38,949 bases of DNA from an uncultured Candidatus Nitrosopumilus sp. (GTDB taxonomy: Archaea > Thermoproteota > Nitrososphaeria > Nitrososphaerales > Nitrosopumilaceae). Numbering within the stretch: position 1 is the first letter of the stretch; each line of letters opens with the position of its first letter. The position numbers and the translations under genes are program-made. The notes beneath the pieces are model-generated. The model was not told where the DNA came from. It made no database searches and worked only from the letters and a program-made list of their open reading frames with translations. Positions 1-38,949 of the stretch are shown here, piece after piece. The stretch is taken from positions 1 through 38,949 of the forward strand of contig CAJQMY010000008.1 of NCBI GenBank assembly GCA_905479565.1. Direction: 5' to 3'.

Positions 1-812
1 ATTCCAATTTCTAATGCATCAGCAGTCTCTGAGATTGCACACGATAATCCACCACCACCAAGATCCTTCATAGCATGAATTAGTTTATCATTTCTAGCCT
101 CCAAAACAGTTTCAATAATCAATTTTTCGATGAAAGGATCAGGGATTTGAACAGCAGAACGATCTTCAGATTCTAATGAATCAGATGCAAACTGAGAACC
201 ACCAATCCCATCTCTTCCAGTAGAACCACCCATCAATACAACGAAATCACCTTTTTTAGCATGATTTTTTATCAAATTTTCTTTTTTACCAAATCCCAAC
301 GCAGCAACATCAACTAAAGCATAATTTTGATAGCATTCATCAAACTCAACTTCACCACCAATAGTTGGAATTCCTAAACAATTTCCATAATCAGCAATTC
401 CAGTTACTGCATTTTTGAAAAGCCATCTAGCTTGTAAATCCTTTTCAATATTACCAAATCTTAATCCATCAAAAATTGCAATAGGTCTGGTTCCTGCAGA
501 TAAAATATCTCGTATTACTCCACCAACCCCAGTTGCAGCACCACCATAAGGTTCTACAGCTGATGGATGATTATGACTTTCAATATGTGCAGTGACAACA
601 TACCCGTCACCAACATCCAAAACTCCAGAATCATATCCTTTTTCATTAATTACAAGAGGACCATCCATCGGCAACATTTTCAAATGTCTTTTGGATGATT
701 TGTAAGAACAATGTTCAGACCATTCAGCAGCTACAATTTGCAGTTCAGTAGACGTAGGATCTCTACCAATTTTGGATTTTAACTCATTTAGTTCGTGTTC
801 TTCTAAACTCAT
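1..812 (-). CDS. purL: phosphoribosylformylglycinamidine (FGAM) synthase II, N-terminal part; gene continues past the left edge
   Basis: Reverse-strand translation from the ATG at 812 reads MSLEEHELNELKSKIGRDPTSTELQIVAAEWSEHCSYKSSK...DVGDGYVVTAHIESHNHPSAVEPYGGAATGVGGVIRDI, a canonical PurL N-terminus. Its ATG overlaps the purQ stop (ATGA at 809-812). Confidence 0.9.
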   Translation of the reverse strand, partial: MSLEEHELNELKSKIGRDPTSTELQIVAAEWSEHCSYKSSKRHLKMLPMDGPLVINEKGYDSGVLDVGDGYVVTAHIESHNHPSAVEPYGGAATGVGGVIRDILSAGTRPIAIFDGLRFGNIEKDLQARWLFKNAVTGIADYGNCLGIPTIGGEVEFDECYQNYALVDVAALGFGKKENLIKNHAKKGDFVVLMGGSTGRDGIGGSQFASDSLESEDRSAVQIPDPFIEKLIIETVLEARNDKLIHAMKDLGGGGLSCAISETADALEIG

Positions 813-1489
813 TTACTAACACCCGTTTTTGTCAATAGTGATTCAAAGATAAGAGAAGAGGGTTTGTTATCAATTGGATTAATGTCGGATTCAACTGCCC
901 TTTCGGGATGAGGCATCATTCCAACAACATTACCATCCTCGTTACACACCCCTGCAATTCTATTTGAAGAGCCATTTACCACCTCAGAATATCTGAAAAC
1001 AATTTGATTTTTTTCTTTTAATTTTTTCATAGTATCATCATCAACATAATATCTGCCTTCACCATTAGCTATGGGGATTGGAATTTTCTCATTTAATTTG
1101 AATTGATTTGTAAATGGCGTTTGGTTGTTTTCAACAATCAGATTGGTCCATTCGCACATAAAATTCAAGGATTCATTTTTGAGTAATACGCCTGGAAGTA
1201 ACCCAGATTCTACAAGAATTTGAAATCCGTTACATACACCTAAAACAGGAATTCCTTTTTCAGCCATTCTTTTGACATCTTTGATGATTGGGCTATGAGC
1301 TGCAATTACACCAGCTCTTAATCGGTCACCGTAAGAAAATCCTCCCGGAAGAATTACTGCGTCAATATTTTCAGGCAATCCTTTTTCATGCCAAAAATAT
1401 TCCGCATCAAGATGAAATACATCAGTCAATACATGATACATATCACGATCACAATTGCTACCAGGAAAAACCACGACCCCAACTTTCAC
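809..1489 (-). CDS. purQ: FGAM synthase I, glutamine amidotransferase subunit
   Basis: 226-aa ORF. MKVGVVVFPGSNCDRD..., GVCNGFQIL (nucleophile Cys) and MMPHPER (His/Glu) are the class-I GATase/PurQ motifs. It is translationally coupled to purL. Confidence 0.93.
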   Translation of the reverse strand: MKVGVVVFPGSNCDRDMYHVLTDVFHLDAEYFWHEKGLPENIDAVILPGGFSYGDRLRAGVIAAHSPIIKDVKRMAEKGIPVLGVCNGFQILVESGLLPGVLLKNESLNFMCEWTNLIVENNQTPFTNQFKLNEKIPIPIANGEGRYYVDDDTMKKLKEKNQIVFRYSEVVNGSSNRIAGVCNEDGNVVGMMPHPERAVESDINPIDNKPSSLIFESLLTKTGVSK

Positions 1490-1567
1490 AATTCTTCAAA
1501 CATTCAGAGATATTTAATTTGAATCTAGTCCGAGTAAACTCTTATGTATAGAAATTAGTTGATCGCC

Positions 1568-1985
1568 ATGACTCAAGTGAGAGACATTATAGAAAAAATG
1601 TGATTACAATAGATTACAGCAAAAATACACTTGACGCATCAGTAATCTTAAAAGAAAAAGAGATTATCTTTCTTGCAATACTAAAGGAAGGCAAACCCGA
1701 AGGGATTGTTTCAGAGAGAGAGACATTGTAAGAAAAATTGCAGCAAAAGATATCAGATCATCGAAAACTCAACTAGAAGAGATAATGTCTAAGAATTTCA
1801 AATGGGCAGAACCTGAGACAAAGATTGAACATGCAGTTCAAAAGATGCTAAACAACAACATCAGGCGCTTAATCGTGCTTGAAGATGGAAGCCTAGTGGG
1901 AGGGATAACCCAGACAAATCTAACAGAAGTCCTAAGAAGTAAGCTTTTGATTAACGCCACAGTGGACAACGTAAATTCAGAATAA
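1568..1985 (+). pseudogene. CBS-pair domain protein with the reading frame broken twice in this assembly
   Basis: Three successive frames read MTQVRDIIEK / VITIDYSKNTLDASVILKEKEIIFLAILKEGKPEGIVSER / DIVRKIAAKDIRSSKTQLEEIMSKNFKWAEPETKIEHAVQKMLNNNIRRLIVLEDGSLVGGITQTNL. Joined, they give a complete CBS pair of about 140 aa. The breaks fall in an A6 run (1593-1598) and a (GA)n run (1713-1723). Only 1785-1985 is an intact ORF. Confidence 0.7.
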
Positions 1986-1987
1986 AA

Positions 1988-2248
1988 CTAACCTTCAAAA
2001 ACATCGATTGTGACAACACTTACCATTGGATTATAAATTCTCAAATCATCACAGATTTCCCGGATTTTTAATTGGGCAGTTTTTTTGTCATTTTCTTGTA
2101 TTGTAAATTTTAACATCTTTACCGTTTTAATTTTTGAAACTGTTTTGTGAGTTCCTTTGAGAACCAAATCATTAAGGATAGTTTCTCCCTCAGGATCACT
2201 AATTCCAGGCTTGTTTTCTATAGTTACATTGACTTGGAAAGTTGCCAT
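1988..2248 (-). CDS. purS: FGAM synthase PurS subunit
   Basis: 86-aa ORF MATFQVNVTIENKPGISDPEGETILNDL...NPMVSVVTIDVFEG has the size and motifs of PurS (KxGxxDPxG, C-terminal NPxxE-like). It lies next to purQ/purL. Confidence 0.88.
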   Translation of the reverse strand: MATFQVNVTIENKPGISDPEGETILNDLVLKGTHKTVSKIKTVKMLKFTIQENDKKTAQLKIREICDDLRIYNPMVSVVTIDVFEG

Positions 2249-2384
2249 TTACAAGTTGAAAAATGAAATCGCGGTTAATCTATCTTCCGAAGAATTTTGT
2301 GCTTTTATACTTATTTTGAAACATACAACAGGTAACCCTGGTTTGAGGACTTGTGTTGTTAAGATATCGCCAGCCCAGATCAGG

Positions 2385-2822
2385 TTACTTTGAATTCATT
2401 TTTTCCTTAACATGGTCTGTGTAGATTCTGTAAAGGCCGGAGTGATAATTCGGATTTTCAATGATCATTGAATTATTTTTTAAATCTTCTTTTGATAGAT
2501 ACATTTCTTTTTCAAGAATCCCCCTATCATCCAGACTTAAGCAAATGTCTTGCCATGCAAAAACTTCTTTTGGATTTCGATTAGCCGTAGCATAATACAC
2601 ATACAACAATCAAAGCTTGTTGTATTCATCCAGGATCATCTCTTTGCCAAGAACGTATTTTCTTTTCAAAGTTTGAAAATAGATCAAACCTTCTCTAGTC
2701 AACACATAATCAAAGAGTTTAGGATAATCATCAATTTCTACAGGAAATAAAGGGTTTTGTAAATCATCCACAGAGAAATTATGCAAATTAACTATAAAAG
2801 AAGACAAAAAATTGGCAGTCAC
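2385..2822 (-). CDS. hypothetical protein; two same-frame ORFs separated by a single in-frame TGA (2610-2612)
   Basis: ORFs 2610-2822 and 2385-2609 are in the same frame: ...EMILDEYNKL*LLYVYYATANRNPKEVFAWQ.... Neither half has an ATG start (GTG at 2822, TTG/GTG after the stop). I recognise no family. Confidence 0.35.
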
Positions 2823-2865
2823 ATTAAGATGGAATTTATATCAGAATAATTTACAATACTTCATA

Positions 2866-3333
2866 ATGGCAAAAGGCAGAATGAGATACTGGAAAATTAC
2901 ATCTGATGAACTAGGCAGTTACGCATATGATGAAAAGAATTTGCTAAACTGGGAAATCAAATGCATCAGGGAACCAGAAGAGGAGGCTCATTTTATCGGT
3001 GTTTTCATGTACAGGAATGGAACAGCATATGATTATGAATCAGTCAAAGGAATCTGTTATTTTTACAACAACATAGACAGAAAAGAACTCCCAGAGATTA
3101 CCAAATTTCTTCAAGGAAAGTACAACGGTAAAGAAATGGAAAAAGGAGATAGGATAATCCTAAAGGGATCTGATGAAATCTATTCCGCAACAGACATTGC
3201 AAATTTGGCAAAAGAGATGGAGGCAAAATTCAACGTAAAGGCAGTCATATCTTTAGAATTTGGAGGCATCACTGCTGAAGCACTCAAAGAAGCAGGGCTT
3301 CCAGAATCAAAATTGCTACCAATCCCGACATAA
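2866..3333 (+). CDS. hypothetical protein
   Basis: ORF 2812-3333. The first ATG (2866, MAKGRMRYWKITSDELG...) is the most plausible start. Composition looks coding, but I recognise no family. Confidence 0.55.
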   Translation: MAKGRMRYWKITSDELGSYAYDEKNLLNWEIKCIREPEEEAHFIGVFMYRNGTAYDYESVKGICYFYNNIDRKELPEITKFLQGKYNGKEMEKGDRIILKGSDEIYSATDIANLAKEMEAKFNVKAVISLEFGGITAEALKEAGLPESKLLPIPT

Positions 3334-3362
3334 TTATTATAGTTTAGAATTAAAGAAAACAA

Positions 3363-4154
3363 ATGTCCGAATTGGATGGCATCAATCAGCATCTTGAAGA
3401 GCTAAGAAAACGTCTAGTTCGAATTGTAATTGTCATTGGTGCAATTAGCGTATTTTTACTAATGTTTCACGCGGAGCCATTTCAGATTAGCCAATTCACT
3501 TTGTATTATCCGACAATTGAACCAACTCACAACATTGCAGCACAGATTACAAATCATATGAGAATTATGTTAGTACCAGAAAACGTAGATTTAATTCAAA
3601 CTGCACCAGGGCAAGCGTTCTTTGCTCAAATGTATGTTGCAGCACTTGTCGGAATTGTTGTAGGGATGCCGGTAATCATAAAAGAATTAGTAGGGTTCAT
3701 CAAACCGGCATTAAAAGAAAACGAAATCAATGTAAGTAGAAGTATCTCACTGCCCGCATTAGGATTATTCATTGCAGGTTGTGTGTTTTCTTATAATTTT
3801 GTTATTCCGTACATGTTAGACTTTTTGTATAGGTATGGGGAAGGGGCAGGATTAATTACTTTTCTTAACGTGATGGAGTTTGTAACATTTGTATTACAGT
3901 TTTTGTTAGCATTTGGTTTTTCATTTCAACTTCCTCTTGTAATGTATGCAGTATCAGCATCAGGAATGGTTGGCACGGATTTTTGGAGAAAAAACATTAG
4001 ATATGCAATAGTGATCATAGTGATCTTTGGGGCAATAATTACTCCAGATGGAACAGGAGTGACAATGATGTTTGTTGCAGGTCCGATGATTGGATTGTAT
4101 GCAGCAGGCATGATCATAATTGAGCGTAAAAACAGAAAAAAGTCTAACACTTAA
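3363..4154 (+). CDS. tatC: twin-arginine translocase subunit TatC
   Basis: 263-aa polytopic membrane ORF. The N-terminal HLEELRKRL motif and six TM segments are typical of TatC, and tatA follows directly. Confidence 0.9.
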   Translation: MSELDGINQHLEELRKRLVRIVIVIGAISVFLLMFHAEPFQISQFTLYYPTIEPTHNIAAQITNHMRIMLVPENVDLIQTAPGQAFFAQMYVAALVGIVVGMPVIIKELVGFIKPALKENEINVSRSISLPALGLFIAGCVFSYNFVIPYMLDFLYRYGEGAGLITFLNVMEFVTFVLQFLLAFGFSFQLPLVMYAVSASGMVGTDFWRKNIRYAIVIIVIFGAIITPDGTGVTMMFVAGPMIGLYAAGMIIIERKNRKKSNT

Positions 4155-4180
4155 ATCTGAAATAAGCAAGTATTTTGTAA

Positions 4181-4387
4181 ATGCTAGGAACCACTGAGAT
4201 TATCGTATTAGTAGTAGTCATCGGAGTACTGATTTTCGGTGCAAAAAAGATTCCAGAACTGGCAAAAACTTTTGGCAAAGCCAAAGGAGAATTTGAGAAA
4301 GGAAAGATAGAGGCAGATAAAGATCTAAAAGAATTCAAAGAGGAAATCAACAGTAGTTCCAAGGATAAAGAAGTAAAATCAGACTAG
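4181..4387 (+). CDS. tatA: twin-arginine translocase subunit TatA/E
   Basis: 68 aa. It has an N-terminal TM helix followed by FGAKKIPELAKTFGKAKGEFEKG, the TatA hinge/amphipathic-helix signature. Confidence 0.88.
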   Translation: MLGTTEIIVLVVVIGVLIFGAKKIPELAKTFGKAKGEFEKGKIEADKDLKEFKEEINSSSKDKEVKSD

Positions 4388-4812
4388 TTTTCAGAGAGTT
4401 TTGCAAAATCATCTAGCACATCATCATAACTTTGTTTGAAATTGTTTTTTCCAAACATGACTGAAATCTTCATTTTGCATTTGAATTTCAAATCTACATC
4501 CACCAAGACCTTGGTCCCATTTTCAAGCTCGATAAACTCCTGTTTGATTTTACTTCCCTTTGCATCGCCGCCGATTACAATAATTTCATGCAAGATTGGT
4601 TTTTGGGAAACATGCTTTGCCATAATTATCAATTCCATGTTACCTAAAATCAAATGTTCTTCAACTACAGATACATCACCTCGCATAGAACGAACGCGAA
4701 CTGAAGGATAATGTTGTGGAACTATTCTCTGATAGTTTTCAAAGTTTGAGAAAATGTCAAAAACATTTTCTCGATTGCTATTAACAATTTTTTCTAACGA
4801 AAATTTAGGCAA
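4384..4812 (-). CDS. SRPBCC (START / polyketide-cyclase-like) ligand-binding protein
   Basis: 142 aa. The pattern ...VFDIFSNFENYQRIVPQHY...V.V.S...G...VEE.L and the length fit the SRPBCC fold family, and it is paralogous in pattern to ORF 12216-12671. It has a TTG start and lies next to ubiX. Confidence 0.6.
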   Translation of the reverse strand: MPKFSLEKIVNSNRENVFDIFSNFENYQRIVPQHYPSVRVRSMRGDVSVVEEHLILGNMELIIMAKHVSQKPILHEIIVIGGDAKGSKIKQEFIELENGTKVLVDVDLKFKCKMKISVMFGKNNFKQSYDDVLDDFAKLSEN

Positions 4813-4819
4813 TAGTATT

Positions 4820-5380
4820 TTAGAGAGTGCCCCATCTCGGGTATAAATTGTGCTCTATATCAAACTGGTCTAAGCATTTTCCAACACCGTGATTTACTAT
4901 ATCGTCGATTGATTTGGGTTTTGTGTAAAATTCAGTTACAGGAGGCAAAATCACAATACCCAGTCTAGCGAGCTTTAGCATATTTTCCAAATGAATTGCA
5001 GAAAGAGGGGTTTCCCTTACCATCAAAATTAATTTTCTAGATTCTTTAATTGTAACTCCAGCCGCTCTTGCTACCAAAGTGTCATCGTAACCATTTGCAA
5101 TTGCAGACAGTGTTTTCATGCTACATGGTGCCACAACCATCCCATCAATTCTATGAGTGCCACTAGAAACACTAGATGCCATATTTTTTTCATCAGAGAT
5201 ATTTGTGGCAAGAGATTTCACATGTTCGGGAGTAAATTCAGTTTCCATCGAAATGCATTTTTCACCCCATTCAGAAATTACCAGATGAGTTTCAACGTTT
5301 AATTTTTTGAGAGTTTCAAGCATTCGTATTCCATAAATTGCACCAGTGCTGCCAGTAATTCCGATTACAAGTTTCAACAA
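4820..5380 (-). CDS. ubiX: flavin prenyltransferase UbiX/Pad1 family
   Basis: 186 aa. LVIGITGSTGAIYGIRMLETL...VVAPCSMKTLSAIANGY... are typical UbiX flavoprotein motifs. Confidence 0.9.
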   Translation of the reverse strand: MLKLVIGITGSTGAIYGIRMLETLKKLNVETHLVISEWGEKCISMETEFTPEHVKSLATNISDEKNMASSVSSGTHRIDGMVVAPCSMKTLSAIANGYDDTLVARAAGVTIKESRKLILMVRETPLSAIHLENMLKLARLGIVILPPVTEFYTKPKSIDDIVNHGVGKCLDQFDIEHNLYPRWGTL

Positions 5381-5435
5381 TCAATCTTACAATGTACAGT
5401 ATTTTATCTATTAGATAGGCAAGACAAAATTATCA

Positions 5436-5573
5436 CTAGAGGTCAGGTGAATTTTCAGCATCAGATAATTCTTGATCAGCTTTTCTTCTTTTGTACCATA
5501 GGACTATGCCTGCAACAAGCATGACAGGTAGAAGGATTGCGCCAAGTAGTTGCAGTTCAAAATTGTATAACAT
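5436..5573 (-). CDS. small single-pass membrane protein (45 aa), below the ORF-track cutoff
   Basis: Manual translation gives MLYNFELQLLGAILLPVMLVAGIVLWYKRRKADQELSDAENSPDL*. That is one hydrophobic helix, then a KRRK stop-transfer, then an acidic tail. It fills an otherwise empty gap. Confidence 0.4.
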   Translation of the reverse strand: MLYNFELQLLGAILLPVMLVAGIVLWYKRRKADQELSDAENSPDL

Positions 5574-5670
5574 GGTTTGAATGAAATACCAAGTAAAAAA
5601 AATCTATTTAATCAAGTCGATCTGAATAATCAAAAATTAGCTATATTAGATACCAATATGCAGGCACAAT

Positions 5671-6762
5671 ATGATCAAGAGTTCCGAGATTAAGAAAATA
5701 GTCAACGATTATTCCGATGTCAAAATAGGCGTACTTGGCAGTCACTCAGCACTGGAAATAATGGATGGTGCCAAAGATGAGGATTTTCAAACCAGAGTCT
5801 TTTGCCAGAAGGGACGAGAAGGACCTTATCAAAGATTTGGCCGTATTGCAGATGAGATTACAGTTTTAGACAAATTCAAAGATATGGCATCAGCCAAATA
5901 TCAGAAAGAGCTACGGGATTCCAGCACAATCATTGTGCCTCACAGATCACTTACAGTATACTTGGGATACAAAACAATTGAGAATTCATTCAAAGTTCCA
6001 ATATTTGGAAATAGAAAACTATTCCAAGCAGAAGAAAGAACTGCCAGAAAGAGCCAATACTATCTTTTAGAGAAAGCCAGAATAAAGTATCCAAAATTGT
6101 TCAAAGACCCTAGACGAATTAACAAGCCATGCATTGTCAAGGTTCAAGAAAAAAAGAGGCCGCTAGAAAGAGCATTCTTCAACGTATCATCATACAAAGA
6201 TTACGTAACAAAATCTGAAGAGAAAATCAAGCAAGGAATAATTGCCAGAAAGGATCTTGAAAAGGCAAGCATTGAAGAATTGGCAATAGGAACATACATG
6301 AATTTTAATTTCTTCCACACTCCAATTTCAAATCAAGTTGATTTTATCGGAATTGAGAGAAGATTGCAAACCAACATTCATGATTACAATGCGCTTCCGG
6401 CAAAAGAGCAATTAGAAATTGACATTGATCTACAAAATATAGAAGTAGGCCACACTCCTGCAAGCATTAGAGAATCATTACTTGAAAAAGTACTCAAAAT
6501 GGGAGATAAATTTGTGGCAGCAGTAAAGAAAGAATATGCCCCGGGAATTATCGGTCCATTTTCATTACAAAGCGTAATTACAAAGGATTTAGAATTGATT
6601 GTGTATGATGTATCATTAAGGGTTCCAGGAAATCCAATCGTCGCAACAACCAGCCCATATACAAAATATCAATACGGTCAAACATTTGGAGTTGGCAGAA
6701 GAATTGCCATGGAAATTAAAAGGGCACAAGAAGAAGACCGTTTAGATGAAATCGTCACTTGA
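5671..6762 (+). CDS. purP: 5-formaminoimidazole-4-carboxamide ribonucleotide (FAICAR) synthetase, archaeal ATP-grasp PurP
   Basis: 363 aa. IGVLGSHSALEIMDGAKDEDF...GPFSLQ...VYDVSLRVPG matches the PurP family. It sits with other purine genes. Confidence 0.87.
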   Translation: MIKSSEIKKIVNDYSDVKIGVLGSHSALEIMDGAKDEDFQTRVFCQKGREGPYQRFGRIADEITVLDKFKDMASAKYQKELRDSSTIIVPHRSLTVYLGYKTIENSFKVPIFGNRKLFQAEERTARKSQYYLLEKARIKYPKLFKDPRRINKPCIVKVQEKKRPLERAFFNVSSYKDYVTKSEEKIKQGIIARKDLEKASIEELAIGTYMNFNFFHTPISNQVDFIGIERRLQTNIHDYNALPAKEQLEIDIDLQNIEVGHTPASIRESLLEKVLKMGDKFVAAVKKEYAPGIIGPFSLQSVITKDLELIVYDVSLRVPGNPIVATTSPYTKYQYGQTFGVGRRIAMEIKRAQEEDRLDEIVT

Positions 6763-6825
6763 GTGAAATACTAAATCAAACCGATTTCTAAGTAAAATTA
6801 CGCCTAAAATTAAAAAAATGGAGTA

Positions 6826-7737
6826 TTACTCCAATTTCAAAGGAATGTCGGCACTTCCAAAAGTTTCATCGATTCTGAAAGTATAACTCTTTGATGAATC
6901 ATACTCAAACTCAGTTCCGCCATATCCGATATTTGGTCCAAAGAGAATATTGAATTCTCGCGAATCACCAGGATTCAACACGATGGTACCGCTGGTAAAG
7001 TCCATTCCAGAATACTTGAATGCATTTGAGCCATCCCAAACATCATATGCACATATTGACGGACTGGTGCAGTTTATTGCAGTTATTTCGGAGCTAGTAT
7101 TTTCTGCAAGCATGCGCACTGATAGTATGGCCTGTCCTGAAGAGGTTATTTCAAACTCATTTCCCTCAGAGCCTGATCCAAACCAATGATACGTTATCGG
7201 CCCTAGAACAAAGGATTCAGCATCTGCTTTGTATTTGTAAAGCACGATTTCTTTGTCAATTGGTTTTTCACAATCAATTCTTTTGTATGCTTTGACAATT
7301 TCAGAGCATTTCTCTAATTCTGCTTCAAGTGCAGCCAATTCAGAGTCATCAGTGTTTGATTGTACAGATTCAACTTGAATTGGTTCAGAATCCACAGAAA
7401 CTGAAATCAAACCAGATTTTATCAAATGCTGAATTCCATTTACAAATTCACCATCAGTGATGGTTCCATCAGCCCACCATCCAGCATTGTTTTTTACCCA
7501 ATCTGGAACACCATCAGATGTTTCAGATGAGATTGTTGTTGGAGGGACTACAATGATTCCATCAGTTATCAAAAATTCCACACCTGAAATAAATTCAGAT
7601 TCGGTGATAGCTCCATCAGCCCACCATCCAGCATTGTTTTTTACCCAGCTAGGGACCTCTGCATAAGCAGATGATATAGTTGAGGTTACTACTAAAAGTA
7701 GAACAATTGTCGAAATTGCGCCTATTGTTGTTTTCAT
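6826..7737 (-). CDS. secreted protein with two copies of a roughly 35-aa W-rich module (VPxWVKNNAGWWADGxIxxxEF)
   Basis: It has a signal peptide MKTTIGAISTIVLLLVVTSTISSAYA. This is followed by EVPSWVKNNAGWWADGAITESEFISGVEFLITDGII and GVPDWVKNNAGWWADGTITDGEFVNGIQHLIKSGLI, and then a C-terminal beta-rich domain. Confidence 0.75.
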   Translation of the reverse strand: MKTTIGAISTIVLLLVVTSTISSAYAEVPSWVKNNAGWWADGAITESEFISGVEFLITDGIIVVPPTTISSETSDGVPDWVKNNAGWWADGTITDGEFVNGIQHLIKSGLISVSVDSEPIQVESVQSNTDDSELAALEAELEKCSEIVKAYKRIDCEKPIDKEIVLYKYKADAESFVLGPITYHWFGSGSEGNEFEITSSGQAILSVRMLAENTSSEITAINCTSPSICAYDVWDGSNAFKYSGMDFTSGTIVLNPGDSREFNILFGPNIGYGGTEFEYDSSKSYTFRIDETFGSADIPLKLE

Positions 7738-7757
7738 AAGATTTTTTTTCGCTCATC

Positions 7758-7796
7758 ATATTTAACCTAGTGATAATAATTTATTCTAGTGGTAAT
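7758..7796 (-). promoter_or_regulatory. promoter of 6826-7737: TATA (GTTAAATAT) plus proximal and distal 11-mers
   Basis: The plus strand reads atatttaac CTAGTGATAAT (7767-7777) N8 CTAGTGGTAAT (7786-7796). The TATA centre is about 25 nt from the ATG at 7737. A third copy, ATAGTGGTAAA, is at 7817-7827. Confidence 0.55.
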
Positions 7797-7877
7797 TCAG
7801 CAAACCATCGCAAAACATAGTGGTAAAATGAAAAAATTAGTTTTCTGCTTATATGTAAATCAGAAAGAACTTGAAAA

Positions 7878-8411
7878 GTGAATAAAAAACAAGAAAATAT
7901 CAACACATCTGTACAAAAATTAACTGAAAAAGACATCCGAAATTATGTTTTTGAGAGATTTGCAGAAATAAAAAAATCAAATAAAATCAAAGATCTAGTA
8001 TCATTTCAAGCGATGAATAAACACATGATTATGGCTCATAATCAAAATGAATTAAAAAATCTAGGAAATATTGTTGGAAGCCATAAAAAAATAAAATTCT
8101 CAGAAATGTTAGAAGAATATGAAAAACATCTTAAAATTGCATTAGAATCAAACCCAACAATAAAGACACATAGCAATGTAATTTTACATATTTTTGGATT
8201 CTTTTCCAGTAGTTTTAACCAAGTAGAAAAAGAAAAATTTTTTGATTTACTAAAACAGTATAAAGAAGAAGAAATCAACATCGGAGGAATTTTGTCAGAA
8301 ATAAATCCAATTATTTATCGATTAAACAACACATATCTTGCAAATCAAACATATTTTTTATTATATTCAAATCCAAATCCTGGAAATCTATTTAGAATTT
8401 TAAAAAAATAA
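7878..8411 (+). CDS. DUF1722 (YbgA C-terminal domain) protein
   Basis: 177 aa with a GTG start. MAHNQ...THSNVILHIFGFF...EKEKF...LLKQYKEEEI...YLANQTYFLLYSNPNPGNL parallels the E. coli YbgA C-terminal region as I recall it (MAHS...THSNVLQHLSGYL...EQYRLG...YIAKQVYLQPHPENLGLRN). Confidence 0.75.
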   Translation: MNKKQENINTSVQKLTEKDIRNYVFERFAEIKKSNKIKDLVSFQAMNKHMIMAHNQNELKNLGNIVGSHKKIKFSEMLEEYEKHLKIALESNPTIKTHSNVILHIFGFFSSSFNQVEKEKFFDLLKQYKEEEINIGGILSEINPIIYRLNNTYLANQTYFLLYSNPNPGNLFRILKK

Positions 8412-8423
8412 AATAATTTAAAA

Positions 8424-9803
8424 TTAAATAGGTTTTCCTTTATGTTGATAATCTATTACCTTATGGAACAAATTATGAGATGAGACAACAGTTAACGAAA
8501 CAAAGAATATTCCAATGAAATTTCTAATGGTCATCAATTCACTAGGTTCAGATGCTATTAACGAAGTTTGAAAAACAACGTAAAAATTATCAAATAACCA
8601 AAATACCAGAGTTATCCAAGAAAGAATACCCGCCATAAAATAACCCAAGCGAGTTTTATTATGAATAAAAACTAAAGAAGTAAAAATCACGGTATACCAA
8701 AAAAACGAATCAATTAACCATAGAGGTTGATAAACATCAGGTCTATCATCCAACCAATAATAAGAAGTTCCAATAACAGCCAAAGCTAATAAAGATATTT
8801 GAATTAGTTTTTGATTAATTTTAAAACCTGTTTTCTCTTCTTTTATTTTTGATGGAGAAGGTGTCGAAATCATTTCTTTTGTTGCGATATCAATAGATTC
8901 ACGAACAGATTTAAGATGAATTGGAATGATTTTTGTAATTTTATCATCAGTAACAACAGTATCATGTACAAGACTATCAATTAGAGGTCTAGCAAGTGAA
9001 GCTTTGACGGGAGTGATAAGATCCACCCAATAAGATGAGAGTCGAGTGGTCAAAAAAGGAATTTGTAAAACGAAAAGATTCCTATTCAAATATGCAGAAT
9101 AAATACGCATTAATTCTTCATAAGTTATTTTATCAGGACCTCCAATTTCAAAAATTTGATCAACAGTTTTAGGCTTTGAAAGACATTCTGCCAAATAGAA
9201 AATCACATCGTCAACCGCAATGGGTTGAGCCAATGATTTAACCCAAGAAGGACAAACCATTACAGGCAATCGCTCTACAAGATAACGAAGCATAGCGTAT
9301 GAACCACCCTGGGCACCGATAATTAACGATGCACGAAATTCAGTTACAGGAATTGTACCAGAACGAAGTATATCACCCACATCTTTACGACTTTTCATGT
9401 GAGGAGATAATTCCAAACTATCATTGACCAATCCCCCCAAATAGATAATTCTCTTCACACCAGCTTTTGTTGCAGATTTAAGAAAGTTTTGAGCTTGAAC
9501 TTTTTCACGATTTGCAAATTCTTGCCATTCACTTTTACTGCCTTCCATCGAATGAAGCAAGTAGTATACAATCTCAATTCCCTGCATAGATTGATCTAAT
9601 TTGTCATTATCAAAAACATCGGCCTGAACATATTTTACATTCTGTGTGTTACTTAATTTTTGCCTACTCAAACCAGTTACAGTGTAACCGTTTGATGACA
9701 ACAAGGATACCAATCTAGAGCCAATAAAACCAGTAGTACCAGTTACCATTATCGAAAAAGGAAAAGACTGATCAATTGTTTTGCGTAACATAATTTGCCC
9801 CAT
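8424..9803 (-). CDS. NAD(P)-binding SDR/NmrA-like protein fused to a C-terminal 4-TM membrane domain
   Basis: 459 aa. It has an N-terminal Rossmann motif VTGTTGFIGSRLV. The last 130 aa or so contain four hydrophobic helices (LIQISLLALAVIG..., FFWYTVIFTSLVFI..., GILSWITLVFWLF..., FIGIFFVSLTVV...). Confidence 0.75.
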   Translation of the reverse strand: MGQIMLRKTIDQSFPFSIMVTGTTGFIGSRLVSLLSSNGYTVTGLSRQKLSNTQNVKYVQADVFDNDKLDQSMQGIEIVYYLLHSMEGSKSEWQEFANREKVQAQNFLKSATKAGVKRIIYLGGLVNDSLELSPHMKSRKDVGDILRSGTIPVTEFRASLIIGAQGGSYAMLRYLVERLPVMVCPSWVKSLAQPIAVDDVIFYLAECLSKPKTVDQIFEIGGPDKITYEELMRIYSAYLNRNLFVLQIPFLTTRLSSYWVDLITPVKASLARPLIDSLVHDTVVTDDKITKIIPIHLKSVRESIDIATKEMISTPSPSKIKEEKTGFKINQKLIQISLLALAVIGTSYYWLDDRPDVYQPLWLIDSFFWYTVIFTSLVFIHNKTRLGYFMAGILSWITLVFWLFDNFYVVFQTSLIASEPSELMTIRNFIGIFFVSLTVVSSHNLFHKVIDYQHKGKPI

Positions 9804-9823
9804 GCGGATTTTTTTATTGCGAA

Positions 9824-9862
9824 TTATTTAAACTAGTGATAATTACTGATAATAGTGGTAAT
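9824..9862 (-). promoter_or_regulatory. promoter of 8424-9803: TATA (TTTAAATAA) plus the same 11-mer pair as at 7767/7786
   Basis: The plus strand reads ttatttaaa CTAGTGATAAT (9833-9843) N8 ATAGTGGTAAT (9852-9862). The 19-bp box spacing is identical to the 7758-7796 promoter. The TATA is about 25 nt from the ATG at 9803. Confidence 0.55.
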
Positions 9863-9905
9863 TTAGAGTCGAGCCTGAAAATTCAGTCATTAAATATGAA
9901 TAGTT

Positions 9906-9942
9906 TTGGCACTATAAACCAATATTAGCACCAGTTAAATAA
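9906..9942 (+). promoter_or_regulatory. promoter of the CarH-like gene: TTGGCACTAT - N9 - TTAGCACCAG - TTAAATAA
   Basis: The distal box is at 9906-9915 and the proximal box at 9925-9934, directly abutting the TATA at 9935-9942. The ATG at 9963 lies about 25 nt from the TATA centre. Confidence 0.55.
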
Positions 9943-9962
9943 CACATTATAAAAAAATAATC

Positions 9963-10805
9963 ATGGTGTACATTAGAGCCAAGAAGGTAAAATCTGATCA
10001 ATACCTTTACCTGGTCAAAAGTGTCTGGGATTCAAAAAAAAGTACATCTAAACAAGAAATTGTAAAATATCTTGGAAAAGCATCAGAAGTTGTAAAGGAT
10101 GACATTCCAGTAAAGTATAGAGACAACCCCAAAGTTCTTTCAGTACTAGCATCATTTAATCCAAAAGACATTAAAAAAAGAGAAGAGTCAACAAGGAAAT
10201 CAAAGCAACAACTTTACAAGAAATTAACAGAGGGCAACATTAACGAGTGTGTAAAAATATATGAAGAATATACAAAAATTTTCAATCCAGCTGATTTTTT
10301 CGATAAGATTCTAAAACAAGTAATGTTTGATATTGGAGAAGACTGGGCAACCAATAAAATAAGCATTGCAACAGAGCATGTTGCAAGCAATATTGCAGAA
10401 ACATTGGTCAAAATAATTATGGATAGTGTTTCAGGAGCAGTAAATAAGAAAAAAGTTCTAATATGCGTACCTGTGGGCGAAGAGCATCATTTGGGATGCG
10501 ATGTCTTAGAAACATATCTTTCAATTAAGGGATTCAAAGTATACAACATGAGAACATCAATGCCAACAGAAACTATAATCGATTTTATTGAAAATAATAA
10601 ACCAGATATGGCATTTATCTCAATAACATTGCCAGACAATATTATAGCTGGTCAAAGACTAGTAAGAAAAATTAATGATGAATGTAAGATTCCAATTCTA
10701 ATTGGCGGGTATGCTATGCAATCAAAAAAAATACCAAAGTTTGAAGGAAAAGTAATTTCAGAATCAAATTTGGATGAATTACCAAAAATTATCAGAAATT
10801 TATAA
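9963..10805 (+). CDS. CarH/LitR-type cobalamin (B12)-binding photoreceptor-like protein with a non-MerR N-terminal domain
   Basis: 280 aa. GEDW128ATNKISIATE138H139VAS is an exact Wx9EH motif in the helical-bundle region. VPVGE173EH175HLG178CD is ExHxxG at the start of a Rossmann-type B12-binding domain (VLICVP...FKVYNM...MAFISITL...PILIGG). The N-terminal 45 aa (MVYIRAKKVKSDQYLYLVKSVWDSKKSTSKQEIVKYLG) are basic and contain no recognisable MerR HTH. Confidence 0.75.
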   Translation: MVYIRAKKVKSDQYLYLVKSVWDSKKSTSKQEIVKYLGKASEVVKDDIPVKYRDNPKVLSVLASFNPKDIKKREESTRKSKQQLYKKLTEGNINECVKIYEEYTKIFNPADFFDKILKQVMFDIGEDWATNKISIATEHVASNIAETLVKIIMDSVSGAVNKKKVLICVPVGEEHHLGCDVLETYLSIKGFKVYNMRTSMPTETIIDFIENNKPDMAFISITLPDNIIAGQRLVRKINDECKIPILIGGYAMQSKKIPKFEGKVISESNLDELPKIIRNL

Positions 10806-10814
10806 TTAAAAATA

Positions 10815-11513
10815 TCAGCATTTCAGATAAGATTCAATCTTTGGATGACATAGAATAGAACTATGTGCAGCAGAGTCAGTTCCAATACCATAACTTACAG
10901 TTGAATCTCCAACAAAAAATAGTCCTTCAATCCCAGAAATTTGGTGAGGCATTTTTGATTTCCACACTTTTCCAGGCTCCTTTACTACAGATTCAACTAA
11001 TTTCCAGGCCATAGGGCGCTCCCAAATTAAATCAGACTCAAATTTTGGATAAATTGATGTTATCTCATTTTTCATTTTATCAACAATGCTTTTGATAGCA
11101 TTGGTATCATCAGTCACTTCAGGACTTACAGGAGTTCCCGCAATAATCAAGTGCTCACCAGGAGGAGAAACAGATGGAGTAATGTTAGAAATAAAAAATA
11201 TTCCTTTAGTAGTGTATTCAGTACCTACAGGAAATACAACCTGACGTGAATCAATTTTTGATTTTAGTGCAAAATGAACTTCAATTACAGACGTGGTCTT
11301 GTTTAATTTGTTAATTTTTTGAATAAATTTCTCGTCAATGATATTTTTATCAAATAATTGATTTAGTGCATGATATGCAGGATATGAGATAACAACACAA
11401 TTTGTAGAAATGTGTTGCTCAATTCCGCTTATATCTTTGACGAGTATGCCTGTAACCTTGGAATTCTCAACAATAATTTTTTTTAACAGATTGTTGTGTA
11501 TCGACTTCCCCAT
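10815..11513 (-). CDS. FAD-dependent oxidoreductase of the phytoene-desaturase/amine-oxidase (CrtI-like) family, C-terminal fragment
   Basis: ...KIIVENSKVTGILVKD...FFVGDSTVSYGIGTDSAAHSSILC has the C-terminal FAD-contact motif of the family. It continues the gene begun at 12161 via a middle segment in a third frame, with a break in the T8 run at 11477-11484. Confidence 0.75.
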   Translation of the reverse strand: MGKSIHNNLLKKIIVENSKVTGILVKDISGIEQHISTNCVVISYPAYHALNQLFDKNIIDEKFIQKINKLNKTTSVIEVHFALKSKIDSRQVVFPVGTEYTTKGIFFISNITPSVSPPGEHLIIAGTPVSPEVTDDTNAIKSIVDKMKNEITSIYPKFESDLIWERPMAWKLVESVVKEPGKVWKSKMPHQISGIEGLFFVGDSTVSYGIGTDSAAHSSILCHPKIESYLKC

Positions 11514-11618
11514 TTTTCAATAAAATATAATCAGACAAAACATGAGATATGGAATCATATCCACCATTATCAGGATATGCAAATTCGCTTGTTCCCCCCT
11601 TAAACGGATTTGCTCTAA

Positions 11619-12161
11619 TCAAGTACGAGTGAATTCACCTAGCGATATATGATCTGCAGTATCTGCAAATGCCAACATACAAACAGATTCAAAAAAAGCA
11701 TTTGTATCAAAATCTAAATTTTTAGTAATATCAGTCAAAGGAACATCATCCCACAATTCAGTTTTTTCTAAAGAAGTGAATGCCAAAGGAAACAGAATTC
11801 TTAAAAGTTTGACCCTGCTTTTGAAAGGTAACAACGAAAGTCGGAGTAAATCCAAGATTCCTTTTGGATAACCGTGAAAACCACATGTGGAATAAAATGC
11901 AATGTCATTTACTTTTGCAAGTATCAAATTAGAGTCAATTTTTAATTTTTTCAGCACAGTGAAAATTGCAGATTTTTTATAAAACGGCATTATATGAAAC
12001 CCATTATCAAGTATATGATTTCTAAATTTTACAGAAGCAGTCCTGCCTCCTAATTTTGAAGACTTTTCTAAAACTCGAACTTTATGGCCTTCGGTGGACA
12101 ATAGTGCTGCGATGGTTAGCCCACCCACGCCTGCGCCAATCACAATTATAGGCATGCTCAT
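11619..12161 (-). CDS. FAD-dependent oxidoreductase (CrtI-like family), N-terminal fragment
   Basis: MSMPIIVIGAGVGGLTIAALLSTEGHKVRVLEKSSKLGGR is the GxGxxG...E...GGR dinucleotide-binding motif. Downstream, in another frame (11514-11620), the sequence reads LIRANPFKGGTSEFAYPDNGGYDSISHVLSDYILLKNGEVDTQQSVKK, the family's YPxGG segment. Confidence 0.8.
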   Translation of the reverse strand: MSMPIIVIGAGVGGLTIAALLSTEGHKVRVLEKSSKLGGRTASVKFRNHILDNGFHIMPFYKKSAIFTVLKKLKIDSNLILAKVNDIAFYSTCGFHGYPKGILDLLRLSLLPFKSRVKLLRILFPLAFTSLEKTELWDDVPLTDITKNLDFDTNAFFESVCMLAFADTADHISLGEFTRT

Positions 12162-12215
12162 GAACGATTTATGAAAAAATATTATATATACAGATGCTAA
12201 CTAATTAAAATAGTG

Positions 12216-12671
12216 CTAACTTGAGGATAACTTGCTTTTAATCGAATATTTTTCTGCACAATTAATGAACTCAAGCATCACATGGCTCATTTTTTTGCGA
12301 AGAATTTTCTTTACGAATGGAATATACTTTAGAATACCGTTTATTTTCAAATTTACAGAAATTGAAATTAAGGTACCAGAAGAAGATGACTCATAGTTTT
12401 CAATAAAGGAAGTTCCTTTTAATGGGCCTGTCAAAATAAAGACTTTATATATATTTGGAGGTAAAACAAGATGCATAGTTTTAACTTTCACAGATTGTCC
12501 TAAAAAATTAATTTTTTCTGAAACAACAATGCCAGATTCATCTTCACTAAGAATGTCTAATGATTTAAAATAATTTGGCATGATGGTGTGGAAATTATTT
12601 ACATCAGTGCTAATCTTAAAAACTACTTCACGATTTAGTGAAGACTGTCCATATAAACCAAAATTAATCAT
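12216..12671 (-). CDS. SRPBCC-like ligand-binding protein
   Basis: 151 aa. ...VFKISTDVNNFHTIMPNYFKSLDILSEDESGIVVSEKI... follows the same pattern as ORF 4384-4812. Its start overlaps the upstream gene's stop (ATGA). Confidence 0.5.
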   Translation of the reverse strand: MINFGLYGQSSLNREVVFKISTDVNNFHTIMPNYFKSLDILSEDESGIVVSEKINFLGQSVKVKTMHLVLPPNIYKVFILTGPLKGTSFIENYESSSSGTLISISVNLKINGILKYIPFVKKILRKKMSHVMLEFINCAEKYSIKSKLSSS

Positions 12672-13102
12672 GATAAAATTTCCGGTTCAATATGCCCCCA
12701 CAGATTTGATTTGGTAACAACTAGACTAGAATCAAATTTTTTCATTTGTAAATAAACCAAAGATAATGATTTCTTAACAGAATTAGTTTTTTCAGGATCT
12801 GTTAAAGATAATAATCTAATAGTTGTTTTTTTAGAACTGGCAGATACTTGAATAAAAAATTCTTGATGTAATTCATCAATTACTACTACAGATAACAATG
12901 CGCTCAATCCATTACTATCGACATAAATATTTGAAATTCTTATCAGGGGGGATTTTTGAAAATAAGGTGAAAATAACTTTGAAAACTCTAAAAGATTCAC
13001 TTGTTTATTTACAACAATATGTGGCAATTGTAATTTTTTTAATTTTATTTTATTTATAGAAGAGTGAAAAAATAACCTAGTGCTAAAAATACTTGCTCTC
13101 AT
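12668..13102 (-). CDS. hypothetical protein, co-operonic with the SRPBCC gene
   Basis: 144-aa ORF with a 4-nt overlap onto 12216-12671. I recognise no family. Confidence 0.45.
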   Translation of the reverse strand: MRASIFSTRLFFHSSINKIKLKKLQLPHIVVNKQVNLLEFSKLFSPYFQKSPLIRISNIYVDSNGLSALLSVVVIDELHQEFFIQVSASSKKTTIRLLSLTDPEKTNSVKKSLSLVYLQMKKFDSSLVVTKSNLWGHIEPEILS

Positions 13103-13119
13103 AATAACATAGGTTCAGT

Positions 13120-13156
13120 TTAGCACTAGATTTGCAAACATAAGCACCTTAAATAA
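13120..13156 (+). promoter_or_regulatory. promoter of the TFB operon: TTAGCACTAG - N11 - TAAGCACC - TTAAATAA
   Basis: Boxes are at 13120-13129 and 13141-13148, with the TATA at 13149-13156. The ATG at 13177 is about 25 nt from the TATA centre. Confidence 0.55.
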
Positions 13157-13176
13157 TTTAGAACCGTATTAGCAGT

Positions 13177-14088
13177 ATGTTAGCTGAATTAGTGCATCAA
13201 AAAAATTGTAAAAAAAACAATATGATTATGGATGCAGACACAGGGGAATTAGCATGTAGTAATTGTGGAGCCGTTTCCTTAGAGAAAATTATTGATATGA
13301 CCGCAGAATTCAGTGGTTTTAGCTCAGAAGGACATTATAATAATTCCAGAGTAGGTATGAAGACATCATTAAAGATGGCAGACAGAGGATTATCCACAAT
13401 CATGGAATCTCAAGATAAAGATTCATCAGGTAAAAGATTATCAAGTGAAAATCGTAGATTGTTTTATCGCCTCAGAATATGGGATAGAAACAGTCGCTCA
13501 TCAATTTCTGTTAAGTCATTTCAAAAGGCATTTACATTGTTAGATGGAATGAGCTCAAAATTAGGATTGCCAGAATCTGTAATAGAGGAGACGGCATACT
13601 TGTTTAGAAAAATTGCTGCAAAGAAAATTCTTGCAGGAAGATCCACATCAGCAGTATTATGTGCTTCTGTATACATGACTTGCAGATTAACAGACACTCC
13701 AAGAACTCTGCATGATGTTGCAAATGCAGGGAATCTAAAGAAAAAGCATTTGCAAAGAATATATCGATTTTTAATAAAAGAATTGGAATTATATCCTGAA
13801 ACATATAATCCAAGAGAATTTGTTACACGAGTTGCAAAGGCAGTAGGATTACCTGAGAAAACTGAAAGATTGGCTTTCAAAATATTGAGCATTTCTGAAA
13901 AGAACAATGTTTCAACTAGTAAAAATCCAATGGCAATGGCGGCTTCTGCAATTAATCTTGCATCAGTGATGAATAATGAAAAAATTACTCAGCTAAAAAT
14001 TTCAGAAGCTTCAGGCATTAGTGCAGTAACCATCAGAGATAGAACAAAAGAGATCAAAGAAAAAATCGGAGGTGAAGTCAATGGGTAG
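13177..14088 (+). CDS. tfb: transcription initiation factor IIB (TFB) paralog
   Basis: 303 aa. It has an N-terminal ribbon (H..NC...DADTGELACSNCG), a B-reader/linker, and two cyclin-fold repeats (GRSTSAVLCASVYMTCR..., PMAMAASAINLAS...). The first Cys pair of the Zn ribbon is degenerate (HxxxC). Confidence 0.9.
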   Translation: MLAELVHQKNCKKNNMIMDADTGELACSNCGAVSLEKIIDMTAEFSGFSSEGHYNNSRVGMKTSLKMADRGLSTIMESQDKDSSGKRLSSENRRLFYRLRIWDRNSRSSISVKSFQKAFTLLDGMSSKLGLPESVIEETAYLFRKIAAKKILAGRSTSAVLCASVYMTCRLTDTPRTLHDVANAGNLKKKHLQRIYRFLIKELELYPETYNPREFVTRVAKAVGLPEKTERLAFKILSISEKNNVSTSKNPMAMAASAINLASVMNNEKITQLKISEASGISAVTIRDRTKEIKEKIGGEVNG

Positions 14089-14266
14089 AACATGTAATAA
14101 TATTTGTGAAAGATACAAAGCCGCACCAGCTCCCAACAGAATCAGGTATGAAATAGGACAAAAAAGATGCACATTTTGCGGAATTTTTGTGCTATCAGAT
14201 AATGCCAGATGTATGTGCTGTAAAGCTGTTTTAAGAACAAAACCACGATCTAGGAAGGCCAAATGA
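14081..14266 (+). CDS. small zinc-ribbon protein (61 aa from ATG 14081)
   Basis: MGRTCNNICERYKAAPAPNRIRYEIGQKRCTFCGIFVLSDNARCMCCKAVLRTKPRSRKAK has Cx3C...CxxC...CxCC and a basic tail. It overlaps the TFB stop by 8 nt and the next gene's ATG by 4 nt. Confidence 0.6.
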   Translation: MGRTCNNICERYKAAPAPNRIRYEIGQKRCTFCGIFVLSDNARCMCCKAVLRTKPRSRKAK

Positions 14267-14592
14267 GAGTTTGGGACATTCCTGTTGAAAACCTTTGTAG
14301 AAACCATCTACTAGGTGAGCATAGGGAGTTACATGCCATGTGGTCTGTCATCACCCAAAATAAGAAAGGATACTCAAAACATCCTGAAACTATCAGATGG
14401 ATTGGAAAATTAAAGGCGTTGTATCTTAGGCACAATCAACAAGTAAATGAAATGAAGAATAGAGGATATAATCACCAAAGTCCATTGGATGCAAAAATTG
14501 CAACAGGTAAATCAAAACAAGACGCATATCTACATACACCAACAAAACAAATCCAAATTCTAAAACAAAAAGAATGCAATTGCAAAGTCTGA
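14263..14592 (+). CDS. pyrimidine-dimer DNA glycosylase, T4 endonuclease V (DenV / Pyr_excise) family
   Basis: MRVWDIPVENLCRNHLLGEHRELHAMWSVI...KGYSKHPE parallels the T4 endoV N-terminus (...LADQHLMAEYRELPRVF...), including the catalytic-region Glu in ExRE. Confidence 0.78.
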   Translation: MRVWDIPVENLCRNHLLGEHRELHAMWSVITQNKKGYSKHPETIRWIGKLKALYLRHNQQVNEMKNRGYNHQSPLDAKIATGKSKQDAYLHTPTKQIQILKQKECNCKV

Positions 14593-14697
14593 TTTTAATT
14601 TTATGCAAAGAATCTTGTTGGCACTAGTCTCAAATTCAGATTTAGGTTAAAAGTTAAAAGATTAAAAATTCAACATGGTAATCAAGGAGATATCTCA

Positions 14698-15309
14698 TTG
14701 AGAGGTATTTTTGAATCTCTTCTTTGTTTTGGAATAATGACGGGATTACTTTTACCAGCAAGACTACTTTTCGTGGAATATATTTCAGATGATTGGTTAG
14801 GGTCATTTGGAATCATTTCTGCAATTTCTATATCAGTCATCATACTTGCAAAAAAACAAAAATTGGGTTTCTTCGGACCTATGCTTGAACGACAGACATA
14901 TAAATTTCAAAGAGGAAAACGCGGAATTCTAGTTTTTGGTGAATCAGTATTTCTTCTTGCACTACTAGGAACGACAATTATTGCCATAGAACAAGGAAAT
15001 TCAGTTTATTCTGATCTAAAATTACAAAATAACAAAAATTTATCTTCAAACTCTGTACAAGTTCAGGTTCTAGAGATAACAAAAGAGTGGACGGCAGTGG
15101 ATTGGATGAAAGGGCATTTGATGGGGATCATAGCCATGATTACAAATTTTCCCGCAATGAGTGCAGCTATTGCATCAATTGATGACGCATCTGGAGGATG
15201 GTTATTACATGTTTACACTGTAGGTTTTGTTGAATACATAGAGTTGTTGGGAATTTTTATATTTTATAGAATCCCCATGGGTAACAAATTGGTCTCCAGA
15301 ACACAATAA
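14698..15309 (+). CDS. polytopic membrane protein, hypothetical
   Basis: 203-aa ORF with several hydrophobic helices; the track start is TTG. An ATG at 14675 sits at leaderless distance from the TATA-like TTAAAAGTTAAAAG (14646-14660), but it is one frame off. This may be another indel. Confidence 0.55.
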   Translation: MRGIFESLLCFGIMTGLLLPARLLFVEYISDDWLGSFGIISAISISVIILAKKQKLGFFGPMLERQTYKFQRGKRGILVFGESVFLLALLGTTIIAIEQGNSVYSDLKLQNNKNLSSNSVQVQVLEITKEWTAVDWMKGHLMGIIAMITNFPAMSAAIASIDDASGGWLLHVYTVGFVEYIELLGIFIFYRIPMGNKLVSRTQ

Positions 15310-15451
15310 CATATTCTATCCTGTTTATTCAGTGAATGCATAAGTTAAATCAGTTTAACACTCATGCCATCAAAGAAATTTTTCTAAACAACAGATTATT
15401 TAAAAAATATCTTTAATGGGATTCGAGAAATAGATGCAGATACGCATTAAA

Positions 15452-16153
15452 TTAAAGAGAATTTACAAATTCGCGTAGTTTCAGAGTTTTTTCTTCAACT
15501 GATAGTGGCAATAGTTTGTTCATCATTGATTTCATTTCTAATTTTTTAGCATCTCTTTCTTCATCAGTTAAAGATTCGAATTGTACTTTCATAGACATGA
15601 AATGCATAATCATCTTTGCCCTCTCATCAAGAGATAATGCAAAAAAGGCATCTTTCACTTCGCCCCATTGTTGTTTTTTGATTTCTCTTTCCTCTGGAGT
15701 TAGATCTGCATAGTGGTCTTTCCATTTTTTGTGAGATTTACTATCAGAAGGTTTAGAATGTTTCCAGTTATCTTTTGAAACGCCATCAGAGACGTATAGT
15801 AATTCACCATTTCCAGCATCAACTAGAACAATATGAGAAATATCATCATTTGCCAAAACACCAATCTTGTAAACAAGAAATCCCTGAGTGACATCAAGTT
15901 TTCCCCACATGGCTTTACTATTTTCAACAGAATTCTCAGCTACTGCCATGGCCACACTCAATACAATTTTTGCATCATCAGAATGATCAGCAGATGTATC
16001 AGTTATTGCGATTGTTCCTGAAATTTCTGGAACTGAGAATTTATCATATTCTGCGCTAACATCAGATGGGGAGTTTGAAAGCAGAGTAATTGCGAAGATA
16101 CTTGCAATAACCATTAGGGGAATTGTAATTTTGGTTTTAGGAATTTTAGCCAA
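15452..16153 (-). CDS. secreted PepSY-like domain protein with a helical repeat tail
   Basis: It has a signal/anchor segment ITIPLMVIASIFAITLL. The segment WGKLDVTQGFLVYKIGVLANDDISHIVLVDAGNGELLYVS fits the PepSY beta pattern. The C-terminus has repeated L(T/S)xEER/EEK helices. Confidence 0.55.
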   Translation of the reverse strand: MAKIPKTKITIPLMVIASIFAITLLSNSPSDVSAEYDKFSVPEISGTIAITDTSADHSDDAKIVLSVAMAVAENSVENSKAMWGKLDVTQGFLVYKIGVLANDDISHIVLVDAGNGELLYVSDGVSKDNWKHSKPSDSKSHKKWKDHYADLTPEEREIKKQQWGEVKDAFFALSLDERAKMIMHFMSMKVQFESLTDEERDAKKLEMKSMMNKLLPLSVEEKTLKLREFVNSL

Positions 16154-16318
16154 GTAACAGATTGAAATTTTTATCCCTTATAACCATCCCTACTGATTTT
16201 ACCTGCTGCTAATTTCAATACAAATGATCCACGAGGATTACCTATCAAATTAGACATTAAAATAGATTCAGACAGGCGTGAAAGTTATTGCTTGTCTTTT
16301 AGCTTGTCAATTAAGTCT

Positions 16319-16975
16319 CTAAGATCTTTTTGGAGGTTTTTTTGATTTTTTTCTGAGAATTATTAATGTTGGAACAATAAATAACCCAATTAGAATCAAA
16401 ATGAAAAATACAATTGAATTATAATCATTCACAAATAATTTTGTGTCAAGCCAAGCTTTAGGTAAAATTGTAAAAAAATCAACAAATGAAAAATCCTCAA
16501 TAGTTCCAATGGCTAAACTATATTTTCCACTTTGATTTTTTTCATCCATTACAGCAAGAAAATATGTTCCATCTGCTGGAATTACTGTTTTAAATTCCTG
16601 TCTTTCCCAATATGTTGTCTGACCAAATGGCTCATAGAACTCATCACCTGGAAAATTTTTTTCATAATTGATTTTCTTCTTCTCAAAATTATCATCACCT
16701 ACAAAAACAAGAGTTGGAGAATATTCTTCCAAACCATCAATTTTAGGAACTACAATACTTGCAAAAAATGAATCTCCTTTATTGGCCTCAAAAGTGTAAA
16801 ACTTTGCTTCATTTTCTCCTAAATTTTCATAAATTACCCAAGAAACTTCATGATCTGGAATTTTGAGGGCCAATTCAAAATTTCGATGAGCATCATCATG
16901 GCTAATTAATTTGTGCCCATATGCAGGATTTAATGAAACAAGAGTAACAAAAAATAAAATCAATATTTTTTTCAT
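16319..16975 (-). CDS. secreted beta-rich protein with a C-terminal TM anchor and basic tail
   Basis: The signal peptide is MKKILILFFVTLVSLNPAYG. The C-terminus is IVFFILILIGLFIVPTLIILRKKSKKPPKRS. Confidence 0.6.
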   Translation of the reverse strand: MKKILILFFVTLVSLNPAYGHKLISHDDAHRNFELALKIPDHEVSWVIYENLGENEAKFYTFEANKGDSFFASIVVPKIDGLEEYSPTLVFVGDDNFEKKKINYEKNFPGDEFYEPFGQTTYWERQEFKTVIPADGTYFLAVMDEKNQSGKYSLAIGTIEDFSFVDFFTILPKAWLDTKLFVNDYNSIVFFILILIGLFIVPTLIILRKKSKKPPKRS

Positions 16976-17082
16976 AACGCTGGTTTAGAGAATTCGTATT
17001 TTAACTGCAGACGATTTTTTTCATATTGGCACTAGGATGAATTAAGAATGTTCTTCATATAGAAAGAAAATTAATTTTACTC

Positions 17083-17205
17083 ATGAAAAGATTCGGAATT
17101 CAAATGTGCAATAGTTGTGGAAAAGAATTTCACGAGTGGTCTTGTGACTATTGCTATGCCAAAATCATTATTAACCAAATTGAGGATTTATTGTGTTCCA
17201 AATAG
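17083..17205 (+). CDS. mini zinc-ribbon protein (40 aa), below the ORF-track cutoff
   Basis: MKRFGIQMCNSCGKEFHEWSCDYCYAKIIINQIEDLLCSK* has CxxC...CxxC. It is preceded by TTGGCACTAG (17026-17035) and a TATA-like CATATAGAAA about 25 nt upstream. Confidence 0.4.
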   Translation: MKRFGIQMCNSCGKEFHEWSCDYCYAKIIINQIEDLLCSK

Positions 17206-17216
17206 GAGAAATATAG

Positions 17217-17627
17217 ATGGAACAAACTATTTCAGACACAAAAATTCCGATAAGAATCGCTTTTGTAAAGCCTGATGGAACACCCAACATCATATCATTA
17301 TGGTATGAACAGATCGAGGGGAAAATTTATTGTGCAACAACAAAAACGGCAAAGATTGTTTCGCATCTTCAGAATAATCCAAAATGCGGTTTTGAGATAG
17401 CAACGGACAAGCCACCATACAAAGGCACCAGAGGAACAGGGCATGTAAAGATTATAGAAAGCCAAGGACAAGAAATTCTTAAAATTTTAATGAAGAAATA
17501 TTTAGGAAGTAAGGAATCAACACTATCAAGATATTTGAACGATAATTCAGAAGCCGAAGTAGCACTAGAAATTTTACCTCAAAATATTTTCAATTATGAT
17601 TATTCAAAAAGAATGAAGGACGTTTGA
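17217..17627 (+). CDS. pyridoxamine 5'-phosphate oxidase-family FMN-binding protein
   Basis: 136 aa. ...IRIAFVKPDGTPNIISLWYEQIEGKIYCATTKTAKIVSHLQNNPKCGFEIA... fits the split-barrel PNPOx-like pattern. Confidence 0.7.
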   Translation: MEQTISDTKIPIRIAFVKPDGTPNIISLWYEQIEGKIYCATTKTAKIVSHLQNNPKCGFEIATDKPPYKGTRGTGHVKIIESQGQEILKILMKKYLGSKESTLSRYLNDNSEAEVALEILPQNIFNYDYSKRMKDV

Positions 17628-17630
17628 TTT

Positions 17631-17756
17631 ATGATAGACGAGGGATGTCCAACATGCAATTCAAGGAGACATGCACTATCAAAAGTAGATAGTAATGGAG
17701 ATGGCAGTATTCAGTTTTTAAAATGTCAAAACTGTAGAAAAATTTGGATACCTTAA
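17631..17756 (+). CDS. mini zinc-ribbon protein (41 aa), below the ORF-track cutoff
   Basis: MIDEGCPTCNSRRHALSKVDSNGDGSIQFLKCQNCRKIWIP* has CPxC...CxxC. It starts 3 nt after the stop of 17217-17627. Confidence 0.45.
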   Translation: MIDEGCPTCNSRRHALSKVDSNGDGSIQFLKCQNCRKIWIP

Positions 17757-17760
17757 ATTA

Positions 17761-17796
17761 TTAGCACTAGTCAAAATTTTAGCCCTAGATTAAATA
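17761..17796 (+). promoter_or_regulatory. promoter of 17826-18179: TTAGCACTAG - N8 - TTAGCCCTAG - ATTAAATA
   Basis: Boxes are at 17761-17770 and 17779-17788 (18-bp spacing). The second box abuts the TATA at 17789-17796. Confidence 0.5.
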
Positions 17797-17825
17797 TCAT
17801 AAAATGTAATCCATATTGAAAGGAA

Positions 17826-18179
17826 ATGCAACAAACGAAATACAAACAGACCCCACAACTGAAATTTTTAGCAATAGTGGTTGTGGCCACTTCAGTGATA
17901 CTAATTTTCACGATAGCTCCCTGGAACATTCTTCCAGCATCAGTCTCTGAAGAAGTGTCAGTAATCGCTGTAACGGATTATGGTTGTGTGGGTGAGTCAA
18001 GTCTTGGAAGATCAGTTGTTGTTTCAGACTGTGATGCAAGTGTTGGAGATATTGTTTCTGCAACATTTTACATTCCAGCAGGAGAAACAAACGGATACCT
18101 GAAGGAACTTGAAAAAAGACAAAACCCAATGGTAGACGCGTGGGACAGTAGTGTCAGCGGTAAAGGATTCTCGCCATAA
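17826..18179 (+). CDS. membrane-anchored extracytoplasmic protein, hypothetical
   Basis: 117 aa. It has an N-terminal anchor LKFLAIVVVATSVILIFTIAPW followed by a small Cys-containing domain. Confidence 0.5.
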   Translation: MQQTKYKQTPQLKFLAIVVVATSVILIFTIAPWNILPASVSEEVSVIAVTDYGCVGESSLGRSVVVSDCDASVGDIVSATFYIPAGETNGYLKELEKRQNPMVDAWDSSVSGKGFSP

Positions 18180-18224
18180 TTTTTTTATTTTTCTAAAATT
18201 ACATCATTTTTTGTAAAGAAAACT

Positions 18225-18335
18225 AAAGGCGCAAACCCCTAACTGCAAAACTCTGAGAGATTTCCTCTCGTTGTCAAACGTCTAAACGCCTGATTGCCTT
18301 TTTTGTTTTGCGGGGCAGCGCGGTCTAATCGCCAG
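18225..18335. ncRNA. candidate structured RNA or conserved non-coding element (class unknown)
   Basis: This is a GC-enriched patch in a 660-bp ORF-free gap. GCGC-aaa-CCCC (18229-18239) can pair with GGGG-ca-GCGC (18312-18321). That stem would enclose the hairpin GAGAG-atttc-CTCTC (18255-18269), with a small hairpin GCG-gtctaat-CGC (18320-18332) overlapping its 3' end. The strand is undetermined. Confidence 0.25.
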
Positions 18336-18840
18336 ATTTTATAACTAACGACATCATATAGTATAGAACAAATAACTATTTAACATTTAGTATGAATAAT
18401 TTGATAAAACCTAAGGTATTTTTGTAAATTATAACATAGTTTCGACAAAAACATCTTTCAGCATTTAAAAATACAAGACAGCCATACAAGTAGGAAACAC
18501 ATCCCAGGCATCAATGCAGAATATCAGCGATTAAGTCATGGGAAGACAGACCATAACAATTGGTCACAATCTAGAAAAAAAATAAGCGGATTTCAATTAA
18601 AAAAATACAAAAATAAAATTACACATTTAATCATTCAAATGCATTGAACGGTTTTCTACGAAAAGATATACAATTTACAAAAATATATTTTCAAGAAATT
18701 CTGCAAAAAAAGTGTTAATTGGTTAGATTGGGAATATACTGAATACCAATCGTTCTAATTTTGAATGATTAAAACGGTTTGACATTCAAAATGGAATGCT
18801 GATACCAATTAACAATACAACTCTTTAGTGGCATTTCAAA

Positions 18841-19110
18841 ATGAAGCATATGGGCAGATCAATATTCATCAAGGAAATAATCACGATTCTGAAAGAACCT
18901 AGGCTATGTCCCACATGTCAAAAAGAAGACAGATTAGAAAAAGACATCGTCAGAGAAGGTCGCTCGAATGGAAAGACACTTCTATGTTCTAGATGTGAAG
19001 CGTTAATTGTAATTACGAATTACAATCTCAAAACGGTAAATTTGTCATCCACCAAAGATGATACAATTATGCTAAAAGAGCCGCACTTGATTAGAAAAGT
19101 AAGCTACTGA
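18841..19110 (+). CDS. hypothetical zinc-ribbon protein
   Basis: 89 aa with CPTC...CSRC. Confidence 0.45.
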   Translation: MKHMGRSIFIKEIITILKEPRLCPTCQKEDRLEKDIVREGRSNGKTLLCSRCEALIVITNYNLKTVNLSSTKDDTIMLKEPHLIRKVSY

Positions 19111-19479
19111 TCAGGTTTTCTTTGAATAGGTCTTCTTTGTTGTCGGCTTTTTAACGGTAAATTTTTTCTTGGACAATCTCTTTCTGGTTTGATTCTCTGC
19201 ACTGTCAGGGGCCAACCGTGTAGATAGCAATCCTTCCTTGTCTTCAAGGAGCATAGAAATTATACGGGGTCGAATGCACCGGGCAACTTCCCAATCACGT
19301 AAATTCGCATTCTTTGATTCTTCTTTAATGATAAGGCCTGCCAACCCGTTACTCCAAATATGTCGTCTTGTATCATAAACCTCAATTATTTTTCCATGTT
19401 TAGTAATCTTGATTGCCCCATGACATCTCTGAACCACCTGCTCCGCTACACTCTGATAGAGTTTTTCAAGATTCGCCAA
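19111..19479 (-). CDS. hypothetical protein with a lysine-rich C-terminal tail
   Basis: 122 aa with a TTG start. The tail RKRLSKKKFTVKKPTTKKTYSKKT resembles the tail of ORF 27594-29033. Confidence 0.5.
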   Translation of the reverse strand: MANLEKLYQSVAEQVVQRCHGAIKITKHGKIIEVYDTRRHIWSNGLAGLIIKEESKNANLRDWEVARCIRPRIISMLLEDKEGLLSTRLAPDSAENQTRKRLSKKKFTVKKPTTKKTYSKKT

Positions 19480-19638
19480 TAATCATATTGGAATTGTATC
19501 ATGTGAAAAAGCTTCTGATTTTCAGATTGAATGATAATATATTCTAGATAAGATAATGAAAATTGCTGATGATTAATCAACCTTCTAAGCTATAACTGAT
19601 AGATGATGTGTATTGCCGAATTATGAAGCATTTTTTAA

Positions 19639-20026
19639 TTAAATTTCGCGTTCATCTACATTCACTGTCATGAATAGTGGAGGAGACAGCGCAGAAGGAT
19701 CATCAATACTCTCCCAAACATATACCTGAATGTGATACGCTCCAGATTCGGCATACATCCAAGATTGTGCAGGGAAAAATGACTGTCCAGGAGATAAAGA
19801 TCCAGTCAACCAAGACAATGAAATTACAACATCATGATCATTTCTCACTTGTGTGACATATGCAAAGTTTTGTTGCATGTCTTGATTGTTTGAAATATCA
19901 GCCATTATCATGATTTGCTCATCAACAAAGTGGATTTTATCTTCAGATGAAGTTTGTGCAATTATCGGATCAGCAAATGCCACACTCATTCCGGACACAA
20001 TGAAAAGTAAAGAGAAGAATTTTCAC
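19639..20026 (-). CDS. secreted protein, hypothetical, with the 5' end frame-shifted in this assembly
   Basis: Directly upstream of the track ORF (19639-19998), the same frame reads KFFSLLFIVSGMSVAFA|DP, a signal peptide preceded by TGA. The GTG at 20026 is one frame off. Removing one T from the T4 run (20020-20023) gives MKFFSLLFIVSGMSVAFA. Confidence 0.55.
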
Positions 20027-20062
20027 AACCAGTATTAGTGGGATGCATATTTAATTTATCTA

Positions 20063-20269
20063 ATGGGCAATGAACTTCCCGAGAATTTTCCAGAATTTTC
20101 AATAATGTACAAGACGCTAACTAGTCAAATAAACAAACTAAAAAAAGACAAAGAGAATCTCAAAGATAAAGAAAGAGAAGAGATAGAATTGAAAATTCAA
20201 ATCTATGAATCAGAAATAATTAAGATTAAGAAAAAATTTCCAGATAACTTCTTTGATGAATTAAATTAA
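20063..20269 (+). CDS. small helical protein, member of a local paralog family
   Basis: 68 aa. YKTLTSQINKLKKDKE...IIKIKKKFPDNF parallels YYKSLIKVISDLQKEKK...KKRIRDMFPDIK of ORF 25690-25926. Confidence 0.5.
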   Translation: MGNELPENFPEFSIMYKTLTSQINKLKKDKENLKDKEREEIELKIQIYESEIIKIKKKFPDNFFDELN

Positions 20270-20488
20270 TCATTCGTGTGCATGATCATGACCGCAATCA
20301 CAAGAGTTATCATCACTTTTTTGAGACATTAGCTGTTGGACCATATCATCTCTAATTTTTAACAAATCTCCAACTTGTTGTTTCAGAGATTCCGAATCCC
20401 AGTGTCCCCGATGTAGTTCTCTAACCACATCGATTATATCAAGATCAACATTAAGCAGGTTATCCATTATCTGTTCTTGCTTATTCAT
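20270..20488 (-). CDS. small hypothetical protein with a C-terminal Cys/His cluster
   Basis: 72 aa ending in CDCGHDHAHE. Confidence 0.45.
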   Translation of the reverse strand: MNKQEQIMDNLLNVDLDIIDVVRELHRGHWDSESLKQQVGDLLKIRDDMVQQLMSQKSDDNSCDCGHDHAHE

Positions 20489-20538
20489 AACATCTCAATT
20501 ATGCACTAGGAAAAAAATGATTCTAATCAAAAGTAATT

Positions 20539-20979
20539 TTATTCAGCTTCCATGCTTTCCTTTAGGAGATTCTTCCTAACCAGAATTGGGATGTTGTAAA
20601 ATGTACCCAATGCCATAGCATCTGAAGCACGATAATTTCTCAATACGAGGTCTTTCTTACCTGTAAAATAGAGATTTGCGCGTAGCACGTCACCGCTCTC
20701 ATAGATTTTAACCTTAACTAGAACCAATTCGTTTTGCTCGCAGATTTCTTCAATCATCTTGTAAATAGAGGGTAAAGCCTCACCTTCAGTTTCTCCAAAA
20801 CTTGAGATGTGTTTTGCAACTTCGCCAGAAAATGCCCTCATATGGAATTCCTTGCCATCATCAGCTTTTAGAACGGCCATACCTTCGACGGCATATGGAT
20901 CTACAAATCCAATATAATCAATTTTTACAGATTCATAATCAGGCTCCTGTGCTTGATCAATTTCCATTGTACTACGCAT
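20539..20979 (-). CDS. bifunctional nuclease (BFN / DUF151) family protein
   Basis: 146 aa. ...AVLKADDGKEFHMRAFSGEVAKHI..., LPSIYKMIEEI and VLRNYRASDAMALGTFYNIPILV match the BFN domain pattern. Confidence 0.7.
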   Translation of the reverse strand: MRSTMEIDQAQEPDYESVKIDYIGFVDPYAVEGMAVLKADDGKEFHMRAFSGEVAKHISSFGETEGEALPSIYKMIEEICEQNELVLVKVKIYESGDVLRANLYFTGKKDLVLRNYRASDAMALGTFYNIPILVRKNLLKESMEAE

Positions 20980-21112
20980 AAACTTCCTGCTCAGTGCTTA
21001 TAAAGATAGCAAAAAATGGAGATCAAAATCGGGAATAGGTAAATTATTTTTTTAACGATCACTTCTCATGCGTAACCCCAAATTATTTAAAATCCTCAAC
21101 TAAGGTAGCTTA

Positions 21113-22927
21113 ATGTCAACTAATCCAGAACGTGCAGTGTCATATGTTCTCAGCAAGTTCGTTACAAATTACATGGACAAAGACGTATTGATTCTAGGAC
21201 TGGATACACAGACTAGAGAAGCTGCCAGAATGTTACGGCATTATGAAACAGACGACATTATTGTCACAGACAAAAACAATCTTCCTGTAGGAATTGTCAC
21301 AGACGAGGATATTCTAAGCAAAGTCAGCGACGTTACAGTTTACGCAGAAGCTACGACACTGAAAGATGTCATGAGCACCCCTCTAATTACAATTAATGAA
21401 AAATCAACATTACAAGACGCATTACACAAAATGAGAGATAACAATATCAGGAAACTCCCAGTTCTATCAAAGAAAAACCTGGTTGTCGGGATGATTTTCC
21501 AAACAGTAATTGCAAATGTCATCAGAGATGCAACATCTACAGCTCCGCGTCTTCTTAGTCCACCTGTAAAAGCAATTCTTGGTAATTTGGGATTCGTATT
21601 ACAATTTGCAGGCGTGTTACTTTTGGTGCCAGCAATTGTTGCAACGTTATTAGAAGATCCATTAACGGCTACAGGGATTTATCTAACTACCGTCCTCTTA
21701 CTGGTGACAGGGTTTTTCCTGAATTCTTATGGTGAGAAATCCAGTCTGAATCTTCGACAAGCGTCAGTTTTAGTGTTTTCAAGTCTGTTTTTACTGACTT
21801 TGTTTGGGACAGTTCCATACCTGTACGTGTTGCCAAGTGATGAGACAAATGTACAGGTATTTAGTAATGCATTCTTTTCAAGTGCAGCAGGATTTACCAC
21901 AGGCGGAATATCATTATTTGATGAGCCAGAAAAATTGACTCAGAGTTTCACCTTCTTTAGAAGCTATACGCAGCTTGTAGGAGGAATGAGTTTCATTTAC
22001 TTGGTAATTACTGCATTTTATCCCGAATCAAAATTACAATCAATGCGCGGTTTTATTTCTGGAAGAACACTTCACATGAAAGAATTATTCTTAACCATCA
22101 CAGTAATCTTTGGAATCTACATTGTGATTATTGCATCATTGTTGTATCTGTTTCATGGAGGAAACATCATAGATAATTTTTCATTGGCCATGAGCACGCT
22201 TGCAACAGGAGGATTTACGCCCACATCGACAATTCTTGAAGAATTAGTTTGGCAAGAGCACGTTATCTTGATGGGCGCAATGATACTCGGGGCATTACCG
22301 TTTACATTCCACTATGCGTTTGTAAGAAAAAAATTCCTCTCGCCAAAACTTGGAAAAGAAGTGTTGGCTTATTTTGCAATACTAGGAGGTGCGATAATTT
22401 TGTTTGTAGGAATAAGCGGATTGGATCCAATGCAGAGTGCATTCTATTCAGTTTCAGCCAGTACAACGGCAGGACTCCAAATTGATAGTCTTGCAGGATT
22501 GAATGGAGGAGCGCACACTATTTTGATAATTCTGATGTTTATCGGCGGCTGTGGTTTCTCTACCGCGGGAGGTTTGAAAATATTTAGATTGTTTCACCTA
22601 AAAGATGTCAGGGCATTACTCAGCAAAGCGAAACGTGCAGAACTCTCAACTCAAGCAAAAAAAGAAGTGATATCCACTCTAATCATTCTGGCATTATTTC
22701 CCACAATTTCAGCGATTGCAGGATTGCACCTTGCAGAAATAGAGGATGTTCCATTTCAAGATGCATTTTTTGAAGCAGCTGGGGTAATTACCACCGGCGG
22801 ATTATCAGCAGGAGTAATTGATTTTGACACGGATCCTGCAACAAAAATTGTGCTAGGATTCCTGATGATATTTGGCAGACTAGAGATAATCGCAATCATT
22901 TACATTTTTGTGCCCAGACTAAGCTAA
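21113..22927 (+). CDS. trkH: TrkH/KtrB-family cation (K+) transporter with an N-terminal CBS pair
   Basis: 604 aa. Residues 1-140 form two CBS motifs (…DIIVTDKNNLPVGIVTDEDIL…, …NIRKLPVLSKKNLVVGMI…). The rest is a polytopic membrane domain with repeated pore-loop motifs TTGG/TGGF/STAGG/TTGG. Confidence 0.87.
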   Translation: MSTNPERAVSYVLSKFVTNYMDKDVLILGLDTQTREAARMLRHYETDDIIVTDKNNLPVGIVTDEDILSKVSDVTVYAEATTLKDVMSTPLITINEKSTLQDALHKMRDNNIRKLPVLSKKNLVVGMIFQTVIANVIRDATSTAPRLLSPPVKAILGNLGFVLQFAGVLLLVPAIVATLLEDPLTATGIYLTTVLLLVTGFFLNSYGEKSSLNLRQASVLVFSSLFLLTLFGTVPYLYVLPSDETNVQVFSNAFFSSAAGFTTGGISLFDEPEKLTQSFTFFRSYTQLVGGMSFIYLVITAFYPESKLQSMRGFISGRTLHMKELFLTITVIFGIYIVIIASLLYLFHGGNIIDNFSLAMSTLATGGFTPTSTILEELVWQEHVILMGAMILGALPFTFHYAFVRKKFLSPKLGKEVLAYFAILGGAIILFVGISGLDPMQSAFYSVSASTTAGLQIDSLAGLNGGAHTILIILMFIGGCGFSTAGGLKIFRLFHLKDVRALLSKAKRAELSTQAKKEVISTLIILALFPTISAIAGLHLAEIEDVPFQDAFFEAAGVITTGGLSAGVIDFDTDPATKIVLGFLMIFGRLEIIAIIYIFVPRLS

Positions 22928-23222
22928 AACTCTAGAATTTCTATAATTCATAGCCAGTTTGGCAATAGATTTTGAGATTAAAATGTAAAAATTTGTGTAA
23001 CGAATCCAAAAAACATGGCATTATCAATACAGTTAACTTATGATAATTCATGAGCATTCTTAAAAAACAAGTCAGAATTAGATGCTTTCATGAAACATAG
23101 CAAATCATGCTTTAGAGCAGATGAAGAAATCCACAGAGCAAAAGATAATTTTACGAATTTACAAAGTATACCCACTCATATTGTAGGATAGAATTTAATG
23201 GCATAATACAAGATTATAATTT

Positions 23223-24050
23223 GTGGAGACTGGCATCAAAGAGCATACAAACCAAGGAAAAAAATTAATCATTTTAGGATTTGTCACTATTGGAATCTTA
23301 TTTTTTATGTATGGCAGGTACCAAGATCCTCAACTCCTAACTCCCAGTGCCATAGACACCATACAAAGAATCGCCTATGGATTTTACATCATTCTAATGA
23401 TTTCGTTTGGAGCCATTGCATTTGGAATGTATCGCTACCATAGAGAAAAAGTTGAAATCAAAGGAAAGGATATCTCCTCAATAATTGCATTAACCACATG
23501 GAATTCAAAATCTCGAAAAATCTTTGTTGTGACATTTATCGGGTATGGAATATTTTTTTCACTAGTTTCAGGAACACTAGTGTATCAACCAGAAGTTGAC
23601 TTTTCATATCATTATGGGGCCACCATTCCTTCAGGATTCATTGCCCCATGTTGCGACGGACCAGGATACATGCCACAGGTCATCATATACCTTACAGAAC
23701 ATGTAGGATTGAACATAATACCAATCAACCTAGTGTTACAGATTATCGTTTCATATTTAGTCGGATTAAATGCTTCAATTGCAGTTAATGCGTACACAAT
23801 TTCTAAGAAAGGCAGAGGCGCAAGTGGCATAGGGGCAATAGCAGGATTGTTCATTGCATGTCCAACTTGCGCGGGATCATTTTTGTCGATATTCATCGGG
23901 ACTGCAAGTGGAATTGCATTATCAATCGCATTAACTCAACTACAAACATTTTTTATTGCAATTTCGATACCCATCTTGCTAGTAACTCCATACATTATGG
24001 CAAAAAAATTGCGAAATGTAGATGGCAGTTGTAAGATTAATCCGGATTAA
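23223..24050 (+). CDS. polytopic membrane protein with CCDGPG and CPTC motifs, hypothetical
   Basis: 275 aa with a GTG start and about 6 hydrophobic helices. Conserved-looking Cys motifs are APCCDGPGYMP and ACPTCAGSF. Confidence 0.55.
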   Translation: METGIKEHTNQGKKLIILGFVTIGILFFMYGRYQDPQLLTPSAIDTIQRIAYGFYIILMISFGAIAFGMYRYHREKVEIKGKDISSIIALTTWNSKSRKIFVVTFIGYGIFFSLVSGTLVYQPEVDFSYHYGATIPSGFIAPCCDGPGYMPQVIIYLTEHVGLNIIPINLVLQIIVSYLVGLNASIAVNAYTISKKGRGASGIGAIAGLFIACPTCAGSFLSIFIGTASGIALSIALTQLQTFFIAISIPILLVTPYIMAKKLRNVDGSCKINPD

Positions 24051-24295
24051 AATTTCTTTACTTCAGGAGTCTTATGATTCCCAATATCATACCCATCGCG
24101 TCGCAAAAATTTTAGAGTAAGTTTGTAAACAATTTCGTCATGATCAACTTTTTCTAAAACCTCAGTCCAGAGAACCTTACCATGGTTCTCAATGATTTTT
24201 TTAAAATCTGGATTCAATGATTCTGCCATATCTCTGCATTGATCAAATGTTTTACCATTTTTGTAAGCACGAACACGCCTATCGCAGCTAGTCAT
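24047..24295 (-). CDS. hypothetical protein
   Basis: 82-aa ORF, convergent with 23223-24050. Confidence 0.45.
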   Translation of the reverse strand: MTSCDRRVRAYKNGKTFDQCRDMAESLNPDFKKIIENHGKVLWTEVLEKVDHDEIVYKLTLKFLRRDGYDIGNHKTPEVKKF

Positions 24296-24372
24296 ACATG
24301 GGCTTAATCAAAATCATAAATAAACCTAGTATCAATAACTTCAAACAAATACTAGATTAAAGATTGTAAAAT

Positions 24373-24606
24373 ATGGCAATAAAAACAATTGAAGAATATA
24401 TTGATTTTTTTATAAATCTGAACATGGGTGAAAATGTGCCATTGTTAAGTTTTGTAAACAATGAAAGGATGGTGCTCAAGCAAAAATTGGAATACAAGAA
24501 TTTAGAAAAAGAGCCAATTAAAAAAGGAATCGAGATATTAGAAAAATTAGTAACGGAGATTAGCGAGATGGGCGAGAAAAAAGTAATTGAGAAATATCAA
24601 AAATAA
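24373..24606 (+). CDS. small helical hypothetical protein
   Basis: 77-aa ORF. Upstream, ATACTAG abuts the TATA-like ATTAAAGA (24349-24363). Confidence 0.45.
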   Translation: MAIKTIEEYIDFFINLNMGENVPLLSFVNNERMVLKQKLEYKNLEKEPIKKGIEILEKLVTEISEMGEKKVIEKYQK

Positions 24607-24621
24607 GTTTTAGGAGAGACA

Positions 24622-25188
24622 ATGGATAAAAATTCAGAAATCATCAAGACAGAAATTATTAGAATACTAAACGAGAATGGAAAGATTAGAGGTACGGACC
24701 TTGCCAAAAGAGTGATAAAAAAAGTTGGAAACGAGAAAATAGTATATAGAGAAATCAGTGCTCTAGTGGAAGCAGGAGAGATCGATAAAAAAGTTCACAG
24801 TCGTTCCCACATTGAATATGAACTGATAAATCTCTCAGAATCAGTAAATGACCAACTAAAGCATTTGCACAAAGAAGTCAATATGATATTTGAAGAGATT
24901 GCTAATTTTGAAATCACAGTGAAAGAGGAAAATTTCTCATATCATGAAAGATTAAGATCAATTATACACCAGATACATATCGTTCAATCAACTGATGGTA
25001 TAATGAAACTATTGTCATACTATCCTGCATTCAAAAAAGACAAAATGTATTCACAAATCATAAGGAAAATAAACGATTGTTGGGAATCAATAATGAACAG
25101 CATAACACATCAGCCCGAAGGGGACTTTCTTAATGAAGTTCTTGCAAATTTGAGAATATCCCATATCGACACAAAAAACGTAAACTAG
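24622..25188 (+). CDS. winged-helix (wHTH) DNA-binding protein, putative transcription regulator
   Basis: 188 aa. The N-terminal IIKTEIIRILNENGKIRGTDLAKRVIKKVGNEKIVYREISALVEAGEIDKKV fits a wHTH. The C-terminal domain is helical and of unknown function. Confidence 0.55.
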   Translation: MDKNSEIIKTEIIRILNENGKIRGTDLAKRVIKKVGNEKIVYREISALVEAGEIDKKVHSRSHIEYELINLSESVNDQLKHLHKEVNMIFEEIANFEITVKEENFSYHERLRSIIHQIHIVQSTDGIMKLLSYYPAFKKDKMYSQIIRKINDCWESIMNSITHQPEGDFLNEVLANLRISHIDTKNVN

Positions 25189-25478
25189 TCTACAATCTTA
25201 ACAAGATAGATCGGCCTATCTGCCTTGTCTTCATAAATAAATTCCGATAGCTGGACATTTCTGATTTTTTTCTCACTAAAAAAATGAATATACGCACGAT
25301 TATCAGCCGTAAGTAACTCACAATCATTATCCTTGCAAAATGTTGCCAAGGCCTCATCATAATCTCTTTGTTTCAAATCTATCCCAACAACAAATATCTT
25401 ATCATAATTTTCGAGATGTTTTTTAGCATCTTCATTTACTAACCACTTACAATTTTGATCAATCAACACATTTTTCAT
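25185..25478 (-). CDS. PIN-like (DUF5615 / Mut7-C-like) putative toxin nuclease
   Basis: 97 aa. VLIDQN...(D)...ELLTADNRAY resembles the fLlDeN...D...vlvTkDkDF pattern of small PIN-like domains, as I recall it. Confidence 0.4.
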   Translation of the reverse strand: MKNVLIDQNCKWLVNEDAKKHLENYDKIFVVGIDLKQRDYDEALATFCKDNDCELLTADNRAYIHFFSEKKIRNVQLSEFIYEDKADRPIYLVKIVD

Positions 25479-25591
25479 TTTTTTCTAATTCCTGTATTTT
25501 AAATTCAAGTTCCTTTATTTTTTTTTCTCAATTCTATATTTTCATCTCTAAGAGAATCCCTTTCCCTTGTAAGTATTTCATTAAGATCCAT
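25459..25591 (-). CDS. small coiled-coil protein upstream of and overlapping the PIN-like gene; frame broken in a T9/A9 run
   Basis: The ATG at 25591 gives MDLNEILTRERDSLRDENIELRKK. After the A9 run (25518-25526 on the plus strand) the reading continues in another frame as IKELEFKIQELEKNEKCVD*, ending 20 nt inside the PIN-like gene. As assembled, it stops after 28 aa at 25505. Confidence 0.35.
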
Positions 25592-25689
25592 AAATTTGCT
25601 GAATCAATTATTAACTTAAGCGTATCAAGATTACAAAATCATAAATTCATAGCACCATCAAGTACTTATTTTCAATTATATCATAAAAT

Positions 25690-25926
25690 ATGATGGATGT
25701 TAAAAAAGAAGACATATCAGAAGAATCTAAAAAAAACCACATCACATATTACAAATCACTCATAAAAGTAATCTCGGATCTTCAAAAAGAAAAAAAACAA
25801 GAAGGAGAACCGGCAATTAAAAGTCATTTAGAAAATAGAATAGATGCTATGGAGAAGGATAAAAAAAGAATTAGAGACATGTTCCCAGACATTAAAGAAG
25901 AGGAATGGCATGGCCACACCAACTGA
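25690..25926 (+). CDS. small helical protein, local paralog family
   Basis: 78 aa. SKKNHITYYKSLIKVISDLQKEKKQ...RIRDMFPDIKEEEW is similar to ORFs 20063-20269 and 25910-26116. Confidence 0.5.
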   Translation: MMDVKKEDISEESKKNHITYYKSLIKVISDLQKEKKQEGEPAIKSHLENRIDAMEKDKKRIRDMFPDIKEEEWHGHTN

Positions 25927-26116
25927 GAAAAATCACAACAAGCACCTAGACATGCTTCATGACTATAAAATCCATCTTGTAAAATACATCGAAATGTTAG
26001 AAAAAATGGACAAACAATCAGAATTTACAAAAGAATGGAATCAGTCCACGATAAAGGAACGAAAACAGGAAATCCAAGTTATTGATAAAATTTTAAAAAA
26101 TTTAATTCGATTTTAG
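25910..26116 (+). CDS. small helical protein, local paralog family
   Basis: The likely start is the ATG at 25910 (MATPTEKNHNKHLDMLHDYKIHLVKYIEMLEKMDKQ...). It overlaps the end of the preceding paralog and shares the (K/E)KNH...Y(K)..L...I..L.K..KQ pattern. Confidence 0.45.
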   Translation: MATPTEKNHNKHLDMLHDYKIHLVKYIEMLEKMDKQSEFTKEWNQSTIKERKQEIQVIDKILKNLIRF

Positions 26117-26464
26117 GCGTGGTTTTGAAGATAAATCGTATAATGAATTACAAAAAACTTCAAGATGTTCTGAGGATACACCATCAAACCATGCTAGCTC
26201 TTTGTCAATATTAAATCCTTCAAATGCATATTTTGAATTTAATTTTACATATTTAATTTCATCTTGGATCAGTTTAGAAATTCTTCCTTGCATCTCAACG
26301 GATAATTCATAATTACAGGTCATCAAGTCAATTTGTACGAGATAATTCCCGTGAAGCGGGTTTATTTTTGCCTTGATAAATGGCCTATTTTCTTGTTGAC
26401 ATTCACGATAAAATTTATCATACTCAAACATTTTTGAATCGCCAAAATATTTACGAATTGTCAT
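26102..26464 (-). CDS. hypothetical protein
   Basis: 120-aa ORF. I recognise no family. Confidence 0.45.
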   Translation of the reverse strand: MTIRKYFGDSKMFEYDKFYRECQQENRPFIKAKINPLHGNYLVQIDLMTCNYELSVEMQGRISKLIQDEIKYVKLNSKYAFEGFNIDKELAWFDGVSSEHLEVFCNSLYDLSSKPRLKSN

Positions 26465-26495
26465 GTTAACTAATAATTTATGTTGTCAAAAAAGA

Positions 26496-26879
26496 TTAAA
26501 GATCAGCAGATATTTTTTTAATTTTGGTAATTAATCTAATTTTTGTATTAATTGGCATCTCAGGCTCCATTGTAAAATATACGATATTTCTTTTTGTGTA
26601 AATTACCATCTGAGATACTTTTTCTCTTTCAACATGAACATATCGTACCTTACCAAGAGTTTTATCAAATTCTTTTCTCATCGCTCTTCTTTGTGCAACT
26701 TGTTTACAGAAATGCTCTTCTTCTTTCTGGGATTCAAGACTTGCCTTTCCTGTTTTCATAATTGCTTCTCTAATCTTACCTTTTGAATCAATTATTGCTG
26801 CAAATCGCATTTGTGAATCTAATTTAAGAATTTTTTGAACCACATCAAGCAGGTCAACTTTTTTTGTCATCATTTCCAA
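26496..26879 (-). CDS. hypothetical protein, possibly Roadblock/LC7-like
   Basis: 127 aa. LLDVVQKILKLDSQMRFAAIIDSKGKIREAIM resembles the N-terminal pattern of Roadblock-type small regulatory domains. This is a weak, pattern-only call. Confidence 0.4.
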   Translation of the reverse strand: MEMMTKKVDLLDVVQKILKLDSQMRFAAIIDSKGKIREAIMKTGKASLESQKEEEHFCKQVAQRRAMRKEFDKTLGKVRYVHVEREKVSQMVIYTKRNIVYFTMEPEMPINTKIRLITKIKKISADL

Positions 26880-26975
26880 TTAAGAAAAATAGGTTTGGCA
26901 AATATAAGCTATTAAATTTTTCAATAAAAGTGATTTTAAGACAAAGTTAAATTCATTGAAAAATATGTCGATCAG

Positions 26976-27593
26976 ATGAAAGAATCTATTGAAAATATTC
27001 TCAATGAATTAGAGATGCAATCAAGTCTAGAAAAATCAAGAAAGGTAGACGTCATGGCAGAGAATAGAATGCTTGCAATCACTAAAGAAACGGGCGAGAT
27101 GCTCAACATGATTTTACGCCTAAATAATGTCAAAAATATGCTTGAAGTTGGAACATCGACGGGATATTCAACCATATGGTGTGCCGAAGCTATTTCAGAT
27201 AATTTAGGAGAAATCATCACCATAGAGCAAAATCCAAATAAAATCAAAAGAGCAAAAGAAAATTTTCAAAAATCAGGATTGTCAGATAAGATATCAATTA
27301 AAGAAGGATCGGCAATAAAAATACTGGAAGAATTAAATTCTCAGGAAAAATATCAAGGGTTTTTTAATTTTGTTTTTATTGATGCAGACAAGGAAAATAT
27401 TATCAAATATTTTGATTTGATTTTTCCATTGGTATCAATAAACGGAATAATTGTTACAGATAACATGCTATACCCAGAAAAATATAGACCAGACATGGAA
27501 AAATTTTCAAATTATTTAAAAACTAATCACAGATTAAGAACCATAACATCCCCCATAGGGAACGGTGAAGAAATCACCATAAAAATAAAATAA
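26976..27593 (+). CDS. class I SAM-dependent O-methyltransferase (family 3, caffeoyl-CoA OMT / YrrM-like)
   Basis: 205 aa. MLEVGTSTGYSTIW is SAM motif I. FNFVFIDADKEN and GIIVTDNML are the family-3 OMT motifs. Confidence 0.82.
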   Translation: MKESIENILNELEMQSSLEKSRKVDVMAENRMLAITKETGEMLNMILRLNNVKNMLEVGTSTGYSTIWCAEAISDNLGEIITIEQNPNKIKRAKENFQKSGLSDKISIKEGSAIKILEELNSQEKYQGFFNFVFIDADKENIIKYFDLIFPLVSINGIIVTDNMLYPEKYRPDMEKFSNYLKTNHRLRTITSPIGNGEEITIKIK

Positions 27594-29033
27594 CTATTTT
27601 TTTACGCTAGTTTTTCTTTTCACAGGTTTTTTGACGGCCTTTTTCATAACAGGTTTTTTTGCGATAGATTTTAGTTTTTTATTTTTTTCATTAATTTGTT
27701 TTTTTAATTTTTGCTGTTTTTCTTTGAGTTTTTGATTCTTAATTTTAATTTGGGATTCAATTTTTTCACGTTTCTTTTTTAGTAAATCATAAGACTTTTC
27801 CTCTTTTTTGAGTTGTTTAGTTAATTCAATTTGTGATTTTAACTTTAATTTTTCCTCATCAGTTTTTTTGGATATTAATTCTTTTTCGGCAGTAATTGTG
27901 CTGATTAGATTAAGTCTTTCCTTTTTTACACGGATAAGATCTTCTTCTTGGGATTTGATCAATTTCTTGAGTTTTTGAGACTCTGTAAATTTTACTTTTT
28001 CTTCATTTACTTGAGATACAATATCATCATAATCCTGTTTCGTTTTATTCAATTCAGTTTGTTTGGATTTAATTTCATGAGCAATTTGTGCCTGCTCTAA
28101 AAGCCTAGCCTTTTGTTTGAGAGCCATTTTTGCCAACAATTCTTGCTCACTTATGATCTGTTTCTCAATTTTTTCTTGTTCCAATTGTGCCTCAACTAAT
28201 TGTTTTTTTTGTGATAGTAAATCTTTTGAAATTTTATTTTTTTCCAAAGCAATTTTGCCAATTACTATAGCCCTTTCCTTTTTTACTTTTTCAAGTTCTT
28301 CTTTTTGAGAAATTATTTCATTTGAAAATTTTGTCTGAGTTTCAATTCTTATTCGTTCTTCCTTAATTTGTGATTCAAGTAAAGATTTTTCCCGTGTTAT
28401 TTTTTGCTCATATTCTTTTCTATGGGATATTAATTGTGATAAATTGGCTCTTTGTTGATTAATTTCATCAGATATTTTTTCCTGTGTTTTGATTTTTTGT
28501 TGTTCTTTTTCAATGTCTTGTGTGATGTTTTCTACATCTTCAAAAGCAATGTCTTGAGACCATCCTTTTGGCAATACGCTTTTAATTTTTTGTGGAAGTG
28601 CAGGTTTGACTATTTCTTGGGCCGTTTTCGGAATGTTAGTTGTCAATTTTTTTGGCGGTTCTGCAACGATGGTTTCGTCAATCATAGAATGCAATTTGGA
28701 TTCCAAATAATTTGCATCTGAATTATAGAGCTGTTTGTTTTTTGAAAGTGCATCATGGATGGATTGTAATCTACCAGAATCACCATTTCCAGAGTCAATT
28801 AGTTCTTGAATTTTAGGAAGAAGGTCATTTTCTTCAACTGGTTCATCTTCCATAGAAAAAGAAGATTCTAATTTATTTTCAAGATAAATTTTATCTGAAC
28901 GATACAACGGCTTATTGTTTTTTAAAAATTCCATAATGTAGTATAATCTTCCAGCATCGCCGTTTCCATTATCAATTAATGCATCTATTTTAGAGATAGT
29001 TTGGCTGAAAGAAAGTTTTTCTAATTGAGTCAT
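27594..29033 (-). CDS. long coiled-coil protein with a duplicated N-terminal module and a Lys-rich C-terminal tail
   Basis: 479 aa. Two copies of LIDxGNGDxGRLxxIxxxLxxNKxLYxSDxxYLExKL are present. About 300 aa of E/K/Q-rich heptad-like sequence follows. The tail is KKPVMKKAVKKPVKRKTSVKK. There is no Walker A/B motif. Confidence 0.7.
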   Translation of the reverse strand: MTQLEKLSFSQTISKIDALIDNGNGDAGRLYYIMEFLKNNKPLYRSDKIYLENKLESSFSMEDEPVEENDLLPKIQELIDSGNGDSGRLQSIHDALSKNKQLYNSDANYLESKLHSMIDETIVAEPPKKLTTNIPKTAQEIVKPALPQKIKSVLPKGWSQDIAFEDVENITQDIEKEQQKIKTQEKISDEINQQRANLSQLISHRKEYEQKITREKSLLESQIKEERIRIETQTKFSNEIISQKEELEKVKKERAIVIGKIALEKNKISKDLLSQKKQLVEAQLEQEKIEKQIISEQELLAKMALKQKARLLEQAQIAHEIKSKQTELNKTKQDYDDIVSQVNEEKVKFTESQKLKKLIKSQEEDLIRVKKERLNLISTITAEKELISKKTDEEKLKLKSQIELTKQLKKEEKSYDLLKKKREKIESQIKIKNQKLKEKQQKLKKQINEKNKKLKSIAKKPVMKKAVKKPVKRKTSVKK

Positions 29034-29290
29034 TTTGTGATTATCTAATTTGCTATTGAATATAGTAAAAATAACTTTATCAAAAAAATTAACACAGACA
29101 TAAATTTTAGATGATAAAGAAGACTTGGTTTCTAAATGATCGCAAGATAAACTATTTTTCAGTCTAAATTTGAGATAAGAATCAGAATTTTACTTGAATC
29201 CTAGACTTTGAGTTTAAAGCAATGATAAACATTCTACATTAAAACGCATATTTCATCGTTATTTATTAAACAGAAAAGATTACTTTCAAT

Positions 29291-29515
29291 ATGAAAATGT
29301 CCACAGTTATTACCATCTTAGGTATCACTATGTTTGGATTTGGACTCGTACTGTTCTATTCAATTGAATTAGGACAGACAGATCCGGTTTTAAGATTCCT
29401 AAAAAATACAGGCACATTTGTAGGCATTAGTGGAATGGGAGTGGGTCTAGCAGGAATTTTGCTGTATTTGATCAACAAAAACGAACCAACACTCAAGGAA
29501 CATTCAGAATCATAA
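29291..29515 (+). CDS. small two-TM membrane protein
   Basis: 74 aa with two hydrophobic helices (VITILGITMFGFGLVLFY; FVGISGMGVGLAGILLYLI). Confidence 0.5.
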   Translation: MKMSTVITILGITMFGFGLVLFYSIELGQTDPVLRFLKNTGTFVGISGMGVGLAGILLYLINKNEPTLKEHSES

Positions 29516-29632
29516 TTATCATATAGAATCGTATCAGTCACTTGCAACAATTTCAAAGCCGTAATTGAAAAACGTCGACAACAAACAAGAGGACTAAATT
29601 ATAATAGTACAGACCAATCTTAAAAGGGAATA

Positions 29633-30055
29633 ATGGATAAAATTTGGTTGGGAGGCATATATCTCAAAGATGAGGGAGGTTATGAGATAATTCTTAAATC
29701 ATTGAACCATTACAAAAATAGATTAAAAACACTCAATGAGAGTCCAGAATTAAAAGAGGCAGGGGCAGCATTTGGTTCAATTTTAAACCAGCAAGCAAGA
29801 AAAACAATTCCTAAAATTAACGAAATCATTGAAAAAATTCAAACAGGTCTTTGCGACGTACAAATTTTAAATGAATTAAAAGAAGAAAAACAATTTTTAG
29901 AAAAAGCTCTATCATGCTATGAATCAGATATCCACAAAGCAGAGAATACAGGGAATGAATATTTTGTAAAATTAGTTGGAGATATGATTCAGGGAAGAAA
30001 GGATCTAGACATAATTAAAACAGCATTGAATAAAATCGATAATTTTTCAGATTAG
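29633..30055 (+). CDS. hypothetical protein
   Basis: 140-aa ORF, predicted helical. I recognise no family. Confidence 0.5.
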   Translation: MDKIWLGGIYLKDEGGYEIILKSLNHYKNRLKTLNESPELKEAGAAFGSILNQQARKTIPKINEIIEKIQTGLCDVQILNELKEEKQFLEKALSCYESDIHKAENTGNEYFVKLVGDMIQGRKDLDIIKTALNKIDNFSD

Positions 30056-30057
30056 TT

Positions 30058-30288
30058 TTACAGTCCTTGCAAATACCAATCAAAATACGGCAATAGCGCT
30101 TTGCATTGTTTCATTTTCTCCTGTTCGTCATCAGAATCTCGGATTTTTTGGATTTTACCTTGCAAATATTCTGAAATTAATGCACTTTTGAAATGAAGTT
30201 TTATTTGATTTAATACATCAATGATGGTTTCAGGTGTTGCAGACTCAAAATCATTCAAGATATTTTTTATTTCATTTTCTAAAGACAT
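30058..30288 (-). CDS. small hypothetical protein
   Basis: 76-aa ORF, tandem with 30313-30552. Confidence 0.4.
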   Translation of the reverse strand: MSLENEIKNILNDFESATPETIIDVLNQIKLHFKSALISEYLQGKIQKIRDSDDEQEKMKQCKALLPYFDWYLQGL

Positions 30289-30312
30289 GACAATCGGTAA
30301 AATTCCCCATTA

Positions 30313-30552
30313 TTATTTTATAGAGTTTAGCAAATCCTCATCATCCCATGTCAGTCGAAACTTTCCGGTAACTCGAAACATGTGTATTTTTCCACCCTCT
30401 TTGAAAAAAAGTTTGTACGATTTGTGAGATATATCTTCAATTTCTAGACTGACATCTTTTTTTATAGATTTGAAAATTATAGGATCGTGAGATATTTGAC
30501 TCCACTCATCTTCTTCAAAATCCATGTAAAATTTAGTGTACAATAAACCCAT
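30313..30552 (-). CDS. small hypothetical protein
   Basis: 79-aa ORF. Confidence 0.4.
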   Translation of the reverse strand: MGLLYTKFYMDFEEDEWSQISHDPIIFKSIKKDVSLEIEDISHKSYKLFFKEGGKIHMFRVTGKFRLTWDDEDLLNSIK

Positions 30553-30891
30553 TTGAATACCATGAGATAACCCCGAATAAATAACTAGTCAGAATCCTAT
30601 TTATTCCGCGATTCGATTTCTTGCTTTAGTTCACCTTATTTCTCAATTCCTACTTGAAGTGGTTTCCAATAATTTTTCATCGTATTTACTCACAGTCAAT
30701 TTAATGTCATCGGAAATGAAATATTCGGAAATTCTGAACCCAGGTAAACAACTCACTGATGAATCGTCCATCTGGGTTAAATACAAATTTTTAGAGACAA
30801 ATTACCTAACACACCATGAAGTTTAATGAGCAATCATCAAATTTCATGAATCATTCTAACTGGCAAAATAAAAAAAGAAAAATTAATCGCA

Positions 30892-31305
30892 CTATTTTGT
30901 TTGTGCGAAAGGATTTATCCAAGATTGGACAATGTTTTTGTTTAATTCAGCAAAGGCATCAACGTTCTCGTTAAATGTTTTAAAATTTTGAACAGTTACA
31001 TCAATGGTAGTTTTTACCAATTGGTTGTTGACTGTACTTGCTTGAACAATTTGCTTGTCGGTATCAATAATTGCAGTCTTTGCAGAATCTGGAATTTCAG
31101 TATAGATTCCAGATTTTTTTGCAAATTCTTGTTGCACAGACACCGCAGCGTTAATTGTTTTTTGACAAGTTTTTACACATTCATTTTGCAATTCTGTTGC
31201 AGATTGAAAATATTGCGGAGTTAATTTTGTAACATTTTCAAAGTATTTCTGAACATTTTGCTTGTACATTACGAATGCATCGCTGGATTGAGATTGTGTA
31301 CTCAT
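30892..31305 (-). CDS. hypothetical helical protein, possibly phasin-like
   Basis: 137 aa, Q/T/N-rich and helical, with no Cys-rich or TM features. It has a strong promoter (TTATATAC plus ATTACCA boxes). The phasin idea rests on composition only. Confidence 0.4.
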   Translation of the reverse strand: MSTQSQSSDAFVMYKQNVQKYFENVTKLTPQYFQSATELQNECVKTCQKTINAAVSVQQEFAKKSGIYTEIPDSAKTAIIDTDKQIVQASTVNNQLVKTTIDVTVQNFKTFNENVDAFAELNKNIVQSWINPFAQTK

Positions 31306-31325
31306 GAATTATCTAAGTACTAGAG

Positions 31326-31353
31326 GTATATAACTATTGGTAATGAGTGGTAA
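31326..31353 (-). promoter_or_regulatory. promoter of 30892-31305: TATA (TTATATAC) plus two ATTACCA(A/C)T boxes
   Basis: The plus strand reads gtatataa CTATTGGTAAT (31333-31343) GAGTGGTAAT (31344-31353). The TATA is about 24 nt from the ATG at 31305. The boxes relate to those at 7767/7786 and 9833/9852 but are contiguous. Confidence 0.5.
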
Positions 31354-31833
31354 TGAATGCCATTAAATGGTGTATAATGATTAATTCTGGCAGATCAGGT
31401 ATGAAAAAATTATTGTTCAAATGAATGAGCACAGTATTTTTATTCAAATGGACAAGCATTTTGATTCAAAATTTAAACAAAATTTTACATTCTACATTAT
31501 GAATTATGGTCAGTGTTAGTTACAAAACAAACATCTATCTTTTATTAATAAACAACTGCATTATACTAATAAAAAAATGTAGTCGATCTTGAGATTTATT
31601 CATCCTTACAGGGATTTGTTCTTGTAAAATGATACGTCTTATACATAACATAATACTTGCTATATCGAGAAATTGTTTAGAGAAACAGATGTTCTAATTT
31701 GCTACATCTTCATCTCAGAATAGAAGTAATTGCTTGATAATGTATTGGGCACATTTGTAATTTATACGGATCAGACTTCAAAAAAGTATTGATTGTTATT
31801 TCACCAAAAACTAAATAAATTTGCAGCAAATAT

Positions 31834-32933
31834 CTAGAGAGTAATTATTCCATTCTTAATTAGAAATTCTATTCCTCCAACAAAATCATTGTCTGTTATC
31901 ATACCTTCAGTCCAGAGTTTGGCGTTATTTTTTATCCAATCGGGAATTACAGGATTTTGAGAAGACCAACTGCTTCCTCTATCATATATTCAGGAAAATT
32001 ACTATCAAACCAATCCCTATAAACATCATCATTATAATATCTGTCAACATAATGGCGTACATCCTTTTCAATATCTATAAAATATAGTACAGGTTTTGAT
32101 TCGAATTTTTGAAGGTTTGGAATATTCATTATTTTTTGCTCGATTAAATATTCTATACCAGCAATGAATGTTTCATCATCAATTTGATTCTGTGTCCAAA
32201 ATCCAGCATTATCTTTGAACCAGTTTGGTATCTCTAGTTTGGAATTATCATCTTCAGAAATCACAGTATTTTTACCAATCTCGGATTTGGAATCATCTAT
32301 AATTATGGAATTGTAGAAATAATTTGTCCAGGAATTTCTCTTAAAATCCCACATTTTGACCATAAGGACATCAGTATTGAATTTCTGAATAGGCGTAAAT
32401 TTAAAGGCAATCTCAGTTACCTTACCTTCATTTCCAAATGCATCTTCACTTAGATTAGAATCCATAGTAACATTAGATAAAACATTATTTGGATCAACTA
32501 CACTAACGGACGGCTTTCCATCAAGTATTTGCTCCCAAATTATTTCAACATCAGATGGTTGGACTCTTACTCCAGATACTATTTTTCCTTCAGGACCAAA
32601 CATAAGAAATACATGTGTCAGATACGAGGGACCTGCGTTTTCAAATACCTTCAAAGAGATTGTTGCAGGTTCATTTATTTTCAAGATTTGGGAGGGGATC
32701 TCCTGTTGAAAATGAGAAACAGCAAACTCATTACCATTAATCGAAATACCATTCTCAACGTAAACTCGTCCATTATCACCCAGACCTAACGTGGGAGGTG
32801 TGCAATCTCCTGAACACCCACCGCCGCTTCCACTACCATGATTTGCAAAAACATTTCCAGTACTTGAAACAAGCATTATGACAAAAAAACAAAAGATAAG
32901 AAGAATCTTAGAATTCATACCAATCTTAACCAC
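31834..32933 (-). CDS. secreted protein with W-rich modules; C-terminal module frame-shifted in this assembly
   Basis: The signal peptide is (MVKIG)MNSKILLIFCFFVIMLVSSTGNVFA. An internal module reads IPNWFKDNAGFWTQNQIDDETFIAGIEYLIEQKI. After the annotated stop (31947), another frame reads SSQNPVIPDWIKNNAKLWTEGMITDNDFVGGIEFLIKNGIITL* (to 31834). One extra A in the A4 run (plus-strand T4 at 31955-31958) would join them. Confidence 0.65.
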
Positions 32934-33523
32934 TTTAGAAATTGCTCAATCATTCCTGTTTGTTGGAATGCTTGAGTATTTACATTCAACGAAATATTTT
33001 TGGCTATTACATATATTCCGTTTATCTCCTCAGTTCCAAGACCACATGTAAAAGTTGAATCTTCAGAGTCAGACAGATGGTGAGATTCTTCAAATATTTT
33101 TGCCATCACTGGCTCTGAATCTGCCGTATCCATCAACTCATTTAGAATTAAGAAATTCATGTTTTCTTCTAGAGATATTTCTAGAAGCTCAATTAGTTTT
33201 AGTATTGAGGCTTTTGGATCTTTTAGTTTGAACGGCTCTTCATACCCAACATAAGATTTTGAAGGAATTTTAACAAGATTAGTAGGTTCAATGTCGCCCT
33301 TCATCTCATCGGAAGTAAGCAAATCACCGAACCATGTATTTTCTGGATGCACTCCATCATCTGTATAGATTTGAATGTAAGCTCTGTCATGTTCAAATTC
33401 ATATGCCAGAGCATCCAGGGAATTTATTGTGTGTACAGAAACGTCATCATGTCCGTTAAATCCTGAAACATATGGAAATAAGGCACAATTAGAATTTGTA
33501 ACCACAAGACAGTTATGTTGCAA
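32915..33523 (-). CDS. acidic hypothetical protein, co-operonic with 31834-32933
   Basis: 202-aa ORF. Its TGA overlaps the ATG (32918) of the downstream secreted protein. Confidence 0.5.
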   Translation of the reverse strand: MQHNCLVVTNSNCALFPYVSGFNGHDDVSVHTINSLDALAYEFEHDRAYIQIYTDDGVHPENTWFGDLLTSDEMKGDIEPTNLVKIPSKSYVGYEEPFKLKDPKASILKLIELLEISLEENMNFLILNELMDTADSEPVMAKIFEESHHLSDSEDSTFTCGLGTEEINGIYVIAKNISLNVNTQAFQQTGMIEQFLKWLRLV

Positions 33524-33760
33524 CTATTAAAATTTAGAAACATTGCATTAAAAAAAGTGGTACATTCTATAATTGTACCAACTTTTACTATGAAAATAAA
33601 GCACTATGAAAAATACATCTTAATTTTCTTTATTCATAATAGACATGAAGTGTTCCGTTCTACTCTTACCCTTGTTCCAACGCTCAAAGATCTTAGTGGC
33701 ATAGGGTATTTTTTCTTAAATGCAGTATAGACAGGATCTGCACAAAACAACCTGTTGTAG

Positions 33761-34360
33761 TTGCCATTAAAAATAATACTAAATTCCACATATGGCAAGA
33801 CTGCCCAGAGAGTTGAAGATAGGATTGGCAATCTGTTCTCGCCAGTCATTGCAAGCACGATTACAGGCGTGACTCGGGCAATGCCGTATGAGTTTGTCCA
33901 GAAACATGACATTGAAAGAGATGTAGTGTCATTTGCTACGGATTCCATCACATCTACAAAGAAACTAGACGTGAATTCTACCAAATTAGGTGGATTTGCC
34001 CATGAGAATTCAGGAGATGACGTCTATGTTTTACAAAATGGCATCTACAGATTCAATGGTAAATGGAAGAAAAGAGGAATTGGAAATCTTGGAAACAAGC
34101 AGATTGAACATTTGGATACAATAGAGAAAGAGGGTAATCTGTATCAGATAATGAATGTGTTACGTGTTGGCAGATTACGAACATCCATACTGTCCAATTC
34201 AATTGGAGAGATTGGGAAATTCAAAACTGTCGAAAGATTGGTTAATCTAAATGCAGATAAAAAGAGAATGTGGTTTGAAGAATTAAGAGATATCAATGAT
34301 TGGAAAATAATTGACTCGATGTCAATTAGCTTGGATTATTTTAAGAAATCAAAGATATAA
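33761..34360 (+). pseudogene. family B DNA polymerase, C-terminal (palm/thumb) remnant
   Basis: LPLKIILNSTYGKTAQ is PolB motif B (Kx3NSxYG). VVSFATDSI corresponds to motif C (YxDTDS) with the first Asp replaced by Ala. There is no exonuclease domain or motif A. The ORF opens with TTG right after an in-frame TAG, and the same frame runs back to 33515 through two TAG codons (33728-33730, 33758-33760). Confidence 0.7.
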
Positions 34361-34371
34361 TTATTAATTTT

Positions 34372-36756
34372 CTATTTTATGTTTTCACATTCAACTGGCG
34401 GATTGTCTTTCCTATCAGTATCACATGCATCATCATTTCCTGCACCACCATCTAAAGTATCCTTGCCAGAACTACCAACTAATTTATCTTTATTTCCTGC
34501 ATCACCAAATAATTTGTCATCACCAGGGCCGCCAGATATCTCGTCATCACCAGGGCCCCCGCCTATCGTGTCATTATGCTTACCACCTCTTATTTCGTCA
34601 TCTCCTCCTTCACCTTCTATGAAATCACCTCCATTGTTACCTTCTATCTTGTCTTTAAGAGGCTCGCCAAATATGGTATCACTGCCTCCCCCACCTTTTA
34701 TGATATCCATGCCGTTACGGCCCCATATGGTATCATCATCACTACCACCAAATAATCTGTCATTGCCAGGACCCCCATCAAGTTTGTCATCTCCTTCTTC
34801 ACCATATATTTTGTCGACCTTTTGATTACCTTCTATTTCGTCATCACCAGATCCTCCCCTTATCGTATCCACGCCGTCACCGCCAAAGATCTCATCATTG
34901 TTATCTCCACCAAACAAATGGTCATTTCCATTATTGCCTTCTATGAAGTCATTGCCGATACCTCCTCTTATCGTATCCACGCCGTCACCGCCAAATAGTC
35001 CATCATTTACGCCTTCGCCCCATATTTTATCATCTCCGCCTTGACCTACTATTCCGTCATTTTCAGAACCACCCCAAATTTTATCATTGTTAGGTCCTCC
35101 AAATATGGTATCTTTACCACTTTCACCCCATATTTGATCCTTGCCAGAATCACCACCTATGTTGTCATCACCGGGACCACCCCAAATTTTATCATTGTTA
35201 GGTCCTCCAGTTATCGTGTCATTGCCTCCATTACCTAATATTACATCCTTGCCAGAATCACCGTTTAGTTTATCACGAACAGATCCCCCAACTATACAAT
35301 CATCTCCTTCAAGTCCTTGAACTGTATCCCCGTTGTCTGATGCCAGAATGAGATCATTTTCATTGGTTCCAGCATAATTATTTCCAAGACGGAAATCTCT
35401 ATTATCAATTATATTTGTTATAACAATATTGGCACATTCTTTTGGTACTTCAACTGAGACCCCATCATCCCCATCCACTTGAATAGTATCTTCTCCTTCA
35501 TTTCCAACTGAGTCTCCGGCTAGTACAACTATATTGTTTAGTCCTGCGATCAAGACTATTTCAATCACCCAATTAACAAGTCCTGTTGGTGTTATCGGTG
35601 GACCTCCATTTACACTAACTTGTATGGAATCTATTCCAACGGCATCAGATGCAGTACCAGATACTGTAAGTGGACTTTGTACGGTTGCGCCATTAGAGGG
35701 AGTCTCTATAATTACCACAGGAGATGTGGTATCTTGTACATTTACATTAAATTGTGCTTCTGCTTGATTTCCTGCTGTATCCTCTGCGATACATGTTACT
35801 GTGGAGTCACCTATCGGAAATGTTGAACCAGAAGTTGGAGTGCATGTCGGAGTTACGGAATCATCAACATCATCTTCTGCAAAAACATCATAATTGACAT
35901 TTGCACCATCAGAACTTGTGGCCTCTTCAATGATATTTTGTGGCACTGTTATTTCTGGAGATGTTGTGTCTTCTTCTGGTACATTGACTACTGTCAGTGT
36001 GAATGTTTCATCATCTGTCTCTACGGGAGTGCCATCATCAGTTACTGTAACTGTAATGTCAAATAATCCAGCATCATCAGATCCAGGTGCACAGAACACA
36101 CTTCCAGTACCGACATCATTGTCAGTCAGTACACAAAATGATGGAAGATCACTAGTAGAAAATGTTAGAGAATCGCCGTCAGGATCTGTAGCTGTTAGAC
36201 CAATACTTAGTGTGTCACCTTCATCAACTTGTTGATTACCAATTGGATCAAGTGTTGGTAAGTCGTTTGACGATGTAGCAACATACTCAAAATCCCATGT
36301 TGCAAAATTATTGTCTGGAAATCTATCAGATCCAGTAAATCCTTGATCATAAAGATAAGAACCGGATGCAGCTGATGTATCAGGAGTAATTCTAAAAGTA
36401 TAAGATGCAACTTCACCATTATCTAAGGGGCCAATTTCACAATCTACAAAAGGAGGAGATTCGTTACATCCGTTGGTATTAGGTCCTGAAGTTATTATGC
36501 TGAAATTAAATTCGCCAGATGAACCACCTACAAAATTAAAATCTCCACCAGGGTATTGACCTGGACCATTATTTGTTTCAATTGCCGTACAAGTTATTCC
36601 TTCGGAGCCAAATACAGGAGAACCGACACAGGTAGTATCCAGAGATAAATCAATGTCATAATCTGGTATTTGAGAAAAGACCTCCGGAATGGTTGTAATA
36701 GTAACAATAGAAAAGATCAAAATAACAAATACGTAAATTTTCCGTAATTTTACCAA
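34372..36756 (-). CDS. large secreted adhesin-like protein: cadherin/He_PIG-like, HYR-like and Ig-like domains plus 33 tandem RTX (hemolysin-type Ca2+-binding) nonapeptides
   Basis: 794 aa. The N-terminal anchor is IYVFVILIFSIVTITTI. DPDGDSLTFS suggests a cadherin-like domain. DTTSPEITVP...TCTPTSGSTFPIGDSTVTCIAEDTAGN is a HYR-like pattern. DTTSPVVIIETPSNGATV...VSGTASD is Ig-like. GLEGDDCIV GGSVRDKLN ... GGAGNDDAC is 33 uninterrupted GGxGxDxhx repeats (nt 34423-35316). An ATG at 36775 is one frame off. Confidence 0.85.
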   Translation of the reverse strand: MVKLRKIYVFVILIFSIVTITTIPEVFSQIPDYDIDLSLDTTCVGSPVFGSEGITCTAIETNNGPGQYPGGDFNFVGGSSGEFNFSIITSGPNTNGCNESPPFVDCEIGPLDNGEVASYTFRITPDTSAASGSYLYDQGFTGSDRFPDNNFATWDFEYVATSSNDLPTLDPIGNQQVDEGDTLSIGLTATDPDGDSLTFSTSDLPSFCVLTDNDVGTGSVFCAPGSDDAGLFDITVTVTDDGTPVETDDETFTLTVVNVPEEDTTSPEITVPQNIIEEATSSDGANVNYDVFAEDDVDDSVTPTCTPTSGSTFPIGDSTVTCIAEDTAGNQAEAQFNVNVQDTTSPVVIIETPSNGATVQSPLTVSGTASDAVGIDSIQVSVNGGPPITPTGLVNWVIEIVLIAGLNNIVVLAGDSVGNEGEDTIQVDGDDGVSVEVPKECANIVITNIIDNRDFRLGNNYAGTNENDLILASDNGDTVQGLEGDDCIVGGSVRDKLNGDSGKDVILGNGGNDTITGGPNNDKIWGGPGDDNIGGDSGKDQIWGESGKDTIFGGPNNDKIWGGSENDGIVGQGGDDKIWGEGVNDGLFGGDGVDTIRGGIGNDFIEGNNGNDHLFGGDNNDEIFGGDGVDTIRGGSGDDEIEGNQKVDKIYGEEGDDKLDGGPGNDRLFGGSDDDTIWGRNGMDIIKGGGGSDTIFGEPLKDKIEGNNGGDFIEGEGGDDEIRGGKHNDTIGGGPGDDEISGGPGDDKLFGDAGNKDKLVGSSGKDTLDGGAGNDDACDTDRKDNPPVECENIK
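34859..35208 (-). repeat. perfect intragenic DNA repeats within the RTX array (108-nt period)
   Basis: A 29-nt sequence, cttatcgtatccacgccgtcaccgccaaa, occurs at 34859-34887 and 34967-34995. A 33-nt sequence, accaccccaaattttatcattgttaggtcctcc, occurs at 35068-35100 and 35176-35208. Each pair is 108 nt apart, which equals 4 nonapeptides. Confidence 0.9.
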
Positions 36757-36949
36757 TAAATTTATATTTTTTCATGACTAATTAACTATATTTTTTCATA
36801 GTCTGACTGTTTTTACAATAAAACATGAAAGTATTACAATATTCGAATCAATATATAACAATCAGTTTGGAATTTTCCACTTCAAATCAACTTTAATCAT
36901 TACTTAAGTCACTGTGCGTTTTCACGCCCAGAAGGGGGGCTTTCCCTTT

Positions 36950-38949
36950 TTATTCTTTATCGATAAATTCGTTGATGCCTGGTGGATCTGGGGCCAATCC
37001 CTTTCTCTTTCGAATGTCAGCTACTGCTGGACCTAGTAATGATTTTGGAACCTCAGTCCATTCTTTGAATGATGTATTCCAGGTTGCACGACCGGCAGTC
37101 TGTCCTCGCATGGCTTCAGACAATGTGAAAGTTTCTGAAGCTGGAATCTCACCAGTTACAATACTTGATGCGCCTTTCTGCGACATATCAAGTACCTTGC
37201 CTCTCTTACCAGAAAGAATGGTTGCAACATTTCCAACCAAATCAGTAGGCACACGAACTTCAATTGCCAGAGTTGGCTCCAACACCGCAGTTCCTGCAGT
37301 AAGCAAGGCACCCATACATGCACGTCTTGATGCAGGTCCTAGTTGAGACAAACCTCTGTGTGCCGTATCCTCGTGAGGGACAAAGTGAGTAAAGATGAAT
37401 TTACAATCCCTCATCTGTTCTTTACAGAGAGGGCCTTCTTTCATCACTTCCTCAAATCCTGAATTAATAGAATCAGTTGACTCTTGTACAAACTGAACAC
37501 CTTTCGTTCCGTTAATCAAAACATTACCACGTGAATCAAATTTCATAATTCTCTTAATTGTATCAGTATCCCACCCTGCATTTTTCAACAGATCTTTGAC
37601 TACAGTTTTATCTTTGATATCTGAAATTTCACCAGTTCTTAGCATATGTGCAATCTCTGGCTCTAATGGTTCCACTTTCATGAAAATTTTATTGTGACGA
37701 TTTGGGGATTTTGCCATGATTGGCTCACAACCTCCCTTTACAGTTTCTCTATAGTTAATCAAAGGCTCAGATGTTATAATCTCACATTTTGCATCTTGGA
37801 TTCTATGTGTTGCAACATCCAAGTGTAACACACCCATTCCTGCAACAATTGTCTCACCCGATTCCTCATCAATTTTTACAACCAAATTTGGATCTTCAAT
37901 TGTGAGTTGCTTTAAAATCTCTACAAGTTTAGGTAAATCTTTAGGATGTTTTGGCTCTATAGCAACTTGAACGACCGGTTCTGAAACATATTTTACTCCT
38001 TCAAACATCGGAATCCCTTTAACTGAGGATAGTGTATTTCCAGCTCTACATTCAGTTAATCCCAGCAAAGCTGGAATATTTCCTGCTCCCAATTCACCAA
38101 CTTGTTCTCTTTGGTTACCCATAAAGAAATTAACAGATTGAACACGTCCTTCTCTTTTCTCATCTATAATGTGTAAAGTTTGACCATCTTTGATAGTACC
38201 TGAAAATAATCTTCCAATCGCAACAGGACCTGCTGCAGGATCTAAAACCATATTTACAACCATCATAATTGTTGGACCGTCATCACTGCCTGCAAGCAAA
38301 GCTTTACCAACATCAGATTCTAAATCCCCTTTCCAAATTTGTGGAATTCTGTACTTGATTGCATCTGCTGGCGCTGGATGATGTTTTACCACCATTCCAA
38401 GTACCGCATCAGCCAATGGAGCTTTCTCTATAAGGGTATCAAGTTTTTCTTCAGTATAAGCATCAATTACATCTTTGAATGTGATTCCTCTTTCTTTCAT
38501 TAAATCAGTGTTAATTGCCCATCTATCTTTGGCTGAACCAAATGTTACACTTGCATCTTGAATGGAAACTTTCCATTTCTCTTTGTATTCTGGCTCTGCA
38601 TATGTGTCAACTAGAGTATTAAAATTTGAAACGACTTCTGCCAATTGTGCTTGCATTTTTTCTGGAGTTAATCTTAGTTCTTTGATGAGTCTATCCACTT
38701 TGTTGATAAACAAAACTGGTTTTACTCGTTCTTCTAGTGCCATTCTAGTTACAGTTTCAGTCTGTGTCATGATGCCTTCTACTGCGTCACAAACTACTAC
38801 TGCACCATCAATTGCTCTGAGACTTCTAATTACCCTTCCACTAAAATCAACGTGGCCTGGAGTATCAATCATGTTAATTACATATTCTTGATCTTTTTGG
38901 GCAAAGAGCAAGGTAACGTTTGCTTGGTAAATTGTAATTCCTCTTTCTT
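36950..38949 (-). CDS. fusA: translation elongation factor 2 (aEF-2); N-terminus lies beyond the right edge
   Basis: ...INMIDTPGHVDFSGRV (G3), NKVDRL (G4) and the diphthamide-loop HEDTAHRG are present. The frame stays open to the window end (…GITIYQANVTLLFAQ), so the track's Met at 38911 is internal. Confidence 0.95.
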   Translation of the reverse strand, partial: ERGITIYQANVTLLFAQKDQEYVINMIDTPGHVDFSGRVIRSLRAIDGAVVVCDAVEGIMTQTETVTRMALEERVKPVLFINKVDRLIKELRLTPEKMQAQLAEVVSNFNTLVDTYAEPEYKEKWKVSIQDASVTFGSAKDRWAINTDLMKERGITFKDVIDAYTEEKLDTLIEKAPLADAVLGMVVKHHPAPADAIKYRIPQIWKGDLESDVGKALLAGSDDGPTIMMVVNMVLDPAAGPVAIGRLFSGTIKDGQTLHIIDEKREGRVQSVNFFMGNQREQVGELGAGNIPALLGLTECRAGNTLSSVKGIPMFEGVKYVSEPVVQVAIEPKHPKDLPKLVEILKQLTIEDPNLVVKIDEESGETIVAGMGVLHLDVATHRIQDAKCEIITSEPLINYRETVKGGCEPIMAKSPNRHNKIFMKVEPLEPEIAHMLRTGEISDIKDKTVVKDLLKNAGWDTDTIKRIMKFDSRGNVLINGTKGVQFVQESTDSINSGFEEVMKEGPLCKEQMRDCKFIFTHFVPHEDTAHRGLSQLGPASRRACMGALLTAGTAVLEPTLAIEVRVPTDLVGNVATILSGKRGKVLDMSQKGASSIVTGEIPASETFTLSEAMRGQTAGRATWNTSFKEWTEVPKSLLGPAVADIRKRKGLAPDPPGINEFIDKE

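Follow-up and report, generated by a model that had tools for sequence, protein, structure and literature searches.

A gene cluster around a CarH-like B12 sensor in Nitrosopumilaceae is probably a light-controlled regulon

A cluster of genes around a B12-sensor gene was identified in a 38,949-nucleotide stretch of DNA from an uncultured Candidatus Nitrosopumilus sp. (contig CAJQMY010000008.1; the whole stretch is called the window). As judged from sequence, the cluster is probably a light-controlled regulon, because its promoters nearly all share one motif and it holds genes for the repair of UV damage. We consider it rather likely that the region from 6.8 to 18.2 kb is a regulon cluster conserved in Nitrosopumilaceae, controlled by light through a CarH-type adenosylcobalamin (AdoCbl) regulator. 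The regulator is most likely the sensor protein itself, in which a CarH-like AdoCbl module is joined to an N-terminal beta-sheet domain, not of the MerR type, that would occupy the BRE/TATA region. The features are listed in Table 1. A first-pass annotation of the DNA had regarded this combination as undescribed, and in the literature searched no paper on the system and no description of a B12-sensor regulon in ammonia-oxidising archaea was found.

Table 1. Genes and putative promoter elements of the cluster, with positions in the window.
Feature	Position	Strand	Support
secr303, secreted/anchored, 303 aa	6826..7737	-	N-terminal hydrophobic segment
secr303 promoter: operator + TATA box, TTACCACTAG-N9-TTATCACTAG-GTTAAAT	7760..7796	-	PWM 11.5
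Third half-site, reversed relative to DUF1722	7818..7826	-	Position in orthologues
DUF1722/YbgA-like gene	7878..8411	+	Pfam E 3e-31
NAD(P)-binding SDR (NmrA/epimerase-like) + 4 C-terminal transmembrane segments	8424..9803	-	Pfam, hydropathy
SDR promoter: operator + TATA box, units TTACCACTA, TTATCAGTA, TTATCACTAG	9826..9862	-	PWM 16.2
Sensor promoter: operator + TATA box, TTGGCACTA-N10-TTAGCACCAG-TTAAATA	9905..9941	+	PWM 43.4
CarH-like sensor gene	9963..10805	+	Pfam, alignment, AlphaFold, Foldseek
CrtI/HpnE-superfamily FAD oxidoreductase gene, interrupted	10815..12161	-	Pfam, NCBIfam
Flavoprotein promoter: operator + TATA box, GTTAGCACTAT-N8-GTTAGCATCTG-TATATAT	12184..12220	-	Conservation
Weak SRPBCC-like protein, 151 aa, second gene of p144 operon	12216..12671	-	Pfam
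p144, conserved 119-aa protein, starts M-PHIV	12668..13027	-	Conservation
p144 promoter: one strong half-site TTTAGCACTAG, plus TATAAATA	13051..13087	-	Motif scan
TFB operon promoter: TTTAGCACTAG-N20-TTAAATA	13119..13155	+	Motif scan
Full-length TFB paralogue	13177..14088	+	Pfam TFIIB E 3e-31
Zn-ribbon protein, 61 aa, seven cysteines	14081..14266	+	ORF, tblastn
DenV-like pyrimidine-dimer DNA glycosylase family gene	14263..14592	+	Pyr_excise PF03013 E 2.6e-26
Weak mem203 operator	14617-14653	+	Half-site in 6/7 orthologues
Mini-uORF + mem203 (203-aa membrane protein), behind weak operator	14617..15309	+	ORF
p117 operator	17760-17796	+	PWM 12.2
p117, small membrane-anchored protein	17826-18179	+	ORF; operator upstream

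The operator-like motif common to the promoters, TTAGCACTA-N10-TTAGCAYYAG, abuts the TATA box. Nearly all transcription units of the cluster were found to carry two 9-bp direct repeats (TTAGCACTA) spaced 19 bp start to start, with a third copy between the two in some promoters. The positions of the repeats are fixed at -56/-57 and -37/-38 relative to the start codons, and about 28 nt separate the proximal repeat from the start codon. The proximal repeat is directly next to the TATA box and therefore in the BRE position. In the sensor promoter the ATG is 28 nt past the start of GTTA, and the operator was invariant over 75 distinct orthologous upstream sequences with varying flanks; it was also present at distant homologues (L093, L095, L096 and L098). 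The SDR operator consists of three tandem units of about 9.5 bp. Composite PWM scores of the sensor, SDR, p117 and secr303 operators exceeded the shuffle maximum of 8.5. The flavoprotein operator, with a score of 4.4, fell below it and is backed by conservation instead, the half-site being present in 47/48 orthologous upstream regions and at -57 or -56 in 40 of these. Sites were found upstream of the orthologues of the sensor (73/76), secr303 (49/57, in forward orientation), p117 (22/22), SDR (30/54) and TFB (36/60, with R1 at -56 in 26/60). About 20 further TFB loci have the operator upstream of a small Zn-ribbon ORF in front of TFB, and the p144 family has the site at a constant distance in 39 loci. 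Counted upstream from DUF1722, the reversed half-site is about 52 nt from the start and about 23 nt from the TATA box; in the orthologues it was found at -53 in 35/61 and between -47 and -53 in 49/61. The window held 29 half-sites, against 14.1 +/- 3.9 in shuffles, and the 14 placed in promoters were all within 5431 to 17762. In 1.22 Mb of loci, 326 half-sites were coupled to an ORF start, compared to 19-43 for permuted motifs. The motif was retained in genomes of 49-60% GC. An unbiased metagenome scan gave 79 operator sites, of which 21 precede sensor homologues and 26 precede homologues of secr303. Of all operator-bearing genes, secr303 accompanies the sensor gene most constantly.

The sensor had been described as CarH-like but not of the MerR type, which is supported by its Pfam domains (B12-binding_2 and B12-binding), its structural matches and its residues. 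Three parts are predicted. Residues 1-40 would form a three-stranded beta domain at the N-terminus, a four-helix bundle carries W128-x9-E138-H139, and the B12 domain, of Rossmann type, contains E173xH175...S220xT222...G248G249. In an alignment of 31 homologues these residues were invariant or nearly so, and the position after the Trp, which is His in many CarH proteins, is Ala in the archaeal sensor. The AlphaFold model had a pLDDT of 92.7. Its top Foldseek matches were photocobilins and CarH, with E-values from 1e-12 to 1e-10. The B12 module was closest to the photocobilins (PDB 8J2W and 8J2Y, E 1.4e-12); these have no DNA-binding function and contain a bilin-binding globin-like domain that the sensor lacks. 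According to PMC9304148, light-sensing CarH can be told from B12-independent paralogues by the Wx9EH cap. No Pfam family and no significant Foldseek match (best E 1.1) was found for the N-terminal domain, and DNA binding by this domain is therefore an assumption.

CarH is understood here as defined in PMC8156234 and PMC9304148, which also describe its direct-repeat operators that overlap promoters. CarH and LitR of Thermus thermophilus, Myxococcus xanthus, Bacillus megaterium and Streptomyces (LitR-LitS) are AdoCbl photoreceptor-repressors. The archaeal system, known here from sequence and predicted structure, resembles them in several respects. The two-part cobalamin module (Wx9EH and ExHxxG...SxT...GG) is present and the fold of the sensor matches 5C8D with an E-value of about 1e-10. 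The putative operator is built of direct repeats overlapping the core promoter. The regulator gene is apparently autoregulated and lies beside its putative targets, among which are a flavoprotein of the CrtI superfamily and genes for the repair of photodamage. The archaeal sensor differs in having, instead of the MerR winged-helix, a three-stranded beta meander of about 40 residues that belongs to no known family. In the archaeal cluster, 9-bp repeats at 19-bp intervals stand in place of the tandem 11-mers of CarH, the promoter is of the archaeal BRE/TATA type, there is no carotenoid pathway, and the His beside the Trp is missing.

We infer that the motif is most likely bound by the product of the gene in the middle of the cluster, which has a Wx9EH cap, a His-on B12 motif and a small basic three-stranded beta domain that would take the place of the MerR domain. 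By analogy with CarH, an AdoCbl-bound oligomer would be seated on the direct repeats in the dark and would block the access of TBP and TFB. Near-UV to green light would then cause photolysis of AdoCbl and dissociation of the oligomer, and the promoters would open. Sites abutting or upstream of BRE/TATA fit archaeal activators too, so the sign of regulation may be the opposite. The targets would comprise the sensor gene itself, secr303, the divergent DUF1722 gene (followed by photolyase in other species), the membrane SDR, the CrtI-like flavoprotein, the p144-SRPBCC pair, the operon of TFB paralogue, Zn-ribbon and DenV, and p117. The TFB paralogue may in turn relay the signal to a second tier of promoters. 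A paralogue of a general transcription factor as target has a counterpart in Streptomyces, where LitR reportedly acts through the sigma factor LitS.

All eight open reading frames of the first-pass annotation were confirmed, six of them with Pfam support. The DUF1722/YbgA-like assignment held, as did the SDR fused to a 4-TM domain, with SDR, NmrA and Epimerase matches in the N-terminal half and four hydrophobic segments in residues 333-441. The proposed operon of TFB, Zn-ribbon and dimer glycosylase was borne out by overlapping starts and stops. The Zn-ribbon frame, whose start is most likely the ATG at 14081, overlaps the TFB stop codon and the DenV ATG; TFB, Zn-ribbon and DenV are therefore one operon, in which the Zn-ribbon gene is translationally coupled to both neighbours. 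This gene is absent from the gene calls of the source annotation and was conserved in 67 loci (tblastn). The TFB paralogue showed TFIIB repeats and a Zn ribbon in Pfam, and its match to NCBIfam PRK00423 had an E-value of 1e-76, yet was below the cut-off of that model. The CrtI/amine-oxidase call for the flavoprotein was right as to superfamily (CrtI/HpnE/PDS; Pfam NAD_binding_8/Amino_oxidase; reaching the cut-off of no specific NCBIfam model), but the gene is broken in the window, where ORFs of 180 aa and 232 aa are found. An intact 448-aa gene is present in two assemblies with an identical sensor protein (L002 and L003). Compared to these, the window shows two compensating 1-nt differences, a base missing between 11622 and 11621 and one base too many in a T8 run (11477-11484). 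Of two proposed SRPBCC binders, 12216-12671 was retained weakly (Polyketide_cyc E 0.004, below the Pfam cut-off). It is a paralogue of 4384-4812, with 23% identity, and the latter passes the Polyketide_cyc cut-off. The other, 12668-13102, showed no detectable relationship to SRPBCC (hhalign probability 0.1%); its conserved part begins at TTG 13027, and this 119-aa p144 had no match in Pfam, NCBIfam or PDB. secr303 contains two WxKNNAGWWADG repeats and had no match in Pfam or NCBIfam.

To gauge conservation, we compared 35 species-level Nitrosopumilaceae loci that extend at least 7 kb to either side. Of these, 20-35 keep the block between secr303 and the Zn-ribbon gene, depending on the gene: Zn-ribbon gene 35, secr303, DUF1722 and TFB 33 each, SDR 26, SRPBCC1 25, FAD 22 and p144 20. 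The genes left of the cluster in the window were found in 2/35 loci. Across Nitrosopumilus and Nitrosarchaeum the boundaries are sharp, with a block that stays together and flanks that vary by genus. On divergent metagenome contigs (sensor 36-51% identical) the same genes occur together in shuffled order. secr303 adjoins the sensor gene in the distant lineages L090 and L093, and the SDR gene does so in L094, L131, L152 and L208 (sensor 29-39% identical). Independent scattering in relatives, named beforehand as a refuting outcome, was thus not what was observed. The island had been delimited at 7878-14592; this block is conserved, but the cluster extends to secr303 on the left (6826) and to p117 on the right (18179). 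Co-occurrence with the sensor, likewise proposed, was seen for DUF1722, but DenV was present in 5/35 loci and is a lineage-specific add-on outside the conserved core.

A light and UV-repair theme had been suggested for the gene content and was seen again in the relatives. In 9 species (e.g. L026, L036, L043, L047) a class I-type photolyase (DNA_photolyase + FAD_binding_7) directly follows DUF1722 on the same strand. In 2 more species it lies elsewhere in the island, which makes 11 species loci, and 5 metagenome contigs have it as well. The photolyase promoter of one lineage (L125, L135) itself carries a forward half-site 53 nt before the start. Three arrangements of DenV were seen: as part of the TFB operon, which occurs only in the clade of the window (7 loci), behind its own operator-bearing promoter (L031), or overlapping the sensor stop codon (L093). 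The slot after DUF1722 is empty in the window. Elsewhere it holds NreA (22 species) with a BtuF-like gene, or small uncharacterised genes.

An alternative explanation for the motif could be that the TFB paralogue recognises the repeat as a specialised promoter element (an extended BRE), or that the repeat is the site of an unlinked factor, the B12 protein being only one of the regulated members. The proximal repeat lies exactly at the BRE position beside the TATA box, the TFB paralogue is near-constant in the loci and its own promoter carries the motif, and the B12 protein has no recognised DNA-binding fold at its N-terminus. This was nevertheless judged unlikely. The second conserved copy 19 bp further upstream, and the occasional third tandem copy, fall outside TFB contacts and are typical of an oligomeric regulator. 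Furthermore, the promoter of the sensor is always the best-conserved instance, even where neither TFB nor other island genes are nearby (L095, L096, L098), and sensor homologues account for 21 of the 79 sites in the unbiased scan.

It is also improbable that the B12 protein senses cobalamin status or redox state in a cluster for B12-linked or lipid/quinone metabolism, with the repair genes being incidental. The Wx9EH cap is that of light-sensing CarH; photolyase, DenV and NreA recur, a photolyase promoter carries the site in one lineage, and no cobalamin biosynthesis gene in the loci examined had the motif. Such a role would fit the BtuF-like periplasmic binding protein in the variable slot of 22 loci, the sirC-hemA-hemB genes adjoining the block in Nitrosarchaeum, the lipid-type enzymes among the members (SDR, CrtI-like flavoprotein, SRPBCC protein), and the occurrence of sensor homologues in ammonia-oxidising archaea of soil, sediment and groundwater, where light is scarce. 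Gene order inherited among close relatives, with no functional coupling, has very little probability. Synteny is general among Nitrosopumilaceae genomes, and the sensors of most of the 80 loci are 66-92% identical to that of the window, but the sharp boundaries with different flanks per genus, the membership kept in distant lineages despite shuffled order, and the one motif common to the promoters already contradict it.

The proposed light-controlled regulon can be compared to two further systems. As in the ybgA-phr pair of E. coli, DUF1722 precedes photolyase in the 9 species mentioned, whereas the window and many related loci have no photolyase after DUF1722. TFB3 of Sulfolobus is a truncated, UV-inducible TFB that is induced by DNA damage. 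The TFB paralogue of the cluster is similarly under apparent photodamage-related control and may drive a secondary regulon; it differs from TFB3 in being full length, with a Zn ribbon and two cyclin repeats, and in apparently being controlled by a cofactor sensor.

All eight open reading frames named in the first-pass annotation were found in the window (see table below). The TFB gene encodes a TFB, the archaeal TFIIB, with a Zn ribbon and two cyclin-like TFIIB repeats. The Zn-ribbon gene most likely begins with the ATG at 14081, and its translation is coupled to that of TFB on one side and of DenV on the other. It was not called in the source annotation, yet it is kept beside TFB in 67 loci, and in the distant lineages L100, L117 and L170 it lies directly 3' of the sensor gene. 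A PDB sequence search with the pyrimidine-dimer glycosylase-like DenV did not retrieve the T4 endoV chain; a resemblance of its 'EHRE' stretch to 'EYRE' of T4 endoV was seen by eye only.

Genes of the window and the profile matches or properties by which they were described
Feature	Position	Strand	Match or property
Flavoprotein (PF02441) and SRPBCC paralogue, operon	4384-5380	-	
secr303, secreted protein	6826-7737	-	303 aa; two WxKNNAGWWADG..F..G repeats; matches no known family
DUF1722	7878-8411		Pfam, 108.5 bits (cut-off 22.5)
SDR	8424-9803	-	Pfam NmrA/epimerase-type NAD(P)-binding domain, then four hydrophobic segments
Sensor, CarH-like B12-binding protein	9963-10805	+	280 aa; Pfam B12-binding_2 and B12-binding, both over cut-offs
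Flavoprotein (FAD)	10815-12161	-	Pfam NAD_binding_8 / amine-oxidase
SRPBCC1	12216-12671	-	Polyketide_cyc, weak, 17.8 bits (cut-off 23.4)
p144	12668-13027	-	True start TTG at 13027
TFB, full-length	13177-14088		Pfam TFIIB, two matched stretches, E 3e-31; Zn_Ribbon_TF, 29.3 bits (cut-off 29)
Zn-ribbon gene	14081-14266	+	61 aa, seven cysteines, between TFB and DenV
DenV	14263-14592	+	109 aa; Pyr_excise (PF03013), 92.2 bits (gathering cut-off 23)
p117	17826-18179		Small membrane-anchored protein
CBS-domain + TrkH-like membrane protein	21113-22927	+	Unrelated to the cluster finding
ORF of 137 aa	30892-31305		No known family
RTX / HYR / Ig-repeat secreted protein	34372-36756	-	Large; unrelated to the cluster finding

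Two SRPBCC-type genes had been proposed. For SRPBCC1 a weak signal was obtained, and the protein aligned with that encoded at 4384-4812, which itself scored 29.2 bits. The second candidate (12668-13102, p144) was rejected, as it gave no Pfam, NCBIfam or PDB match and an hhalign probability of 0.1% against the SRPBCC1 family. The assignment of the flavoprotein to the CrtI family held at the level of the CrtI/HpnE/PDS superfamily, but no specific CrtI phytoene desaturase model was reached; the best models for the intact orthologue were PRK07233 (102 bits, cut-off 252) and crtI_fam (57 bits, cut-off 238). The gene is split in the window by two compensating single-base differences, a base missing at 11621/11622 and one too many in the T8 run at 11477-11484, when compared to the intact 448-aa gene of two Logan assemblies whose sensor protein is identical to that of the window. 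The breakage is confined to the window's assembly and reflects either a mistake in that assembly or a pseudogene of very recent origin. A horizontally acquired island was rejected on the basis of ordinary composition (GC 0.27-0.35 within the block, 0.28-0.41 elsewhere in the window), the vertical conservation of the block, and a window search that returned no tRNA and no Rfam match.

CarH photoreceptors are defined by the joint occurrence of a Wx9EH motif and a His-on B12 motif (PMC9304148, PMC8156234). Both are present in the sensor. The first, in the four-helix bundle, is W128-x9-E138-H139, kept in at least 90% of 31 aligned homologues (23-48% identical). The second, E173xH175xxG178-x41-S220xT222-x25-G248G249, fits the pattern D/ExHxxG/P-x41-SxT/V-x22-27-GG; H175 and the GG pair are invariant among the 31 homologues and the G178 position is variable. 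A His adjoining the Trp is absent in the sensor. The AlphaFold model (pLDDT 92.7) had its best PDB fold matches in photocobilins and the cobalamin-binding domains of CarH/LitR (E 1e-12 to 1e-10), and the NCBIfam model TransRegCarH covered residues 79-229 only, with a score far under its cut-off. The sensor had been described as non-MerR, and this was borne out by residues 1-40, which were modeled as a three-stranded beta meander (pLDDT 93), a fold other than MerR, and gave no MerR or other Pfam match and no significant PDB fold match. R5, K7, Y14, Y16, V18, W22, Q31, Y36 and G38 are invariant in this N-terminal domain. A profile search with the domain returned short proteins or fragments only and no new domain architecture. 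Five of these (P0278, P0296, P0310, P0315 and P0323; 51-87 aa, on contigs of 30 kb to 1.6 Mb) consist of the domain alone and may be stand-alone versions or split genes. A likeness to the N-termini of IS1634-type transposases may exist, but plays no part in the conclusions. A sensor variant of about 305 aa, 36-41% identical and with the operator kept, was seen in L103, L147, L152, L154, L164, L167, L168 and others, on contigs of about 33% GC, many of them apparently soil metagenomes as judged by contig names; a 65-aa membrane protein of this group is often operator-bearing.

Gene order was compared by tblastn with all window proteins and by clustering of all ORFs, in a scan of one genome per species that covered 80 Nitrosopumilus and Nitrosarchaeum loci (sensor 63-92% identical). 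The conserved core consists of secr303 (reverse), divergent from DUF1722, then a variable slot, then SDR (reverse), divergent from the sensor gene, and finally FAD, SRPBCC1 and p144 (reverse), divergent from TFB and the Zn-ribbon gene. In the 35 loci that extend for at least 7 kb to either side, the Zn-ribbon gene was present in 35, secr303, DUF1722 and TFB in 33 each, SDR in 26, SRPBCC1 in 25, FAD in 22 and p144 in 20. The suggested co-occurrence of the sensor with DUF1722 and DenV in these loci was common for DUF1722 (33/35) and rare for DenV (5/35). The left flank differs by genus (PurP, DUF432-MscS, SirC-HemA-HemB or another TFB), as does the right flank (DenV-p218, YchF or other genes), and the window's left neighbours TatC, Flavoprotein and PurP are found in 2/35 loci, so the block itself has stayed together as one unit. 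In eleven Nitrosarchaeum loci (L026, L032, L034-L036, L038, L040, L043, L046-L048) the cluster directly adjoins sirC-hemA-hemB, genes for tetrapyrrole precursors of cobalamin; this may be chance or may reflect a connection with B12 supply. It is secr303 that accompanies the sensor gene most faithfully, adjoining it in lineages whose sensors are as little as 37% identical.

A repeated element was first recognized by reading three divergent intergenic regions of the cluster. In promoter orientation it reads TTAGCACTA(G/T)-N9-TTAGCAYYAG, with TTAWATA directly after it. The repeats are spaced by 19 bp, and the distance to the start codon is 56-57 nt for the first repeat and 37-38 nt for the second, so the leaders must be very short or absent. 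No fewer than eight promoters have two or three direct repeats immediately next to the TATA box, forming a candidate operator of the sensor. The element upstream of the sensor gene is invariant across 75 distinct orthologous sequences, while its flanks drift. A PWM built from these 75 sequences gave four sites in the window over the shuffle maximum of 8.5, at the sensor (43.4), SDR (16.2), p117 (12.2) and secr303 (11.5), and recognizable variants were present at the FAD, p144, TFB and mem203 promoters (mem203 being the 203-aa membrane protein after DenV). The window has 29 half-sites, that is single repeats, compared with 14.1 +/- 3.9 after shuffling, and all 14 that were promoter-placed fell within 5431-17762. 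The DUF1722 arrangement differs, with a single reversed half-site whose position is fixed at -53 and thus some 21 nt ahead of the TATA box.

In orthologous upstream regions the forward half-site was found at 73/76 for the sensor, 47/48 for FAD, 49/57 for secr303, 22/22 for p117, 6/7 for mem203, 30/54 for SDR and 36/60 for TFB; in about 20 more loci a small operator-carrying Zn-ribbon ORF precedes the TFB operon. For p144 the count was 18/40, or 39 loci once the start was corrected. The operon-internal genes SRPBCC1 (6/48) and Zn-ribbon (8/67) are without a site. In 1.22 Mb of related loci, an ORF of at least 100 aa starts at the right spacing from 326 half-sites, whereas six permuted motifs gave 19-43 such sites. 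On these counts, and because the unrelated neighbour genes YchF, BirA, HemA/B and MscS do not carry the motif, a generic promoter element was rejected for the loci examined. The operator persists in genomes of 49-60% GC (L090, L095, L096, L098). An exact-match scan of metagenomes gave 112 operator sites, with a handful of chance matches on high-GC contigs. A correctly placed ORF followed 79 of the sites: 26 preceded secr303 homologues, 21 sensor homologues, about 15 the 65-aa membrane protein of the soil group, about 5 the small Zn-ribbon gene and 2 p117. Neither a recognizable motif nor the cluster neighbourhood was seen around the most distant sensor homologues (26-29% identical; L086-89, L094), and the circuit in the form given here is accordingly confined to Nitrososphaeria-type relatives whose sensors are about 36% identical or more. 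One of these distant homologues sits in an MMPL operon.

The slot after DUF1722 is empty in the window. In 9 species it holds a same-strand photolyase (DNA_photolyase + FAD_binding_7), in 22 species the repair protein NreA with a BtuF-like binding protein, and in others small unknown genes; in 2 further species a photolyase lies elsewhere in the island. The association of DUF1722 with photolyase thus holds directly downstream in related species, but not in the window itself. In L125 and L135 (sensor 47% identical) the photolyase is divergent from DUF1722, with a forward half-site 53 nt before its start. DenV has joined in three independent ways: it closes the TFB operon in the window's clade, has an operator-bearing promoter to itself in L031, and overlaps the sensor stop codon in L093 (sensor 40% identical). 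The idea of a glycosylase in place of a photolyase agrees with the loci examined, where the window's clade has DenV and others have photolyase. A second sensor paralogue is present in L067, next to a photolyase / u183 / u134 cassette, and in L060 a TFB paralogue and a photolyase are adjacent on the same strand inside the island.

It is highly probable that the cluster is conserved and co-regulated. Plain inherited synteny could also keep genes together, but is contradicted by the data and was considered very improbable. An operator-based scan of metagenome contigs gave lineages with sensors only 36-51% identical, in which the same genes adjoin in other orders and orientations (L124, L125, L135, L141, L148, L166, L172, L187, L188). 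Shuffled order with kept membership is the pattern expected for functional coupling and not for inherited gene order. The genes did not scatter independently in relatives, a possibility raised in the first-pass annotation, since the block is kept and the shuffled lineages retain its members. The B12 protein is quite likely to be the operator binder. A DNA-binding role is inferred for its N-terminal domain because of where the domain lies in the protein, the basic residues conserved in it, and the best-conserved operator copy, which is always at the sensor gene's own promoter, even where other island genes are not nearby. Reading of the operator by the TFB paralogue, whose own promoter also carries the half-site, or by another factor, is unlikely.

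Overall, a CarH-like circuit is the most economical reading and probably the correct one. CarH tetramers bind tandem direct repeats overlapping the promoter (PMC9304148, PMC8156234). In the dark, an oligomer of the adenosylcobalamin (AdoCbl)-bound sensor would sit on the direct repeats, covering the BRE position, and photolysis would release it. The targets would be the sensor gene itself, photodamage-repair genes, membrane/lipid-type redox enzymes, the secreted protein and the TFB paralogue, which may act as a second tier. The circuit would work like the CarH/LitR regulons, with Wx9EH, the His-on B12 motif and promoter-overlapping direct repeats in common, and the TFB paralogue as a target is paralleled by LitR-LitS. 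However, CarH/LitR have a MerR winged-helix DNA-binding domain, which the sensor lacks, and the promoter context here is archaeal. Light would probably be the signal. Caveats are that the sensor family is also present in ammonia-oxidizing archaea (AOA) of soil, sediment and groundwater, that the His beside the Trp is missing, and that the most distant homologues have neither motif nor neighbourhood. The protein might instead report cobalamin status, which appears improbable. Repression and activation were judged equally plausible. The furthest-reaching reading, a dedicated light-sensing circuit of AOA, with an AdoCbl photoreceptor acting through a new beta-sheet DNA-binding domain on BRE/TATA at about ten promoters, and with light freeing a regulon of photolyase or DenV, NreA, membrane redox enzymes, a secreted protein and a response-extending TFB paralogue, stands evenly balanced between true and false.

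Marine AOA are strongly light-sensitive and are major B12 producers. In the literature searched, no light sensor or light regulon was described for marine AOA and no such circuit for ammonia-oxidizing archaea; to our knowledge, no other cobalamin photoreceptor regulon has been described in Archaea. If true, the circuit would give a molecular entry point into how light inhibits nitrification in the sea, and the operator, the candidate sensor and a short target list make light regulation directly testable. A candidate new DNA-binding module on a CarH light-sensing domain could be of use in optogenetics. The results also point to a cofactor-controlled TFB paralogue, and give a regulatory context to conserved proteins of unknown function (secr303, p144, p117 and the SDR-TM fusion).

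Some outlying sites were observed. At 14617-14700 (+) an operator-like site precedes mem203. A mini-ORF of about 8-10 codons starts at the usual distance of 56 nt from this site, and its stop overlaps the TTG start of mem203; orthologues show the same layout. A site 13 kb away from the cluster, at 31327-31363 (-), has three copies of 10 bp in tandem (ATGGCATTC, ATTACCACTC, ATTACCAATAG) that abut TTATATA and precede the 137-aa ORF, which may be an outlying regulon member. A lone reversed half-site at 5429-5438 has a DUF1722-type position of about -50 upstream of the operon of Flavoprotein and the SRPBCC paralogue. A Flavoprotein homologue adjoins SDR in L125 and L135, and the operon may belong to the periphery of the regulon.

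What the first reader, a model, noticed from the sequence alone, without database searches (positions are those of the whole stretch)
9963..10805. CarH-type B12 photoreceptor signature on a protein without a MerR DNA-binding domain
The 280-aa product carries both residues-in-context that define AdoCbl-dependent light sensors of the CarH/LitR family. The first is W128-x9-E138-H139 (GEDWATNKISIATEHVAS; TGG at 10344-10346) in the helical-bundle region. The second is E173-x-H175-x-x-G178 (GEEHHLG; CAT at 10485-10487) at the start of a Rossmann-type B12-binding domain. The spacing mirrors Thermus CarH as I recall it (W131/E141/H142/H177). Corrinoid proteins of methyltransferases share DxHxxG but not Wx9EH. 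In place of the MerR HTH there is a basic 45-aa segment (MVYIRAKKVKSDQYLYLVKSVWDSKKSTSKQEIVKYLG) that I cannot assign to any family. A B12 light sensor with a new output domain would be notable in a lineage known to be photoinhibited and to synthesise cobalamin.
Basis: partly seen in the sequence, partly recalled or inferred. Interest (0 to 1): 0.8.

Follow-up and report, generated by a model that had tools for sequence, protein, structure and literature searches.

The report
Archaeal B12 light-sensor with new DNA-binding domain
A Nitrosopumilus gene encodes what looks like a vitamin-B12-based light sensor, of the kind bacteria use to switch genes on in daylight, but it is joined to a previously undescribed DNA-binding module whose likely target sequence sits in front of the gene itself and of neighbouring UV-repair and stress genes; this would be the first such light switch known in archaea.

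Summary
ORF 9963-10805(+) encodes a 280-aa Nitrosopumilus protein with both CarH-type signatures: W128-x9-E138-H139, and E173-x-H175-x2-G178-x41-S220-x-T222-x25-G248-G249. It has no MerR domain.

- **Sensor module.** Pfam scores B12-binding_2 and B12-binding above threshold. An AlphaFold model (pLDDT 91) matches only B12 photoreceptor domains in its top 50 PDB hits.
- **N-terminal module.** Residues 1-55 are the best conserved part of the family. They fold as a basic three-stranded beta-meander with no match in Pfam, NCBIfam, PHROGs, PDB or BFVD.
- **Candidate operator (new here).** Two direct repeats, TTRGCACYAG, lie 19 bp apart, and the proximal one abuts the TATA box. The pair precedes the gene in 77/79 Nitrosopumilaceae loci. 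It also precedes at least four neighbouring genes, and the TFB paralogue has the distal repeat at the same distance from its TATA box. The same core travels with the family into Nitrososphaeraceae, 45-60% GC archaea and Thermoplasmata.
- **Controlled genes.** They include an NmrA-like SDR, a CrtI-like oxidoreductase, a secreted protein, and a TFB paralogue in an apparent operon with a pyrimidine-dimer glycosylase.

Best reading: an AdoCbl photoreceptor transcription factor that regulates itself. It works like CarH but is not a CarH member. No description was found in the literature searched. Everything is inferred in silico.

The parts
9963..10805 (+). Gene for the 280-aa B12-binding regulator (stop codon included)
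9963..10127 (+). N-terminal module, residues 1-55. It comprises a three-stranded antiparallel beta-meander (strands 2-9, 12-23, 28-39) followed by a conserved DIPxEYR turn. This is the proposed DNA-binding domain. R5, K7, Y14, Y16, V18, W22, Q31, Y36, G38 and P49 are invariant across the family.
   Evidence: No match in Pfam, NCBIfam, PHROGs, PDB or BFVD.
10161..10427 (+). Four-helix bundle (residues 67-155), Pfam B12-binding_2
10344..10379 (+). Wx9EH motif (W128...E138-H139), the cap over the adenosyl group in CarH and photocobilins
10446..10802 (+). Rossmann-type B12-binding domain (residues 162-280). It carries E173-x-H175-x2-G178 (10479-10496), S220-x-T222 (10620-10628) and G248-G249 (10704-10709).
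9906..9941 (+). Candidate operator plus TATA box of the regulator's own promoter: TTGGCACTAT (9906-9915), 9-nt spacer, TTAGCACCAG (9925-9934), TTAAATA (9935-9941). The ATG lies 28 nt after the start of the TATA box.
9825..9861 (-). Mirror-image operator plus TATA box for the divergent gene: TTACCACTAT (9861-9852), spacer, TTATCACTAG (9842-9833), TTTAAATA (9832-9825)
8424..9803 (-). NmrA/epimerase-like NAD(P)-binding protein with a hydrophobic C-terminal region. It is the most conserved neighbour of the regulator, also found beside it in Nitrososphaeraceae, a soil lineage and Thermoplasmata.
7759..7795 (-). Operator plus TATA box in front of 6826-7737(-): TTACCACTAG, 9-nt spacer, TTATCACTAG, G, TTAAATA. 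A third site lies at 7817-7826(-).
6826..7737 (-). Secreted 303-aa protein of unknown function. It is operator-controlled in 56 loci and shares an operon with the regulator gene in L083 and L087.
7878..8411 (+). DUF1722 protein, a conserved cluster member. Only a reverse-oriented site lies upstream of it.
12183..12219 (-). Operator plus TATA box in front of the CrtI-like gene: TTAGCACTAT, 9-nt spacer, TTAGCATCTG, TATATATA
10815..12161 (-). CrtI/amine-oxidase-family FAD oxidoreductase. In this window it is broken by two compensating frameshifts.
13120..13156 (+). Strong distal site TTAGCACTAG (13120-13129), a degenerate proximal site, then TTAAATAA (13149-13156) in front of the TFB paralogue
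13177..14592 (+). Apparent operon: TFB paralogue (13177-14088), Zn-ribbon ORF (14072-14266) and pyrimidine-dimer DNA glycosylase (14263-14592)
17761..17796 (+). Operator plus TATA box (TTAGCACTAG, 8-nt spacer, TTAGCCCTAG, A, TTAAATA) in front of 17826-18179(+)
12216..13102 (-). SRPBCC-like gene (12216-12671) and an unknown gene (12668-13102). A perfect site lies at 13077-13086(-).
14618..14627 (+). Single strong site TTGGCACTAG in the intergenic region before 14698-15309(+)
17026..17035 (+). Single strong site TTGGCACTAG between the divergent genes 16319-16975(-) and 17083-17205(+)

Best explanation
The gene encodes an archaeal cobalamin-dependent photoreceptor transcription factor.

[quoted passage not shown] The bundle carries the Wx9EH cap (W128, E138, H139). 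In the Rossmann fold, H175 would be the lower cobalt ligand.

Its N-terminal 55 residues form a basic three-stranded beta-sheet module that replaces the MerR domain of CarH. I propose that this module reads a 10-bp element, TTRGCACYAG.

In the dark, the cofactor-loaded protein would oligomerise through its B12 domains. It would then sit on two direct repeats 19 bp apart. The proximal repeat lies directly upstream of the TATA box, where TFB must bind, so transcription would be blocked. Light would cleave the Co-C bond, the oligomer would fall apart, and the promoters would open.

Targets are its own gene and a local cluster. The cluster holds an NmrA-like reductase, a CrtI-like flavoenzyme, a secreted protein, a TFB paralogue with a UV-damage glycosylase, and several small proteins.

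- **Shown:** the motifs, the fold class of the sensor, the conserved operator architecture and its co-occurrence with the protein family.
- **Inferred:** cofactor identity, light response, that the N-terminal module is what reads the repeats, and the sign of regulation (repression is assumed by analogy with CarH).
For: **Sensor**
- Pfam scores both B12 domains above threshold.
- Both signature motifs are complete. H175 is invariant and W128, E138, H139, E173 are at least 90% conserved family-wide.
- The four key residues align with those that contact AdoCbl in SasPcob and CarH.
- The AF2 model has pLDDT 91, and its top 50 PDB matches are all B12 photoreceptors: 8J2W at E 5e-13 and rmsd 1.8 A, then 8JBS, 5C8A/D/E and 3WHP.
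- The family profile scores photoreceptor domains highest.
- G158 and G190 align with the CarH tetramer-interface glycines G160 and G192 (their role per PMC9304148).
- A photocobilin that, like this protein, lacks the His after the Trp still monomerises in light.

**DNA-binding output**
- The N-terminal module is the most conserved part of the protein.
- It is confidently predicted as a beta-meander and has net charge +7.
- Relatives of the module exist alone, in tandem, or fused to an HNH nuclease.

**Operator**
- Alignment of 75 loci shows a footprint of two 10-nt blocks separated by a non-conserved spacer. Spacing is 19 nt in 75/75 loci, and the proximal block abuts the TATA box 27-30 nt before the ATG.
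- The window has 5 such pairs, against 0 in 100 Markov resamplings.
- All sites scoring at least 14 bits lie between 7.7 and 17.8 kb, in intergenic DNA.
- Ordinary promoters in the window lack the element.
- The pair precedes the regulator gene in 77/79 loci. A mirror-image pair on the opposite strand, facing the divergent neighbour, is present in 42/79.
- The same element accompanies distant family members: Nitrososphaeraceae L085, L087, the 60% GC L083, and L088. The GGCACT(A/C)G core recurs in Thermoplasmata L081 and L089.
- The regulator is the only plausible DNA-binding protein shared by all these loci. The TFB paralogue is not among the called genes and Pfam hits of those outside Nitrosopumilaceae.

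**Light context**
- The cluster holds a pyrimidine-dimer glycosylase, DUF1722, an SDR and a FAD oxidoreductase.
- This resembles bacterial LitR light regulons (PMC9758184).
Against: - There is no experimental evidence for cobalamin binding, photolysis, oligomer change or DNA binding.
- By overall sequence the B12 domain is nearly as close to methyl-carrier corrinoid proteins as to Thermus CarH. NCBIfam gives CarH 49 bits against pyl_corrinoid 47 bits. The profile gives CarH about 74 bits, MetH 75 and MttC 70.
- The His that follows Trp in CarH and forms the bis-His light state is Ala here. The CarH R176-D201 salt bridge is not conserved (E174/S199 by alignment).
- The beta-meander has no solved or annotated relative, so DNA binding rests on comparative genomics alone.
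- Many target promoters have only the distal site, and some carry it reversed. This fits an activator as well as a repressor.
- The window and the related loci examined showed no photolyase or carotenoid pathway. Most targets are of unknown function.
- Only flanks of at most about 8 kb were available, so the genome-wide distribution of the element is unknown.
Confidence: 0.6

Rival explanations
1. A cobalamin-status sensor rather than a light sensor. The protein binds DNA through its N-terminal module, but uses cofactor loading (AdoCbl present or absent) to report B12 supply in a B12-producing archaeon. Light plays no physiological role.
For: - CarH-type proteins need AdoCbl to assemble and bind DNA (PMC8156234), so any such factor also senses B12.
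- The host lineage makes cobalamin (established knowledge).
- No photolyase or carotenoid genes appear in the regulon.
Against: - The Wx9EH cap is, in the characterised cases, specific to photoreceptors.
- None of the controlled genes is a cobalamin synthesis, transport or B12-dependent enzyme gene.
- One target operon ends in a UV-damage glycosylase.
- Protein-bound AdoCbl is photolabile in any case.
Confidence: 0.15
2. A light or B12 sensor that does not itself bind DNA. The N-terminal beta module would be a protein-interaction domain, as AerR/PpaA act on CrtJ/PpsR. The TTRGCACYAG repeats would be read by another factor, for example the neighbouring TFB paralogue.
For: - The beta-meander has no known DNA-binding relative.
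- AerR-type B12 proteins work through partners (PDB 7TE2 among the hits).
- A TFB paralogue sits in the cluster in most Nitrosopumilaceae loci, and the proximal repeat lies where a BRE would be.
Against: - The called genes and Pfam hits of the distant loci that keep the operator (L083, L085, L087, L088, L089) show no TFB paralogue or other candidate regulator.
- A BRE reader would not explain an identical second repeat 19 bp upstream.
- The N-terminal module is basic and is fused to an HNH nuclease elsewhere.
- Its invariant residues parallel the invariant operator core across phyla.
Confidence: 0.12
3. A corrinoid methyl-carrier protein of the MtaC/MtbC/MttC type, as several automatic annotations say ('methanogenic corrinoid protein MtbC1').
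For: - JGI names many orthologues this way.
- TIGR02370 scores 46.6 bits, close to the CarH model.
- MttC, MtaC and MetH domains appear among the PDB sequence hits.
Against: - Every score is far below the family cutoffs.
- The Wx9EH cap is present and conserved. It is absent from MetH according to PMC8156234.
- No corrinoid carrier is in the top 50 structural matches.
- No cognate methyltransferase gene is in the window or the related loci.
- An extra, highly conserved N-terminal domain and an autoregulatory promoter architecture are unexplained by this role.
Confidence: 0.03

Closest known systems
CarH / class I LitR (AdoCbl-dependent MerR-family photoreceptor repressors; Thermus thermophilus, Myxococcus xanthus, Bacillus megaterium)
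   Same: - The sensor has two subdomains: a four-helix bundle with Wx9EH and a Rossmann fold with E/DxHxxG-x41-SxT/V-x22-27-GG.
- The DNA-reading module is N-terminal and joined by a linker.
- The candidate operator consists of direct (not palindromic) repeats overlapping core promoter elements.
- The gene is autoregulated and linked to a divergent target.
- Both tetramer-interface glycine positions align.
   Different: - The MerR winged helix is replaced by an unrelated three-stranded beta module.
- The operator is two 10-bp repeats 19 bp apart, not three or four tandem 11-bp repeats of nAnnTnnACAn.
- The target is an archaeal BRE/TATA promoter, not a sigma-A promoter.
- There is no His after the Trp, and the R176-D201 salt bridge is missing.
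- The regulon has no carotenoid genes.
- The host is an archaeon, whereas CarH homologues are reported from bacterial taxa (PMC8156234).
Photocobilins (SasPcob 8J2W/8J2X, AbDPcob 8J2Y)
   Same: - They are the closest solved structures and sequences for the B12 domain (E 4.8e-13 by sequence, rmsd 1.8 A).
- They carry the same Wx9EH and ExH residues.
- They also lack the His after Trp, yet lose their dimer in light.
   Different: - Photocobilins have a C-terminal globin-like biliverdin-binding domain and enzyme outputs. This protein ends with the Rossmann fold.
- Its extra domain is N-terminal.
Chloracidobacterium thermophilum MerR-family B12-binding domain (8JBS/8JBT)
   Same: It is the best PDB match to the family profile (94 bits) and is a B12 photoreceptor domain of a transcription factor.
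   Different: Its DNA-binding part is of the MerR type, and it is bacterial.
AerR / PpaA (short cobalamin-binding antirepressors)
   Same: They use a B12-binding domain for light-dependent gene control.
   Different: - AerR has no DNA-reading module and acts on CrtJ/PpsR.
- It is a weaker match (61 bits).
- It uses a different cofactor chemistry (stated from general knowledge).
MtaC/MtbC/MttC corrinoid proteins and the MetH cobalamin domain
   Same: They share the overall bundle-plus-Rossmann fold and the lower-ligand His motif.
   Different: - MetH lacks the Wx9EH cap; this was not checked here for MtaC, MtbC or MttC.
- They work with methyltransferases.
- They have no N-terminal DNA module and no regulatory promoter architecture.
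Small uncharacterised proteins carrying the same beta module (e.g. P0224, P0264, P0266 from an MSBL1 archaeon, P0274 from Chloroflexi; two are tagged PF20586)
   Same: They share the pattern [FY][IVL]RxK...YxY[LI]V...Q...YLG and, in some, the following PxEYR turn.
   Different: - They stand alone, occur in tandem, or are fused to HNH nuclease or unknown C-terminal parts.
- None has a B12 domain, and none has a known function.

Membership tests
CarH / class I LitR family | N-terminal MerR-type winged-helix DNA-binding domain | tested here: not met
   No MerR or HTH family hit at E<=1. AF2 predicts three beta strands over residues 2-39. NCBIfam's CarH model matches only residues 79-229, at 49 bits against a cutoff of 400.
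CarH / class I LitR family | [quoted passage not shown] | tested here: met
   W128, E138 and H139 are present, aligned to the CarH and SasPcob motif and at least 90% conserved across the family.
CarH / class I LitR family | Classic B12-binding motif E/DxHxxG-x41-SxT/V-x22-27-GG | tested here: met
   E173, H175, G178, S220, T222, G248 and G249 occur with spacings of 41 and 25 residues. The motif definition is from PMC9304148.
CarH / class I LitR family | AdoCbl-dependent oligomerisation in the dark and light-induced disassembly with loss of operator binding | not testable with these tools
   This needs purified protein. The only indirect support is that G158 and G190 align with CarH G160 and G192.
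CarH / class I LitR family | Operator of direct repeats overlapping the target promoter | tested here: inconclusive
   An analogous but different architecture was found: two 10-bp direct repeats 19 bp apart, abutting the TATA box. Binding by this protein has not been shown.
B12-dependent photoreceptor superfamily (CarH-type cobalamin-binding domain, any output) | Bundle plus Rossmann fold, with both signature motifs positioned around the cofactor | tested here: met
   The AF2 model has pLDDT 91. Its top 50 Foldseek PDB hits are all photoreceptor B12 domains, with TM-score normalised to target up to 0.85. Residue equivalence was established by alignment. Coordinates could not be inspected directly.
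Photocobilins | Globin-like biliverdin-binding domain fused to the B12 domain | tested here: not met
   The protein ends at residue 280 with the Rossmann fold. Alignments to 8J2W cover only its B12 part.
Methyltransferase corrinoid proteins (MtaC/MtbC/MttC) | Score above the family cutoff, and an adjacent cognate methyltransferase | tested here: not met
   TIGR02370 scores 46.6 bits against a cutoff of 215, MtbC 32.9 against 350, and MtaC 29.6 against 420. No methyltransferase partner is in the window or in 80 related loci.
AerR/PpaA antirepressors | B12 domain without a DNA-reading module, acting on CrtJ/PpsR | tested here: not met
   An additional conserved N-terminal module is present. No CrtJ/PpsR-like gene is nearby. 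AerR is a weaker match.

The most novel reading that the evidence does not exclude
This would be a family of adenosylcobalamin photoreceptor transcription factors found across archaeal phyla (Nitrososphaerota and Thermoplasmatota). It would use a previously undescribed beta-sheet DNA-binding domain to read TTRGCACYAG direct repeats at BRE/TATA promoters. In ammonia-oxidising archaea it would control a light/UV island that includes an alternative TFB, giving a two-tier light-induced transcription cascade. That would be the first photoreceptor-controlled gene regulation described in this globally abundant, photoinhibited, B12-producing group.
Probability: 0.45. Interest if true: 0.9.

Novelty: new variant of a known kind. 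Interest (0 to 1): 0.8.

Why it matters
- **A missing sensor for a known effect.** Ammonia-oxidising archaea are among the most abundant microbes in the ocean. They are inhibited by light and are major producers of cobalamin, yet no light sensor or light-controlled regulon has been described for them in the literature I could search.
- **A concrete, testable circuit.** This locus offers a candidate sensor, its candidate operator and its candidate targets.
- **Wider reach for B12 photobiology.** If confirmed, it would extend the field from bacteria to archaea and show that the CarH-type sensor can drive the archaeal (eukaryote-like) basal transcription machinery.
- **New tools.** It would add a new compact DNA-binding fold and a new orthogonal operator for green-light optogenetic tools.
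- **Annotation fixes.** It would correct widespread misannotation ('MtbC1', 'histidine kinase').
- **Function for unknowns.** It would give a first functional handle on several conserved proteins of unknown function that share the operator.

Tried and rejected
- **N-terminal module, sequence searches.** Pfam, NCBIfam and PHROGs found nothing, even at E<=10. A profile search against PDB sequences gave only a chance capsid hit at E 0.6.
- **IS1634 transposase idea.** I suspected a link to the N-termini of IS1634-type transposases. Searching with a tandem-module relative found only small uncharacterised proteins, so I dropped it.
- **PF20586 tag.** This precomputed tag on two relatives was not reproduced by the local hmmscan.
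- **First operator search.** An over-specific pattern returned nothing. A position-weight-matrix approach replaced it.
- **Middle repeat.** One promoter suggested a third, middle repeat with 9-bp periodicity. The spacer is not conserved across loci, so I rejected it.
- **Generic BRE.** I considered that the proximal repeat might simply be the usual BRE. Other promoters in the window lack it, so I rejected this.
- **RNA element.** The window has no Rfam hit.
- **Papers not held.** The key reviews and the CarH structure paper could not be read, so CarH facts are cited from PMC8156234, PMC9304148 and PMC10979010.
Full report
**Observation**

The codons named are correct: TGG for W128 at 10344-10346 and CAT for H175 at 10485-10487. 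A pattern check finds W128-x9-E138-H139 and E173-x-H175-x2-G178. Counting onward, the whole classic motif is present: G178-x41-S220-x-T222-x25-G248-G249. This fits the definition E/DxHx2G-x41-SxT/V-x22-27-GG given in PMC9304148 and PMC8156234. Pfam scores B12-binding_2 (residues 82-151) and B12-binding (164-251) above their curated cutoffs and reports no MerR or other helix-turn-helix family. The window comes from a Nitrosopumilus. An identical protein is on record, more than 2,000 clusters match, and named orthologues come from Nitrosopumilus species. A scan of one genome per species found 115 relatives, and the 80 kept are all Nitrosopumilaceae or unclassified Nitrososphaerota.

**The sensor module**

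The key residues are in the right context, not just present as strings. The HMMER alignment to the photocobilin SasPcob (8J2W/8J2X) puts W128, E138, H139 and H175 on chain positions 55, 65, 66 and 102. With one constant offset these are Trp61, Glu71, His72 and His108. The crystal structure shows these stacking on the adenosine ribose, lining the adenosyl pocket and ligating cobalt (PMC10979010). The same residues align with W/EH/H of Thermus CarH.

An AlphaFold model built on a 40-sequence family alignment is confident (mean pLDDT 91). It shows a four-helix bundle (residues 67-155) followed by a Rossmann fold (164-279). Its 50 best Foldseek matches in the PDB are all B12 photoreceptor domains: photocobilins, the Chloracidobacterium MerR-family B12 domain, TtCarH and LitR. 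No methyl-carrier corrinoid protein is among them. A profile of the family scores 8JBS and 8J2W at 92-94 bits, against about 75 for MetH and Thermus CarH and 70 for MttC.

Overall sequence similarity alone would therefore not settle the class. NCBIfam likewise gives CarH 49 bits and the pyl_corrinoid model 47 bits, both far below their cutoffs. The conserved Wx9EH cap and the structural ranking decide it. Across the family, down to 22% identity, H175, G248 and G249 are invariant, and W128, E138, H139, E173 and S220 are at least 90% conserved.

There are two differences from Thermus CarH. The residue after the Trp is Ala rather than the His that forms the bis-His light state, and the R176-D201 salt bridge is not kept. 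The first difference is shared with SasPcob, which still loses its dimer on illumination. G158 and G190 align with CarH G160 and G192 at the tetramer interface.

**The N-terminal module**

Residues 1-50 are nearly invariant among Nitrosopumilaceae. They also carry ten of the thirteen invariant positions of the wider family: R5, K7, Y14, Y16, V18, W22, Q31, Y36, G38 and P49. AlphaFold predicts three long antiparallel strands (2-9, 12-23, 28-39) followed by the conserved DIPxEYR turn. This holds both in the full-length model and in a model of residues 1-62 alone, which has pLDDT 93. The segment has a net charge of +7.

An exhaustive HMMER search of 1.8 billion representative proteins with residues 1-79 found 121 clusters. 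About 35 have the same architecture, with the module followed by a B12 domain. The rest are fragments or other architectures:
- the module plus an HNH nuclease (P0210);
- the module plus unknown C-terminal regions of about 130 aa;
- a tandem pair of modules (P0224);
- small stand-alone proteins from an MSBL1 archaeon and from Chloroflexi.

Two of these carry a precomputed PF20586 tag that I could not reproduce locally.

**A conserved operator**

I aligned the 200 nt upstream of the gene in 79 loci. This revealed two 10-nt blocks, TTaGCACTAg and TTaGCAtTAG, separated by a spacer that is not conserved. The start-to-start distance is 19 nt in 75 of 75 loci scored. The second block is followed at once by TTAaATA, and that TATA box starts 27-30 nt before the ATG, as expected for a leaderless archaeal transcript.

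In the window these elements are 9906-9915, 9925-9934 and 9935-9941. The mirror image (9861-9852, 9842-9833, then TTTAAATA) faces the divergent gene 8424-9803. The same pair-plus-TATA layout precedes 6826-7737(-), the CrtI-like gene starting at 12161(-), and 17826-18179(+). A strong distal site with a degenerate proximal one precedes the TFB paralogue at 13177.

Several controls support the finding:
- The window holds five pairs, against none in 100 first-order Markov resamplings.
- All nine sites of at least 14 bits lie between 7.7 and 17.8 kb, and none lies in the other 29 kb.
- Ordinary promoters in the window show no such sequence before their TATA boxes, so the proximal block is not simply the generic BRE.
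- Across loci, the layout of a distal site at a fixed distance from a TATA box precedes the regulator gene in 79 loci. It also precedes the secreted 6826-family protein in 56, the TFB paralogue in 34, the 12668-family gene in 26 and the CrtI-like gene in 27, besides a set of small unknown proteins.
- Within 200 nt of the start codon, 77/79 loci have the forward pair and 42/79 also have the mirror-image pair on the opposite strand.

**The element travels with the protein**

- **Nitrososphaeraceae.** This contig's regulator is 41% identical to the window's. It shows TTAGCACTAT-N9-TTACCCATTA-TTTAAATA before the regulator gene and TTAGCACTAG-N19-TTATATTA before the adjacent NmrA-like gene.
- **45% GC contig (L087).** It has TTGGCACTAG-N9-TTAGCACTAG-TTTAAATA in front of a two-gene operon made of the secreted-protein homologue and the regulator.
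- **60% GC archaeal contig (L083).** It has TGGGCACTAG-N8-TTGGCACCAG-TTTAAATA in the same position.
- **Soil contig (L088).** It has three such promoters, one of them driving an operon that ends in the NmrA-like gene.
- **Thermoplasmata branch.** The branch is identified by a named relative. Here the regulator follows an MMPL gene. Upstream of that operon lie CGAGTGCC-N12-CGAGTGCC-N6-TTTAATAT (L081) and CTAGTGCC-N11-ATGATGCC-N6-TTTATGTG (L089). These are the reverse complement of the GGCACT(A/C)G core. An NmrA-like gene is divergent in L089.

By the gene calls and Pfam hits listed for these loci, the only protein they all share that could plausibly read DNA is the B12 protein itself. The TFB paralogue does not appear in those listings outside Nitrosopumilaceae.

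**Gene context**

The island around the regulator holds the following:
- DUF1722;
- an NmrA/epimerase-like protein with a hydrophobic tail;
- a CrtI/amine-oxidase-family flavoenzyme;
- an SRPBCC protein;
- a TFB paralogue followed by overlapping ORFs for a Zn-ribbon protein and a pyrimidine-dimer DNA glycosylase;
- a PPOX-class F420 protein.

A short-chain dehydrogenase and a FAD oxidoreductase next to a LitR-type regulator and photolyase form a conserved light-inducible cluster in Pseudomonas (PMC9758184). The resemblance is suggestive, but orthology was not tested. No photolyase or carotenoid pathway is in the window.

**Mechanism proposed**

By analogy with CarH (PMC8156234) and SasPcob, dark-state AdoCbl-loaded protein would oligomerise head-to-tail through its B12 domains. 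Its beta modules would then be presented to two direct repeats on one face of the DNA. The proximal repeat occupies the BRE position, so TFB would be excluded. Photolysis of the Co-C bond would break the oligomer and release the promoters.

- **Shown:** motifs, fold class, operator architecture, its clustering, and its co-occurrence with the family.
- **Inferred:** cofactor identity, light response, that residues 1-55 read the repeats, and repression rather than activation.

The sign of regulation is uncertain. Many targets have only the distal site at a fixed 29 nt from the TATA box, and a few carry it reversed. That placement also suits an archaeal activator.

**Rivals**

- A pure B12-status sensor is possible, but the regulon has no B12-related genes.
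- A sensor that works through a partner, leaving the repeats to another reader, is weakened because no other regulator is shared by the distant loci.
- A methyl-carrier role, as in the JGI 'MtbC1' names, is contradicted by the cap motif, the structural ranking, the missing methyltransferase partner and the regulatory architecture.

**Comparison and novelty**

The protein works like CarH but fails the family's first defining feature, the MerR domain, so it should not be filed as a CarH/LitR member. It belongs to the broader B12-photoreceptor superfamily as a new architecture.

Ten full-text searches found no paper linking a B12 photoreceptor to ammonia-oxidising or other archaea. Reviews describe CarH homologues as spread across bacterial taxa. 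Public annotations of the orthologues disagree with one another. I rate it a new variant of a known kind: a known sensor joined to a new DNA-reading module, a new operator, and a new domain of life.

**Limits**

- All evidence is computational.
- Model coordinates could not be inspected, so pocket geometry rests on alignments.
- Only flanks of at most about 8 kb were available, so the genome-wide spread of the operator is unknown.
- The fold libraries best suited to a 60-residue beta domain were offline.

Noticed in passing
window 10815-12161 (-): The CrtI/amine-oxidase-like gene is interrupted by two compensating frameshifts between about 11500 and 11621, next to C6 and T8 homopolymer runs. 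The orthologue in L004 is an intact 448-aa ORF. This is either a sequencing or assembly error or a recent pseudogene.
   Followed up: partly
window 13177-14592 (+): A TFB paralogue, an overlapping 64-aa Zn-ribbon ORF (14072-14266) and a pyrimidine-dimer DNA glycosylase (14263-14592, PF03013) look like one operon behind an operator-type promoter. A light-controlled alternative TFB would imply a second regulatory tier.
   Followed up: partly
window 6826-7737 (-); L083 4929-5861; L087 2007-2900: A secreted protein of about 300 aa has two PSWVKNNAGWWA repeats and a conserved Cys-containing C-terminal domain, with no family match. It is the most constant operator-controlled partner and shares an operon with the regulator in two distant lineages. 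The repeat also occurs in 31947-32933(-).
   Followed up: partly
window 31306-31350, upstream of 30892-31305 (-): Three tandem units of about 10 nt (AATGGCATTC, ATTACCACTC, ATTACCAATAG) lie directly before a TTATATA box. They are operator-like but have 10-nt spacing and lie outside the cluster.
   Followed up: no
proteins P0150, P0161, P0227 (family members from other contigs): These members keep the N-terminal module and the lower-ligand His. However, they lack the Trp (P0227) or the whole Wx9EH motif (P0150, P0161). This recalls the B12-independent CarA offshoot of CarH.
   Followed up: no
proteins P0323 and P0210: Two other architectures turned up. P0323 joins an XRE-type HTH to B12-binding_2 and B12-binding. 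P0210 joins the N-terminal beta module to an HNH endonuclease.
   Followed up: no
window 17083-17205 (+) and 17631-17756 (+): Two small CxxC...CxxC Zn-ribbon ORFs flank the PPOX-class F420 gene 17217-17627. The first lies behind a strong single operator site (17026-17035).
   Followed up: no
window 5432-5570 (-): An unannotated small ORF encodes a one-helix membrane peptide (MLYNFELQLLGAILLPVMLVAGIVLWYKRRK...). An operator-like site (5430-5439) overlaps its stop codon.
   Followed up: no
orthologues listed: Public names for the same protein conflict: 'histidine kinase' (N. oxyclinae, N. cobalaminigenes), 'methanogenic corrinoid protein MtbC1', 'MerR family light-induced transcriptional regulator', and 'cobalamin B12-binding domain-containing protein'.
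   Followed up: yes
window 34372-36756 (-): This is a large secreted protein with 12 RTX calcium-binding repeats plus HYR and Ig-like domains. It is unrelated to the finding.
   Followed up: no
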